A stretch of 64,000 bases of DNA from Hyaloraphidium curvatum SAG 235-1 (Eukaryota; Fungi; Monoblepharomycota), in NCBI GenBank assembly GCA_025558095.1, contig JAIVFI010000006.1:558001-622000 (forward strand), written 5' to 3'. Every line of letters begins with the position of its first letter. Within the stretch, counting starts at the first letter, position 1. Below are positions 1 through 64,000 of this stretch, in pieces. A model generated the notes under the pieces. That model did not search any database and had not been told where the DNA came from. It saw only the letters and a program-made list of their open reading frames with translations. A program made the translations under genes and the position numbers.

Positions 1-83
1 CACCAGCCCATTTCCGAGGCGGTACATGGAGCCACAACGCTCGGATTCTGGCCCGACGGGCTTTACATTCTAGCGCAACCGAA

Positions 84-2193
84 CTAGTGCTCGCCGAACT
101 GGCTCTCGGTGACACCTGCAGAACGCCCCACAATGCCACGTCAGCACGGTAGACGATGCTCGCCGCCAAACACCCACCCTTGCCCATGGCGGCCGTGGAC
201 GCCACACCGCCCTGCACCGTCTTGATGAGGTTGTCCTTCGCACATCCGAGTCAGCTTCGTGGCATCGTGCCTCCCGGCGCCTCCCACCATGTAGTTCGCA
301 CCGGACCACTTCTGGTGCGCGAGGGTCTCGACCTTGTTCTCGCGCTCCTTCCGCTGGATCATCGAGACGTACGCGTACATGCCGCGCGTGGCGTACTCGC
401 GCGCAAAGGTGTCGATGATGAGCGCTGGCGGTCGCAGAGGTCAGCGGCATCTCTGTGCCGGCATCGCGTGATCCCACCGTCCGAGTGGAAGCCGGCGAGC
501 GTGATGAACTGCCACACGAATCCGAGCTTGCCGAGGTCCCACACGAAAGTCTCCATCTCCTTGTCCGACATGCCCGCCGCGTCCCAGTTGAACGAGGGCG
601 AGAGGTTGTAGGCGAGCTTGGCCCACTACAAGGTTCCGTCAGGCCAGTTTGGGGCTGCAAGCAGAGGAAGGCCCACCGGGTAGACGGCCTTGACGCCCTC
701 GGCAAACTCCTTCGCCTGCGCGTAGATCGGGCTCTTGGTTTCCATCCTAGATCACGGCAGGAACTGGTTGGTGGCGAGCGCAGGCAAAGCTCCCGATGGG
801 ATCCTCACCAAAGAAGATCGGCGTAGGGCGCGTAGGCCACGGCGCGGGCGGTGCAGCACTTGGTACCACCCTGGTACCGGTAGTAGCCCTCGCGGGTGCG
901 CGGCGCATCCTGAACAAGCCGGATCAGACCGGTCCAACCACTGTAAACCATACAGAGCTCACCCAGTCAAAGTGGAATTCCACTCCGGCACCCTTGACGA
1001 ACTCGCGCGCCTCCTCGATCGACATGGAGTCCGCCTTCTCAAGGAACTTTGCGGCGTCCTTGCCCGCCGCCTTGAGGGCGTCGGCAATGGCCTGACCGAA
1101 GGTCATGAGGTTGGCTGGCAGATGAACGCGGAGCCGTCAGCGACGAACGGGCCCGGCGGCCGGGAGACACACCATCAGCGATCCACTGGTCCTCCACCGA
1201 CTGCAGCGCGTCTCCCCGCTTCCCGGCAGCCTGGGCCTCGTCCATGACCGTCACGAGGGGCTTCAGCTTCGGGTTGGTGCTCCCGAGGATGAAGGGGTGG
1301 TCGCGGCGGTCAATCGACGAGGTGATCAGGGTGGCGGCCTCGGCGTCCGTCCTTGCAACAAGCACGTTCTCGACGCCCATGACGTCGAACTGGGGGGGAA
1401 ATGAATGTAGTTTGCGTCTCTCCGTGGGCCTCAGGTGTAAGTTACCTGCAGACGGACCGCGATGAGGCGGTTGATGTGCTCCGAGATGGGGACGAGCACT
1501 TTGCCAGCCATGTGGCCGCACTTTTTCGTGCCGGGGGCCTGGTCTTCCAGGTGAATGCCGGCCGCACCGCGCTCCACGAACATCTTGGCGAGTTTCAGGC
1601 ACGCGGTGATGCCGCCGTGGCCGGTGTCGCCGTCCGCGACGATCGGGCGGAGGTAGTCCACGTAGGGGGCGGCGGCGCGCTTCTCGGCGGACATGCCCAT
1701 CCTCTCCTCGCGCTGCTTGCGGTCGTGGAAGAGCTGCGCAAAGAAGAGCTGCTCGACCTTGTTCGGGACGGTGTCCATGGGGTAGCTGCGGCGCGCGAGT
1801 GAGTCCGCCGGCCGGGCCACGGAGCGAGACGGCCACCCACTCGGCAAGGTCCGGGCCGGGCTCGTTCGAGGTGGACGCCGTCGAAGACGATTGCCAGCCC
1901 GAAACGTAGATGGTCTCGAGGTACTTGCCCATCTGGGTCACCTGGATGGTGTCGAGGGCGCCGAAGGTGTGCGAGGTGGTGCCGTTCTTCTGGTGGCCCT
2001 CCACGATGCCCCAGAGCTTCTTGGCCATCTCGTTCGACGGGTACTGGATGGGCAGCGTGCCCCGCTTGGACACGACGTCGACCGCGGAGTATGGCCGGGT
2101 GACGTTTGCGAAGCGCGGCTTCTTGAACCACTCTTCGACGGCGGCAACCTCCGCGTCGAAGGCGGCCTGCTCCTTGGCGGCAAAGTCGGCCAT
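84..2193 (-). CDS. ICL1: Isocitrate lyase (multi-exon)
   Basis: Exon translations include [21 protein letters not shown], the catalytic [22 protein letters not shown] and HQKWSGANY. Last exon [10 protein letters not shown] has its stop at 84-86. Confidence 0.96.
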
Positions 2194-2500
2194 GGCTGCG
2201 CGGGATGGAGGGGGGGGCGCGCTGGCGGCGGTGGAGAGGTTGCTTTTTCCGTGGCGTCACGGCGACTCGGCGCCGCCCGCTCACTCTGGCCGCTCGATTT
2301 CACGTGCTGGCACGGAGTTTGGCGTATTACTCGGGATCCGTCGCGTTCCTGCGGTTCTGCGTAGTACTTGGAGTGATGTATTTCGCCTCTTGTTTCCGCG
2401 ATCTCCGCTGCCTGACTGGCCCAGATCGGGCGGTCAATGGGCTCTGTTGTGGGTGGGCGGCGCCGCGCCGCTGACCGGCCCAAACACGCCGAATCTAACC

Positions 2501-4091
2501 ATGCCGACTGCAAAGCTGGCCAAAGCGGCGGCCGCAGTCACTGCCACCGTTCTTTTGCTCGAGTTTGCAGCAAGATGCGAGGGCGCTCTGGCGGTTTCCG
2601 GCCACCAGATGGTGACCTGGTGGGGCTCAAACCGTGCATGGCGGGAGACGCCGCAGATGCAGGAACGCTCCCTGGGCGAGCTGTGTTCCTCCAGCCCGTT
2701 CACCGTCATCAACCTGGCGTACATGGTGGACCACTTCAGCACCCGGGGCCTGCCTGCCCTGGACTTTGCCTTCCATTGCAATGGTTCGTCTTCACCTTAC
2801 CCGGGCTTTGAAACCGCAAGCCAAGGCCCGACGCTGCTGAAGTGCCCGGACATAGAGACGGACATTCTGCTCTGCCAGAGCCTGGGCAAGAGGGTCCTTC
2901 TGTCTGTGTCGCCGTACCACGAGACCCTCGCCTCCGACGGCGACGGAATACGTTCGGCAGAGCAGGTCTGGAACGTTTTTCTGAACGGCCAGTCCCCCTT
3001 TCGACCGTTTGGACGGGCAGTCCTCGACGGAGTCGACCTCTATCAGCGCACGAACGAAAAGGGCTACACGGCCTTTGCGATCCGCCTGCGCCAGCTCATG
3101 GATTCGGACACGACGAAGCAGTACCTGCTTAGCGTCTCGCCAGAATGTGCCTTTCCATCTGCGCGGGTCGGACCCGTCTACGAAAACACGCTCCTGGCTT
3201 CCGCACCGCAGATAGTGGACTATGTGAACGTCATGCACCTGGCCACGCAGGTCTGCAGTTTTGGTTCCGTGGATCGCATCGGATTCTGGAACACGGTGCG
3301 CCAATGGAACACGTGGGCAAAGGGGACCGGCACGGGCATCCGATTCATCACCGGCCTCCCGAGCTGGGGCTGGGGCTTCGAGAGCTGGGTGAATGGCATG
3401 GTGAGTTGGCGGTTGCGAGCAGTTGATCACGGGGCGGAGGCTTTATGCGTGCCAACAGGTCGGCGACTTCATCTATCCCGACGATCTCGGCAACGTGACG
3501 CAGACTTTGAACTCTTTGGAGGCCTTTGCAGGAGTCGGTCTCTACGACGCCTCCTACGAGTTCAACAACATCCCCTGCGAAGATCGGCAGGAGCGATACA
3601 GCCAAATCATTGACGCTATGCTATCAACGGCCGGGAGCACGGGCGAGCTTGGCTGTCGGACCCGCACATCTCCCCCGATCGTTTCGGGGCAGCCCCAACC
3701 CCAGCAATCATCGCGAACGACAGCCGTTTCGCGCCCAACCGGCAGCACGCGCCAGCCGAACAATGCAACGTGCTCGGGATCGTGGTGGTGCTCCAGCAGC
3801 GGATCGAACGGAGGGGAGGACGAACAGCTGGCACCGCAGCAATCCGGCCTGTCAACAGGTGCTATTTCGGGGATCGCAGTTGGCTGCGGTGCATTGGTCC
3901 TCGTCGGGGCGGGCGCGATCCTCTACACGCGCCGCCGGAAAGCACGTGGGAGAACCGAGGAAGAAGCGGGTGGGCCAAAAGATGGATCGGCAAAGGAATC
4001 GAGCGCTCCCCAAGTCATCAAGAAGAGCAGCTCGGTTGGACCAGCTCCATTCAATAGGTCCCATTCACGGATCGTTCTTGACCGCTCTTGA
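2501..4091 (+). CDS. GH18 class III chitinase-like protein with signal peptide, S/T-rich stalk and one TM helix; catalytic motif degenerate
   Basis: CPDIETDILLCQSLGKRVLLS, RPFGRAVLDGVDL and QYLLSVSPEC are class III GH18 motifs. One intron near 3401-3459. TM segment GAISGIAVGCGALVLVGAGAILY followed by RRRK. Confidence 0.85.
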
Positions 4092-4157
4092 TGAGTGACA
4101 GGGACGCCGAGCGGAGTTGCTGGGCAGTGAACGTGTGTAGGATTTCAGTGACGGAGA

Positions 4158-6005
4158 TCACGACTCTACCGCCTTTGCTAAAGCCAGCGAAACCTGCATC
4201 TCCTCCTTGACGATGTAGTGCGTGCTCTTGGCTATCAGCTCGAGCACACCCTTGACGTCGTTCGACCAGTCGTTGAGCATGGTGTTCGGGTCCCTCTTCT
4301 GCTCAAAGTTCACGATCCCCGTGGGCCGATCTATCCGTGCCCATATGGTTTTCGAGACAACAAGCTTGGACAGGTACTCCTCCGTTTCCTGTGCCGAAGG
4401 TTCAGCCTGCGAGCAAAAAAGAGAGCAGTGCAACACCAACTGCCTCGTTCAAGTCCAAAAGCTGCGTCATGCGTTTGAGGGATATCTTGGTATAGTACTG
4501 GGCAATCACCCGGATGTTCTGCGAGCCGACAAGAGTGTTAGCGGTCCACGAAATAAAGGCACCGCCTCCCCTAGCTTCCCACATGTTCAATGACTCGCTT
4601 GTGCAGTTCCTTCAACCGCTCCCGCCCTTCGTCCGTCTTCAAGTCAAACACAAAAGAGCTCTTCAGATCAGGGCCGTAGATCTCCTCCACCTTCGACCAT
4701 CTCATGAGCTCCCGAGTGGTGAAGTTCTTGAGCAGTTCCCTGGTGTGCGCGTTTGAGCGGGCTCCCATCCACCAACGCCGGCGGCAGCTCACTTGTAGAG
4801 GGCGATCTTGGACAGATTGGGGTCCTCGCTGACGCGCGCTATCAAATCCGACTGCTCGTTGTCGTACGGGGAGAGGATGACGAAAAGGACAATGTTGCGG
4901 AGCGTCTGCAGGCGAGGTCATCATGAGCCCTGCGAAGAAAACGAACGAGTGGCACATGCCTCGGCCATTTTTGCGGGGTCGTCCTTGACGGACTTCGAGT
5001 CATAGATCTGCCTGTAGTACTTGCAGACGTCGATGTAGGACTTTTCGTGGAGCGCGTACTGGATCATGAGGTCGTAAAACCGCAGCTTGAGATCCTGTAG
5101 GGCCGCGAATGAGGTCTGCCACGCGGGAGCCCTCCGGCCGAAGTACCTCGTTCTCGGGTTGCTCAAAGAAGCGCGTGCTGATCTTTCGGCTAATGATCTG
5201 CATCCTGACGTAATCCTTCTTCAGCAAGCAAATGCGCATTTGCTCGAGGATAAAGTCTGTCTTCTCCCGCCGCTCCATCGAGCCGAAAGTCTCTACCTGC
5301 AGGGTGGATGGGCGGTGAGGCCACGCAACCTCTCCAAAACCGGACGCAACCCGCCTGCAAGTCTTGCAGGATCTCCGCGGCTTCGTCAATCTTCCCCTCG
5401 TCTTCCTTGATCTTTGCCAGCGTCCGCGTCAGCCGGGCCCGTTCCACCTCGACGTAGATCTTCCCCTCGGTGATGGTCCGCAGGGTCTCGATCAGCTCCA
5501 ACTTTGTCGACATGTCCTCGGCTTTGTCGACGAATGAAATAGCCTCCTGCACCATCTTGGACACGGCCTAAAGAAGGATCACCGTGTTGGCCGGTCTCCG
5601 CGCCGTGCCGACTCGCGCCCATTCACCCCTTTCAGTAGCCCGTGCTTTTTCGAGAGAAGCACGAGATGCTCGTTCAGCAACTTCCAGTCCTTAGCGTCGT
5701 GGCAGAGGGATATGATCTGCACCAGCACCCGGCCGTTGGAGGCCACGTCCGCCGACTACCCCCGCTCGGTCAGTGCCGGCCGCGTCCGAGTCTTTCGAGC
5801 TCTCACCGTCCTCGTCTGCTTCTCGAGCACAAGCAGCGACTCCAGAGCATCGTGGAGGCGCCCTGCCTGGGCGAGCGCTACCGCCTTGGGGAGCTCCTCG
5901 TCCACCTTCCGGGATTCACCATCACGTCCACGTCGACCAAACGAGTCCGGCGCCGGACCCAACCTCCTTCGTGAAATCCTTCTCCTGCTTCGGCGCGTCC
6001 GTCAT
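4158..6005 (-). CDS. RPN5: 26S proteasome lid subunit Rpn5/PSMD12 (multi-exon)
   Basis: [55 protein letters not shown] and [12 protein letters not shown] (PCI domain). Confidence 0.96.
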
Positions 6006-6106
6006 CGTGCCTCGCACCGGATGACGCGTCCGAGGGTCGAAGACGGGTCGGATTGTGATTGAGAATCGCGAGACGCGCCGCGGCGAGAAGTCTGCTCCAC
6101 CAAAAC

Positions 6107-8368
6107 ATGGCCGACCAGAACAGGGCTCTCGAGGCCGCGGTGGACGCCGCAGTCGAGGAACTGGCATCTGCAAGCCTCTCGTAAGTTTCATCGCGGCAAG
6201 CTTTGGCGCTCCGGCTGATGCGATGCGATCCAGCAAGGAACCGGAGGCGGCTCCGTCCAAGAAAGCGCTGAAAAAGCAGCAGGTACACAATGCCGTACGG
6301 CCTGCCGCCTGGGGGACTCATATCCTTCTTGAAACGCAGGAGAAAGAGGAGAAGGAGCGCAAAAAGGCGGAAACGGCCGCTCGTCTGGAAGCGGAACGTG
6401 CTGCGAGGGAAGCGAACGAAGCGGTAAAGCGGGCCCGCGGACTGTCATGCGTCACACGGTTCATGATCGATTCGCACATAGGACTACTCGGTTGGCAAGT
6501 ATGGGAAGATGCCCCTGAATCAGTCGCAGGAGAGGACAGGGAAGCAGCGAACGCGGCTTGGAGACCTGGGAATGGAGAAGGTCGGGCAGACCGTTCTTCT
6601 CCGGGCGCGATTGCACAATGTTCGGGCCGTCGGTGGGGAGGCACACCTGCGGAGCAGCTTGAAGCTCCCTGATCCCGCGACTGTCGTGCAGGCTCGAAGA
6701 GGGTATTCCTGGTGCTCCGCGAGAAGTTCGACACGGTGCAGGCCGTCTTGACGGCTGACGCCGAGAACGTCAGCAAGCAAATGCTCAAATGGGCCGGGGC
6801 CTTGGCGTGCGAGAGCATTGTGCTGGTCGAGGCTGAGCTCGTCAAGGCGCTTGAACCGGTCAAGAGCTGTTCAGTTCAGGACGTGGAGCTGAAGATCCTT
6901 ACTGTGGGGGCCGCTCGAGGTCTTGGGTCTTGGGAGGATGGCGGCCTGACCTTTATCCAACAGCTTCGCCAAGAGAGTGCGTCGGAGCCTCGGCTTCCAT
7001 TCTCTTTAGAGGATGCCTCGCAACCCGACGAGGCCGATTCGACTCCCCGGGTTTACCTCGACACGCGGTTGGACAACAGGGTCATCGACCTTCGAGTAGG
7101 TTTGCCGGCGCAGCAACGGGACGGACGGGTCCTTACGTTGCACTGCAGACGACCGCGAACCAGGCAATTTTCAGGATACAGGCCGGCGTCGTCCGATTGT
7201 TCCGAGAGTTCCTTGATGGGCAGCAGTTCACGGAGATCCATACCCCCAAGATCATCCCTGCTGCGAGCGAAGGGGGCGCGAACGTCTTCAAAGTCTCATA
7301 CTTCAAAGGTGAGGGCCACGACGGCGAGGTGTGCGATTCTAGCTGAACCATCTTCCAGGGGAGGCTTTCCTTGCCCAATCGCCGCAGCTGTACAAGCAGA
7401 TGTGCATTTGCGCGGATTTCGAAAGGGTGTACGAGATAGCACCGGTTTTCCGAGCGGAGAACTCGTTCACGCATCGGCACATGACGGAGTTTGTCGGCCT
7501 GGATCTCGAGATGGCTTTCCAGGAGCACTACCACGAGGTGCGACGCCTCTTGCGTGTTTCGCTTGGGCCTGTCACTTACGCGCTAGCTCCTCAGGTCCTT
7601 GACATCTTCGACCAGATGTTTGTTTACATCTTTGAAGGCCTCAAGACCCGCTACGCGGCGGAGATGGAGGCGATTCAACGCCAGTACCCGTTTGCCGAGT
7701 TCCAATACCTTCCTAAGTCTTTGCGCTTGCAATACAAGGACGGCATCCAGATGCTCCGCGAGGCCGGCGTGGAAATCGGCGACCACGACGACATGAACAC
7801 GGAGCAGGAGCGAAAGCTCGGCCGCCTCGTGAAGGAGAAGTATGGCACGGACTTCTATATGCTCGACAAGTTTCCGTTGGCCGTGCGACCGTTCTACACT
7901 ATGCCGGACCCGGTCAACCAGGTGGGCATCGGCTTTGTGGTTGGCCCCGCGACCCGTTAACTTCAGATCATCCCTTCAGGGCTACTCCAACTCGTACGAC
8001 TTCTTCATTCGCGGCGAGGAGATCTTGTCGGGGGCGCAACGTATACACGACCCCGCTCTGCTCAAGGAGAGGGCCGAGGCGCACGGCGTGGACCTGAAGA
8101 CCATTCAAGGATACCTGGATGCCTTCCGCTACGGCGTGCCTCCGCACGCAGGAGGTGGAATTGGTGCGTCGGCGCGGTGCGACGGGATTGCTCGAGGTGT
8201 TGACACCGAACGCAGGGTTGGAACGGGTCGTCATGCTCTACCTCAACCTGGGCAACATCCGCAAGACGTCTATGTACCCCAGGGATCCTCACAGGGTACG
8301 TGGGCTCGTGTACGGTTCTCGCGACACACTTGTCTGATGTGTTGGTTCGGGAACAGGTCACACCGTAG
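6107..8368 (+). CDS. DPS1: Cytosolic aspartyl-tRNA synthetase (multi-exon)
   Basis: [92 protein letters not shown]. Confidence 0.96.
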
Positions 8369-8407
8369 CGAGGCTGTAATGCTGACGCTAACGCGGTTCC
8401 GCGGGTG

Positions 8408-9685
8408 ATGATCACACAGAAACTGACACTCGCACCGTGTCCAATGCCCGTCGCCGGTCCGCGCCTCCTTCTCGCTCTTGCGTTGATCGCGCTCAAGCAA
8501 CGACCCATCGAGTGGGATGTCCGAGGATATCTCGAGTTGCTTGCCGGCGGAGGCGAAGCGTCGAACCCAGCTGGCCCCACACTCGTGTCTCTCCGGGAGC
8601 AGCTGGCGAGACTCCAGCGGCGTTGCTCCGAGCTGGAACTCCTGGTCGACTCGAAGCAGATACCGGCGACGCGGACCGAGGCGGGCGCTCCGTGCGCGGC
8701 GGGCGTGACGAATCCTCGCTCCGATCTCGGAGACAATGCCGGTGCTGCCACGTCGAAGACGCGTCCCAATGAGACCGTCGCGCGTCAGATAGCGCACAGG
8801 ATCGTAGAGAGGGAGGACGTCACCCTAGTGAAGCTGGATCTGATATTCGCGGTCGAGCAATTGTGCACCGCTTTCGCGCGAGCTCTGCAAGGCGAGGACG
8901 ACGGAGACGCCGAATCAAAGGACGGAGGAGCCGCCGAACTTAAGGAGTTCTTCGACCACTTTATGTGCTTGGCTGAAAGACTCACTTACCGTAGGCGCGC
9001 CGCGAAAAGTCGAAGGCGCGTCACAAATGCCACGTCACCCACAGAGCAAAGATCGTTGGGGCGTCACGATCAGGTCGATTTATCCTTCAGATGCGCCCAC
9101 ATACTCGGCAAGCTCATTGATGCAATTCCTGCTGTCGTTTCAAGGACCCTGGACAACGAACAGTGGCCGGACTTGGCTGCAGAGTCTTCAGGCATGACTT
9201 CCAGCAATCCACCGCGGGAGGAGCTTCTGCTGCAGTGCATCGACGTCACAGCCAGCATCCATCCTACCCTTTCCGCACTTGCTATCCTCCTGCTTGCTAA
9301 GCTTGTGCACAGCACTCTGCTGAGCTCAGGACTTGGGGAACCAAGTACGCACACCATCTTCCGGGTGCTTGATCTGGGCCAGAAACTGTTGCATCGGTTC
9401 TCCAGTGGAGATGATTTGTATTTCATGGACAGAGCAACGATTGGTAGGCCGGATCAATCTGCGTGCGTGTACTTTTGTTTTGATCTCGTGGCCGCAGAAA
9501 GGGCACATGAGGTGGTTGCAGCCTCGTTGGATATCGTACAAGGCAGTGATGATGCTCTTCTGACGCTTCTTCTTCTGCGTTTGTCACACTTTCATGCTTG
9601 TTTCCAACATGTCCTCCCTGCCTCAGGTCAAAGCCCTTTTCAGGCAACATGTCCCAGTGAACCTTGCAAATCTGTATTTGCTTAG
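8408..9685 (+). CDS. Uncharacterised helical protein; exon structure uncertain, abuts the retroelement island
   Basis: 426-codon open frame with a short coiled coil (SLREQLARLQRRCSELELL). No family recognised. Confidence 0.45.
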   Translation: MITQKLTLAPCPMPVAGPRLLLALALIALKQRPIEWDVRGYLELLAGGGEASNPAGPTLVSLREQLARLQRRCSELELLVDSKQIPATRTEAGAPCAAGVTNPRSDLGDNAGAATSKTRPNETVARQIAHRIVEREDVTLVKLDLIFAVEQLCTAFARALQGEDDGDAESKDGGAAELKEFFDHFMCLAERLTYRRRAAKSRRRVTNATSPTEQRSLGRHDQVDLSFRCAHILGKLIDAIPAVVSRTLDNEQWPDLAAESSGMTSSNPPREELLLQCIDVTASIHPTLSALAILLLAKLVHSTLLSSGLGEPSTHTIFRVLDLGQKLLHRFSSGDDLYFMDRATIGRPDQSACVYFCFDLVAAERAHEVVAASLDIVQGSDDALLTLLLLRLSHFHACFQHVLPASGQSPFQATCPSEPCKSVFA

Positions 9686-9757
9686 CTTCACACTAGATCA
9701 AAGGTAGCCACCCCGTTCCGTCCGGGAAGCTAGAGGCCTGATGTCGGCTGTGAGATC

Positions 9758-9982
9758 ATAGAATAGTATTGGTGACCCGGACCTGCCCCTGGCTTGGCCA
9801 CTGTTACACCATCAGTTTGCTGCTATTTTGAAGTTTGTTGTCGTGCATCTTTTTCACTTTCCCCGTTTTCTGTCCTTCATGGACTTTAAGATGAAGCTGG
9901 CAATGGAGTTGAGGGCCTTCTCCTTCTGCCGCCTCACTTTGATCGTGGGCTCGAACTCCTTGATGATAAGAGCCCAGAGCCA
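9758..9982 (-). mobile_element. Inverted short 3' fragment of the LINE, including its (CTATT) tail
   Basis: Slightly diverged reverse complement of 12778-13008. Confidence 0.9.
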
Positions 9983-12900
9983 CGGATCGGAGGGGGAAAC
10001 AGCTACTTGCACTGTGCCACGAGGAGGAGCTGGTGATCCTGAATGGGCGCCTCGAGCCGGGGGCAACAACTCGCGCAGGAAAGGATGGCAAGCGGGACAG
10101 CACCTTGGACTACGCAATCGTGCCGCAGAGCCGCTACGGGACGGTCACCCAGCTTGCATTTGTGAAGGAAGGCTGGGTCGTCACCTCAGACCACATGGCC
10201 CTGAGCCTGACCATCAAGGCCAACCTCGTGCGACCAGCTGCGAAGGAGAACAAGCCGCACTGCAAGCCCGTGCCGTGCGACTTCCACTTCCTCGCAATAA
10301 TGCGAAACCTCTACGACGAGCCCTGGGTCAAGGAGGCAATGCAAGAGTACGAGCAACTTCAAGCTGGATCCGACAAGTGCAACCGGCTCATCGAGATCAT
10401 GGCAGCGGTGAACAAGGTCGCAAAGAAGAAGTACGACAAGGTCAGCGTACACGAAGAGGCGGACAAGTTCCTCAACGGCTTTGCGGACTCGGCAGAGAGG
10501 GCCGAGATCGATCGGAAGCTGTCACGCCTTCTTGAGCTGCGATCCCTCATGGAGAAGGACGAGTGGAAGAAGGAGTACCAGGGGAAGACGCGGGAGCTGG
10601 AGAAGGAGCGGAAGAAGTTGGAGAAGAGGATGCGGAGGGTTGCTGAGCGAGAGAACTCCAAGCTGCTAGAGCGACTCTTCAGGCGAGAGCCTAAGGGGTA
10701 CTACCAGCTGCTTGGAAAGGCTCACGCAAGGCGCAAGGGCAACCCCGTGCCCTTTGCAGAGCTGGTGCGCCACATGGAGATGGTCGCCAGCGCCGAGTAC
10801 GTGACCAAGATCAAGGAGGATCCAAGGCTCACGTTTCCACCACTTCCCAAGGCCACGATCACGCCTTCTGGAGACCTGCTACGCCCCATCACCCTCAAGG
10901 AGCTGGAGAGGGTCTTGAAGAAGGCCCCCAACGGCAAGGCAAAGGACGAGGATGGGATCCGGCTCGAGTTCGTCAAGTACGGGACTGCAGTACTGAAGCA
11001 AGCTGTTGTCAACCTCCTCAACGACGTGCTCAATGGCGTCAAGATGGATGACTGGGGCCAGACACTGCTGGTGATGCTGCACAAGAAGGGGCCCAAAACG
11101 TGGCTGGCAACTACCGAGGCATCATGATCAGCATAGAGAGGACGCTGGGGAAGCTTAACAAGAAGGTCTTCTCCCTGGTCTGGAACGCTCGGCTAGCTCC
11201 CTGGGCTGAGTGCAACAAGCTGCTGGAAGGCTCGCAGTTTGGATTCCGTGCACGGAGATCGACCCTTCGTTCATGCAGTGTTCCTTGCCGAGGCACTCTT
11301 CTCCTTGGCCAAGGCACGCAAGGAGAAGCTGATCATGGTGTTTGTAGATTTCACAAAGGCTTTTGACACGGTGGAGCGCCCCAGGTTATGGCAGAAGCTG
11401 GAGGAGATGGGAGTACCCAAACTGGTTGTTGACATGTTCGAGATGGCGTTCGGGCGCGTGTGGGGACAGCTCCGGGATGAAGACGGGACCAAGTCAGACT
11501 TCATCAAGTTCCTGACCGGAGTGAAGCAGGGGGACCCTCTCTCGTCGCTGTTCTTCATCTTGTTCATCAACGACATCACTGCTTTCATGGAGGCCAATGG
11601 TGCAAAAGGGATGGATCTGGGCATGGTGTCTGAGGAGGAAGAGGATCAGGAGAGGATGGTCAGCTTGCTGGCTCTGTTCTTTGCAGACGACACCACTTTG
11701 ATCTCGAAGACGGTGAAGGATGCCAAGATGCAGCTGGATCTTCTGTCTGCATATGCCAGTGCCAATGGGCTGGAGATCAACGTCAGCAAGACAGAGTGGA
11801 TGGCCAGGAGGATACCTCACCGTGTAAAGGTCATGTACAGGGACCAGGAGCTGAAGAGGGTTGACAGCTTCAAGCTTCTGGGGTATCAGCTGACCTCAAC
11901 CGGCCGGAGCAAGGACCATGTGCATGGCAGAGAGGCCAAGATGAACGCTGCTTATGGGCTCTGGCTCCGCGACTTCAGGGAGCAGCCTGGGATGAGTCCT
12001 GACCTCCAGCTCAAGCTCTACAACACAAAGGTCAAGGCAGTGGGCCAATATGGGAACCCGTTCATTGTTGAGATGCCAAAGGAGGAGTACCTTGCCGGGG
12101 AAAGCACCAGGGACAAAGTGACATGCATGGCTCTTCGTGCCGTCACTCATCTGCCCAAGTCTACCTCCCTGGCCTGTCTGTATGCGATCACTGGCCAGTA
12201 CCCCCTTGCAGTTCATGACCGCGAGCCGGCACTCAAGTTCCTCATGCGCATCAAAACAGCGGATCCTGCGCTGTACCTACTCTACAAAGAGCTCAAGATC
12301 GAGGCACTGAAGGGGTCCTGGAACTGGGCTGCCTTCCTGAGGGAACTACTTGTATACTATGGTGGCGAAGATGGGAAGGAGATGTGGGAGAAGGACACTG
12401 TCTCATGGCCCAAGGAGACTGTGGAGAATCTTGTGAAGGGCAAGTTCAGGGAGATCAATGCCCAGAGGCTCAAGGACAACGACAAACTGCACTTTTGGAG
12501 GATGTGTGACATGACCTTTGGCCACATCGGACCATCCTTGATCCGGGTGGAGAAGCACCGGAGGGATGTCCAAAAGTTGCTGTGCTCTACCCACGACCTG
12601 GAGGTGGAGACAGGCAGGCACCAAGGACTTGAGGTGCAGCAGAGAACGTGCAAGCATGACCCTGAGCACATTGGAGACGAACAACACTTTCTGTTTCACT
12701 GTTCAGCAAATGCGGAGCGGCGCCAGAAGCTGCAGACTAGATTGGAAGCACTAGGCCGCGAGTGGAACATGGAGACCTGGCTCTGGGCTCTTAGCATCAA
12801 GGAGTTCGAGCCCACGATCAAAGCGAGGCGGCAGAAGGAGAAGGCCCTCAAATCCATTGCCAGCTTCATCTCAAAGTCCATGAAGGACAGGAAAACTGGG

Positions 12901-13009
12901 AAAATGAAAAAGACACACGACGACGATGAACTTTGCAATTAGCAGCAAACTCATGGTGTAACAGCGGCCAAGCCAGGGGCAGGTCCGGGTCACCAATACT
13001 ATTCTATTC
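9983..13009 (+). mobile_element. 5'-truncated, frameshifted non-LTR retrotransposon (AP endonuclease end + RT + C-terminal HxLxxETGRH/Cys-His domain; L2/RTE-X-like, clade uncertain)
   Basis: STLDYAIV..SDH (APE end), GNYRGI, SQFGFR, FVDFTKAFDTV, GVKQGDPLS, LFFADD, HDLEVETGRH..GDEQHFLFHC. Frameshifts near 11100 and 11270. Ends in an AATACTATTCTATTC tail. Confidence 0.93.
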
Positions 13010-13018
13010 ATATTATAT

Positions 13019-14000
13019 AAAGGTCAAGGCAGTGGGCCAATATGGGAACCCGTTCATTGTTGAGATGCCAAAGGAGGAGTACCTTGCCGGGGAAAGCACC
13101 AGGGACAAAGTGACATGCATGGCTCTTCGTGCCGTCACTCATCTGCCCAAGTCTACCTCCCTGGCCTGTCTGTATGCGATCACTGGCCAGTACCCCCTTG
13201 CAGTTCATGACCACAAGTCGGCACTCAAGTTCCTCATGCGCATCAAAACAGCGGATCCTGCACTGTACCTACTTTACAAAGAGCTCAAGATCGAGGCACT
13301 GAAGGGGTCCTGGAACTGGGCTCTTCCTGAGGGAACTACTTGTATACTATGGCGGCGAAGATGGGAGGGAGATGTGGGAGAAGGACACTTTCTCATGGCC
13401 CAAGGAGACTGTGGAGAATCTTGTGAAGGGCAAGTTCAGGGAGATCAATGCCCAGAGGCTCAAGGACAACGACAAACTGCACTTTTGGAGGATGTGTGAC
13501 ATGACCTTTGGCCACATCGGACCATCCCTGATCCGGGTGGAGAAGCACCGGAGGGATGTCCAAAAGTTGCTGTGCTCTACCCACGACCTGGAGGTGGAGA
13601 CAGGCAGGCACCAAGGACTTGAGGTGCAGCAGAGAACGTGCAAGCATGACCCTGAGCACATTGGAGACGAACAACACTTTCTGTTTCACTGTTCAGCAAA
13701 TGCGGAGCGGCGCCAGAAGCTGCAGACTAGATTGGAAGCACTAGGCCGCGAGTGGAACATGGAGACCTGGCTCTGGGCTCTTAGCATCAAGGAGTTCGAG
13801 CCCACGATCAAAGCGAGGCGGCAGAAGGAGAAGGCCCTCAAATCCATTGCCAGCTTCATCTCAAAGTCCATGAAGGACAGGAAAACTGGGAAAATGAAAA
13901 AGACACACGACGACGATGAACTTTGCAATTAGCAGCAAACTCATGGTGTAACAGCGGCCAAGCCAGGGGCAGGTCCGGGTCACCAATACTATTCTATTCT
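13019..14000 (+). mobile_element. Second copy of the LINE 3' ~1 kb
   Basis: Near-identical to 12028-13009, with a small deletion/frameshift near 13320. Confidence 0.92.
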
Positions 14001-16113
14001 AAGGGGAGGATGAACAGCTGCACCCGGTGTGCTACTTCTCAAGGGCAATGTCGAAGACCGAAGGGGACTACGACACACTTGACCAGGAGATGCTTGCAAT
14101 CAAGGAAGGATTTGCAGAATGGAGGCACTACCTGGAAGGAGCAAAGCACAGAACGATTGTGTACTCCGACCACCACAACCTGCATGCCCTGTCAAAAGCA
14201 GTGGTTCTGAAAGGCAGACACGCCAGATGGGCACAGTTCTTTATGCGGTTTTGGTTTGAAATCAGGTACAAACCGGGCAAAGAGAATGGAAAGGCAGATG
14301 CATTGTCAAGGAAGCCACAGTTTGAGCCAAGTGAAGACCAACTGAGGGAGCAGAAGGAAAGGACAATCTTCACGAACGAGAGTTTCGTGCTGATGGCATT
14401 GCTTGCTGATGAAGAGGACGAAGATCTGTGGGAACGGATCAAAGGCCTTCAAGAAGAGGATCCTTTGGTTCAAGAGCTGAAGACATGGCTCGAGGAAGAC
14501 CCACTGAGCAGAGGCAAGGAACCAAGGCCAGACATGGAACACTTCTCACTGGACGAAGGAGTGCTGTACCATGGAGACACAGTGTACGTGCCAGAAGAGC
14601 TTCGAAGGGAAGTTTTGGAGAGCAGAGAGCAGACATGACAGCAAACTCGCGGGACATTTTGGGGTCAAGAAAACACTGGAGCTCGTGGAAAGAGACTTCT
14701 GGTGGCCCAAAATGAAGAAGTTCGTGGAGGCATACGTGACGACATGTGACACTTGCCAAAGAAGCAAAGCGAATCGTCACAAGCCCTACGGAGAACTTCA
14801 GCCTTTGGGAGTACCTGAGAGAAACTGGTCATCAATCTCAATGGATTTCATTGTAGAACTACCTGAGTCTGAGGGCAGACCATGCATTCTCACAGTTGTA
14901 GACAGACTCTCCAAACAAGCGCCCTTTCTGGACTTCAAGAAGCTGCCAGATTCGGAACAGACGGCAAAGAAGTTCCTGAAGCACGTTTCAAAGAGCATGG
15001 ATTCCCGGATGAGATCATTTCGGACAGAGGCACCCAGTTTTTGTCAAAGTTCTGGAACCGTGCGTCTCATGGAGCTGTGTGACGTGAAGGTGAAAATGTC
15101 CACATCTTTTTACCCACAAACAGATGGACAGTCTGAAATCGTCAACCAGACTCTGGAGCAGTACCTCAGAGCGTTTGTGAACTACGACCAGGACAACTGG
15201 AGAGAGCTCTTGCCTCTGGCGGAATTTGCATACAACAATTCCATCCATGCATCAACGAAAATGACGCCATTCTTTGCAAACTACGGCTTTCATCCGAAGT
15301 TTGACGTGAAAGCAGCAAAGCACAAAGTGGTGCCAAAAGCTGAAGAACTGGTTGTCAAATTGAGAGAGATCAACGACATCCTGAAGGAAGAACTTCAGCA
15401 GGCCCAGGAGGACCAGAAAAAGTTTGCAGACAGGAAACGGACAGAATTTCCGGAGCTGAAGGAGGGAGACAAAGTCTGGATTCGGACAAGGAACATCAAA
15501 ACGACGAGGCCAGCAAAGAAACTGGACTACAAGAAGATTGGACCGTACCCAGTGGAACGGAAGGTGTCTGCAGTTGCCTACAAAGTGAAACTGCCACCAG
15601 ACGTGAAGATCCACCCAGTCTTTCATGTGAACCTGCTGCTGGAGCCTCACAAGGACGATCCGATCCAGGGGAGAAAGCAACCCCCACCAGCACCTGTCGT
15701 CGTGGAAGAGGAGGAACGTTGGGACGTCAAAGGAACTCTTGGATGTCTGAAAGAGAAGGAGGAAGTTGGAATTCTTCGTTGATTGGCAAGGATCTGGCAT
15801 TGAGGACAGATCTTGGATTCCAGCATCGAACATTGACTCTGTCTTGATTGATGAGTTCTTTGAGAAACATCCAGAAAAGCGGCAACTCGCAAATTGAGGT
15901 CAATTCACAAGTGAGAAAGGGGATGATGTGAAGACTAGCCCTATTTGTGACTTAGGGTATGGGAGCGCTAGCGTGCAGCCTAGAGGCCATGCGCACAAAC
16001 CCTTGTACCTCACCGATTCTCACTACAATTACCCTTTGCCGCCTTGAGCCTCGCTCGGTCCTGCTACGCCCTCTAGCAGCGCCCTAGGCCAGGATCTGTC
16101 CCCGATCCTGACA
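14001..16113 (+). mobile_element. Ty3/Gypsy chromovirus 3' half (RNase H, integrase, degenerate chromodomain, PPT, 3' LTR-A ~15927-16113); repeated at 16673 and 19346
   Basis: YFSRAMS..YDTLDQEMLAI..WRHYLEG, ENGKADALSR, HDSKLAGHFG..CDTCQ, ISMDFIVELP, IISDRGTQF, YPQTDGQSE, GPY module, IHPVFHV, frameshifted EEERWDVK..DWQG..SWIP. PPT GAGAAAGGGG precedes TGTGA...TGACA. Confidence 0.93.
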
Positions 16114-16427
16114 GGGAGTGAGTTAGCCAACAGACAAAAGCAAAGAGGGACCAAAAAGGTCACCTGTGGACGACTGTGAAGGCACAATCGGAGCAGAAGG
16201 AGCTCGAATGCATGATTGGCAGTCGAGGCTTGAGAGCCTAGAGAGTGTGAATAGCCACTGGATCGAGGCAAAGGCCTGGCAGATGCCAGCTGAGCTTGAC
16301 ACAGCTTTGACGCAGAAGATCAAAGCATGCTACAGTCTGGAAGTAAGCAAAGCAAACATCAGAAGCAAATTCAGCTGATGAGGGTCACTCTTGAAATTGA
16401 GGCAAGTCCTGGTGAGAAAGGGGAGGG

Positions 16428-16598
16428 TGTCAGGACGGGCCTTGGGAGATGGCCTAGTCATGGGTTGGTTAGGGAGAGCATATGGGGGCGGCCCAAACAC
16501 CATGTACCCCACTGCTTCTCACTGTGTACATAGACATCCCGCCGCCTCAATGCTATGCAGTCCCCACTAGGGCCCAGCTGGCCCCTGGGTTCCTGACA
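16428..16598 (+). repeat. LTR-B (171 bp; TGTCAGGA...TCCTGACA) preceded by a PPT; also at ~19101-19271 and 24144-24314
   Basis: Perfect 8-bp terminal inverted repeats, TG...CA ends, and a GAGAAAGGGGAGGG purine tract immediately upstream. Confidence 0.88.
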
Positions 16599-19500
16599 CA
16601 TTGGCAGCAAACTCATGGTGTAACAGCGGCCAAGCCAGGGGCAGGTCCGGGTCACCAATACTATTCTATTCTAAGGGGAGGATGAACAGCTGCACCCGGT
16701 GTGCTACTTCTCAAGGGCAATGTCGAAGACCGAAGGGGACTACGACACACTTGACCAGGAGATGCTTGCAATCAAGGAAGGATTTGCAGAATGGAGGCAC
16801 TACCTGGAAGGAGCAAAGCACAGAACGATTGTGTACTCCGACCACCACAACCTGCATGCCCTGTCAAAAGCAGTGGTTCTGAAAGGCAGACACGCCAGAT
16901 GGGCACAGTTCTTTATGCGGTTTTGGTTTGAAATCAGGTACAAACCGGGCAAAGAGAATGGAAAGGCAGATGCATTGTCAAGGAAGCCACAGTTTGAGCC
17001 AAGTGAAGACCAACTGAGGGAGCAGAAGGAAAGGACAATCTTCACGAACGAGAGTTTCGTGCTGATGGCATTGCTTGCTGATGAAGAGGACGAAGATCTG
17101 TGGGAACGGATCAAAGGCCTTCAAGAAGAGGATCCTTTGGTTCAAGAGCTGAAGACATGGCTCGAGGAAGACCCACTGAGCAGAGGCAAGGAACCAAGGC
17201 CAGACATGGAACACTTCTCACTGGACGAAGGAGTGCTGTACCATGGAGACACAGTGTACGTGCCAGAAGAGCTTCGAAGGGAAGTTTTGGAGAGCAGAGA
17301 GCAGACATGACAGCAAACTCGCGGGACATTTTGGGGTCAAGAAAACACTGGAGCTCGTGGAAAGAGACTTCTGGTGGCCCAAAATGAAGAAGTTCGTGGA
17401 GGCATACGTGACGACATGTGACACTTGCCAAAGAAGCAAAGCGAATCGTCACAAGCCCTACGGAGAACTTCAGCCTTTGGGAGTACCTGAGAGAAACTGG
17501 TCATCAATCTCAATGGATTTCATTGTAGAACTACCTGAGTCTGAGGGCAGACCATGCATTCTCACAGTTGTAGACAGACTCTCCAAACAAGCGCCCTTTC
17601 TGGACTTCAAGAAGCTGCCAGATTCGGAACAGACGGCAAAGAAGTTCCTGAAGCACGTTTTCAAAGAGCATGGATTCCCGGATGAGATCATTTCGGACAG
17701 AGGCACCCAGTTTTTGTCAAAGTTCTGGAACCGTGCGTCTCATGGAGCTGTGTGACGTGAAGGTGAAAATGTCCACATCTTTTTACCCACAAACAGATGG
17801 ACAGTCTGAAATCGTCAACCAGACTCTGGAGCAGTACCTCAGAGCGTTTGTGAACTACGACCAGGACAACTGGAGAGAGCTCTTGCCTCTGGCGGAATTT
17901 GCATACAACAATTCCATCCATGCATCAACGAAAATGACGCCATTCTTTGCAAACTACGGCTTTCATCCGAAGTTTGACGTGAAAGCAGCAAAGCACAAAG
18001 TGGTGCCAAAAGCTGAAGAACTGGTTGTCAAATTGAGAGAGATCAACGACATCCTGAAGGAAGAACTTCAGCAGGCCCAGGAGGACCAGAAAAAGTTTGC
18101 AGACAGGAAACGGACAGAATTTCCGGAGCTGAAGGAGGGAGACAAAGTCTGGATTCGGACAAGGAACATCAAAACGACGAGGCCAGCAAAGAAACTGGAC
18201 TACAAGAAGATTGGACCGTACCCAGTGGAACGGAAGGTGTCTGCAGTTGCCTACAAAGTGAAACTGCCACCAGACGTGAAGATCCACCCAGTCTTTCATG
18301 TGAACCTGCTGCTGGAGCCTCACAAGGACGATCCGATCCAGGGGAGAAAGCAACCCCCACCAGCACCTGTCGTCGTGGAAGAGGAGGAACGTTGGGACGT
18401 CAAAGGAACTCTTGGATGTCTGAAAGAGAAGGAGGAAGTTGGAATTCTTCGTTGATTGGCAAGGATCTGGCATTGAGGACAGATCTTGGATTCCAGCATC
18501 GAACATTGACTCTGTCTTGATTGATGAGTTCTTTGAGAAACATCCAGAAAAGCGGCAACTCGCAAATTGAGGTCAATTCACAAGTGAGAAAGGGGATGAT
18601 GTGAAGACTAGCCCTATTTGTGACTTAGGGTATGGGAGCGCTAGCGTGCAGCCTAGAGGCCATGCGCACAAACCCTTGTACCTCACCGATTCTCACTACA
18701 ATTACCCTTTGCCGCCTTGAGCCTCGCTCGGTCCTGCTACGCCCTCTAGCAGCGCCCTAGGCCAGGATCTGTCCCCGATCCTGACAGGGAGTGAGTTAGC
18801 CAACAGACAAAAGCAAAGAGGGACCAAAAAGGTCACCTGTGGACGACTGTGAAGGCACAATCGGAGCAGAAGGAGCTCGAATGCATGATTGGCAGTCGAG
18901 GCTTGAGAGCCTAGAGAGTGTGAATAGCCACTGGATCGAGGCAAAGGCCTGGCAGATGCCAGCTGAGCTTGACACAGCTTTGACGCAGAAGATCAAAGCA
19001 TGCTACAGTCTGGAAGTAAGCAAAGCAAACATCAGAAGCAAATTCAGCTGATGAGGGTCACTCTTGAAATTGAGGCAAGTCCTGGTGAGAAAGGGGAGGG
19101 TGTCAGGACGGGCCTTGGGAGATGGCCTAGTCATGGGTTGGTTAGGGAGAGCATATGGGGGCGGCCCAAACACCATGTACCCCACTGCTTCTCACTGTGT
19201 ACATAGACATCCCGCCGCCTCAATGCTATGCAGTCCCCACTAGGGCCCAGCTGGCCCCTGGGTTCCTGACACATTGGCAGCAAACTCATGGTGTAACAGC
19301 GGCCAAGCCAGGGGCAGGTCCGGGTCACCAATACTATTCTATTCTAAGGGGAGGATGAACAGCTGCACCCGGTGTGCTACTTCTCAAGGGCAATGTCGAA
19401 GACCGAAGGGGACTACGACACACTTGACCAGGAGATGCTTGCAATCAAGGAAGGATTTGCAGAATGGAGGCACTACCTGGAAGGAGCAAAGCACAGAACG

Positions 19501-21681
19501 ATTGTGTACTCCGACCACCACAACCTGCATGCCCTGTCAAAAGCAGTGGTTCTGAAAGGCAGACACGCCAGATGGGCACAGTTCTTTATGCGGTTTTGGT
19601 TTGAAATCAGGTACAAACCGGGCAAAGAGAATGGAAAGGCAGATGCATTGTCAAGGAAGCCACAGTTTGAGCCAAGTGAAGACCAACTGAGGGAGCAGAA
19701 GGAAAGGACAATCTTCACGAACGAGAGTTTCGTGCTGATGGCATTGCTTGCTGATGAAGAGGACGAAGATCTGTGGGAACGGATCAAAGGCCTTCAAGAA
19801 GAGGATCCTTTGGTTCAAGAGCTGAAGACATGGCTCGAGGAAGACCCACTGAGCAGAGGCAAGGAACCAAGGCCAGACATGGAACACTTCTCACTGGACG
19901 AAGGAGTGCTGTACCATGGAGACACAGTGTACGTGCCAGAAGAGCTTCGAAGGGAAGTTTTGGAGAGCAGAGAGCAGACATGACAGCAAACTCGCGGGAC
20001 ATTTTGGGGTCAAGAAAACACTGGAGCTCGTGGAAAGAGACTTCTGGTGGCCCAAAATGAAGAAGTTCGTGGAGGCATACGTGACGACATGTGACACTTG
20101 CCAAAGAAGCAAAGCGAATCGTCACAAGCCCTACGGAGAACTTCAGCCTTTGGGAGTACCTGAGAGAAACTGGTCATCAATCTCAATGGATTTCATTGTA
20201 GAACTACCTGAGTCTGAGGGCAGACCATGCATTCTCACAGTTGTAGACAGACTCTCCAAACAAGCGCCCTTTCTGGACTTCAAGAAGCTGCCAGATTCGG
20301 AACAGACGGCAAAGAAGTTCCTGAAGCACGTTTTCAAAGAGCATGGATTCCCGGATGAGATCATTTCGGACAGAGGCACCCAGTTTTTGTCAAAGTTCTG
20401 GAACCGTGCGTCTCATGGAGCTGTGTGACGTGAAGGTGAAAATGTCCACATCTTTTTACCCACAAACAGATGGACAGTCTGAAATCGTCAACCAGACTCT
20501 GGAGCAGTACCTCAGAGCGTTTGTGAACTACGACCAGGACAACTGGAGAGAGCTCTTGCCTCTGGCGGAATTTGCATACAACAATTCCATCCATGCATCA
20601 ACGAAAATGACGCCATTCTTTGCAAACTACGGCTTTCATCCGAAGTTTGACGTGAAAGCAGCAAAGCACAAAGTGGTGCCAAAAGCTGAAGAACTGGTTG
20701 TCAAATTGAGAGAGATCAACGACATCCTGAAGGAAGAACTTCAGCAGGCCCAGGAGGACCAGAAAAAGTTTGCAGACAGGAAACGGACAGAATTTCCGGA
20801 GCTGAAGGAGGGAGACAAAGTCTGGATTCGGACAAGGAACATCAAAACGACGAGGCCAGCAAAGAAACTGGACTACAAGAAGATTGGACCGTACCCAGTG
20901 GAACGGAAGGTGTCTGCAGTTGCCTACAAAGTGAAACTGCCACCAGACGTGAAGATCCACCCAGTCTTTCATGTGAACCTGCTGCTGGAGCCTCACAAGG
21001 ACGATCCGATCCAGGGGAGAAAGCAACCCCCACCAGCACCTGTCGTCGTGGAAGAGGAGGAACGTTGGGACGTCAAAGGAACTCTTGGATGTCTGAAAGA
21101 GAAGGAGGAAGTTGGAATTCTTCGTTGATTGGCAAGGATCTGGCATTGAGGACAGATCTTGGATTCCAGCATCGAACATTGACTCTGTCTTGATTGATGA
21201 GTTCTTTGAGAAACATCCAGAAAAGCGGCAACTCGCAAATTGAGGTCAATTCACAAGTGAGAAAGGGGATGATGTGAAGACTAGCCCTATTTGTGACTTA
21301 GGGTATGGGAGCGCTAGCGTGCAGCCTAGAGGCCATGCGCACAAACCCTTGTACCTCACCGATTCTCACTACAATTACCCTTTGCCGCCTTGAGCCTCGC
21401 TCGGTCCTGCTACGCCCTCTAGCAGCGCCCTAGGCCAGGATCTGTCCCCGATCCTGACAGGGAGTGAGTTAGCCAACAGACAAAAGCAAAGAGGGACCAA
21501 AAAGGTCACCTGTGGACGACTGTGAAGGCACAATCGGAGCAGAAGGAGCTCGAATGCATGATTGGCAGTCGAGGCTTGAGAGCCTAGAGAGTGTGAATAG
21601 CCACTGGATCGAGGCAAAGGCCTGGCAGATGCCAGCTGAGCTTGACACAGCTTTGACGCAGAAGATCAAAGCATGCTACAG

Positions 21682-22377
21682 TCCACCACTTCCCAAGGCC
21701 ACGATCACGCCTTCTGGAGACCTGCTGCGCCCCATCACCCTCAAGGAGCTGGAGAGGGTCTTGAAGAAGGCCCCCAACGGCAAGGCAAAGGACGAGGATG
21801 GGATCCGGCTCGAGTTCGTCAAGTACGGGACTGCAGTACTGAAGCAAGGTTGTCAACCTCCTCAACGACGTGCTCAATGGCGTCAAGATGGATGACTGGG
21901 GCCAGACACTGCTGGTGATGCTGCACAAGAAGGGGCCCAAAACGTGGCTGGCAACTACCGAGGCATCATGATCAGCATAGAGAGGACGCTGGGGAAGCTT
22001 AACAAGAAGGTCTTCTCCCTGGTCTGGAACGCTCGGCTAGCTCCCTGGGCTGAATGCAACAAGCTGCTGGAAGGCTCGCAGTTTGGATTCCGTGCACGGA
22101 GATCGACCCTTCGTTCATGCAGTGTTCCTTGCCGAGGCACTCTTCTCCTTGGCCAAGGCACGCAAGGAGAAGCTGATCATGGTGTTTGTAGATTTCACAA
22201 AGGCTTTTGACACGGTGGAGCGCCCCAGGTTATGGCAGAAGCTGGAGGAGATGGGAGTACCCAAACTGGTTGTTGACATGTTCGAGATGGCGTTCGGGCG
22301 CGTGTGGGGACAGCTCTGGGATGAAGACGGGACCAAGTCAGACTTCATCAAGTTCCTGACCGGAGTGAAGCAGGGGG
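21682..22377 (+). mobile_element. LINE internal fragment (copy of ~10837-11533)
   Basis: Same sequence and same frameshifts as the first copy. Confidence 0.9.
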
Positions 22378-22613
22378 TGTTGGAATGGATCGTTGCTACG
22401 ATTCTGTATCAATAGGGAGTCTATTGGCGTGTGGGGATACTTGGGTACGATCGGAGGGGTCATCTAGGGACTTGTCATCACAAGGGAATGGACAATGGGT
22501 CAACGTGAAACTGTCCCTCTCCCCATCCCGTCCATCTGAGTTCTGACCCGGTTCAGACCACTGGGGCTACGTCTTCCCCACGCCCCATAGCCACTCCAAC
22601 AGGTTATGAGCCC
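22378..22613 (+). mobile_element. Ty1/Copia-type 5' LTR (22378-22601) plus PBS
   Basis: TGTTGGA...TCCAACA termini immediately followed by GGTTATGAGCCC, the half-tRNAiMet PBS typical of copia/Ty5-like elements. Confidence 0.8.
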
Positions 22614-22673
22614 AAAGGGTGTCCAGAACACTTTTGCGCCCATGAGTTTGCTGCTAATTGCAAAGTTCATCGT

Positions 22674-23731
22674 AACCTCACCGTGTAAAGGTCATGTACA
22701 GGGACCAGGAGCTGAAGAGGGTTGACAGCTTCAAGCTTCTGGGGTATCAGCTGACCTCAACCGGCCGGAGCAAGGACCATGTGCATGGCAGAGAGGCCAA
22801 GATGAACGCTGCTTAGCGCTGCTTATGGGCTCTTCAGGCTCCGTGACATCAGGGAGCAGCCTGGGATGAGTCCTGAGCTCCAGCTCAAGCTCTACAACAC
22901 AAAGGTCAAGGCAGTGGGCCAATATGGGAACCCGTTCATTGTTGAGATGCCAAAGGAGGAGTACCTTGCCGGGGAAAGCACCAGGGACAAAGTGACATGC
23001 ATGGCTCTTCGTGCCGTCACTCATCTGCCCAAGTCTACCTCCCTGGCCTGTCTGTATGCGATCACTGGCCAGTACCCCCTTGCAGTTCATGACCACAAGT
23101 CGGCACTCAAGTTCCTCATGCGCATCAAAACAGCGGATCCTGCACTGTACCTACTTTACAAAGAGCTCAAGATCGAGGCACTGAAGGGGTCCTGGAACTG
23201 GGCTCTTCCTGAGGGAACTACTTGTATACTATGGCGGCGAAGATGGGAGGGAGATGTGGGAGAAGGACACTGTCTCATGGCCCAAGGAGACTGTGGAGAA
23301 TCTTGTGAAGGGCAAGTTCAGGGAGATCAATGCCCAGAGGCTCAAGGACAACGACAAACTGCACTTTTGGAGGATGTGTGACATGACCTTTGGCCACATC
23401 GGACCATCCCTGATCCGGGTGGAGAAGCACCGGAGGGATGTCCAAAAGTTGCTGTGCTCTACCCACGACCTGGAGGTGGAGACAGGCAGGCACCAAGGAC
23501 TTGAGGTGCAGCAGAGAACGTGCAAGCATGACCCTGAGCACATTGGAGACGAACAACACTTTCTGTTTCACTGTTCAGCAAATGCGGAGCGGCGCCAGAA
23601 GCTGCAGACTAGATTGGAAGCACTAGGCCGCGAGTGGAACATGGAGACCTGGCTCTGGGCTCTTAGCATCAAGGAGTTCGAGCCCACAATCAAAGCGAGG
23701 CGGCAGAAGGAGAAGGCCCTCAACTCCATTG
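22674..23731 (+). mobile_element. LINE fragment (copy of ~11813-12860)
   Basis: Direct sequence similarity, with small indels near 22810-22840. Confidence 0.9.
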
Positions 23732-24314
23732 CCCCTGGGTTCCTGACATAGTGAGAAGCACGTGCGAAAAGCTTGAGAAGCGCGCACAATTCAGCACCAG
23801 AAGGACCGTTCAGCAAATGGATTTGCACCCTGAGGGAGTGAGTTAGCCAACAGACAAAAGCAAAGAGGGACCGAGAAGGTCACCTGTGGACGACTGTGAA
23901 GGCACAATCGGAGCAGAAGGAGCTCGAATGATTGGCAGTCGAGGCTTGAGAGCCTAGAGAGTGTGAATAGCCACTGGATCGAGGCAAAGGCCCAGCAGAT
24001 GCCAGCTGAGCTTGACGCAGCTTTGACGCAGAAGATCAAAGCACGCTACAGTCTGGAAGTAAGCAAAGCAAACATCAGAAGCAAATTCAGCTGATGAGGG
24101 TCACTCTTGAAATTGAGGCAAGTCCTGGTGAGAAAGGGGAGGGTGTCAGGACGGGCCTTGGGAGATGGCCTAGTCATGGGTTGGTTAGGGAGAGCATATG
24201 GGGGCGGCCCAAACACCATGTACCCCACTGCTTCTCACTGTGTACATAGACATCCCGCCGCCTCAATGCTATGCAGTCCCCACTAGGGCCCAGCTGGCCC
24301 CTGGGTTCCTGACA
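23731..24314 (+). mobile_element. TRIM-like miniature LTR element: truncated 5' LTR-B, PBS, ~395 bp non-coding internal region, PPT, 3' LTR-B
   Basis: LTR-B end GCCCCTGGGTTCCTGACA at 23731-23748 and a full LTR-B at 24144-24314. The internal region is shared with the tandem unit. Confidence 0.75.
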
Positions 24315-24317
24315 CAT

Positions 24318-24503
24318 AATCGACTTATTGTGATGCCCAACGATCGTTGCTCTGTTGGTGGCATTTGTGACGCGCCTTTGACTTTTCGCTGCGTGCCTAG
24401 TGAGTCTTTCAGCCAAGCACATAAATAAAGTGGTCGAAGAACTCCTTGAGTTCGGCATCTCCTCCGTCCTTTGATTCGGCATCTACGTCGTCCTTGCCTT
24501 GCA
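24318..24503 (-). pseudogene. Inverted, decayed duplicate of host ORF segment ~8886-9080
   Basis: Translates as LQGKDDVDAESKDGGDAELKEFFDHF versus LQGEDDGDAESKDGGAAELKEFFDHF in ORF 8408-9685. Confidence 0.85.
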
Positions 24504-24829
24504 AAACAGCGATGCATTCGGACGCGGATGCGAGGGAGGTGGATCCTTCATCGGGCAGGGCGCTGCTGCGGTTGGCGCAGGGGACGCTGCGCCGGAGGCG
24601 GAAGGAGCCACAGGGGGATCTGCTGGCAACCGTCATGGCGAACCGTCAGGAGCTGGCTGCATGAGATCCCGTTGCTCTTCGTGTGGTATAGCCAGATACA
24701 TCAGGCTGCATTATACCATATTGATGCCATTTCCGTTCATTGGTGCGCAGAGCAAGCCAGCTGCTTTCTCAAGGACTAGGAGTTGTGAGACAATGCGACT
24801 TGCGGTCATCGATTCAAAAGCAAGTGTTG

Positions 24830-24999
24830 TGTCAGGAACCCAGGGGCCAGCTGGGCCCTAGTGGGGACTGCATAGCATCGAGGCGGCAGGATGTCTATGT
24901 ACACAGTGAGAAGCAGTGGGGTACATGGTGTTTGGGCCGCCCCCATATGCCCTAACCAACCCATGACTAGGCCATCTCCCAAGGCCCGTCCTGATGACA
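24830..24999 (-). repeat. Solo LTR-B in reverse orientation with 5-bp TSD TGTTG
   Basis: Slightly diverged reverse complement of LTR-B. TGTTG at 24825-24829 and 25000-25004. Confidence 0.88.
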
Positions 25000-25048
25000 T
25001 GTTGTTGCACAAGTACTGCTCTGAAAGTGTCATTTATTCTCATCATCA

Positions 25049-26259
25049 TCATTCTACGGGGAACAAAGTGGAGAAGTCAAACAGGTCATGGCAGGGTGGG
25101 GGTATCTCAAGAGAATCCTGCAAGTCCAACACGTTTTGGAGAAGGTCTTGCAGTCCATCTGGAACACGAACGGCCATCTCAGCCAGGCACCGTTTGCAAG
25201 CACCAGCAAGGCAACCCACCGTCGGAAGACGGCCGTGTGAAGTAGTCCCAGTTGTCTGCTTCAGGATCCTCCGGGCAAGCAAACGGATCGGTGACCCTGC
25301 AGAGCTTGTATGCAGCAGGGTCGACGATGATTGGCATTTGCTGCCTCAGAGCGTACTTGAGACCTTCAAGGTCAATCTCTGGGAGTGGCGGGATGTCCTG
25401 TAGCTCGTCTGGAGGAACGTTGGCGTGCAGCAGGACGGGAAAGAAAGCACTAGCTCACCGTACTCTCGCTTGGGGGGGCAGTACTCTATCTCGACATCCT
25501 CCTCGTCCTCGGTGGGTGTTGCAACGGTCTCCGCCACAGGATTCTGCGCTTGCTCCAACGAAGCTCGCTTCCTCAAGCGCTTAGCTCCACTGTCGGGTCG
25601 ATTCTGCAGTGGGTTGGAATCCCTCGACACCGGATGAGCTTGAAGGCGCGTGACGTCCGGAGAGACAAAGTCCTTCGAAAGCTGCTTCGGCGCCAGAGAG
25701 CCCTGGGCCGCCGCCAAATCGGCGGTCGCGGTGTCGTGCAACGGTAGAAAGGCCTTCTTCGCCGTCCCTGGTGTGCGCGTTGGCATGAAACGGCGACCCG
25801 ACGTCGAGTTGAGCGCAGGGGACTTCGGCTGCCCAACACGCCCGTTGTTTGTCGTCGAGACAACGGGTCTTTGTGCCAGCGGTGCCACTTTCCCTCCGCC
25901 TTTCGTCGGGCTCTGTTGCCTCTGCTTCACAACCTCCTTTGGAACGAGCTTGCCTTTCGGGTCCACGGCACTGGGCTTCCCGGCAACACCTAGCGCAAGC
26001 GAGTCAAGGCGGCGAATCAAATGCGGGACAAGCGAGTGAACGCACGGTCGCGAATGGCAGGCACGTTGGGCGGCCCATGAGCTTTGAGGGGAGCCCTGCC
26101 CGATGCCACGTCCCCCTTGCCGGTCTCGGGTTTCAAAGCATTGCCGCTCTTGGCCAGCCGCTTTGCTCCAGTAGCGCCGGCCTTTGTCGCGAGCACGTTC
26201 TCTTTGTCCACGAAGGGCACGGTGGGACGGACCGCGTGCCGCGGGGCCAGTGAGGCCAT
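25049..26259 (-). CDS. Putative securin-like APC/C substrate (multi-exon)
   Basis: N-terminal KEN box (DKENV), RxxL D-box candidates (RAPL), basic disordered body, acidic EDEEDVEIEYCPP motif resembling the fungal securin separase-binding segment. Confidence 0.55.
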
Positions 26260-26563
26260 GTTTCCTGCGGTGCGGGGACGCTGCCCCGGCGGGCTTTGCC
26301 GCCTCGATGACCGAGAGCGCTCTCTGCGCCGGTTGCGATGGTTCTAGGGCGACTGCGGCGTCCGCGTTGTGGGCTCTGTGTTCGAGCTTTGAAACGTCCG
26401 GCCGGTGCCGCCGGGCTGGCCGCCGGGTTGGCCGGCGGACAGGCGGACATCGTCAAACTCGGCCTCGCCCCCGAATCTTTCCCACACGGGGCCTACCTCG
26501 TCCGTCCTCCGTTCCCGGCAACACCTCTATATCATCGGTCTATCATGAAAACACAACGCTGCG

Positions 26564-28082
26564 TCACGCGCCGCCAGCCGCGGCCTTTGCCTGCCGTTCC
26601 TCCGCCATTGCCTTGATGAAGAACTCACCAGCCTTGTACGACGACCTGCAAGCCACAATCAACGATGCTCAACGACTCCACGCGAACCAGCGCTCACCTG
26701 ACCAAGGGACCCGACGCGACGTAGCGGAAACCCAGGCTCTTGGCGACTTCCGCCCAGTGGTCGAACTTCGACGGATGGACGTACTCTTGCACCTTGAGGT
26801 GGCCCTTTGTCGGCCGCATGTACTGTCCGAACGTCACCACGTCGACATCGATGCGCCTCAAGTCTGCGGGCTGCTCAGGAAACAGCGTTACGGCTCGAAA
26901 ACGGAAAACCCACCTTCGAGCGTGGCCTGCACCTCCGCATCGTGCTCTCCGAGACCAAGCATCACGCTCGTCTTGGTAATCAGGCTCGGCACCGCTTCTT
27001 TTGCGTGCTCCAGCACCCTCAAGGATTGCCGGTACTTTGCTCTCCGGTCTCGGACGTGGGGCGTGAGGCGTTCCACGGTTTCCAAGTTGTGGGCGTAGAC
27101 GTCCAGACCAGAGCGGGCCACCCGCTCCACACCCGCGAGATCCCCTTGAAAATCCCCCGTCAGGCACTCGACTGCAATGCTGGGAGCCCTGGAAAGCGGC
27201 CGACGGTTAACGGCGTCGATATCGGAGATCGCATCAACGCACTTCTCCTTGATCAGCTCCACCGTTCGAGCAAAGTGGTTCGCTCCGCTGTCCGCGAGGT
27301 CTGCAAACAGGATTGCTTAGCCGCAGTTTGACATGTTTCGCACGCGCCCAACGAACCGTCGCGGTCGACCGAGGTCAAAACCACGTAGCCCAAACCCCAC
27401 CGCGAAATGGCTTCCGCCGTCTTCTCGGGTTCCATGGGATCCAGCGGGGCGGGTTTCCGGTTTGTCTTCACGGAACAGAACCTGCAGCCCCGGGTACACT
27501 CATCGCCCATCAGCTGAACGGGGTTGCGGGAAGCGCGGGGCAAGCGAGAGAGCATGAGCGACTCTGCATTCCAGCAGCAGTATCCATCCTCCCACCATGA
27601 TGGTGGCGGTTGCGGTCTTGGACTCGCCGCCGCCCCAGCATTCGCCGATGTTGGGGCACCTCGCTTCCTCACAGACGGTGTGGAGGCCCAAGCCCCGCAG
27701 ATCCCGCTTGATCCTTTTGTAGTCTTCTCCCACGGGGATCTCCGTCTTGAGCCATTCGGGTAGCCTCACATGACTGGCGGTCTGGTCGTGAGCCGTTCAA
27801 GGCGCCTGGCTCGCTCGCGGCGACCCACTTTCGCCGTCGCAACTCCCCGGGGCTCAGCTTCTCCCTCGCAGCCTTGGGAGTCACCTCTCCCCCGACGAAA
27901 TCGTCCAGCGTGGGCTCGGCGCCGGTCTTGAGGCGCGCCGACAGGTCCGCCAGCCGGCTCCCCGAGCTGGTCGCCTGCGTCCGACGTGCGGCCGCCGTCC
28001 TCACGGCCGCGCACGCGGTCGGCGCAGACGCATCGCAGATAGGCAGGGCGCGGCGCGAGGCCGGCAGCCTGAGGCACCGCAT
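26564..28082 (-). CDS. LIP5: Mitochondrial lipoyl synthase (radical SAM)
   Basis: [66 protein letters not shown]. Confidence 0.96.
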
Positions 28083-28179
28083 GGGAGTGGCGGAGATCGG
28101 AACTTGCCCCTTGTTGAGACGCGTGAGCTAGAGTGTGCGAGAGTTGGCGCACCACACCTCCCGCCGGTGACGCGGTGCG

Positions 28180-31155
28180 ATGGCGCGGGCGGACGCGGCG
28201 GCGGGCGCGTCGCCGTCGCTGCACGATCTGACGCGGCCGCCGGACTTTGCGCGCGTGTCGCGGCCGTCGCGGAAGCCGACCGCGCGCAAACGCGGCCGCG
28301 CAGACGCGGCGTACGCGCTGGGCCGCGACTCGGCGGCTGACCTCGACGAGGACGCCGGCGCCTCGACCGCTTCCGAGGGGGCTTCCGACTCGCCGCGGGA
28401 GGCGTCGGGCCGAGAGGAGGAGAGCGAGGTCCGCGTCGGCGGGCGGGCGGCGTCGTTCGCTCTGCCGGCGGCAAAGGTGCTCTTCGAGGACTGGGAGGAT
28501 CGTATCGCGTGGGATGGGCCGCGGCGGGAACCGGCGCGGCCCGGCCGGAGGAAGGTGCCGCCGTCGGACTCGATGCCGGACTGGACCGGGGCCATTCTTT
28601 GGGACCTCCCCGCGCCCGGAGCCGGAGTGCCCGCCGCTCGCCCACTGCTCGCTTTCGGATCGTCGTTCAAGCTTCCCTCTGGGAGCTCAAACCCATTCAA
28701 CGTCTCCAACGACAAGTACTACGAGGTCCACGAGAAGAGCAAGAACATCCGTCGCCTCGCCTTCACCCACGCGGTGCTGCAGCACTCCATGCCGGCATTG
28801 AAGCTGCAGCATCCCTTTTACCGGACGGCGCTCACCGTGGACAGTTTGCGCCACTTCCACCGCCCCATGCTCCGGCGTCCTGCCGAGGACATTGTGCTTG
28901 CGCCCCTGCGGCCGCCAAAGAAGCGCAAGGGAGAGGCCGGCTTCGGGGCCCCGAAGAACCTACGAGACTTGTCGCTCAGGGACACGGAGCCTTTCCTTCT
29001 GCTCGAGTACTCCGAGGAGCATCCTCCCATGCTGTCGAACATCGGCATGGGTGCTCTGATCCAGAACTACTACCGGCGTCGCGACCCGCGGGACACCCAC
29101 GTCCCCGAAGTACGTTGGCTCTGTTTGTTTGCTCCGCGTGCCGTGCTCATGCCATCGCGCTCAGCTCGCCGATGGCGAGCCGCAGGTCGTGGAGCCCGAA
29201 ACCAGGGCTTCCTCCTTGGAAGAAGGATCCCTGCCCTTCTTTCTTGCCAACGTGGAACCCGGAAGCACTGTGCAGGGCTTCAGCACCAACATGTTCCGTG
29301 CCCCGATATTCCAGCATGCCCCGAAGAGCTCGGACTTCCTCGTCGTTCGGTGTGTGTCTTTGCGCGCTTTCTGCCTCACGCTTTGCCTAATGCCACCTGC
29401 GCTTCCAGTCATCCGGCTAAAGAGGGCGGCGTCAACTACTTTGCCCGGCCAATCGACACCGTCTATGTGGCCGGTCAGGAGATGCCGCGGATGGAGGTTC
29501 CCAAACCTTCGTCTCGCAGAGTCACGAACATGCTAAAGGCCCGGATGATGGTAGATGCGTACCGCATGATCAAGGCGAGTGAGAACAGGGGCGAGCTCGA
29601 TCTCAGCAAGCTGTACAAGGAGTACCCGGAGTTTCCGCCGCTGCACATTAGGCAGAAGCTCAAGGTTCGCCTCGTCGTGGAGGCGCATTTTGTCCTTCCT
29701 GACCTTGATGAGCACAGGAGCTAGCCCAGTTCCAGAGGAAAAGCAGCCACACGACCATGTGGCGGCTTGCACCCGGGGCCCAGCTCCAGTCCGAGGCATG
29801 GATTCAAAAACAAGTCTCGCCCGAAGACGTGAGGCGCTAGCCTAGCTTGACTGCTCCTTGCGAGGCACTTATCCCGCCTGTTCCAGGTTTGCACGATCCA
29901 AAGCATGCTGTCGGCCGCGCAACGTTTGATCGACGGTGGCCGTCAAATCTCGGACGTCATGGGAGACGATGCCGGCGAGGATGTGGACGTGATGCGCGAC
30001 ATGGAGGAGGACCTGGCGCCGTGGAATACGACAAAAAACTTCCTTATGGCCGTCCAAGGGAAAAACATGATCAAGGTTTATGGCGACGGAGAACCGACTG
30101 GACGGGGAGAAGCTCTGAACATGCTCAAATTCCCCAAGGAGGGAACGGTAAGGGAGCTCCGCGTTTTGCTTGTGGGGTTATTCAGACGGCACCGTCTCCA
30201 GTTTCTGCGGGAGGAAGATGCCAGGAGAGGCAAGCAGGGCGAACCATTTCGCTCTAGCCTCTTGGAGCAGAAGAACGCCTTCAGGCACGAGGTGGGTGAT
30301 GCTCGTCGGCACCATGGACGCTCCGAACCAATCTGTGCCGGCCGCAGATCCAGCGTGTGTTCAACCTTCAGAACCGCGCACTCAACAACAAGGAGGAGCT
30401 GCCTGACGAGTTCGTCTCACGCGCGCGTTTCCAGCGGGCACGAACTAATGGTTGCCACCAACAGTGCGGTCAAAGATGAGCCGGTCCTTTCACCCTACGC
30501 CGAATCCGCGGCGAGTCGACGGGTGTCGGTGCATGCTCCTCGAGTCGGATCGCCCGTTCTGTCTCCTCCATATCCCCGAGCCGCGTCGCCCGCTCCCATG
30601 TCGCCGCCGCATTCTCCCGGGAGTCCTTCGGTGTACTCGGAAGCATTCTCGGACGAAGAAGACGCGCAATCGGTCGCCGACAGCGCTTTTTCGCAAGGAG
30701 CACAGGCTGGCCCTCGGAACCTGATGATCTTCCGAAAGGTTGGGAATTTGGCTCCCACTCCCGGTGTCGAGTCTGATTCTAGACGGCAGATCCGGTCCGA
30801 AACTGGGGCGGTCGTCACCGAGATCGAGCTGGTGGATGATCCACGGGTGGCCAAGGAGTACCTCCGGAGTCGCCGCAAGATCGACCGCAGCGGCATGGAT
30901 GACAAGCAGCGCCAAGAGGCGACCGACGAACAACTCCTCATCCTGCACAAGAAGTCGTCGCGCCGAAACATGGTCTGCTCGGTCTGCAAGCAGTTTGGGC
31001 ACATGCGGTCGTCGCTCAAGTGCCCCATGAGGCAAGCACGCGGCCAGATGCCCGCGGTGCAGCAGCAACCACCGCCCCAAGAGAGCAAACCGGTGCAGAA
31101 GCTCGTGCTCAAGGGGCCAATCATGGCACCGAAGCGCAAATTCGAGGAGCTGTAA
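28180..31155 (+). CDS. TAF1: TFIID subunit 1 (DUF3591 domain + zinc knuckle)
   Basis: FNVSNDKYY, LQHSMPALKL, LLEYSEEHPPMLSNIGM..NYYRR, NMFRAPIFQH, LAPWNTTKNF, GEPTGRGE, CSVCKQFGHMRSSLKCP. Confidence 0.93.
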
Positions 31156-31166
31156 ACCGCGGTCGA

Positions 31167-32045
31167 TCACGTGGCGAACCGGGCTTTCTTCCGCTGCAAT
31201 TCCGGATGGAAGGCGCTGCTGTAGCCCGCCGTTCGTTCATCGTCTAAAGTGACCGCCCGTGTCTTTTGTCCTCCGAGTCCAAGGGCTCGGATGCGGTCCT
31301 GCTCTGCCTTCTCCCGCCTGAGGCGCTCTTCCCGAAGACGGGCAAGAGTATCTGCCTGTGATTCACTGGCTGCCGGGGGCGGCGGCGCACGGTGATCTGC
31401 ACGACTCTTGGCGGAGTTGGGCTCCTTGCGCCTCGCCTTCTCCATGACGGAGACTGGGTCCTCGAGGTTGGACGATCGCCTCTTCGACCCCTTGGTCACC
31501 TCAACGATCTCCTCCCGAGATGCCTTGTCCCGAGATTTGGAGTACCAAGGCAGCGGCTCTGGAGCGCCAAACGAATCAGCATCGCAACGGGAACCGCACT
31601 GGCGGCCGAACCTCGAGTTAGGTACGTTGTCGTCTTCCTGTCGGCAGCCTCTCGTGCCTTCCGGTCCTCCTCCTCCCGCTCCGCGTTCTTGAGCCCACCA
31701 CTAGTCGCCCCGCTTTCCATTCCGGCCCAGAAGTTGATGTGGCCACCTGAGTAGATGGTCGTCCCGCTGGTTGCAGCCTGGTGCGGTCCCTTCTGCTCTT
31801 CAGTCCCTCGGTCCTGACCATCTTTCGATTTGATCCGCAAGGCAGCAAGACGCCGCTCCTTCTCCTGCAAGTGAAACTTGTGTCACCGCTGAGCTGGGCT
31901 GCGCAACCGCCGGGCAACGCACGGCAATGAGCGCCCTCTCCCGCTCGCGCTCCTCCTGCTCCGCAAGTTCCTGCTCATCCCTGCGAACCCGCTCCCTGTT
32001 CTTGTCGTTGTAGACGTGCCACGATTTGTGCTTCAGGATATTCAT
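31167..32045 (-). CDS. LENG1-like protein (Cir_N domain), putative spliceosome-associated
   Basis: MNILKHKSWHVYNDKNRERVRRDE, GHINFW, LARLREERLRREKAE, YSSAFHPE. Confidence 0.85.
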
Positions 32046-32072
32046 CCCTCCAGGGGGGGAGGAGAGGACGGG

Positions 32073-34938
32073 TAGGGTGCCTGGCAAGCTCAAAAAATAC
32101 CGTGCCCACGGGCATGCCCATCACCTGATCCGGTGCCCATGGGCACCATATGGGCATGCCCATCATGTACTTGTAGAAGAGAGTCTATTAGGAACGTGCA
32201 CGATGCTGCGCTAAGAGTGCTTCCAAGCTTATCTGTGCCTCCCCCTCCTCAACAAAAGCCCGCAGCGGTTGAGCAGCAGCCAATTGGGCTTCCTCAGCAG
32301 TGCGCAGTTGATTAATGTCGAGGAAACTCTCCAAGACATAGGGCCCTGTCGCGGCGCGGAAGACGGAAGTTGTCCCAAATCCCACCTCGAACTCCTCCTC
32401 CTCCGCATCAATGCGAGGCCAAAGTGCGTGGAAAACATCTCGGTGCTGCTCGTTTTCCGGGTCCAGGGCCCGGATAGGAGCTCCCGAGCCCAAGGTCAAG
32501 GAATCCAGGACGTCGGCAAGGTTGTCATCGGTTCCGTGGGTTCTCCAGGGCTTTTCCTCCGCAGATTGCACCCTTGGCTTTAAGGTCTTCATCTCCTGCT
32601 TCAATGCGCTCTTGACCAGCCCTATTTCCTTCAACGTTGCGGAATTCATTCGATTCCGCGAGTCTGTCTTTGCAAGGCCCAAACTGGAAAACACGCGCTC
32701 GGTCGCGGCACTGTGCGGCGCAATGCTAAGCACCATGAGCGCAAACTCGCGCACAAAGACGAGTTCCGTAGTGCCCAAGCCCCAGGTCTCCCAGAACTCC
32801 CTTGCCGTCCGAACCTGGCCGTCGATCCCGCTGAACATGTTGCGCCCGAAGAAATAGTCATCCAGCTGGGCAAGGACCGACAAGCTGGCCTCCTGTCGGA
32901 ACTTCCAAGCAAGCAGCAGCTTGCCAATCTCCCATTCGAGCCACCGCTTCTTGTCCCTGCCGTCGACCTGGCACCCAGTCACAGAAAACTTCCGGTGAAC
33001 AGGGGAAAGGTGGAGAGCAACAAGGTAGATCGCATGATCAAACTCCTTGACTCTGGCATTTAACGACAACTTAGCCAGAGCGAATGTTTCCCTGGCACCC
33101 TCCACAACGGGACTAACACCACGCCAGGTCCGAGCAACCATCGAATACTCGATCAGTACGTCTGCCAGGGTCGCGTCCGAATGCTCAAGGCGGCCTAGGG
33201 CATCCACAATCGGCCTCACGATCTGGATCAGCTCCGCATTGTGGGCAAAGTGATACGGGTCCTTCACCACATCCAGCACCCGATCTGGAACGTCTGTCGG
33301 CCGTACACCGGGTTCCAGGCCATCGTGCGCGTGTTGCGGGCTGAGGAGAAGACGGAACCACGGCTGATGTGCGTCAATGCCCAAGCAGACCGTAATGAGA
33401 GAGTACCAGCACGAGTCGGTATGCGTCGCGAGGGAGTGTGCAACATCGTGCTTGCCGGCCCAAATCTGGGCCAAGCGGCGCCACATAGGCGCCTTGTGAA
33501 TCCAATTGACGAGAGTGAGGTTCTTTTTGATCACGGAGGTGGCCCAGTCGTGCTTCACAATGTCCTTGACGAGCAGGTTGAGGTTGTGGAGAACACACCG
33601 AATGCCGATGATGTGGGGGTGCTCCGTGCTCACCAGCCGACGAAGCTTCTTCATGACGGAAGGACTGTCCGTGCAGAACGCGTTCACGGGGCCCGGGGCC
33701 GCGAGATTGAGGCCAATTGAGCGGCACGACATGTTCACCTTCTCGTGCAAAAGCTCCGCGTTGTGGCGATCCTGAGTGACATCCCAGAGGTCCAACAAAC
33801 GCTCCATGCCCGGTGTAACGGCTACCATCGCGTAGATTGAGGCCCCAGACGAATCTTCCCATCCGTCAAGCTGCAGAGTCCACGACTTTGCGGTCCCACA
33901 AAGCACGACCAACTTCTGGGCTTCGTCCCTAGTGATCTGGGTCAGGATACCACCAATAGAGTGGCGTGTCAGGGGCCGGTACGCCGGGCTCAGGATCCCC
34001 AGAGCTTGCAGCAAATATGGATTCGACGCGAATCGAAACGGGACGTTGCCGGTCACAAAAGCTTTGGTGATCGCGAAATCCACCGCACTTGCAGTGGCAG
34101 CAGACAGAGGGGGATGGAAATGAGCCAGGAGAGTTCCAGCGCCAGATGCGGAGCCCGCCGCAGAACACGCCGAGGGCGGCGTCGACGACGCGTCAGAAAA
34201 CGCGTTCCTCTTCCTGCGTTTGCTCTGCGGCGCTGCAGCAGACTTTTTCTTCTGCTCCTCGTCGTACTGATTGAGGCGCCGAAGGTACGCGACGCGTTCT
34301 TCCCCCACGGACTTGCACTTGGAAACGATGTGCTGCTCCAACCGTTCTGGCCGGCCATCCATTTCCTCCGAGCAGAAAGTGCACTTGGCCGTGACGCGTT
34401 TGCCCCTGTTCACCCCGTCCTTCCTTTTGACGAGGAAGCCCGCCCATCGCGGGTCGAGATCCGGTGCCGGGCGCACCCAATCGCCCCGCTCCACGGAAGG
34501 TCGCAAGGAGGCAGAGCCGCGCTCGGATCCGCTCTCCTCCTCGTCGCTGCGTCCTTCATTGACTGCGCTGATGCTGTCATTGGGCGCGAGTTCGTCCTCC
34601 ATGTTCAGGACTTCGCAAAGCCGGTGAACTCGCGACGAACCCCCCACCCGCCGACCGCGACACCCTCGCAGAAAAGGAACGGAGACCGCTCTACGGATGA
34701 ATGATTTCATTGAATCACTATATCAATTCATCCACGTTTGCTTGGCGTGAGCGATAGATTCCGCGTCCTGGCCCTGGCTCCTGACCCCTTAGGCCGGCTC
34801 CCCTGCCCGCTCGACGGGCTCGCTGTTGGGCACCCGGTGGGCAGCGCATCCGCAATTGGTGCCCATGGGCATGCCATGGGCATGCCCATGGGCATGCCCA
34901 CTTTGGGCATGCCCAACTTTTTGGTGCCAGGCACCCTA
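32073..34938 (-). mobile_element. hAT DNA transposon, 2866 bp, TIR TAGGGTGCCTGGCA, 8-bp TSD AGGACGGG
   Basis: 14-bp perfect TIRs. TSD at 32065-32072 and 34939-34946. GGGCATGCCC palindromic subterminal arrays. Confidence 0.97.
32188..34710 (-). CDS. hAT transposase (BED zinc finger, DDE, C-terminal dimerisation domain)
   Basis: AKCTFC..LEQHIVSKC, LQLDGW, FCTDSP, RCVLHNLNL, SAATERVFS. Confidence 0.95.
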   Translation of the reverse strand: MKSFIRRAVSVPFLRGCRGRRVGGSSRVHRLCEVLNMEDELAPNDSISAVNEGRSDEEESGSERGSASLRPSVERGDWVRPAPDLDPRWAGFLVKRKDGVNRGKRVTAKCTFCSEEMDGRPERLEQHIVSKCKSVGEERVAYLRRLNQYDEEQKKKSAAAPQSKRRKRNAFSDASSTPPSACSAAGSASGAGTLLAHFHPPLSAATASAVDFAITKAFVTGNVPFRFASNPYLLQALGILSPAYRPLTRHSIGGILTQITRDEAQKLVVLCGTAKSWTLQLDGWEDSSGASIYAMVAVTPGMERLLDLWDVTQDRHNAELLHEKVNMSCRSIGLNLAAPGPVNAFCTDSPSVMKKLRRLVSTEHPHIIGIRCVLHNLNLLVKDIVKHDWATSVIKKNLTLVNWIHKAPMWRRLAQIWAGKHDVAHSLATHTDSCWYSLITVCLGIDAHQPWFRLLLSPQHAHDGLEPGVRPTDVPDRVLDVVKDPYHFAHNAELIQIVRPIVDALGRLEHSDATLADVLIEYSMVARTWRGVSPVVEGARETFALAKLSLNARVKEFDHAIYLVALHLSPVHRKFSVTGCQVDGRDKKRWLEWEIGKLLLAWKFRQEASLSVLAQLDDYFFGRNMFSGIDGQVRTAREFWETWGLGTTELVFVREFALMVLSIAPHSAATERVFSSLGLAKTDSRNRMNSATLKEIGLVKSALKQEMKTLKPRVQSAEEKPWRTHGTDDNLADVLDSLTLGSGAPIRALDPENEQHRDVFHALWPRIDAEEEEFEVGFGTTSVFRAATGPYVLESFLDINQLRTAEEAQLAAAQPLRAFVEEGEAQISLEALLAQHRARS

Positions 34939-35052
34939 AGGACGGGGGGGCACAAACGCGTCGATATCAGGAATCCCCAAAGGAATCCCACCCTTTTGTT
35001 GCGAATGTGTATGCGCAGAATGATTACAGGGAATATCATCGCTTCAGATACA

Positions 35053-36297
35053 TCATCGCTTCAGATACGGCTCCAGATACTGCAGCGCCCTCTTCAGGTT
35101 GTCCACGGCCGTCTCAATGTCATCGTACTGGATGGCGCTGATTGCGAACCGGGCGTGCTTCTGCGCGTTGCCCAGGACCTTGGGATCGTACGCATACGCA
35201 CCCCCTTGTGATGCTTCCGCCATCTTCTGGGCCGAGTAGTCCGCGCCGCGCGCTGGTGGCCGAGACGCCCCCCCTCGCTGTGGTCCCGGGCTAGGGCTCT
35301 GCGAGGGTTGCGCACGGGGAGCAGCAGCAGGATCTGAGCGTTGTGAGGGGGGGTCCGGGAAGGCAGGAAAGTCCGGGAAAGAGCCCGGCGCGGCTCCCCC
35401 CTGTCCCATGCCGGGCCCCAATCCTCCGAAGCTTTCGTCTTCGCGCGGAGGGCTGCCGCCGAAATCCGGGTCCCGACCGCCGACAGCGAAACCAAAGTCC
35501 GATGCCGAGGACGCTCCGTTCGGTTCGTAGCCCTGCATGTCCACATCTTCATCCATTCCCAGCCCCCCAGGCGGTCCCGGCTGGGGTACGCGTCCCTCGT
35601 TGATCGCCTTGATGATGTCCGCGGTCTTCCACCGTGCGTATTTCATCTTCTGATCCACCTGTTCGAGATCCAGCTGGTTGGCCCGGCTGTTCGTGTTGAC
35701 TTTCGACAGAACCAACCTCTTCCTCGAGGTCGCCAAAGATCTTCAGCAGCTCCAGAAACATGGAGGCCGCGAGAAAGGTCTTGGCGGTCTTCCTGTTTGG
35801 CTATGGATGAGGAATCGTTGCCCGAAGCACGCAAGCGAGTCCCACTTAGTCGCCTGTCCAGCCCTATCCTCATTGTCGGCGTTGCTGAAGATCTTGAGGG
35901 CAAAGTTCTCGATGTAGGCTTTTGCCACGATGTCGTCGGTCATCGCCTCCATATTGGACAAGCTTTTCTTCTCCTGCGATCCGCGGACGCGTCGGCTTGC
36001 GGTCAAAGTCGGGCTCGCCCCGTGCTCAAGCGCACCTGCTCCAGCCTATCCATCAGACCGTACAGATACTCCTGCACTTCCTTGCTCCGTGCTCCCTGCT
36101 CCATTTTCTCCAGCGCCATGCGCGCGGCATAGTAGTCGCCTGCGATGGTCGCGCGGCGTCAAGACCACGCAACCGTGAGGCCGACGCGAAGACCCGCAGT
36201 AGTAGGCCACCACCGGCTCGCGGCCACGAAGCTCGCTGCCTCGCTGCAAGTACGGCGAGATGGCCTTCAGTTCCGGGGGCACCGCAGGGGCTGGCAT
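35053..36297 (-). CDS. VTA1: Vta1 (ESCRT/Vps4 cofactor)
   Basis: ISPYLQRGSEL..EPVVAYYC, YIENFALKIFSNADNEDR, KMKYARWK, VSL domain AQKHARFAISAIQYDDIETA. Confidence 0.95.
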
Positions 36298-36369
36298 GGT
36301 GGAAGAGAGTGAACGCGTTGAACTTCGACGATCGCTGGGGTCGCTTCATCACACCCCGTTGGAAACGAG

Positions 36370-37792
36370 ATGGACGTGGACGGGCCGACCGCTACAGCGA
36401 ATGGAGAACTGGGTCAATTGGTGACAGAAATAAGCCCTCAGGTAGTATCTCCCGGGGCGTGATGTGGTCCTCGCTGACAGAGGCCTTGGGAAACAGGTTG
36501 CGAGTGTTCACCCGACTGGGATAAACTGCGTGCGCCTGACGTCAAACGGCCGCTGGTAGGGTCGTGGTGTATCCCACTGAAAACTTGCTTTGATGCGTCC
36601 GGAAGGCTCTTCACAGGGGCACAAGATGGAGAAATCAGGAAGTTTGACTTCGTCGCCTCGCTCAACGGGAAGGCTCCGATCACCTCGAACCAGCGTCAAG
36701 GCATGTCGGGAGTTCCAGACGCCGTCGGGAAAGGAGCAGTGCTAGTATCATCTTGGGAGAACCGCAACCTGGACTCGAAAAGTGTGATCAAACTGCTGTC
36801 TTCCACGGACTGTCTGCCTAAAGATGTCCCGCACTTTGCAAACCGCAGACTCACCCGTTTTCTCAATGGAGTTACAGTCTGAGGCCCTGTGGATGGTCAC
36901 TGGATGTCAGGTAGCGTCACGGGAGGTGCCCTCGCACTAGTCCATCGCCCACACCTGCTCTAGGACGGCTCCATGAGAATCTGCACTGTGAGGCACGACG
37001 AAGGAGACTGCAAGGGTTCGCTGCAGCAACACACGGATGCGGTTTCGGCACTTCAGCTGCACGGGAACGAGCGCAGATGCTTCAGCGGTTCTTGGGACAA
37101 AACGATGGTGGACTGGGACCTTGACGTGGGACGCAGCGTCAGGCAGTTTGGACAGTCGAAAGTGTCCCAAGTTACCTCGATGCGGCTCCAGCCGGACTCT
37201 TCCGGTCACGGTGGCCTGTTGCTGACGTCTTCGATTGACGGTGCGGTCGCCGCCTGGGACCTCCGCACGCCGGAGGCGGTCGCCACTTCGTTCCCGCTAC
37301 CTGAACGCACGCCGCCGTGGGCAATGTCAGCATGCTGGAGCGGGGACGGACAAAGGATATTCTGTGGCAGACGCGAGGCCGCCGTAGATGAATGGGACAT
37401 CCGGAGACCCGATCAGAGCCAGCGATTAACATTGCCGAAGGGGAGCGGTCCGGTATCTAGCGTTCTTTGCCTGGACAACAACAGGCAGCTCTTGTGGTGG
37501 GTGCTGTGGACCCGATTGCACGGACTTCGGGTCTGACCGATCGCGAATCAGTGCCAGCAACGACAACATGCGCCTGTGGCTTTTGGACGAGCTTACGAAC
37601 GCGCCTTCCACCGGGATGGAAGATGAGGTCAGGATTGATAGGATGCGGTTCCTGCTGGTGCCCGGGCACTCTTTTGGCATGGTGTCTGATATGTGCATGG
37701 ACGAAACGCGCCGCTTTTTGATCACAGTTTCGGGAGATCGCGGCTGGCCAACGAGATGTACGAACGCAATGATCATTCACACCGTTGCATGA
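36370..37792 (+). CDS. SPT8: SAGA WD40 subunit Spt8-like
   Basis: LFTGAQDGEIRKFDF, SGSWDKTMVDWDL, TPPWAMSACWS..IFCGRR, FLLVPGH..FLITVSGDRGW. Confidence 0.85.
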
Positions 37793-37799
37793 CACCGGG

Positions 37800-39539
37800 T
37801 CATCTGGCCGTGCTGTAAGCGGCGTCCAGGGAAAGCACTATCTCATCCTGCCGCACGTCGACGGCCGTGCCCACGAAGCTGACATGCGGCAGGAGGGGCA
37901 GCTTCTGCCGAAAGCCTCGAACGAAGTTCTCCAGTGCCTCCGAGTTTGCCCCCAATGCAGCATTGAACACGAGCTTGGCCCGATCAATATCCACCGGCGT
38001 CGCAAAGCTCGAATCCAGGAGCTCGGGAATCAGTTCGGCATCGTCCAGCGACACGTCCAGGAAAGTGTCCTCCCCGGAAGTCGAAATGCCCGGGAGGAAG
38101 CGCAAGACGAGCGACATGATCATGCTGAAGAGATGATGATCGACCGCCGCTGCACCCGAGACATCCTGGCCGGAAACCTCGAGGACTGCTTTGATTGTCA
38201 CCTCGACCGTCTTCGGCGATTCCGGAGGGCCAACACGTATCGCAGGGGCACGATCCAGCTTCACTGCGACGGCACAAGGTGCGTTCCGGAACTGTTCGTC
38301 GACCTGCGGCACCGCCTGGGACCAGAGAACGGAGCAATTGGTGATCTCGGGAGGACCGTCCGCGTGGTCGGGATCGAAACGGTCAAACTCCCACTGCTTG
38401 GGGGATCCCGTGACGAACCAGGCCCACGATAGACAGTTCGGGACCGTCGAGAGCAGGAAGATCGAGGTTCCTTGCTGCCTCCCCAGCGCAAGCGGCGCCT
38501 GCGCCCGCGCGGTCGAGCTGAAGGGGCAGCCCATGACGCTGGCTTCGATGTGGCCCATCGCGTACGCCGAAAAGATCTCGATCTGGCCCGAAAAGCTGGT
38601 GTTGACTTCCAGAGTGCTCACGTTTACGGAACGCGGCATCGACGCGAAGATCTCGTTGGCCCTGGCCGGCAAATCAACCTGGATCGCGTTCCTCACGGCC
38701 TCCGCGACCCGCCCTTTGATGTTGCCCTTGAAGATGTTGGCAAGGACCTCGTAGAGCCATGCAGCTCCGGATTCGGATATCTTGATGTCCAGCGAACCCA
38801 TCACCACCTCGCTGTCCCCGACGGACATGCGCACCAGGCCCTCCGGAGTGACGTCGAGGGTGACGTGCGCGGAAACCAGGCACTCGCTGGCGACCACGAG
38901 AGCGTGGCCGTGAGACTTGACGTGCGGCCATCGCAGCTGCTCGAGCTCAAAGTTGAACTGCGGGGGCCATGAGTTGGGCCCGGGGAGCGGAAACGCTGCC
39001 GGCCTACCTCGACTTCAACTGTCGAATTGTCAACCATGGCGGCAATGTCGCCATCTCCCAGCGCCACGGACGTACGCCCCGTGTCCAGCACGACCCGCGT
39101 GAGAGTGACGTTGGTGAGCACGATCGAACTGTCTCCCAAGACCGGCGTTGGCTGGGTGGTGTTGACGTCGGGGAGGGATCGCGGCGAGCTGAATTGCTCG
39201 TTCACGATTCCGACCGCGATGATGGCGGCGTCGTCGAACAGCCTGTCCCAGGGGATAAGGCGGTCATGTCATCGATCGCAGGGAGCGAACACACTTTTGA
39301 CGCAGGAGCAGCTCAATGCCGGGTCGCCGATACAGATTCGAAGCAACTGCATCTTCCGGCAGACGTCGTTGGTTGTCACCGTCCTGTTGCCGCAGCCACG
39401 GGCCACCGGTGTGCCGCTGCGACTGCAGTTCCGGGACGCGTCTGCCAAGCAGTGGCGATGCAGGTACGGCCGGGATAAAGCCGCATAGCACAACGAGCAC
39501 CAGCGCCGCTAGCTGCCACAAGATACGTGATCGCGCCAT
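37800..39539 (-). CDS. Secreted BPI/LBP/CETP (TULIP)-like lipid-binding protein
   Basis: Signal peptide MARSRILWQLAALVLVVLCG. LPDVN..IVLTNVTL and AAWLYEVLANIFKGNIKGRVAEAV..LPARANEIFASMP resemble BPI N-domain patterns. Exon structure approximate. Confidence 0.65.
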
Positions 39540-39575
39540 CGACGGGCGGCGGGGCGGCGACCTGCCTGTGCGCGG

Positions 39576-41442
39576 ATGTCGTCTCAGGGAGCGCGCGTGT
39601 CGCCGGTCGCCGGCTCGCCCGGCCCGATGTACAGTAGCTGGCCGGCCAAGAGGCCCCGTGGCATTGGGAAGGGCCATTATTTGGACAGGACGAAGGTCTG
39701 GGCTTCGTCGGCTTCTAGGACGAAAGCAGCATCCGACGCCGCGTACGTTTCAGATTCGAGACAGACAGAGTGCCTTGAAGTCTTCGGTGGAACGATCGGG
39801 CCTTCTCTATGACGACGCACAGAAAGGCGGTTTTGATGGCTCGAGACGGGATTTCCAGGGTTGGAATGGCGCTAGCGCTACCTGGACTTGTCTTACGTTT
39901 GTCCCAGGCGTGTTGTCATACACTCTCTATGCGGAGCGTGCAAAACGGGCGACGGGTCGGCTGCGTTGGTTTTTGAACCCTGTTAGTCGGTGCGGTGGAC
40001 TCACGAGGGTCCTTTTGTGCAGCGTTTGGCAAACCTGAACCGCAATTGGACCAAGCTCTGCGGGATGGCTTGAACATCGAAGACAGGCCACTTCCGCCGA
40101 CTCGGACAGAGACAGCTGTTACCGCGGTACTTTACTAGTGGATTTGCACTGCGCTGCACCCCTAAGCTTGGCCCCCCAGCCGCCTGTCGCGCTGGATAAT
40201 GGCAAGAACCTGGTCTCGGAAGCGCCGAAGAAGGAGGAGCCATGGCTGAAGATAATTCGCGAAGCGGTTGCGGTTCTTCTTGACAATAAGGAACCGACGC
40301 CCGAGTTCAAGGAGTATGAGGAGCTGGTTCGCCGAAAAGCGAAGAGGGACGAAGAGGTTGGTGCTTCCTGACCGTCAAGATAACCCGTCGTCTAACCTGC
40401 TTCCACCATGCAGATCGAAAAGCTGAAGTCCGGGAAGGTGAGTCGCTAGGACCGGTGTGGGTTCCCAGGACTTACCGAACCTCTCAGGACGAGAAACGCA
40501 ACTTCCCCGAGCTTGACGAAGAAGCCTTGAAGAAGGTACCACGCAGCTCATGGAGACGTGTGGCCTGGAATTTTCACTCCGCGCTTGTAGGTGCAAGAGG
40601 CTTTGGGCCCCGGCAAGGGCGCGGTCGCCAACAAGTTCAACATCGCCGTCCAAAAGAGCGACATTGCAACGCTGCGAGACGGACAGTGGCTCAACGACGA
40701 GGTGCGCTCCTGATTTGCAGAACCCCGCGTCTGCTGAACCTCGGCCAGGTCATCAACTTCTACGGCCAGCTCATCATGGAACGCGCCAAGACTGAGCCGG
40801 ACAAGTACCCCAAAGTCCACGTCTTCAACACCAACTTCTTCAGCTTGCTTCGCGACCAGGGCTACAAGTCGGTGCAGCGATGGACGCGAAAGGTACATCT
40901 TCCGTTCAACGCTTTCTCGTCCCGCTGACCAAAAGTTGCCAGTACGACGTTTTCTCTTTCGACTATGTCCTGATACCCGTACATTGGTCAATGCACTGGT
41001 GCTTTGCCGCCATCAACTTCAAGAAGAAGCGCATAGAGTACTACGACTCGCTTCACGGCTCGGACCAGAACTGCGTTGCCGTAGGCACATCGTTGTCGCG
41101 GTCAGGCGCCATCTTATTCGGGTCCACCTGCAGCTTTTGCGAGATTACCTGGAGCGGGAGTCCATGGACAAGAAGAAAAGGCCATTCGATCTCTCGGGGT
41201 GGGAGGACTACATCCCCAAGGTGCGCAGCTCTCCGTGGCCGACTGACACTCTAATCGTAAGCTCGCGTTCTTCTCAGCAGAGTATTCCCGCCCAGAAGAA
41301 CGGCTACGACTGCGGCGTGTTCAGCTGCATGTTTGCAGACTACGTCAGCAGAGAGGAAGTCTTCGACTTCTCGCAGACGCACATGAAGTACTTCCGGAAC
41401 CGCATGATCTACGAGATTGTGAGCACGAAGCTAATGCTGTGA
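39576..41442 (+). CDS. ULP1: SUMO protease Ulp1/SENP (C48)
   Basis: WLNDEVINFY, HVFNTNFF, IPVHWSMHWC, YYDSL, QKNGYDCGVF (His-Asp-Cys triad). Start codon approximate. Confidence 0.92.
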
Positions 41443-41508
41443 CGCATCACGGTGCGTCTGGACGGATGGGCTGCGGGCACGGTGTATGTTTCGATACCCT
41501 GATTCCTG

Positions 41509-42206
41509 TCACTTGGTCTCTTCAACACGGATGATGTGCACACCGCTGTCCGATTCGACGATGTCCGAGATCTCCCCGACCTTGAGGGCAAACGCGGCCC
41601 GCTCAAACGAGGGCTGCATCTGGCCCTTGCTGAAGAATCCGAGATCGCCCCCGCGCTTCGCGCTGCTGCAGTCCGACTGCTGCTCCGCTATCGCAGCAAA
41701 GTCCGCACCATCTTCCACGATGCTCCGGCGGATCTGGCCCAGCTTCTGCAGGGCCTCTTCCTTGGAGCGCGTGATCTTGGCCTCGCGCCAGCTGGAAGGG
41801 TTCCTCGATCCTGGTAGGTGACTGTGACGCGTGCCCATTCGCGTCGATCATGGCGAGCGCTTACCAGTATGCTTCAGTCGCCAATCGGCCCGAGCAATCG
41901 ATGAGCTAGACGTTCCACAGCAACCTGGGAGTCCGAACCTTCACAAGAATGTGCCTCGCCCGCACCGCCACCACATCGGATCCTCCCGCCACCGTCACGC
42001 CTTCAGGGAGATCCCACCGGCTGCAGTTCCCGGCCAATTCAGCGAGCAACGAACCGTCTACACGGTGAACCCACCTCTCCCCGGTCCGCCGGTTGAAGAA
42101 GTAGACCCTGAACGACCGCAAGCTGAGCTCCTGCGCCGAATCCAAACAGATGTGGTTCGTACCGGCCCTTGCTCTTGCTGTACAGCTTCTCCCACTCAGT
42201 GTCCAT
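41509..42206 (-). CDS. ESS1: Parvulin peptidyl-prolyl isomerase Pin1/Ess1
   Basis: WW domain (WEKLYSKSK..VYFFN..RWDLP), RARHILVKH, SRNPSSWR, SDCSSAKRGGDLGFF..QMQPSFE. Confidence 0.95.
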
Positions 42207-42282
42207 CTCGTTTGATCGATGGTTTGTCGGGTCCCGCCGTCCCCAACGACTTCCTCGAATCCGTGCTCCGCGAACTCGCAGG

Positions 42283-44317
42283 ATGCAGTTCGTTCCCCTC
42301 CGGGAGCTTCAGCCGTGCCCCAGCGCCACCTTCTATGCCGTCGTCGCGGCCGCCAAAGAGCCGACAAAGTCGAAAGGAACCGGTTGGAACGGGCCTGTGC
42401 GACGAGCGCTCCGGCTGACCCTGCTTCCAAGACTACGTACTTTCGTTCCAACTGACGGATCCGACTGTGGAAAACACTTTCGTCTCGGTGCAAATATTCC
42501 GGCGGACCCTAGCGGAGCTGCCGTCGGTGCAGGTCGGCGACGTTGTGAAGCTCTCAAACGTCAAGGTGGAGACACCGGGAGGCCGGGGGCGCCGCCAAAT
42601 GGCCAACATCGTCTGCATCGCAGGTCCAACGATTCAATGGGAAGGCCCAGTGCCTGTCGACCCGGCAGACGGCGTGCCTGGCCTTCCCCTCCGATCGCAA
42701 GGACCTCGTCGCCAGGCCTCCGCCCGACAACAGCCCCGAGGGAGCCGCGGAAGTGGACCAGGAGCAGGATGAGCGTCCGATAGCTGCGTTGCGGCGCTGG
42801 TGGAGGAAAAGCAGAGAACGTGTGGAGCCCGCGGCCATGATCCTGCCTTCGGCCCGCCGGCCAACGCTCCGACAGAGCGAGCTGGAAGCCAACAGGTTCT
42901 TCGACTACTACGGCGAGGTTTGTGAGGGTCTCGACTTTTCTCGGCCACCTCAAGACGTGTCCTTCAGGTCCTCGCAACGCGCTCCATCACGGACACCCAG
43001 TGTCTTGTGTGGCTCACGGACTTTACCGCGTCGCCCCTCCTGCGGTGAGGCTCGGCGCACTCGTAAAGGTCTGGACGGCATCTGGAACCACTGCACTTCA
43101 GGCCATATGAGCCGGAAGGCCTCATCCCCGAATACGAGCCCGTATGCCAGGGTTCCGTCTTGCCGTGCATAGCATGGTGGGTGTTTGCGCAATCCGTGGT
43201 GAGGGCGAGAGTGAACGGGAACGCTGCAGGGACGCCAACGCCGTGCGTGCTGCCGGGCTGGTCGCCGGCCAGATCGCCCTGTTCAGGAACATGCTTGCCC
43301 GGGATCGTGATGGGTTCCTGGAAGCGCATCTTCACGGAGACAGGGAAGGGACGGCAACGGAGAACAGGATCAGGGTCATTGATATCGAAGACTCGAGTCT
43401 GCTAGAGTTTCTTGAGTACGCACGCTCCGGACGACGGTGAAGTTCACTTCACTTGACTTACCCACACGCCGTGCAGGCAACGGGCTTCCGTCGTCTCCGT
43501 TCCGCCGCGTCGGATATCCATGTGCCAGCCGTCGCAAAAGCGCCGCATCTCGGAAGCGTTTGACACTGAGGGGGAGGGATCGGAGGCTTCTCCGTCAGCA
43601 AGGAGATCCAAAGCCCTCTCCGCCCGGACGTCGCTAGCCTCTGCACAATCGGCCACGCCGCGGACAAACCGGTCGCGGAGCATTGCGGAGATATTGATGG
43701 ACAACCAGGTGCTGCAGGCGGGCTGCAAGCTAGCGTCGCCCTGATTCCTGCCGCCCCCAGGTCCCAAATCGGTACTTTTGCGACGCCAAAGTTCTGGACT
43801 ACTTGCCGCGGAGGACCAAGGACTTTGCCGTGCCGATCTGCGACCGCTGTCATGCGAGGCAGGATCGCCGATGTTGCTGGCAAGCGTGGGAGCTGACGCG
43901 CTGGAACCCGCTGCAGCTGCCGTCCTTCGGACTCTCCCGAATGCCGCTCCTGCCCCGGCAACACTCGTTTCAGCTTCGAGTTCCGTTTCTCGCTGCTTCT
44001 GGGTGACGGCAAGGACCATTTACCGGTCCATGTTTCGGGGGAAGAGGCGGTGAGCTGGTCGAAACCCCGCTCCCGCTTTCCGTAACCCCGCACTGCCATC
44101 CGCGCAGCGACACTTTTTCGGCCGCCGGCAGGCCGAGAACCTACACAAGTGCGAGCAGGCGGCGCGGGAGATCCACAGCGCCATGATCCGCTCGGCCACG
44201 GTATCGCGAGAGGGGTCCTTCTGCGTGGAATCTTTCTGCCCGGAAAACGCGGCGAAGACGAGCACGGATAGGAGTTATCGGCTTGTATTCACCGCCGGCG
44301 ACAGACCCTTCCTCTAG
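42283..44317 (+). CDS. POT1: Telomeric ssDNA-binding protein Pot1 (OB folds)
   Basis: [61 protein letters not shown]-terminal [13 protein letters not shown]. Confidence 0.82.
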
Positions 44318-45204
44318 ATCGCTTCGCTGAGTAGCCGGTTCAGCTTGCTGATTTTCGACGATACCGAGAGGTCGATCGTCTTGTCGCCGACCTCGACGAT
44401 GAGACCGCCCAGGATGGCGGGGTTCACCTGCGCAGGAAGGTGAGGAACTACACCGCGGCGATGAGTGTCCGGAAAGAGCCCACCTTGCTCGTGACGGAAG
44501 CCTTCTGGTTGGCCTGCAGCAGGTTGCTCTTCTGCAGAAGGTCGCGGATCCTCCCCAAGGTCTTGCTGTCCAGCTCCTGCAAGCCCGCGATTGCCACGGT
44601 CACCACGGTTCGGCAAAGCGCCGCGGTCCGCGGGCGCCCACCTTGGCGGACGTCACCGTCACCTGCACCTGCCCCCGCGACGCCAGCAGCAGCTGCGAGA
44701 AAGCCGTGACGATCTTGGGCGTCTGGTCCAGGCGCCCGTTGTCCGCCAGCGTCTCGAAGAAGTTTGCGGTAATCTTCGAGTACGAGCCCTTCCCCAGCGC
44801 GGCCTTGACGCCGGCCTTCTTCGCCTCACGCGAGATGATGGGCGTCTCCATGAAGAAGCGGAACTTTGCGTCCTTGTCCATCAGGTCCTTGATGGCGGCC
44901 AGGTCGGCCTCGACCTTGTCGACCACGTCCTGCTTCTGCGCGGCGGTGAACAGCGCCGTTGCGTAGCGGCCGTCGATCCCGTGCAGCACGAGCGGCGGCT
45001 GGGGGCGGGTGAGCGGGGGGCGCGGCGGCGGCGGCGCGGGCGGCGCACCTGGCCGGATGCGGCGGTCACGTAGGAGCGGGCGGCGCGCGGGGCCTGCGGG
45101 CGCATCGCGGCGGGCGGCGTCAGCGACGGGGACGGGGCGGCCGGGCCGGCACGACCCACGGCTCCCGCCCGGAACAGTTCCCTCAGCGCCATTCGGGAGG
45201 CCAT
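44314..45204 (-). CDS. ATP5: ATP synthase OSCP subunit
   Basis: [52 protein letters not shown]. Confidence 0.95.
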
Positions 45205-45237
45205 CGCTGGTATGGGCTGTGGCGTGGACAACGGCGT

Positions 45238-45330
45238 CGACAGCGAAAGCACTAGCTACACTCTCAGAAACTGCTACTGTTCCCCCTGTGCCGCAATCCT
45301 TTGCGGCCTAGCAGCAATGTTCATCATCGA
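45238..45330 (-). ncRNA. Candidate Fanzor omegaRNA (right-end scaffold plus flank-derived guide)
   Basis: Downstream of the Fanzor stop and overlapping the TIR. Nested stems CTGCTA/TAGCAG (45271-76/45309-14) and GCCGCAA/TTGCGGC (45290-45307). Boundaries are estimates. Confidence 0.5.
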
Positions 45331-48300
45331 GCCTGCGAATAAAAGGCGGTCCCTGACGGACTCCACCTCGATCAAGCAAATGCAATGGCGCCCACGCGGT
45401 GCATGGCACGCCAACTTGTAACTGTTTCCGCGGCCAGGTCAGCTTGCCGGCTTGAGCTTCTTGACCGACCCATTCGCGGCGCTTGCGGCCGTACGCTTGC
45501 GGCCTGTGGCGGCACCTGGAGCTCCCGGATCAGCTCGGGATGACGCTCGGGATGACCGTCGCGAATGCGAGCGCGCTCACCCGCGGACTTGCGCGGCGCT
45601 GCACCAGTCCCAGCTCGGAGCTTGGGCTGCGGCTTCGGCTTCCTGGTGTCCGGCCTGAACGGCCAGGGGCGCTCCCCTCCGGTGATGAGGCCGAACCAGA
45701 AGAGGTGCTCCATGGAGTGCACACTGTTCACGTCGCGCATCCAGAAGCGGCGGCAGAGGGGACAGTATTTCACCCCGCGCACCTCGCCCTTGGAGCCGGG
45801 GTTCCGGATTCCGACGACATAGGTGGTCTTGCAGCTGGAAAGGACGTCAGGCGAGTCGGATGATCACGGCGGCTGCCGCACCAGCTGCACATCTGGGACG
45901 TGAGGTACTCGTTGACCAAGACCATGATCCCGGCCTTGGCCAGCTCCGCCCTGAAGCGAACGATCCGGGAGGCCGGGCCGCCCTTGCTCGCATGGCCGAA
46001 TCGCGCGGCGCCGTATGCGATGGTCGTCTGTGGATCGTACTTGCCCGAATACGGGTTGCGACACATGTCGCGACAGATCCAGCTGAGGACCTCGCGGCGC
46101 CGGCGAATCGTGCGCACACGATCCAGGCTGCAGGATGCGTGAGCGAAGTCGTTGCCACAGGGATTGGCTTGCCCACCTCCGTTCTCCGGAACAGTAGACG
46201 TCCAGGATGCGGTCGAGTTGTGGCAGCAGCGCCCTCGTGTAGTCCGAGAAGGCTGCACTGTTTGTCGTGCGTTGAGAGGGCAGGTCGCGCTCGAAATCGT
46301 GGAGAGACTTCTGCACAGGGTTGCCCTCGCAATCGTTGACGTCCAGCATGGTGGTCCGCTTGGTGGCATTCAGACGCGCGGCCGCCTTGTCGTAGCCGCA
46401 CAGGCGGCGGTCGAGCTTGGCCGGAACACCGAGGATGAGCTCCGGCAGCGCCGGGGTCCCCGCACGGCCGGCACCAGCGACCTCGCCCCACAGCTTGGCA
46501 CCAAACTCGTCCGTGCAGCCGCCAGGGGTCGGGAACAGTTCGACGTTGCGCCGAGCGTGCTTCTCCGCCTTTGCAGCGTCGTTGGGGCGCGAATCGGGCG
46601 CCGGCGGCTTGAACTCCGAGATCTTGGGCTCCCAGAGCGGGTGGTGTCTGCACGCTCCAGCGGCAGGCGGCGACGGACCGAAAGACCTTGCGATCCGCTT
46701 AGTATCGGAGCAGGAGTGCTCTAGGTGGAAGCCGACGATCCTCCCGAAGCTGACGGAACCGTCGGCCTTGGACGGGTTCGCCCGCTTCGGCACGTAGTGC
46801 GACTTGGTGCCGTCGGCATTGGTCACGGTGATGCGCTCCGTTGTCCCCGGCAGATGACTGTTGGCGAAGTCGTAGCGTCCGTTCGGCCCGGGATTCAGGC
46901 TCTTGGCAACGAGCCGCACGTCGACGCGGCGGTTGGCAACAGCCAGAAACCAGCGATTCGGATCCACGTCGACGACCCCGCCCTCCACTGGCTCGCCGCG
47001 CTCGGCCCGCTCGAACATTTCCGCCTGCGTCGGCATGTGCAGGAGATTGGGTGCCAGCACGGACACATGGTCAGGGCGGCTGAGGTAGTAGACGGGAATG
47101 CCAGTCTTGAAGTCGACCGGGGGCCGCGGCAACGGCTCGGCAGAACGCGGCGGGAGCGGAACCGGGGTCGGGGCCAGCTGAGGAGGTACGGGGGCAGCGA
47201 ACTTGCCCTCGACCGTTACCGTCGGCGGCGACGGTTCGACCGCGCAAACGACGACTTCGGGAGGGAAGCAAGAAAGGAAGGGGGAAGGAAGTGGCGGCGA
47301 GAAGTCGGGGAAAGGAAGGGCCGCGCATGGATGCACAGAAGTCTCGGGCACCGAGTCACCGGGCGAGACAGTCGCGCAGGGAGGGTCGTTGTGCCCCGAG
47401 CTCAGGGGCGCGAACACGTTGGGCGCACAGTCCACGGCCTTGCAGGCGGCATCTTGACAGCACGAGCACGGGTCGTGCACCCAATGCGGGGGCGGTTCCG
47501 GGGGAATGGAGGCAGGGAGAGAAGTCGAGGCTGGTGGTTCGACGAAGGAGAAAAAGGGCGGGGGTTCCGGCGGGACCGCGGCGGGGATGCCGCAGTCCGC
47601 CGGAGGCTCGGAAGGCATGGTGGTGAAGTTAAGGTTGCTGCTGGCACAATAAGAGGGCTCCCAATCCATCGGGACCGATTCGTCCCCTTGGGCCGTCGCC
47701 TGCAGGTAGTAGACCATGCCCCCATGCCAAATCCGATTCTGGCCTGGAAAAGTGAGGATCCGATCAGCCTCCGAACCCGTGCGTCACTGAGCAAAATGCC
47801 CACCATCGAAGACAGCCATGTCGCACGGCGGGTCCGGATCGCCGTTTGGCAGCCATGGACCGGTGTAGAGCGGCGGGTATGGATCCATCGGAACATCGCG
47901 AGGGAACGAAACATCCACTTCGAAAGCAGCAAGACCGGCGGGCACATGAGCTGCGGCGGGAACGGAGACGGTGGGCCGAGTTTGAACAGGAGGAGCCGGC
48001 GCGGCTGCTGGCGAATGCGCTGCGCGCTTTGGCGGCTCGACGTCCTGTGTCGTGTTTTGCCGCTCCTGCTGCTGCGACTGCTGGAACGAGACCTTTTCCA
48101 CGAAGGAGACTTCTTCGTTAAGAATGCCCAGGGTGCTGCCGCAATGATAGATGCCCCGGACGCCGGAGTACCTCAGAACGTCCGCGGTGCGACGATAGAT
48201 GGGCTGCGTGGCGGCGGCATGGCCCCTTGCCGAGACTTTGCCCTGCTGACGGAGGCGGAAGAGCCGGTCCTCGTTGACGAGTTGGTTGCCGCCGTTGAGC

Positions 48301-51300
48301 AGGTGGCCGAATAGGTAGTCCGAGTCAACGCGCGAGGTGTCGATGCCAGGCGCGACCTCCACGCCCAGCTTGGACAAAAACTCGGGCAGATCCGAGGCCG
48401 AGATGTAGACGGTCACGGGGGACAAGCTGATTTCGGCGACCGCAGCCCGAAGCTTCCGCCGCGCCCACGAGGCTGCCTTTTCCTTGCCGGTCTGGGCGGC
48501 GCCAAGCCCCGCCATCGCGGCGGCGGCGGCCGCCTTGCGCTCCCGCCGCTTCGTCTCCATGGTCTCCTTCTTGGCGAGTCCCTCGGGCCCCGGCTGCGGT
48601 CGGCGCTTACGGAAGCTCACGACGAACCCGTGCCATCGCTTCGGGGAGCCATTCTTGCTGTAATGCCGCTTCTCGACGCGGTGCGGCCGCCACGTGTTGC
48701 GGGCCCTCCTGGTCTTGTTCGAAGCCTCCCTGTCCTTGACCGGAGCAGTTGAAATGGTTGGGAAAGTTGGGGTTGAATCGGGGTCCCTGGCGGTGCTCGT
48801 CCTCCGCGCCGTTCCAGGTTCCGGCAGTGCAGCAGCCGCGGACGCGGCCCTCTTCTTCAGCGCCTCGTCCTGCTTTTCGAGCTCGTGCAGGGCGATGAAG
48901 CACATCTGGAAGCCGAAGGCTTCGTCCGCGGGGTTCGTGGATGAACGACACTTGTCGAGGTCATACTCGCTCATCCGCGCCACCAGAAGCTTCTCGCTTT
49001 CCCAGTGGGGCCGGTTCTGCCCCACCAATGCCGCCGCCGCCGCCTCGTTCATGTCCTCGGCGTGCTCGGGGACCCAGAACTTGGGTTTCTGCTCTGTCGA
49101 CCGAATCGTTGCCGTGGTCACGGCCGGGTAGCGGAAGGGGATGCTCCGAAGCTGTAGACGGTTTGCAACCACCCAGTCCCTCAGCTCCTGCAGCTCCACC
49201 TTTCGCAAGTCAGCCTTCTCCGCAGGTGAGGCCCGCGGCAGCGTCTCCCAAATGTTCTGGAGGTAGCTGCGCACCGCCTCCGTTTCCGCGTCGACCTTTC
49301 CGCGCGGCTTGCCCTTCGGCAGGTTCACGGTTCGCACCGCGGCCGCCACGGGGTTGCCCGCCTGCTTGTCCTGCAGGACCCGAGCGATAACCCTCCGCTG
49401 CGAAACGGTTGCCGGCACCGGCGGCTTCTGTTTTGAATCCCGGAGGTCAACGATCCGGTTCAGCTGCAAGCCTCTGAACGGCCGGAAAAGCCTCCCCAGC
49501 CCGACCCTGAGCTCCGTGGCCTCGGCAAGACCACAGCCAAATGCGCTTTCGAACGGGAAATTGGAGAAGTCGTCGTCCCCATATCCGAGCTTTGCCAGAG
49601 CGTAGCTGAGGATTGGGCCAATCCGCCTCCGGCCGACGCCCGCGTTCACCTCCCCGCGTAGGAAGCGACGGATGAGAACCTTGAGCGCAGTCAGCAGCCG
49701 CTGCGGCACGCTTCGAGCTCGGTTGAAAGCGACCTGCTCGGCATAGCGGAGCAAAGGTCCCTGCACGAAAAGCGGCCTGAGCTTTTCGTACGTCTCGCCC
49801 ACAAGTTCCCGCGCCTCTGCAAACGCAGCAACGGCCGCCTTGCGGACAAGCTTTGCCGCTGCGTTGTGCTCCGCGACGGTGAGAACGGACGGTGCGCCCT
49901 GATCAGCAACCTGCGAGAGATCGGGGGTGTCCTCAGCCGTAACCAAGTCCTCGTCCTCAATCTGATCCAGCTCGCCGTGCAAGAAGTCGGCCAAGATCTT
50001 GGCGCCGGCCTGGTCCTCGTCCATCGCGTCGTCATCGTCCTCGAAGTCAACGTCCTCGAGCACCTCGTCTCGATCGTCGTCGTTGGCTCCGAGGTCCGGA
50101 CCGCCGTCCACAAGCTGCTCCACTCCTGGCGCACCCGAATGGCCCGAGTATCTCGCCCCAGCACCGAGCCCGGCCGACTTCTGCTTTCCCGCGCGGCGGG
50201 TTCCAACAGCGGCGGACATCTGGCCGGCACCAAGCACGGCGTGGATGGCAATCTTTGCGACGTAAGACGGGGGAAAGCTGGCGAGCATGTCCTGCGTGAC
50301 GGATCCGTCTTGGTCCGGGAGCTCTTTGTTGTGGATCTGCAACAAGATCTTGGTCCAGATGATCTTGAACAAGATGGCGGCGAGGGTGCAGGCCTTGGTG
50401 ATGAGGGGCCCGACTTGCTCGTACGGGCCCCGCGCCCATGGGTGGCACACCTCGGCCGCCGGGAACCACTCGACGGCCAGCTCCGTCATCGTCTTGTATC
50501 GCTCGTGCTGGGGGTCGCCAAGTGCGAGGAAGCCGTTGAGCGCGACCCACCGCCGCTTCGGAGAGCACTCCTGCCGGTGCCTCCCGCCACCGGCGAAACA
50601 GAAAGGGCAGGACGAGCCGCCGAGGCCCGTAGGAATGTTGGCTTTGAGGTTTGTCGACGCGAACGGGACAATGTAGTGTGCGTTGGCAATGAACTGGCCG
50701 AACGACGTGGTGAGATTCCTTGGGGCGACCAAACTGTCCGCGGCGGCGGTCAGCTTCGCATCGGTCCCAGGCATGCATGGAAAGCGCGGTGCAACTCACG
50801 CCCCACGGTGGTTCTCCTCGACATGCTGCCGGAACTCACTCTCGAGGTCGAACTGATGTCCCTTCCCCGGGCACGCTCTGCAGGTGAGGTGCGCACCCTT
50901 GACGTGGTGGAGGAGCCGAAGCTCGGCGTCATAGACACGCTCCCGCGCAGCTCCGTCAGCCACCATCCCCGACGCCGCGACCTTGCGCCGCCGCCCAGCC
51001 TTCGCCGGGACTTCGCCTTCCACCTGCACACTGAAGGAACAGAGCGGACAATCCCGCTTCTGGATACGGCCGAAGTCCAGCAGTCCAACGGATTCCGCGA
51101 GGAAGTGGAGCTTGGCGTCGAGCGCGGTGCGCGCGGCCTCCTGCCGTGCTTCGGGGTTGCTACCGCGCACCAGCGCGGGCATACCGCACAAGTCCAGGGT
51201 AAAATCGCGCATCTTGGGCCCCGACTCCAGCAGCCGCAGCGTCACCATGGAAGAGTGTTCCCACCCGAGCTGCTCCGCCTTCAGGAACAGGGTTGCCAGC

Positions 51301-53879
51301 AGCTTATCGCCCTCTGCATCCAGTCCAGGTACGCCCGGGCTCATCTGGAAAAGGCCCGGGAACGAAAGCAGCTGCCGGGGCAAAAATCAGTTTGGGATTG
51401 CGGGGCTGCTCGACAGGAGATTGCACACCAGCACGGGAACGGAACCCGGATTCTCGATGGCGAGGGCCTCCTCGTTGGCCGCCATCGGGTTCCACACCGC
51501 CCAATCGAAGAATCTCTTGCGCCCTTCCGCATTGCGACTCGCCACACTATCCGGCAAACGCGCCGCCATGACTATCTTGCATCGCTGCGGGAGGGAGAGC
51601 GAAGCAAGGAAGTACTCCAGGCCGGGCGACGCATCAAAAAGCGAGCGGCCCTGCTGGTCCTTCAGCGTGCGGCACGCTTCCTCCAGTATCTGCCTAAGGT
51701 TCCTTGGCAAAGACTCGGTCGAAGCCGCGCGTTCGAGGTACTCCAACCGACAGACCTTCGAAATGGGCTGGTGAACATAATGCAGAGCACGACGTGCTGT
51801 CTCGGATGTTTCGAAGCTGTCCATGCGTGCCCTCCCGGCCGGGCCGAGCTGTCCCCAGAGAGAAACAGCGAGCGCACGTAGCCATTCTGGTCCACGACCG
51901 TTTCGTACAAGGCCCGATAGGAGGATGGCGAACCTCTCGTCCAGCACGGTGTCGTTTGCAAGGGCTGAGAGCGGAAACAGCTGTTTCAACGCGGCGCGGC
52001 TGGCTTTCTTGAACGAGACGTTAAGTTCCGGTGGGACGTCGGCATAGCGGGCGAGGTTATCCAGCTGGGAGATGGAGACGTCGGGGGCTGACGGCGGTCC
52101 CAGATCCGCGCCATCGTCCGCGGGGCGGAAAAAGGGAGGTGCCGGTGCGTCTGGTCCGATCAGACTGGGGGCGACCCGGCGCCGCCGGGCGACGATGTTC
52201 CGGAGGCGCGCGACGAAAAGCTCGCGCTCCAGCTTGTACCCCCGACCCGATGCCACCCGCTGACAGATGAACTCAAAAGGAGCTTCACCGAGGTTGGAGA
52301 GGCCCCCGAGGACGTCCGCAGCGTCGAAGCCCGCGGTCCTTTGAGCGGAGTCCGTGAAGTCGTTCCACGGCCCAAAGAATTCCCTCGCCGAACCATCGAC
52401 GTGGAGAACTTCCCTCAGGGTCAGCAAAGTGTGCTTTTGGTGCGGGTTGATGTGGGCGACGCCGAGGTTGCGAGCCTGCTCGGAGTGGGCGTTGTCGTGA
52501 GTCAGCGCGGTCTGCATGCCCGATGCGCAACCGTCATGGCAGTCCACCTCTTCAGCGAGCCGCTCGGCCGCGTTTGCTTCGGTCTGGGTCGCTGCTGCGC
52601 CCTCCATCGCGGAAGGGCACGTCTGAGGAGCCGGAGAAGCAAAGGCAGAGATCTGACCTTGTAGTGTGACCTTCCGCGCCACACATTTGCCGGCGGACGC
52701 GGATTCCGCGATGCGCACAAACTCAGCCTCGCTTAGCTTCAAGCAGTGCCGGAACGTCGCCATCAGATCGCCGTGGCCGACGATTTGAATGGCCCTCTCG
52801 ATGGACCGGACGAGATCCGGCACTGTCCTGGGGCAGTCCCGCCTCACGAGGTTCTTGATCGTGGCAAACACGTACTCGGTCGGGTTAAATTCCGGCGATC
52901 TCGGTCGCAGGTAGATGAGGCTCAGATTGTTGGCCTTTGCTACGGCCTGGACCGCAAGGAACGACTTGCCCGAGAGGTTCTTTATTATTGCCGTGCCGTC
53001 CGTGGTCTTCCTTGCCCGCAGAGGAGAGCCGTGGAAACCCGCATTGTCCAGGATAACGCCCAGGGACTCGGACCCACAAGCCCCGGCGCGAATAGTCTTG
53101 AGAAAAGCACAGAACCTCTCGGTGTTCATGTTGCCGCTGTAGATCTGGTACGAGATCACGTTTCCAGTGTGATTACCGGGTCGCGAAGTGGGTGAGATGG
53201 CGAGGCAAAGGGTCACCTTGGGGCCCCGGTTCCCTGGCAGGTATACGACGGCGGGAGTCCCCTTCTCCGAGTAGCCGAAGCGCCCCGGATCGTTGAGTTG
53301 GAATGAGGACTCGTCCAAGGCACCTAGGCGCCCCAAATCAAAGGAAGTGACCCTCTCGTGGAACATGCGGTGCCGCTCGGGTTGTTTCAGGGCTTCGGCG
53401 CTCTTAATGGTGAGCTTCTTCCTCGTGACCCTGTTGGCCTTCAGCAGCCGCGAGATATGCTGCTGCGACACCAAAACGCCAAACTTTTCCGCCAGGTCAG
53501 CAGCGAGCTCCCTTTGCGTCACGCGGACGCGAGCTTTGGCCTCGTCAACTACGTGCCGGACCATTTCCTCGGACACCTTGCGGAAGGCCTTGCGGGGATG
53601 GTCCGGAACGGTCTGAGCCCCACATCGGCGGATCCAACGGAAATACGTCGTTCGGTGAATTGCGAGTACAGCAGCAATCTCGTCCGGGCCAAGCTTGCCG
53701 GTCTGCTTGAGCCGAACCGCGGTTTCTGGCCCGCTCAGAAGCATGTTTTGGCCGTGCCGTTCCCCGATGCGACGCAGGAGGCACCACGCGCCTTTTGCGA
53801 TGGAGACTGTGCTCTAGCGGTTGCAAATTCGCACGCGGCGACTCCGGCAAGCTCGAGTAGCGGGACCTGTGTGTGAAAC
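45255..53879 (-). mobile_element. IS630/Tc1-mariner-type Fanzor transposon, 8625 bp, TA-flanked, imperfect 24-bp TIRs
   Basis: TA at 45253-54 and 53880-81. Ends GCTACACTCTCAGAAACTGCTACT and (reverse complement) GTTTCACACACAGGTCCCGCTACT match 16/24. The interval contains exactly the transposase-Fanzor gene. Confidence 0.7.
45372..53744 (-). CDS. Predicted ~2697-aa IS630/Tc1 transposase-Fanzor fusion. Exons 53744-51429, 51371-50800, 50733-47804, 47743-46177, 46127-45882, 45834-45372
   Basis: N-terminus: HTH (EIAAVLAIHRTTYFRWIRR), LDESSF, ILDNAGFH, SPEFNPTE. C-terminus: VVDVDPN, IAYGAARF..KG, VNEYLTSQMCSCC, CPLC..MRDVNS. Five GT-AG introns (57, 66, 60, 49, 47 nt) each restore frame; total 8094 nt. 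Confidence 0.82.
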
Positions 53880-53907
53880 TATGGCCGTTTGGGCAAAGCT
53901 TGCCCAC

Positions 53908-56773
53908 TAGGGTGCCTGGCACCAAAAAGTTGGGCATGCCCAAAGTGGGCATGCCCATGGGCATGCCCATGGCATGCCCATGGGCACCAATTGCGGATGC
54001 GCTGCCCACCGGGTGCCCAACAGCGAGCCCGTCGAGCGGGCAGGGGAGCCGGCCTAAGGGGTCAGGAGCCAGGGCCAGGACGCGGAATCTATCGCTCACG
54101 CCAAGCAAACGTGGATGAATTGATATAGTGATTCAATGAAATCATTCATCCGTAGAGCGGTCTCCGTTCCTTTTCTGCGAGGGTGTCGCGGTCGGCGGGT
54201 GGGGGGTTCGTCGCGAGTTCACCGGCTTTGCGAAGTCCTGAACATGGAGGACGAACTCGCGCCCAATGACAGCATCAGCGCAGTCAATGAAGGACGCAGC
54301 GACGAGGAGGAGAGCGGATCCGAGCGCGGCTCTGCCTCCTTGCGACCTTCCGTGGAGCGGGGCGATTGGGTGCGCCCGGCACCGGATCTCGACCCGCGAT
54401 GGGCGGGCTTCCTCGTCAAAAGGAAGGACGGGGTGAACAGGGGCAAACGCGTCACGGCCAAGTGCACTTTCTGCTCGGAGGAAATGGATGGCCGGCCAGA
54501 ACGGTTGGAGCAGCACATCGTTTCCAAGTGCAAGTCCGTGGGGGAAGAACGCGTCGCGTACCTTCGGCGCCTCAATCAGTACGACGAGGAGCAGAAGAAA
54601 AAGTCTGCTGCAGCGCCGCAGAGCAAACGCAGGAAGAGGAACGCGTTTTCTGACGCGTCGTCGACGCCGCCCTCGGCGTGTTCTGCGGCGGGCTCCGCAT
54701 CTGGCGCTGGAACTCTCCTGGCTCATTTCCATCCCCCTCTGTCTGCTGCCACTGCAAGTGCGGTGGATTTCGCGATCACCAAAGCTTTTGTGACCGGCAA
54801 CGTCCCGTTTCGATTCGCGTCGAATCCATATTTGCTGCAAGCTCTGGGGATCCTGAGCCCGGCGTACCGGCCCCTGACACGCCACTCTATTGGTGGTATC
54901 CTGACCCAGATCACTAGGGACGAAGCCCAGAAGTTGGTCGTGCTTTGTGGGACCGCAAAGTCGTGGACTCTGCAGCTTGACGGATGGGAAGATTCGTCTG
55001 GGGCCTCAATCTACGCGATGGTAGCCGTTACACCGGGCATGGAGCGTTTGTTGGACCTCTGGGATGTCACTCAGGATCGCCACAACGCGGAGCTTTTGCA
55101 CGAGAAGGTGAACATGTCGTGCCGCTCAATTGGCCTCAATCTCGCGGCCCCGGGCCCCGTGAACGCGTTCTGCACGGACAGTCCTTCCGTCATGAAGAAG
55201 CTTCGTCGGCTGGTGAGCACGGAGCACCCCCACATCATCGGCATTCGGTGTGTTCTCCACAACCTCAACCTGCTCGTCAAGGACATTGTGAAGCACGACT
55301 GGGCCACCTCCGTGATCAAAAAGAACCTCACTCTCGTCAATTGGATTCACAAGGCGCCTATGTGGCGCCGCTTGGCCCAGATTTGGGCCGGCAAGCACGA
55401 TGTTGCACACTCCCTCGCGACGCATACCGACTCGTGCTGGTACTCTCTCATTACGGTCTGCTTGGGCATTGACGCACATCAGCCGTGGTTCCGTCTTCTC
55501 CTCAGCCCGCAACACGCGCACGATGGCCTGGAACCCGGTGTACGGCCGACAGACGTTCCAGATCGGGTGCTGGATGTGGTGAAGGACCCGTATCACTTTG
55601 CCCACAATGCGGAGCTGATCCAGATCGTGAGGCCGATTGTGGATGCCCTAGGCCGCCTTGAGCATTCGGACGCGACCCTGGCAGACGTACTGATCGAGTA
55701 TTCGATGGTTGCTCGGACCTGGCGTGGTGTTAGTCCCGTTGTGGAGGGTGCCAGGGAAACATTCGCTCTGGCTAAGTTGTCGTTAAATGCCAGAGTCAAG
55801 GAGTTTGATCATGCGATCTACCTTGTTGCTCTCCACCTTTCCCCTGTTCACCGGAAGTTTTCTGTGACTGGGTGCCAGGTCGACGGCAGGGACAAGAAGC
55901 GGTGGCTCGAATGGGAGATTGGCAAGCTGCTGCTTGCTTGGAAGTTCCGACAGGAGGCCAGCTTGTCGGTCCTTGCCCAGCTGGATGACTATTTCTTCGG
56001 GCGCAACATGTTCAGCGGGATCGACGGCCAGGTTCGGACGGCAAGGGAGTTCTGGGAGACCTGGGGCTTGGGCACTACGGAACTCGTCTTTGTGCGCGAG
56101 TTTGCGCTCATGGTGCTTAGCATTGCGCCGCACAGTGCCGCGACCGAGCGCGTGTTTTCCAGTTTGGGCCTTGCAAAGACAGACTCGCGGAATCGAATGA
56201 ATTCCGCAACGTTGAAGGAAATAGGGCTGGTCAAGAGCGCATTGAAGCAGGAGATGAAGACCTTAAAGCCAAGGGTGCAATCTGCGGAGGAAAAGCCCTG
56301 GAGAACCCACGGAACCGATGACAACCTTGCCGACGTCCTGGATTCCTTGACCTTGGGCTCGGGAGCTCCTATCCGGGCCCTGGACCCGGAAAACGAGCAG
56401 CACCGAGATGTTTTCCACGCACTTTGGCCTCGCATTGATGCGGAGGAGGAGGAGTTCGAGGTGGGATTTGGGACAACTTCCGTCTTCCGCGCCGCGACAG
56501 GGCCCTATGTCTTGGAGAGTTTCCTCGACATTAATCAACTGCGCACTGCTGAGGAAGCCCAATTGGCTGCTGCTCAACCGCTGCGGGCTTTTGTTGAGGA
56601 GGGGGAGGCACAGATAAGCTTGGAAGCACTCTTAGCGCAGCATCGTGCACGTTCCTAATAGACTCTCTTCTACAAGTACATGATGGGCATGCCCATATGG
56701 TGCCCATGGGCACCGGATCAGGTGATGGGCATGCCCGTGGGCACGGTATTTTTTGAGCTTGCCAGGCACCCTA
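53908..56773 (+). mobile_element. Second copy of the hAT transposon, 2866 bp, 8-bp TSD TTGCCCAC
   Basis: Same TIRs. TSD at 53900-53907 and 56774-56781. Confidence 0.97.
54136..56658 (+). CDS. hAT transposase, identical translation to 32188-34710
   Basis: Identical 840-aa sequence in the ORF track. Confidence 0.95.
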   Translation: MKSFIRRAVSVPFLRGCRGRRVGGSSRVHRLCEVLNMEDELAPNDSISAVNEGRSDEEESGSERGSASLRPSVERGDWVRPAPDLDPRWAGFLVKRKDGVNRGKRVTAKCTFCSEEMDGRPERLEQHIVSKCKSVGEERVAYLRRLNQYDEEQKKKSAAAPQSKRRKRNAFSDASSTPPSACSAAGSASGAGTLLAHFHPPLSAATASAVDFAITKAFVTGNVPFRFASNPYLLQALGILSPAYRPLTRHSIGGILTQITRDEAQKLVVLCGTAKSWTLQLDGWEDSSGASIYAMVAVTPGMERLLDLWDVTQDRHNAELLHEKVNMSCRSIGLNLAAPGPVNAFCTDSPSVMKKLRRLVSTEHPHIIGIRCVLHNLNLLVKDIVKHDWATSVIKKNLTLVNWIHKAPMWRRLAQIWAGKHDVAHSLATHTDSCWYSLITVCLGIDAHQPWFRLLLSPQHAHDGLEPGVRPTDVPDRVLDVVKDPYHFAHNAELIQIVRPIVDALGRLEHSDATLADVLIEYSMVARTWRGVSPVVEGARETFALAKLSLNARVKEFDHAIYLVALHLSPVHRKFSVTGCQVDGRDKKRWLEWEIGKLLLAWKFRQEASLSVLAQLDDYFFGRNMFSGIDGQVRTAREFWETWGLGTTELVFVREFALMVLSIAPHSAATERVFSSLGLAKTDSRNRMNSATLKEIGLVKSALKQEMKTLKPRVQSAEEKPWRTHGTDDNLADVLDSLTLGSGAPIRALDPENEQHRDVFHALWPRIDAEEEEFEVGFGTTSVFRAATGPYVLESFLDINQLRTAEEAQLAAAQPLRAFVEEGEAQISLEALLAQHRARS

Positions 56774-57353
56774 TTGCCCACCCCAATTTCCGCGAACGAA
56801 ACGCTTGCCTAACTGCAACCGCACTCACCCCGTAACCGTTGGAGCGAGAACCAGCTAACCGGCGCGAAAGTTTCATATTTGCCGCTTTCTTTCTGCCGCC
56901 GTGGGGTGTGTGGGACGAAACACAGTGGTTTGCTGCTGGGTCTCGTTGACCGGGTGCCCCTCAGCGACGGCCAGGAAGACTGCTCAAGGCGCTGCTCAGC
57001 AGGCCTGGGTACGGCGAATGCAGTCTGCACATTGTTTTGGGATATGTACGCGGACCAGTGAGGCGCTGTAATCCGAGAACCGCGGGTTGAGCCCAGCACG
57101 GTGCTTTGGGCCTCCCGCCCTCGGCAGTTTTGCAAGCAGACAACGGAACAGATACATAGAGCGCATCAAATATGAAACATTTCCGGGTATTTCCTATTGG
57201 TTCCTGCTTTTGCCGTGGCCTGGGGGATGGGAGATTCGGCGCCCAGTTTTGTGTGCGGGGTGGGGCCGGGTGGGCAAGCTTTGGAGAAACGGCAATAACG
57301 CGCCGTGCGCAAGAGCTAGGAAACCCCTATCCGCTCCTGACCGGATCCCGGCA

Positions 57354-58304
57354 ATGGAGCTTGCTGCAATGGCCCCGCTGCCGACCGCCTCGGCAGAGAG
57401 CCCGCCAAAGAAGGAGCTGCCCGAGGGCGCGGACCCCGAGGACGGCCCGGACGCGCAGGACGGCGAGGACGGCGAGAGCGAGAGCGGCGCCGCGGACTAC
57501 AAGGACGGCCAACGCGTCTACCGCTGCCGATGGGAAGAGTGCGAGGAGGTCTTTCCTGGTCGGGACGGGGACGACCCGCGTCGGAGCGCGTTCTGAACCT
57601 GCCCGGTCCGCAGTCCTGGACGATCTGGTGAAGCATGTAAACGACGGTGGGCCTCGGGACGCGTCGGTTGCCGCTCTCCGGCACGAGAATGACGGCAACT
57701 TGACAGAGCACACGGCCAAGTTCAAGAAGAAGGGGGAGTTTGTCTGCAGCTGGCTCAACTGCCCGCGGAAAGGTGCTCCCCGCCCCGCCGCTCCCGCGAT
57801 CGGCGCCGACCCTCCCCCACAGGACTCTCGCAGGCCTCGCGATTCGCGTTGGTGACGCACATTCGCAGCCACACAGGTGTGTTGGGTCCGGCCGCTTCTT
57901 TGGCCTCGCTGACGGCGAGCCCGCAAGGCGAGAAACCGTACGTGTGCTCGGCGTGCAAGAAGGGTTTCAAACGGTCGGACGCCCTGGCGAAGCACAAGGT
58001 GCGGTGTCTGCAGCCCGCGGCCGAGGCGGCCGCGGGGCTGCCCGGGGGGACGGCCGGAGGCGCCGAACTGGGCTCGGTGTCGGCGATCACGGACCCCGAC
58101 GAGCTGCTCAGCTCGTTCGCCACGACGAGCAAGGAAAAGTACATGCTGCAGAAGGCAAAGTACCGCCAGCTGCTGGTGGAACGGAGGCTGCTGGAGGACG
58201 AGTACAGCGTCGCACGGACAAAGATCCTGCGATTGCGGGCCGAGAACGAACTCGCGCTCGAGCGCGTGACTGGGAGGTCTGCCGGAACGGCCGATGTAGC
58301 ATAG
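57354..58304 (+). CDS. Gli/Zic-type C2H2 zinc-finger protein with C-terminal coiled coil
   Basis: [61 protein letters not shown]. Confidence 0.88.
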
Positions 58305-58379
58305 CATGGTCGGAACTGATCGAACTGATGAGTATGCGTGTGTCTCAAAACGTGCCTCTTACCGCGCTGTCGCGCGGCC

Positions 58380-61300
58380 ATGAGCGGCTTCAACTGGGCC
58401 AGCTTGCGGGGAGCCAGAGACTTCATTAAATCTTTGGGAGATGCAGACACCTATCCGGACCTGGCGGAGCTGCTCTCAAGTGAATACCTCTGCCCCGGGG
58501 CCGTTCACCGCTCATTCGGGATCCCGGCGCGTCCCCGACGCTCCAGATGGCGCAAGTCCCCCCGACTATGCCCAAATTCCAGAGCTTCAATGGCAGTTGA
58601 TCCAGAAGCGGCGGAGCCAGCCCTTCCCGGTTGCCCTTTTGGAGCAGTACGAACGTGCGCACCCGTCGGCCTCCAGACGGCGCCGGTTCTCACCGATGGG
58701 CGACTGCCAGACCTACAAACGCGGTCGTTCCTTGGTGTTTTCCCAGAGATATCGCGCGCATGGTTCACGGTGGACAACCGGCTGTACTTTCTGGACTACG
58801 AGACTGGGTCAGGCTTTCTTGAACGCACCTGGGCTCGGCCGGCTGACACGGACGTGGCCAGAACCGACCTGTATGCTTTTCAGGACCAGGATCAGATCAT
58901 TGTGAGCGTGGGGCTGGCTAAACCGATACCCGGTAGGTTCTCTCGGGGCATGTCGACCTTGGCACTGAAGGCTTGCTGTGTGCTGCCCATTCAGGGGTCT
59001 TTCTCGACAACATCGAATATGTTGTCGTCGTCGCCACTCCTTTGGAGATCTTTCTGCTCGCGGCCGCGTTTGAAAAGACGCCGGATGGGGGTCGCGGGGC
59101 CATGAACCTTTACCAGACTCAGATGTCGGTGGCAGCGGACGGGGTCAGCATGACGTCGATTGTCGGCTCGGCGGAGGGGCGGATATTCATGGGCGGCAAC
59201 AACGGAAACATCTACGAGCTGGTTTACCATGTGGGCGACGTGACGTCGCTGGATTGGGTGACGGCTCACATTCTCGCGTCGCAGGCTGAGGAATCTTGGT
59301 ATCGCCGCAGGTGCTACAAGACGAACTACTCGTCTCCGCTGGGATACTTCCTCCCTGCGGCATTGCGATTCGGGTCCGAAGGTAGGTGTCAACGTGATGC
59401 GCTGGCAAAGGCTGACTCACAAGTGGCAGATCCGTGTGTGAGCCTTGTGGTCGACAATGAGCGCAAGCTGCTTCACTCTTTGACGGCGTCGGGATCGATC
59501 GAAGTGGGTTCACGCTCTGGCGGCCCTGGAGCTCCCTTGAGAATCCCTTTTCCGTCCAGCTCGTCTACTTGGGTAGTGACGGCAAAGGCTTCAATCGGAT
59601 TGCAAAGGTGTCGGAACTCTGGCGTCTGGTCAACCAGCTCCCTCGGCAAGGGCAACCCGTGGACCCAAAGGTCTTTCGCATAATCTCGATCCATGTGATT
59701 GCCGTGGTGGAGTCCCGTTCTTGGCAGCTCGTTGCGCTGACCTCCAATGGTGGGTTGTTCCGCTGGTGACTGCGACCGCGTTGCGAACCACGAATCGCAG
59801 GAGATCGGCTCTTTTTCTCCTGCTACCCTCCGCACCCCTTTGGAGGTTTGCCCGGCGGAATGGCCGCTGCTCCTTCGCAGCCCCAAGTGCCGGTGGCGTT
59901 GCAGCTCGTCCACGTTCGGGCAGCCCCGCCGCAGCAGCCGTCCCAGGTCGCACCAGGTGGTTTGAAGTACCACCAGGGTCTCTACCAGAACGGATTCCTC
60001 CTTGTCGCGTGCGCGATCAATGGCGAAGTGGATTCTCTGGTTGCGGCGGGATCGGATTACCGAAGGGTAGGCAGTGTTGGCACTCTGGCGAGTCGTTTAG
60101 CTGACACTTCCCGAAGCCCGAGCAGCCCAAGAAGCTTCACGAAGTGTGCGGCAGCATTTTGGTGGAGAGCAGGAGCCTTGCGATCTCGCCGTATTTGGCG
60201 GGGTCGGCCGGTTCGGTGAGCGATCTCATCAACCAAGTCTCCAAGCCCCCGCCGCAGTTTCTGGTCCTCACAAGCTCCGGTAGGCACACTTGAGCTCGTC
60301 CAATGGCTTTCTGACTTGCCGTGGTCAAAGGCTTGACGGTCCTCGAGAGGGAACGCCCCATTGACGTCCTTTTCAAGCTTATTCGCGGGCTGCCAGAGTC
60401 TTATGGCGCAATATCGAGGTTTTTCGACCAGTGGGTATTCAATCTGGCTGCTGCCGAGCCAGACATTGAAGCGTGCACAGCTTTGGGCGTGACGAAGCGG
60501 CCTTGATGTGTCTGCTCGTAGCGGCAGAGATCCCCGATCTCCAAAGGTATGTTTTGAGGCACTCGTGCGTGCCCTCCGGAGCGTACTCACGATGCCACAT
60601 TCAGACCTGCCATGGAGCTCTACTACGATCGTAGTGGGGAAGCGGAGCTCACGCTGGTCCAACCTGTCGGCGTCGGATGTGGGTGCACATTGTCGATCGC
60701 GGAGCTTGTCCCTCACGACGCCTCCAGTGCAAGCTGCTGACGTTGGCAGACCGATCGATACCCCGAGGTTTGCCTATAGCGGTCGCCTCAACGGCCTGGC
60801 GCTTCTCGTCAGTCGGATAACCCGGCCGGTTTGGACATCGCCAATATTGAGGAGGGCTGCGTGAGTTGCCGTTCCACGGCATGGTACAACTAAGAGATCG
60901 TTTTGCTGACATTCCTACGTAACTAGTGATGCGAAGGGGCAGTCGGTGGTGACGCCCGGAGTTCCGCTGAAGGATCTCGTGCAGGTCAAGCTACGCTTGG
61001 CGACGCTGCGCAACGTGCTATCGAGGTTCGTCGACCATTTCGCCCCACGTACGCGACCTTTAGCACTTGCCGCCCTGACCAGGTATATGAACGTCCGCGA
61101 TCCGAACCGAGTTCCGGGAGGCGTGAAATCCCCCGACGCCGCCAAGGTGCCAGTCACGATCGTGCGCGTGATGTGCAGCGCTAACGGTCGCTATTGCTGC
61201 AGAGCGAACAGCAGCTTGTATTCGATGTCATGCACCTCCTGTCAGAAACCATCCAAGCTGTCGAGTTCATTGAGATATTGCACGAGCTCAACCTGCCCGA

Positions 61301-63681
61301 TGCATTCAACCAGTGAGGACCCGCCTTGCAAACCTGCTCGACGGTCTATTGATTGTGGCCCAGACTCCCTGAAGCGCGGCGGGACGACCTCTGCAAGCAA
61401 TTGTCGCTTGAAACCATCGTCGTCGACCAAGAATCTCGAAAAAAGGGCGTCCAAATTGTGCAAGATCTCTTTAAGCTGAACCAAGCATCTCGTGGCAGTG
61501 TAAGCTCACGTTAGGCTCTACGTTTCCCCACCATTTGACGGGCGTTTCACAGGTGGATGCACTGACCGCGAGTTTCCAGCAGCGTTGCCCATCCTTCGTT
61601 GCAGCGCGGGACATCGTCTGGTTCAAGGTCAGCTAGTCTTCAGCTGCCTCGTGAGAGCGTGGAGCTGATCCATTGTTGAACGAAGGGCATGGAGATTTTG
61701 GAACGTGCGATGAATGTGGCTGGTCCGGAGAGGGACGCAGCACTCATGGAATCTCAACGGTCCGTTTGAACTCCATTGCGCTTTTGTTCCGTGCTGACGT
61801 TCGTGACCTGCAGGCTGTGGCTTAGGGAAGCGCAAAATATGACTCCGGATAGGGTTGCAGAGATCGCCGCGCTGCACAGGAATCTCGGCTCGTTCTCTGG
61901 TGAGCTTGTCCTTCGTCACCGCAGCGGTCACTTACAATGGATCGTGTACAGCGACGGTTGAGTTGGCCTTGGCATGCGCCTCTGCGTCGGATCCCGAAGG
62001 CGCCGCCTTGAAGTACTCGGAGGGAATTGACACATCAATGGTGCGATCCGCATGCGATGACGTTCCCCTCAACGATGCTGACTAGGCGCGCAGCACGCAA
62101 AGGCGGCATATGATGTACGATCTCGCTGTTACGACATTGCGATCAAGGCCATCGAGGAGTGCTTTGCCGGTAGGGCAAACACCGGGCGTGACGGCGACAT
62201 CGGTTCCTCATCTGCCCTACATCTCAGGATCGCTGGAACAAATGCAGAAGCAGCTGATCACGATGTCCTTCAAATCGTCCGACACGCTATTTCTGTTCAG
62301 TCTCTATGACTGGCTTTTGTTGCAAGGGAAGACCGATCTTCTTCTAGAGGTAAGTGCCATTGTAAGGACACTGCCAAAAGGCAACTCACCTGCTCCCTCT
62401 TCACACGAAGGGCGAACCAGAGAGCTTGGAGAAGTTCCTCCTGCGAAGTCCGACGCTGGAGAAATCCAACCTGCTGTGGCTGTTACTGGTCAAGACCAAG
62501 CAGTACCTGAAGGCAAGCAGGGTGCTGGTCGGTCTTGCGGAGACCAAGGGGTAAGCCGGTTGTCATGCGACCGACTTTCCATCTCCTCACCGTATGCAGC
62601 CGCGATATTCCTCTGCCTAAACGCGTCGAGTATCTGTCCCTGGCGCTTTCGAATGCAAGGAGTGCTTCCGCAGGCCAGGAGGATGCTGGGGCCCTGCTGA
62701 GCTACGTCATAGACCGGTTGCAGGTTTGTGTTCCTGATGTCCTGCGTGGGGTTGGCACCAACGCCTTGGTGGACGTTGCAGGTCGCACAAGTGCAGCTGG
62801 AGATCATGGAGGCGGTTGCAGCGCGGGTGGAGAACACGAGCGAAAAGGAGCATGCCATAAATCAGCTCAACTCAGGACTGTTTGACGTCACTGATGTGGG
62901 TGTCGTGGCGGGCCAGCGTAACCGCAATTGGCTAACTCGATGCAATTGCAGCTCTTCAAGGAGTTTTCTGCCAAGTACGGCCTCTACGACAGCATCTTGG
63001 CGCTGCTTCATATCAGGTGTGTGACAGATGCCCGGCGCACACTCGGAAGCTGACCCGGAGCCAGTGGGAATGCACCTGACGGCATCGTGTTGAGGACCTG
63101 GAGCGAGATCCTCAAGGAAGCTCGCGCTCAAGGGTCGTCCTCTTCGGACAATCACAGGGCCGTGGCCGAGCGAGTGCAGAGCCTTGGCGCGCGCTTCCAT
63201 GGCGACGAGAACGTTTTTCCCGTTTGTGGGTGCACGTGGTGCCTTTTCCGATGGTTTGTTGATCCTGGGACGTCCCTCCAGACCTACTGTGCAAGGCGTT
63301 GGAGGATTACAGCTTCAAACATGGTGTTGAGGACAAAGCGTGGGTGGTGAGAATAATGCTGAGTGTTGGGGTGCCCTTCAGCGAGCTCTTTGAAAAGTAT
63401 GACGTGATGTTTCTCGAGACCAAGGTGGGTCGTTCGGACGTCGCCGTGCGTCTGCACTCTAAGAATGTCATCCAGGCTCGGGGTGGTGCATCAGCGGACC
63501 ACATCGCGGAGGCGATGTGCGCCTTGATCGAATCATGGCTGCAAACGGACCCTAAAGGCCTGCGGGCCAACGTACGGGCCGTGAACGATGTTCTGGTCAA
63601 GTTTATGCTCAACGGAACCAACGCTCGATTAGGGAGACTTCAGGAGTCTCTAAAGAGCACCTTCTCTGTGTCGGATTACTG
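58380..63681 (+). CDS. NUP170: Nucleoporin Nup157/Nup170 (Nup155), many exons
   Basis: LGVFPEISRAWFTVDNRLY, IVSVGLAKP..GVF, YVVVVATPLEI, GRIFMGG..IYELVY, YSGRLNGLALLVSRI..PVW, RVEYLSLALSNA. Confidence 0.92.
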
Positions 63682-63695
63682 AATGTACAGCAGCC

Positions 63696-64000
63696 TTACA
63701 CAAAGCGATCCAACATAGAAGCGATGCGATACCCGTTCTTGAAGTCCGTGGCCGATTGCTCCCTTTTGAACTGCACGTGGAACACCGTGCAAGGTATCCA
63801 ACCTTCGCGGCACTTTACCCAGAGCGCGTTCAGGGGCTTGGCGAAGAAAATGGTGCCGGGCGGAACCGACGTGTCGGGCGGTGGTTGTGCACCATCCATC
63901 ACCGTCCCCGGCGCCACGAACCCCTTCAGCTGAACCGATGCACCTTTGAATGTAGTGTGAAGAGGCTCCTGTAGGCTGACAGTTACGAAGGAAGGCGAAC
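63696..64000 (-). CDS. 3' end of a probable methionyl-tRNA formyltransferase (runs off the window)
   Basis: PPGTIFF..LWVKCREGWI..FHVQFKREQSATDFKNGY resembles the Formyl_trans_C terminus. Confidence 0.6.
   Translation of the reverse strand, partial: SPSFVTVSLQEPLHTTFKGASVQLKGFVAPGTVMDGAQPPPDTSVPPGTIFFAKPLNALWVKCREGWIPCTVFHVQFKREQSATDFKNGYRIASMLDRFV

Follow-up and report, generated by a model that had tools for sequence, protein, structure and literature searches.

Why eukaryotic transposons retain nucleases of the TnpB/Fanzor type, and how the cutting rule of such a nuclease stays matched to the insertion rule of its element, are open questions (PMC10432273). A locus of the fungus Hyaloraphidium curvatum SAG 235-1 raises both within one polypeptide. 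In a 64,000-nt stretch of contig JAIVFI010000006.1 (positions 558,001 to 622,000; hereafter the window), a first-pass annotation had joined six minus-strand ORFs into a single gene for an IS630/Tc1-type transposase fused to a Fanzor-type nuclease. Is this fusion real, and does its nuclease half have a share in the choice of the insertion site?

The mobile element and its relatives

Repeat comparison within the genome revealed that the gene belongs to an 8,629-bp mobile element (Table 1), the copies of which (family A, n=10) are 99.7-99.9% identical. Exactly ten left and ten right ends of this family were counted in the genome, and a genome search with both ends detected neither short derivatives nor ghost loci. 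A search for the same architecture recovered a second family (family B) of five copies with the same gene order and intron positions in this genome, and lake-metagenome relatives (contigs L031 and L032) sharing the order, the zinc-finger exon and the intron positions. The 10 + 5 young copies of families A and B show that the element is mobile. Variants common to more than one copy lean towards synonymous changes (10:8) compared to private variants (11:27; P 0.08). Copy C35 combines sequence of two subfamilies in a mosaic while its duplication is intact, a pattern that gene conversion would leave.

The ends of the element are at best imperfect inverted repeats in which only 10-11 of the 15 terminal bases match; a longer repeat was looked for and not found. 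Six of the ten left ends begin with TC, not TA, and the right ends of related families read GTAGCCA or TAGCCA. A hAT transposon upstream was rejected as a part of the element, since it has its own ends, its own 8-bp duplication and a separate identical copy.

Table 1. Positions of the element and its features in the window
Feature	Position	Strand	Remarks
Whole mobile element, 8,629 bp	45253..53881	(-)	10-copy family A
Left (5') terminus, T[A/C]GTTTCACACACAG	53867..53881	(-)	Imperfect inverted repeat with right end
Exon 1, aa 1-772	51429..53744	(-)	HTH and IS630 DDE domain (aa ~9-340), then ~430 aa, stop-free
DDE triad	52875..53315	(-)	D144 (53315), D233 (53048), E290 (52877); spacing DD56E
Intron 1, 57 nt	51372..51428	(-)	Phase 0; contains a stop; skipped in RNA
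Exon 2, aa 773-962	50800..51371	(-)	Zinc-finger-like module
Intron 2, 66 nt	50734..50799	(-)	Skipped in RNA
Exon 3, aa 963-1939	47804..50733	(-)	No library match
Intron 3, 60 nt	47744..47803	(-)	Skipped in RNA
Exon 4, aa 1940-2461	46177..47743	(-)	Pro-rich linker, RuvC-I candidate D2200-P-N, ~190-aa insertion, helical region matching Fanzor profiles
Intron 4, 49 nt	46128..46176	(-)	Skipped in RNA; position common to family B and L031
Exon 5, aa 2462-2543	45882..46127	(-)	RuvC-II E2535
Intron 5, 47 nt	45835..45881	(-)	Splits first CxxC of zinc finger; skipped in RNA
Exon 6, aa 2544-2697	45372..45834	(-)	Remainder of C4 finger, RuvC-III D2578, RP motif, basic tail, stop
Hairpin just past the stop	45343..45369	(-)	Candidate omegaRNA scaffold element; families A and B have the same stem but a different loop
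Right (3') terminus, CTGAGAGTGTAGCTA	45253..45267	(-)	GTAGCCA or TAGCCA in related families

Gene structure and splicing

The five introns and the restored frame of the first-pass annotation were re-derived. Six exons and five GT-AG introns result in a single frame of 2,697 aa; the exons total 8,094 nt, equivalent to 2,698 codons when the stop is counted, and contain no internal stop. Each intron runs from GT to CAG and harbors a branch motif resembling CTGAY/CTCAC. Contigs of the public RNA run X1 skip exactly the five predicted intervals at a depth of 3,200-4,650. This comparison covered positions 45650-51600 of the window and with them all five junctions, the DDE part (51600-53881) lying outside. 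Since most alleles in the RNA belong to other copies, the splicing evidence applies to the family and is not specific to the copy in the window. Given the splicing of the five junctions, the idea that the six ORFs have nothing to do with each other was rejected, and so was that of a pseudogene with frameshifts.

It is quite improbable that the full-length protein is made in minor amounts or not used, and that a separate transposase and a separate giant Fanzor protein arise by retention of an intron, from a start within exon 1 or through proteolysis. Retention of intron 1 would indeed give a 785-aa product ending at the stop within the intron, and in L031 the DDE domain is immediately followed by an intron whose retention would leave a transposase of 457 aa; RNA contigs, moreover, cannot reveal transcript continuity. 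By contrast, the drop in RNA depth over intron 3 accounts for the whole of the skipped fraction, no retained form is among those listed, and in families A and B neither a stop nor an intron separates the DDE domain from the spliced part. A single-chain IS630-Fanzor fusion is supported by RNA splicing, by the same layout in 10 + 5 copies and by the metagenome relatives.

The N-terminal transposase

The assignment of the N-terminal ~340 aa to the IS630/Tc1 transposases was confirmed by the profile NF033545 (123 bits, curated cut-off 100) and by a match to DDE_3 (E 5e-15). Like IS630/Tc1/mariner transposases, the protein combines an HTH with an IS630-type DDE domain, the triad of which is invariant in three relatives. 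The usual spacing in this superfamily is DD34-39E/D, whereas an insertion of ~22 aa between the second D and E results in DD56E here. In both family A and family B, the DDE domain and the next 430 aa form one stop-free and intron-free frame, although identity in this part is ~35%.

The middle region and the Fanzor-type C-terminus

Exon 2 encodes a module of the form CxxC..HxxCxxC..HxxxxH, which is kept in family B and the metagenome relatives. Exon 3, with 35-40% identity between families A and B, is presumed to be a candidate REC/WED-like region; profile searches of exons 1-4 for a WED/REC lobe gave no match. Neither did comparisons of the window's exons 2-6 with Pfam, NCBIfam, PHROGs and PDB sequences, and a word search with exon 4, viral scans and the first metagenome scans found nothing. 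Queries consisted of one exon at a time. The mean pLDDT of each of two AlphaFold models was 46, too low for a fold to be read from them. A carboxypeptidase match obtained with the L031 query was taken as a chance local match.

Judged by its sequence, the C-terminus is of the Fanzor/TnpB type. Matches to Fanzor profiles were obtained with exons 5 and 6 (E 3e-17 and 1e-9; hhalign 95%). The three RuvC residues proposed by the first-pass annotation were found at their positions, though on different grounds: RuvC-II (E2535, at 45910), RuvC-III (D2578, at 45734) and the C4 zinc finger are supported by profiles, whereas RuvC-I (D2200, at 46964) is a candidate called by its motif only, a D-P-N kept in three families. 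E2535 (E2535-YLTSQM-C) is located six residues ahead of the first zinc-finger Cys, the same spacing as that of the RuvC-II Glu in Fanzor1 proteins (PMC13565253). The Fanzor1 motif reads D-X(125-275)-[TS][TS]-XX-C4 finger-X(5-50)-RD (PMC3627910). While TS, C4 finger and RD are profile-supported here, the candidate D precedes TS by 337 residues and thus exceeds the range of this motif. At the level of sequence, both catalytic triads appear intact.

A target-site rule other than TA

Insertion sites were analyzed in eight two-ended copies, the left flanks of two further copies (C5 and C15), the left ends of family B and the DNA of a C2 family lying outside this set. Seven of the eight are bordered by a variable 2-bp target duplication (P 5e-8) outside the element-borne T..A termini, namely CC, CC, TG, AC, GC, CG and AG. 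As none of these is TA, a TA duplication was rejected, in contrast to IS630/Tc1/mariner elements, which duplicate TA (PMC13565253). In the same seven copies, the insertion lies 20 nt beyond the final fixed base of an upstream motif, GGNYTNC, always with the element oriented the same way, and the duplication falls at positions 21-22 after the motif. The conserved block occupies -32..-23 from the insertion and contains 13.8 bits, compared to a null maximum of 8.3 (0/5,000 draws), and in leave-one-out tests the motif ranked 1/289 in six of seven copies. At -1..-21 and in the right flank of the copies, the information equaled background. The exception is the window's own copy, which has neither duplication nor motif. 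No motif was visible in six metagenome left flanks; however, these contigs are collapsed repeats with mixed flanks, and for this reason the metagenome comparisons of duplication and motif were uninformative. Unlike Fanzor1 elements, the element lacks a conserved TAM directly at the left junction; what it shares with CAST-like RNA-guided transposons is that it inserts in a set orientation and at a constant spacing from a motif resembling a PAM/TAM.

Which part of the protein reads the motif? That the two halves act independently is conceivable but rather unlikely. The transposase or the zinc-finger region alone would then read the motif, and the Fanzor part would cut empty donors using a TAM that is relaxed or provided by the footprint, the link serving co-delivery only. 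The insertion in the DDE domain could alter target reading, no observation ties the motif reader to the Fanzor half, and unfused two-ORF IS630 + Fanzor elements (L094 and L054) exist nearby in sequence space. On the other hand, the spacing between motif and insertion equals that of a Fanzor footprint, and families of only ~25-45% identity have retained the fusion, which points to a coupling of the two enzymes.

Guides and proposed mechanism

A direct role of a guide in integration had also been suggested. In this case, GGNYTNC would be the Fanzor TAM, the next 20 nt would pair with the guide and the tethered DDE domain would integrate at the far end of the R-loop. The duplication at positions 21-22 fits the target-strand cut of SpuFz1 after bases 20-21 (PMC10432273). 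Moreover, insertion follows a fixed orientation, the gap has the size of a guide, and the two enzymes are joined covalently. Nevertheless, right-flank guides of 15 copies, compared in register or nearby, matched none of the seven target 20-mers beyond chance, and integration guided by donor right flanks was rejected; in this respect, the element differs from CAST-like transposons with their guide-protospacer match. The target 20-mers are mutually unrelated, so there is no fixed guide. CAST effectors are nuclease-dead, unlike the RuvC triad here. True RNA-guided integration, with guides that would stem from donors or RNA loci outside the copies read, is clearly unlikely.

Because donor-flank guides fail to match the 20 nt, guide-independent positioning combined with homing-type cutting by the fused protein is preferred, with a probability of about one half. 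An active cut-and-paste element would thereby encode one spliced protein with an IS630-type DDE N-terminus and an enlarged Fanzor1-type nuclease as its C-terminus. A motif reader in the same chain, either the TAM-reading lobe of the Fanzor part or the zinc-finger/middle region, would position the DDE site at a distance of about two helical turns without any guide match, and the DDE domain, having lost TA specificity, would perform strand transfer with a 2-nt stagger. Carrying an omegaRNA that derives from the 3' end of the element and has the right flank as its guide, the RuvC part would cut repaired empty donor alleles, whereby the element would be copied back. The original homing proposal has to be amended, since no conserved TAM adjoins the insertion point, the conserved motif being located 23-32 nt upstream. 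This motif may act as a distant TAM, adjoining the guide match in the empty allele only and being 8.6 kb off in the occupied one. The fusion would tie the choice of the insertion site and the cutting rule to one recognition module and favor action in cis.

Several observations speak against guide-independent positioning with homing. No precedent for a TAM read 20 bp from the guide match was found in the literature, the REC/WED region was not located by profiles, and the 3' end of family A folds no better than shuffles (z -0.4 to -0.9) and gave no match in an Rfam search. The window's own copy and the six metagenome left flanks, mixed as they are, lack the motif, and an internal promoter in exon 1 is possible, given the range of the RNA comparison.

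Comparison with known systems

No description of a one-chain IS630-Fanzor element with oriented, motif-spaced, non-TA insertion was found in the literature. Mariner/Tc1 elements carrying Fanzor1, PGv-1 and PUl-1, were reported by Bao and Jurka 2013 (PMC3627910). They also possess an IS630/Mariner-type transposase 5' of Fanzor1 within one element, but as separate ORFs, with TA duplications and clear inverted repeats, while the element described here encodes a single chain of 2,697 aa, is bordered by a variable 2-bp duplication, and has weakly inverted ends and its upstream motif. Similarly, the IS630-linked TnpB branch DDE-6 (Altae-Tran 2023, PMC10691335) combines a DDE transposase of the IS630 type with a nuclease of the TnpB family close to the right end, yet in separate genes, with symmetric ends and mostly at giant-virus loci; the text searched mentions no fusion. 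SpuFz1/Spu-1 (Saito 2023, PMC10432273) resembles the C-terminus in D-x-N, in the E six residues before the C4 finger and in RD, and its RNA scaffold, like the 3' candidate here, ends at the element end. It is, however, a compact, transposase-free element with the TAM CATA directly at the left junction and many ghost loci, features that contrast with the missing adjacent TAM and the fruitless search for ghost loci.

With both enzymes in one protein, a young, expressed, multi-copy element and an unusual target signature, coupling can be tested by domain mutants. Even without guide-directed integration, an IS630-type element would have traded TA targeting for a motif two helical turns away. Type V-K CAST and engineered TniQ-TldR fusions (bioRxiv 2025.08.27.672191) resemble it in that they insert in one orientation at a set spacing from a short motif and involve a TnpB-family protein. 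These systems are multi-protein and guide-dependent, with a nuclease-dead effector and a spacing of about 60 bp, whereas here one chain with intact RuvC residues inserts at about 21 bp with no guide match. If a guide did steer insertion, the protein would be a one-protein programmable integrase of eukaryotic origin, of the kind that engineers have attempted to build from TnpB-family parts (bioRxiv 2025.08.27.672191).

Gene structure and transcription

The gene of the fusion protein had been read as six ORFs separated only by introns, and an exon-by-exon check upheld this structure. Five introns of 57, 66, 60, 49 and 47 nt lie at the positions proposed in the first-pass annotation, each with GT and CAG ends and a branch-like motif, and by phase arithmetic the six exons sum to 2,698 codons with the terminal stop as the only one. 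Splicing of all five junctions was borne out by the public read run X1, whose contigs skip these intervals at the same ends (depth 3,200-4,650). Because spliced joints are present, X1 is an RNA-derived data set. Across the examined part of the window (45650-51600), its depth was nearly uniform, the drop over intron 3 representing the skipped fraction. Separate production of the transposase and the Fanzor is, of the alternatives considered here, the least likely. At 47880 and 49487-49527, X1 carries the alleles of other copies and therefore documents expression at the level of the family, not of the window's copy.

Domains of the fusion protein

The predicted N-terminal IS630 transposase was recovered at residues ~9-340 with a score over the curated cut-off; its triad is D144, D233 and E290 (DD56E). 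Exons 2-6 gave no direct match in family libraries. An exon 5 profile run against 1.84 billion proteins retrieved 18, and among nine of them that were scanned, including standalone Fanzor-like proteins of 977 and 1,191 aa, PF07282 (TnpB/Fanzor domain) was above the cut-off in eight and weak in one. Conversely, a profile of 33 natural Fanzor-like sequences gave collinear matches with E-values of 3e-17 for exon 5, 1e-9 for exon 6 and 3e-4 for the last part of exon 4, in agreement with the Fanzor-type C-terminus claimed earlier; exon 6 reached 95% against a Fanzor profile in hhalign. Large standalone Fanzor-like metagenome proteins (P0015, P0016, P0019, P0038-P0045; 626-1,191 aa, mostly at least 945) form a clade with a long insertion within the zinc finger.

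The proposed RuvC-II residue, E2535, is located six residues ahead of the zinc finger, which is the Fanzor arrangement according to PMC13565253. For RuvC-I, the claim held in part: D2200 is assigned as a candidate by its D-P-N motif, which is kept in three families and resembles D383/N385 of SpuFz1, but its distance of 337 residues ahead of TS is outside the published range. A REC/WED lobe was not detected by profile search of the exons. Within the ~1,850 residues between the DDE and Fanzor domains, a zinc-finger-like module in exon 2 is the sole assignment.

Copies and relatives of the element

In the 31.9-Mb genome (55 contigs), family A comprises ten copies with 99.7-99.9% identity, and the left and the right end of the element each occur exactly ten times; short derivatives of the element were not found there. 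The fusion gene fills the 8,629-bp element. Most copies have kept the frame; copies C15 and C7b carry indels. Copy C35 (L009/L023) combines sequence of two subfamilies, a mosaic structure compatible with gene conversion; codon 2265 is a stop, the 5' part bears a deletion, and the AG duplication is intact. The right end of the C15 copy adjoins a broken, more distant IS630 transposase, and the genome contains several further IS630 relatives at 41-52% identity.

The architecture recurs beyond the window's copy. In the five copies of family B, every exon is matched collinearly (identity is 63% for the DDE domain, 35-40% for the middle part and 84% for exon 5), introns 3-5 have matching positions, and one open frame spans the DDE domain and the following 400 aa. 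Two further loci on C2 have the order and span of the fusion element. The lake-metagenome contigs L031-L046 show the fusion layout across ~10.3 kb with a 42% identical IS630 domain; in-frame introns with GT-AG ends suffice to close every gap (a script located four of them, and 9179-9251 was identified as the fifth by inspection), and the uninterrupted last exon matches PF07282 (E 7e-10). L094 and L054 contain IS630 and Fanzor as two unfused ORFs, the L094 terminus (GTAGCCA) being that of family B. The one-stop arrangement of L094 may represent a precursor state of the fusion.

Features of the window and of related sequences
Sequence	Position	Strand	Feature
Window	45253-53881	-	Fusion element
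Window	53882-53907; 45240-45252		Flanks of the fusion element (CA / GT)
Window	57270-57297		86% inverted match to the left flank
Window	53908-56773	+	hAT transposon, 2,866 bp; 8-bp duplication TTGCCCAC; 26 bp off the left end of the fusion element
Window	32073-34938	-	hAT transposon, 2,866 bp; 100% identical to the other copy
Window	44300-45204	-	Gene resembling ATP synthase OSCP, by eye
Window	~9750-25000		Clustered Ty3/gypsy-type LTR retrotransposon pieces (RT, integrase, SH3)
C15	543630-545096 (G000)		Broken IS630 transposase
L031	1533-1609		Intron directly after the DDE domain; 457-aa transposase if retained
L031	1610-3676		Next exon, internal ~190-aa duplication
L094	745-3954		IS630 ORF, then Fanzor-like ORF in the same frame; single stop codon between

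Insertion sites and mode of transposition

The element begins with T[A/C]GTTTCAC and ends with GTAGCTA. Seven of the eight copies with both flanks are bordered by a variable 2-bp duplication (CC, CC, TG, AC, GC, CG, AG; P 5e-8). Alignment of the left flanks of these seven revealed a conserved block at -32 to -23 with the consensus GGNYTNC, four invariant bases and 13.8 bits, compared to a maximum of 8.3 bits over 5,000 null draws; in leave-one-out scoring, the true position ranked first of 289 in six of the seven. Positions -1 to -21 and the right flanks of the seven copies showed background conservation only. The element is mobile and chooses its sites by this motif, which occurs about six times per kb and is therefore TAM-like rather than site-specific.

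The duplication lies 21-22 nt past the motif, and this distance is the target-strand cut position of SpuFz1, as RNA-guided integration would have it. If a guide did steer integration, the element would be categorically new. However, the intervening 20 nt match none of the right-flank guides of 15 copies and are mutually unrelated, and such guidance is judged unlikely. Most likely, the DDE domain performs cut-and-paste transposition while the same chain reads the motif independently of a guide. The DDE domain would cut with a 2-nt stagger, and another part of the protein would recognize the motif and set insertion site and orientation. The RuvC part, together with an RNA from the 3' end, may cut repaired empty donors and thereby bring about homing, the motif serving as a distant TAM that stands beside a guide match only while the element is absent. 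A hairpin after the stop codon is the sole non-coding sequence common to families A and B. That the two halves of the protein act independently is doubtful, albeit the least improbable of the alternatives.

The window's copy alone has neither the 2-bp duplication nor the upstream motif, also when the neighbouring hAT transposon is removed; a later rearrangement of the junction is possible. The hAT transposon encodes an 840-aa ORF (DUF659, hAT dimerisation) and has the ends TAGGGTGCCTGGCA. As the right end of the fusion element lies ~50 bp upstream of the OSCP-like gene, it is within the promoter or 5' UTR of that gene. The LTR cluster contains a 2.67-kb unit in tandem (99.9% identity), possibly a product of assembly or recombination.

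Comparison with known systems

The earlier statement that no characterised example is known agrees with a literature search, in a library lacking Repbase and the majority of subscription papers, in which a natural fusion of transposase and Fanzor did not come up. Mariner + Fanzor1 and IS630 + TnpB elements differ, according to PMC3627910 and PMC10691335, by separate ORFs and by TA duplications or symmetric ends, and PMC13565253 portrays the TA requirement of IS630 and Mariner as strict. The fusion element behaves as an IS630-Fanzor element, yet its insertions have neither the TA of IS630/Tc1 transposons nor the adjacent TAM of Fanzor loci.
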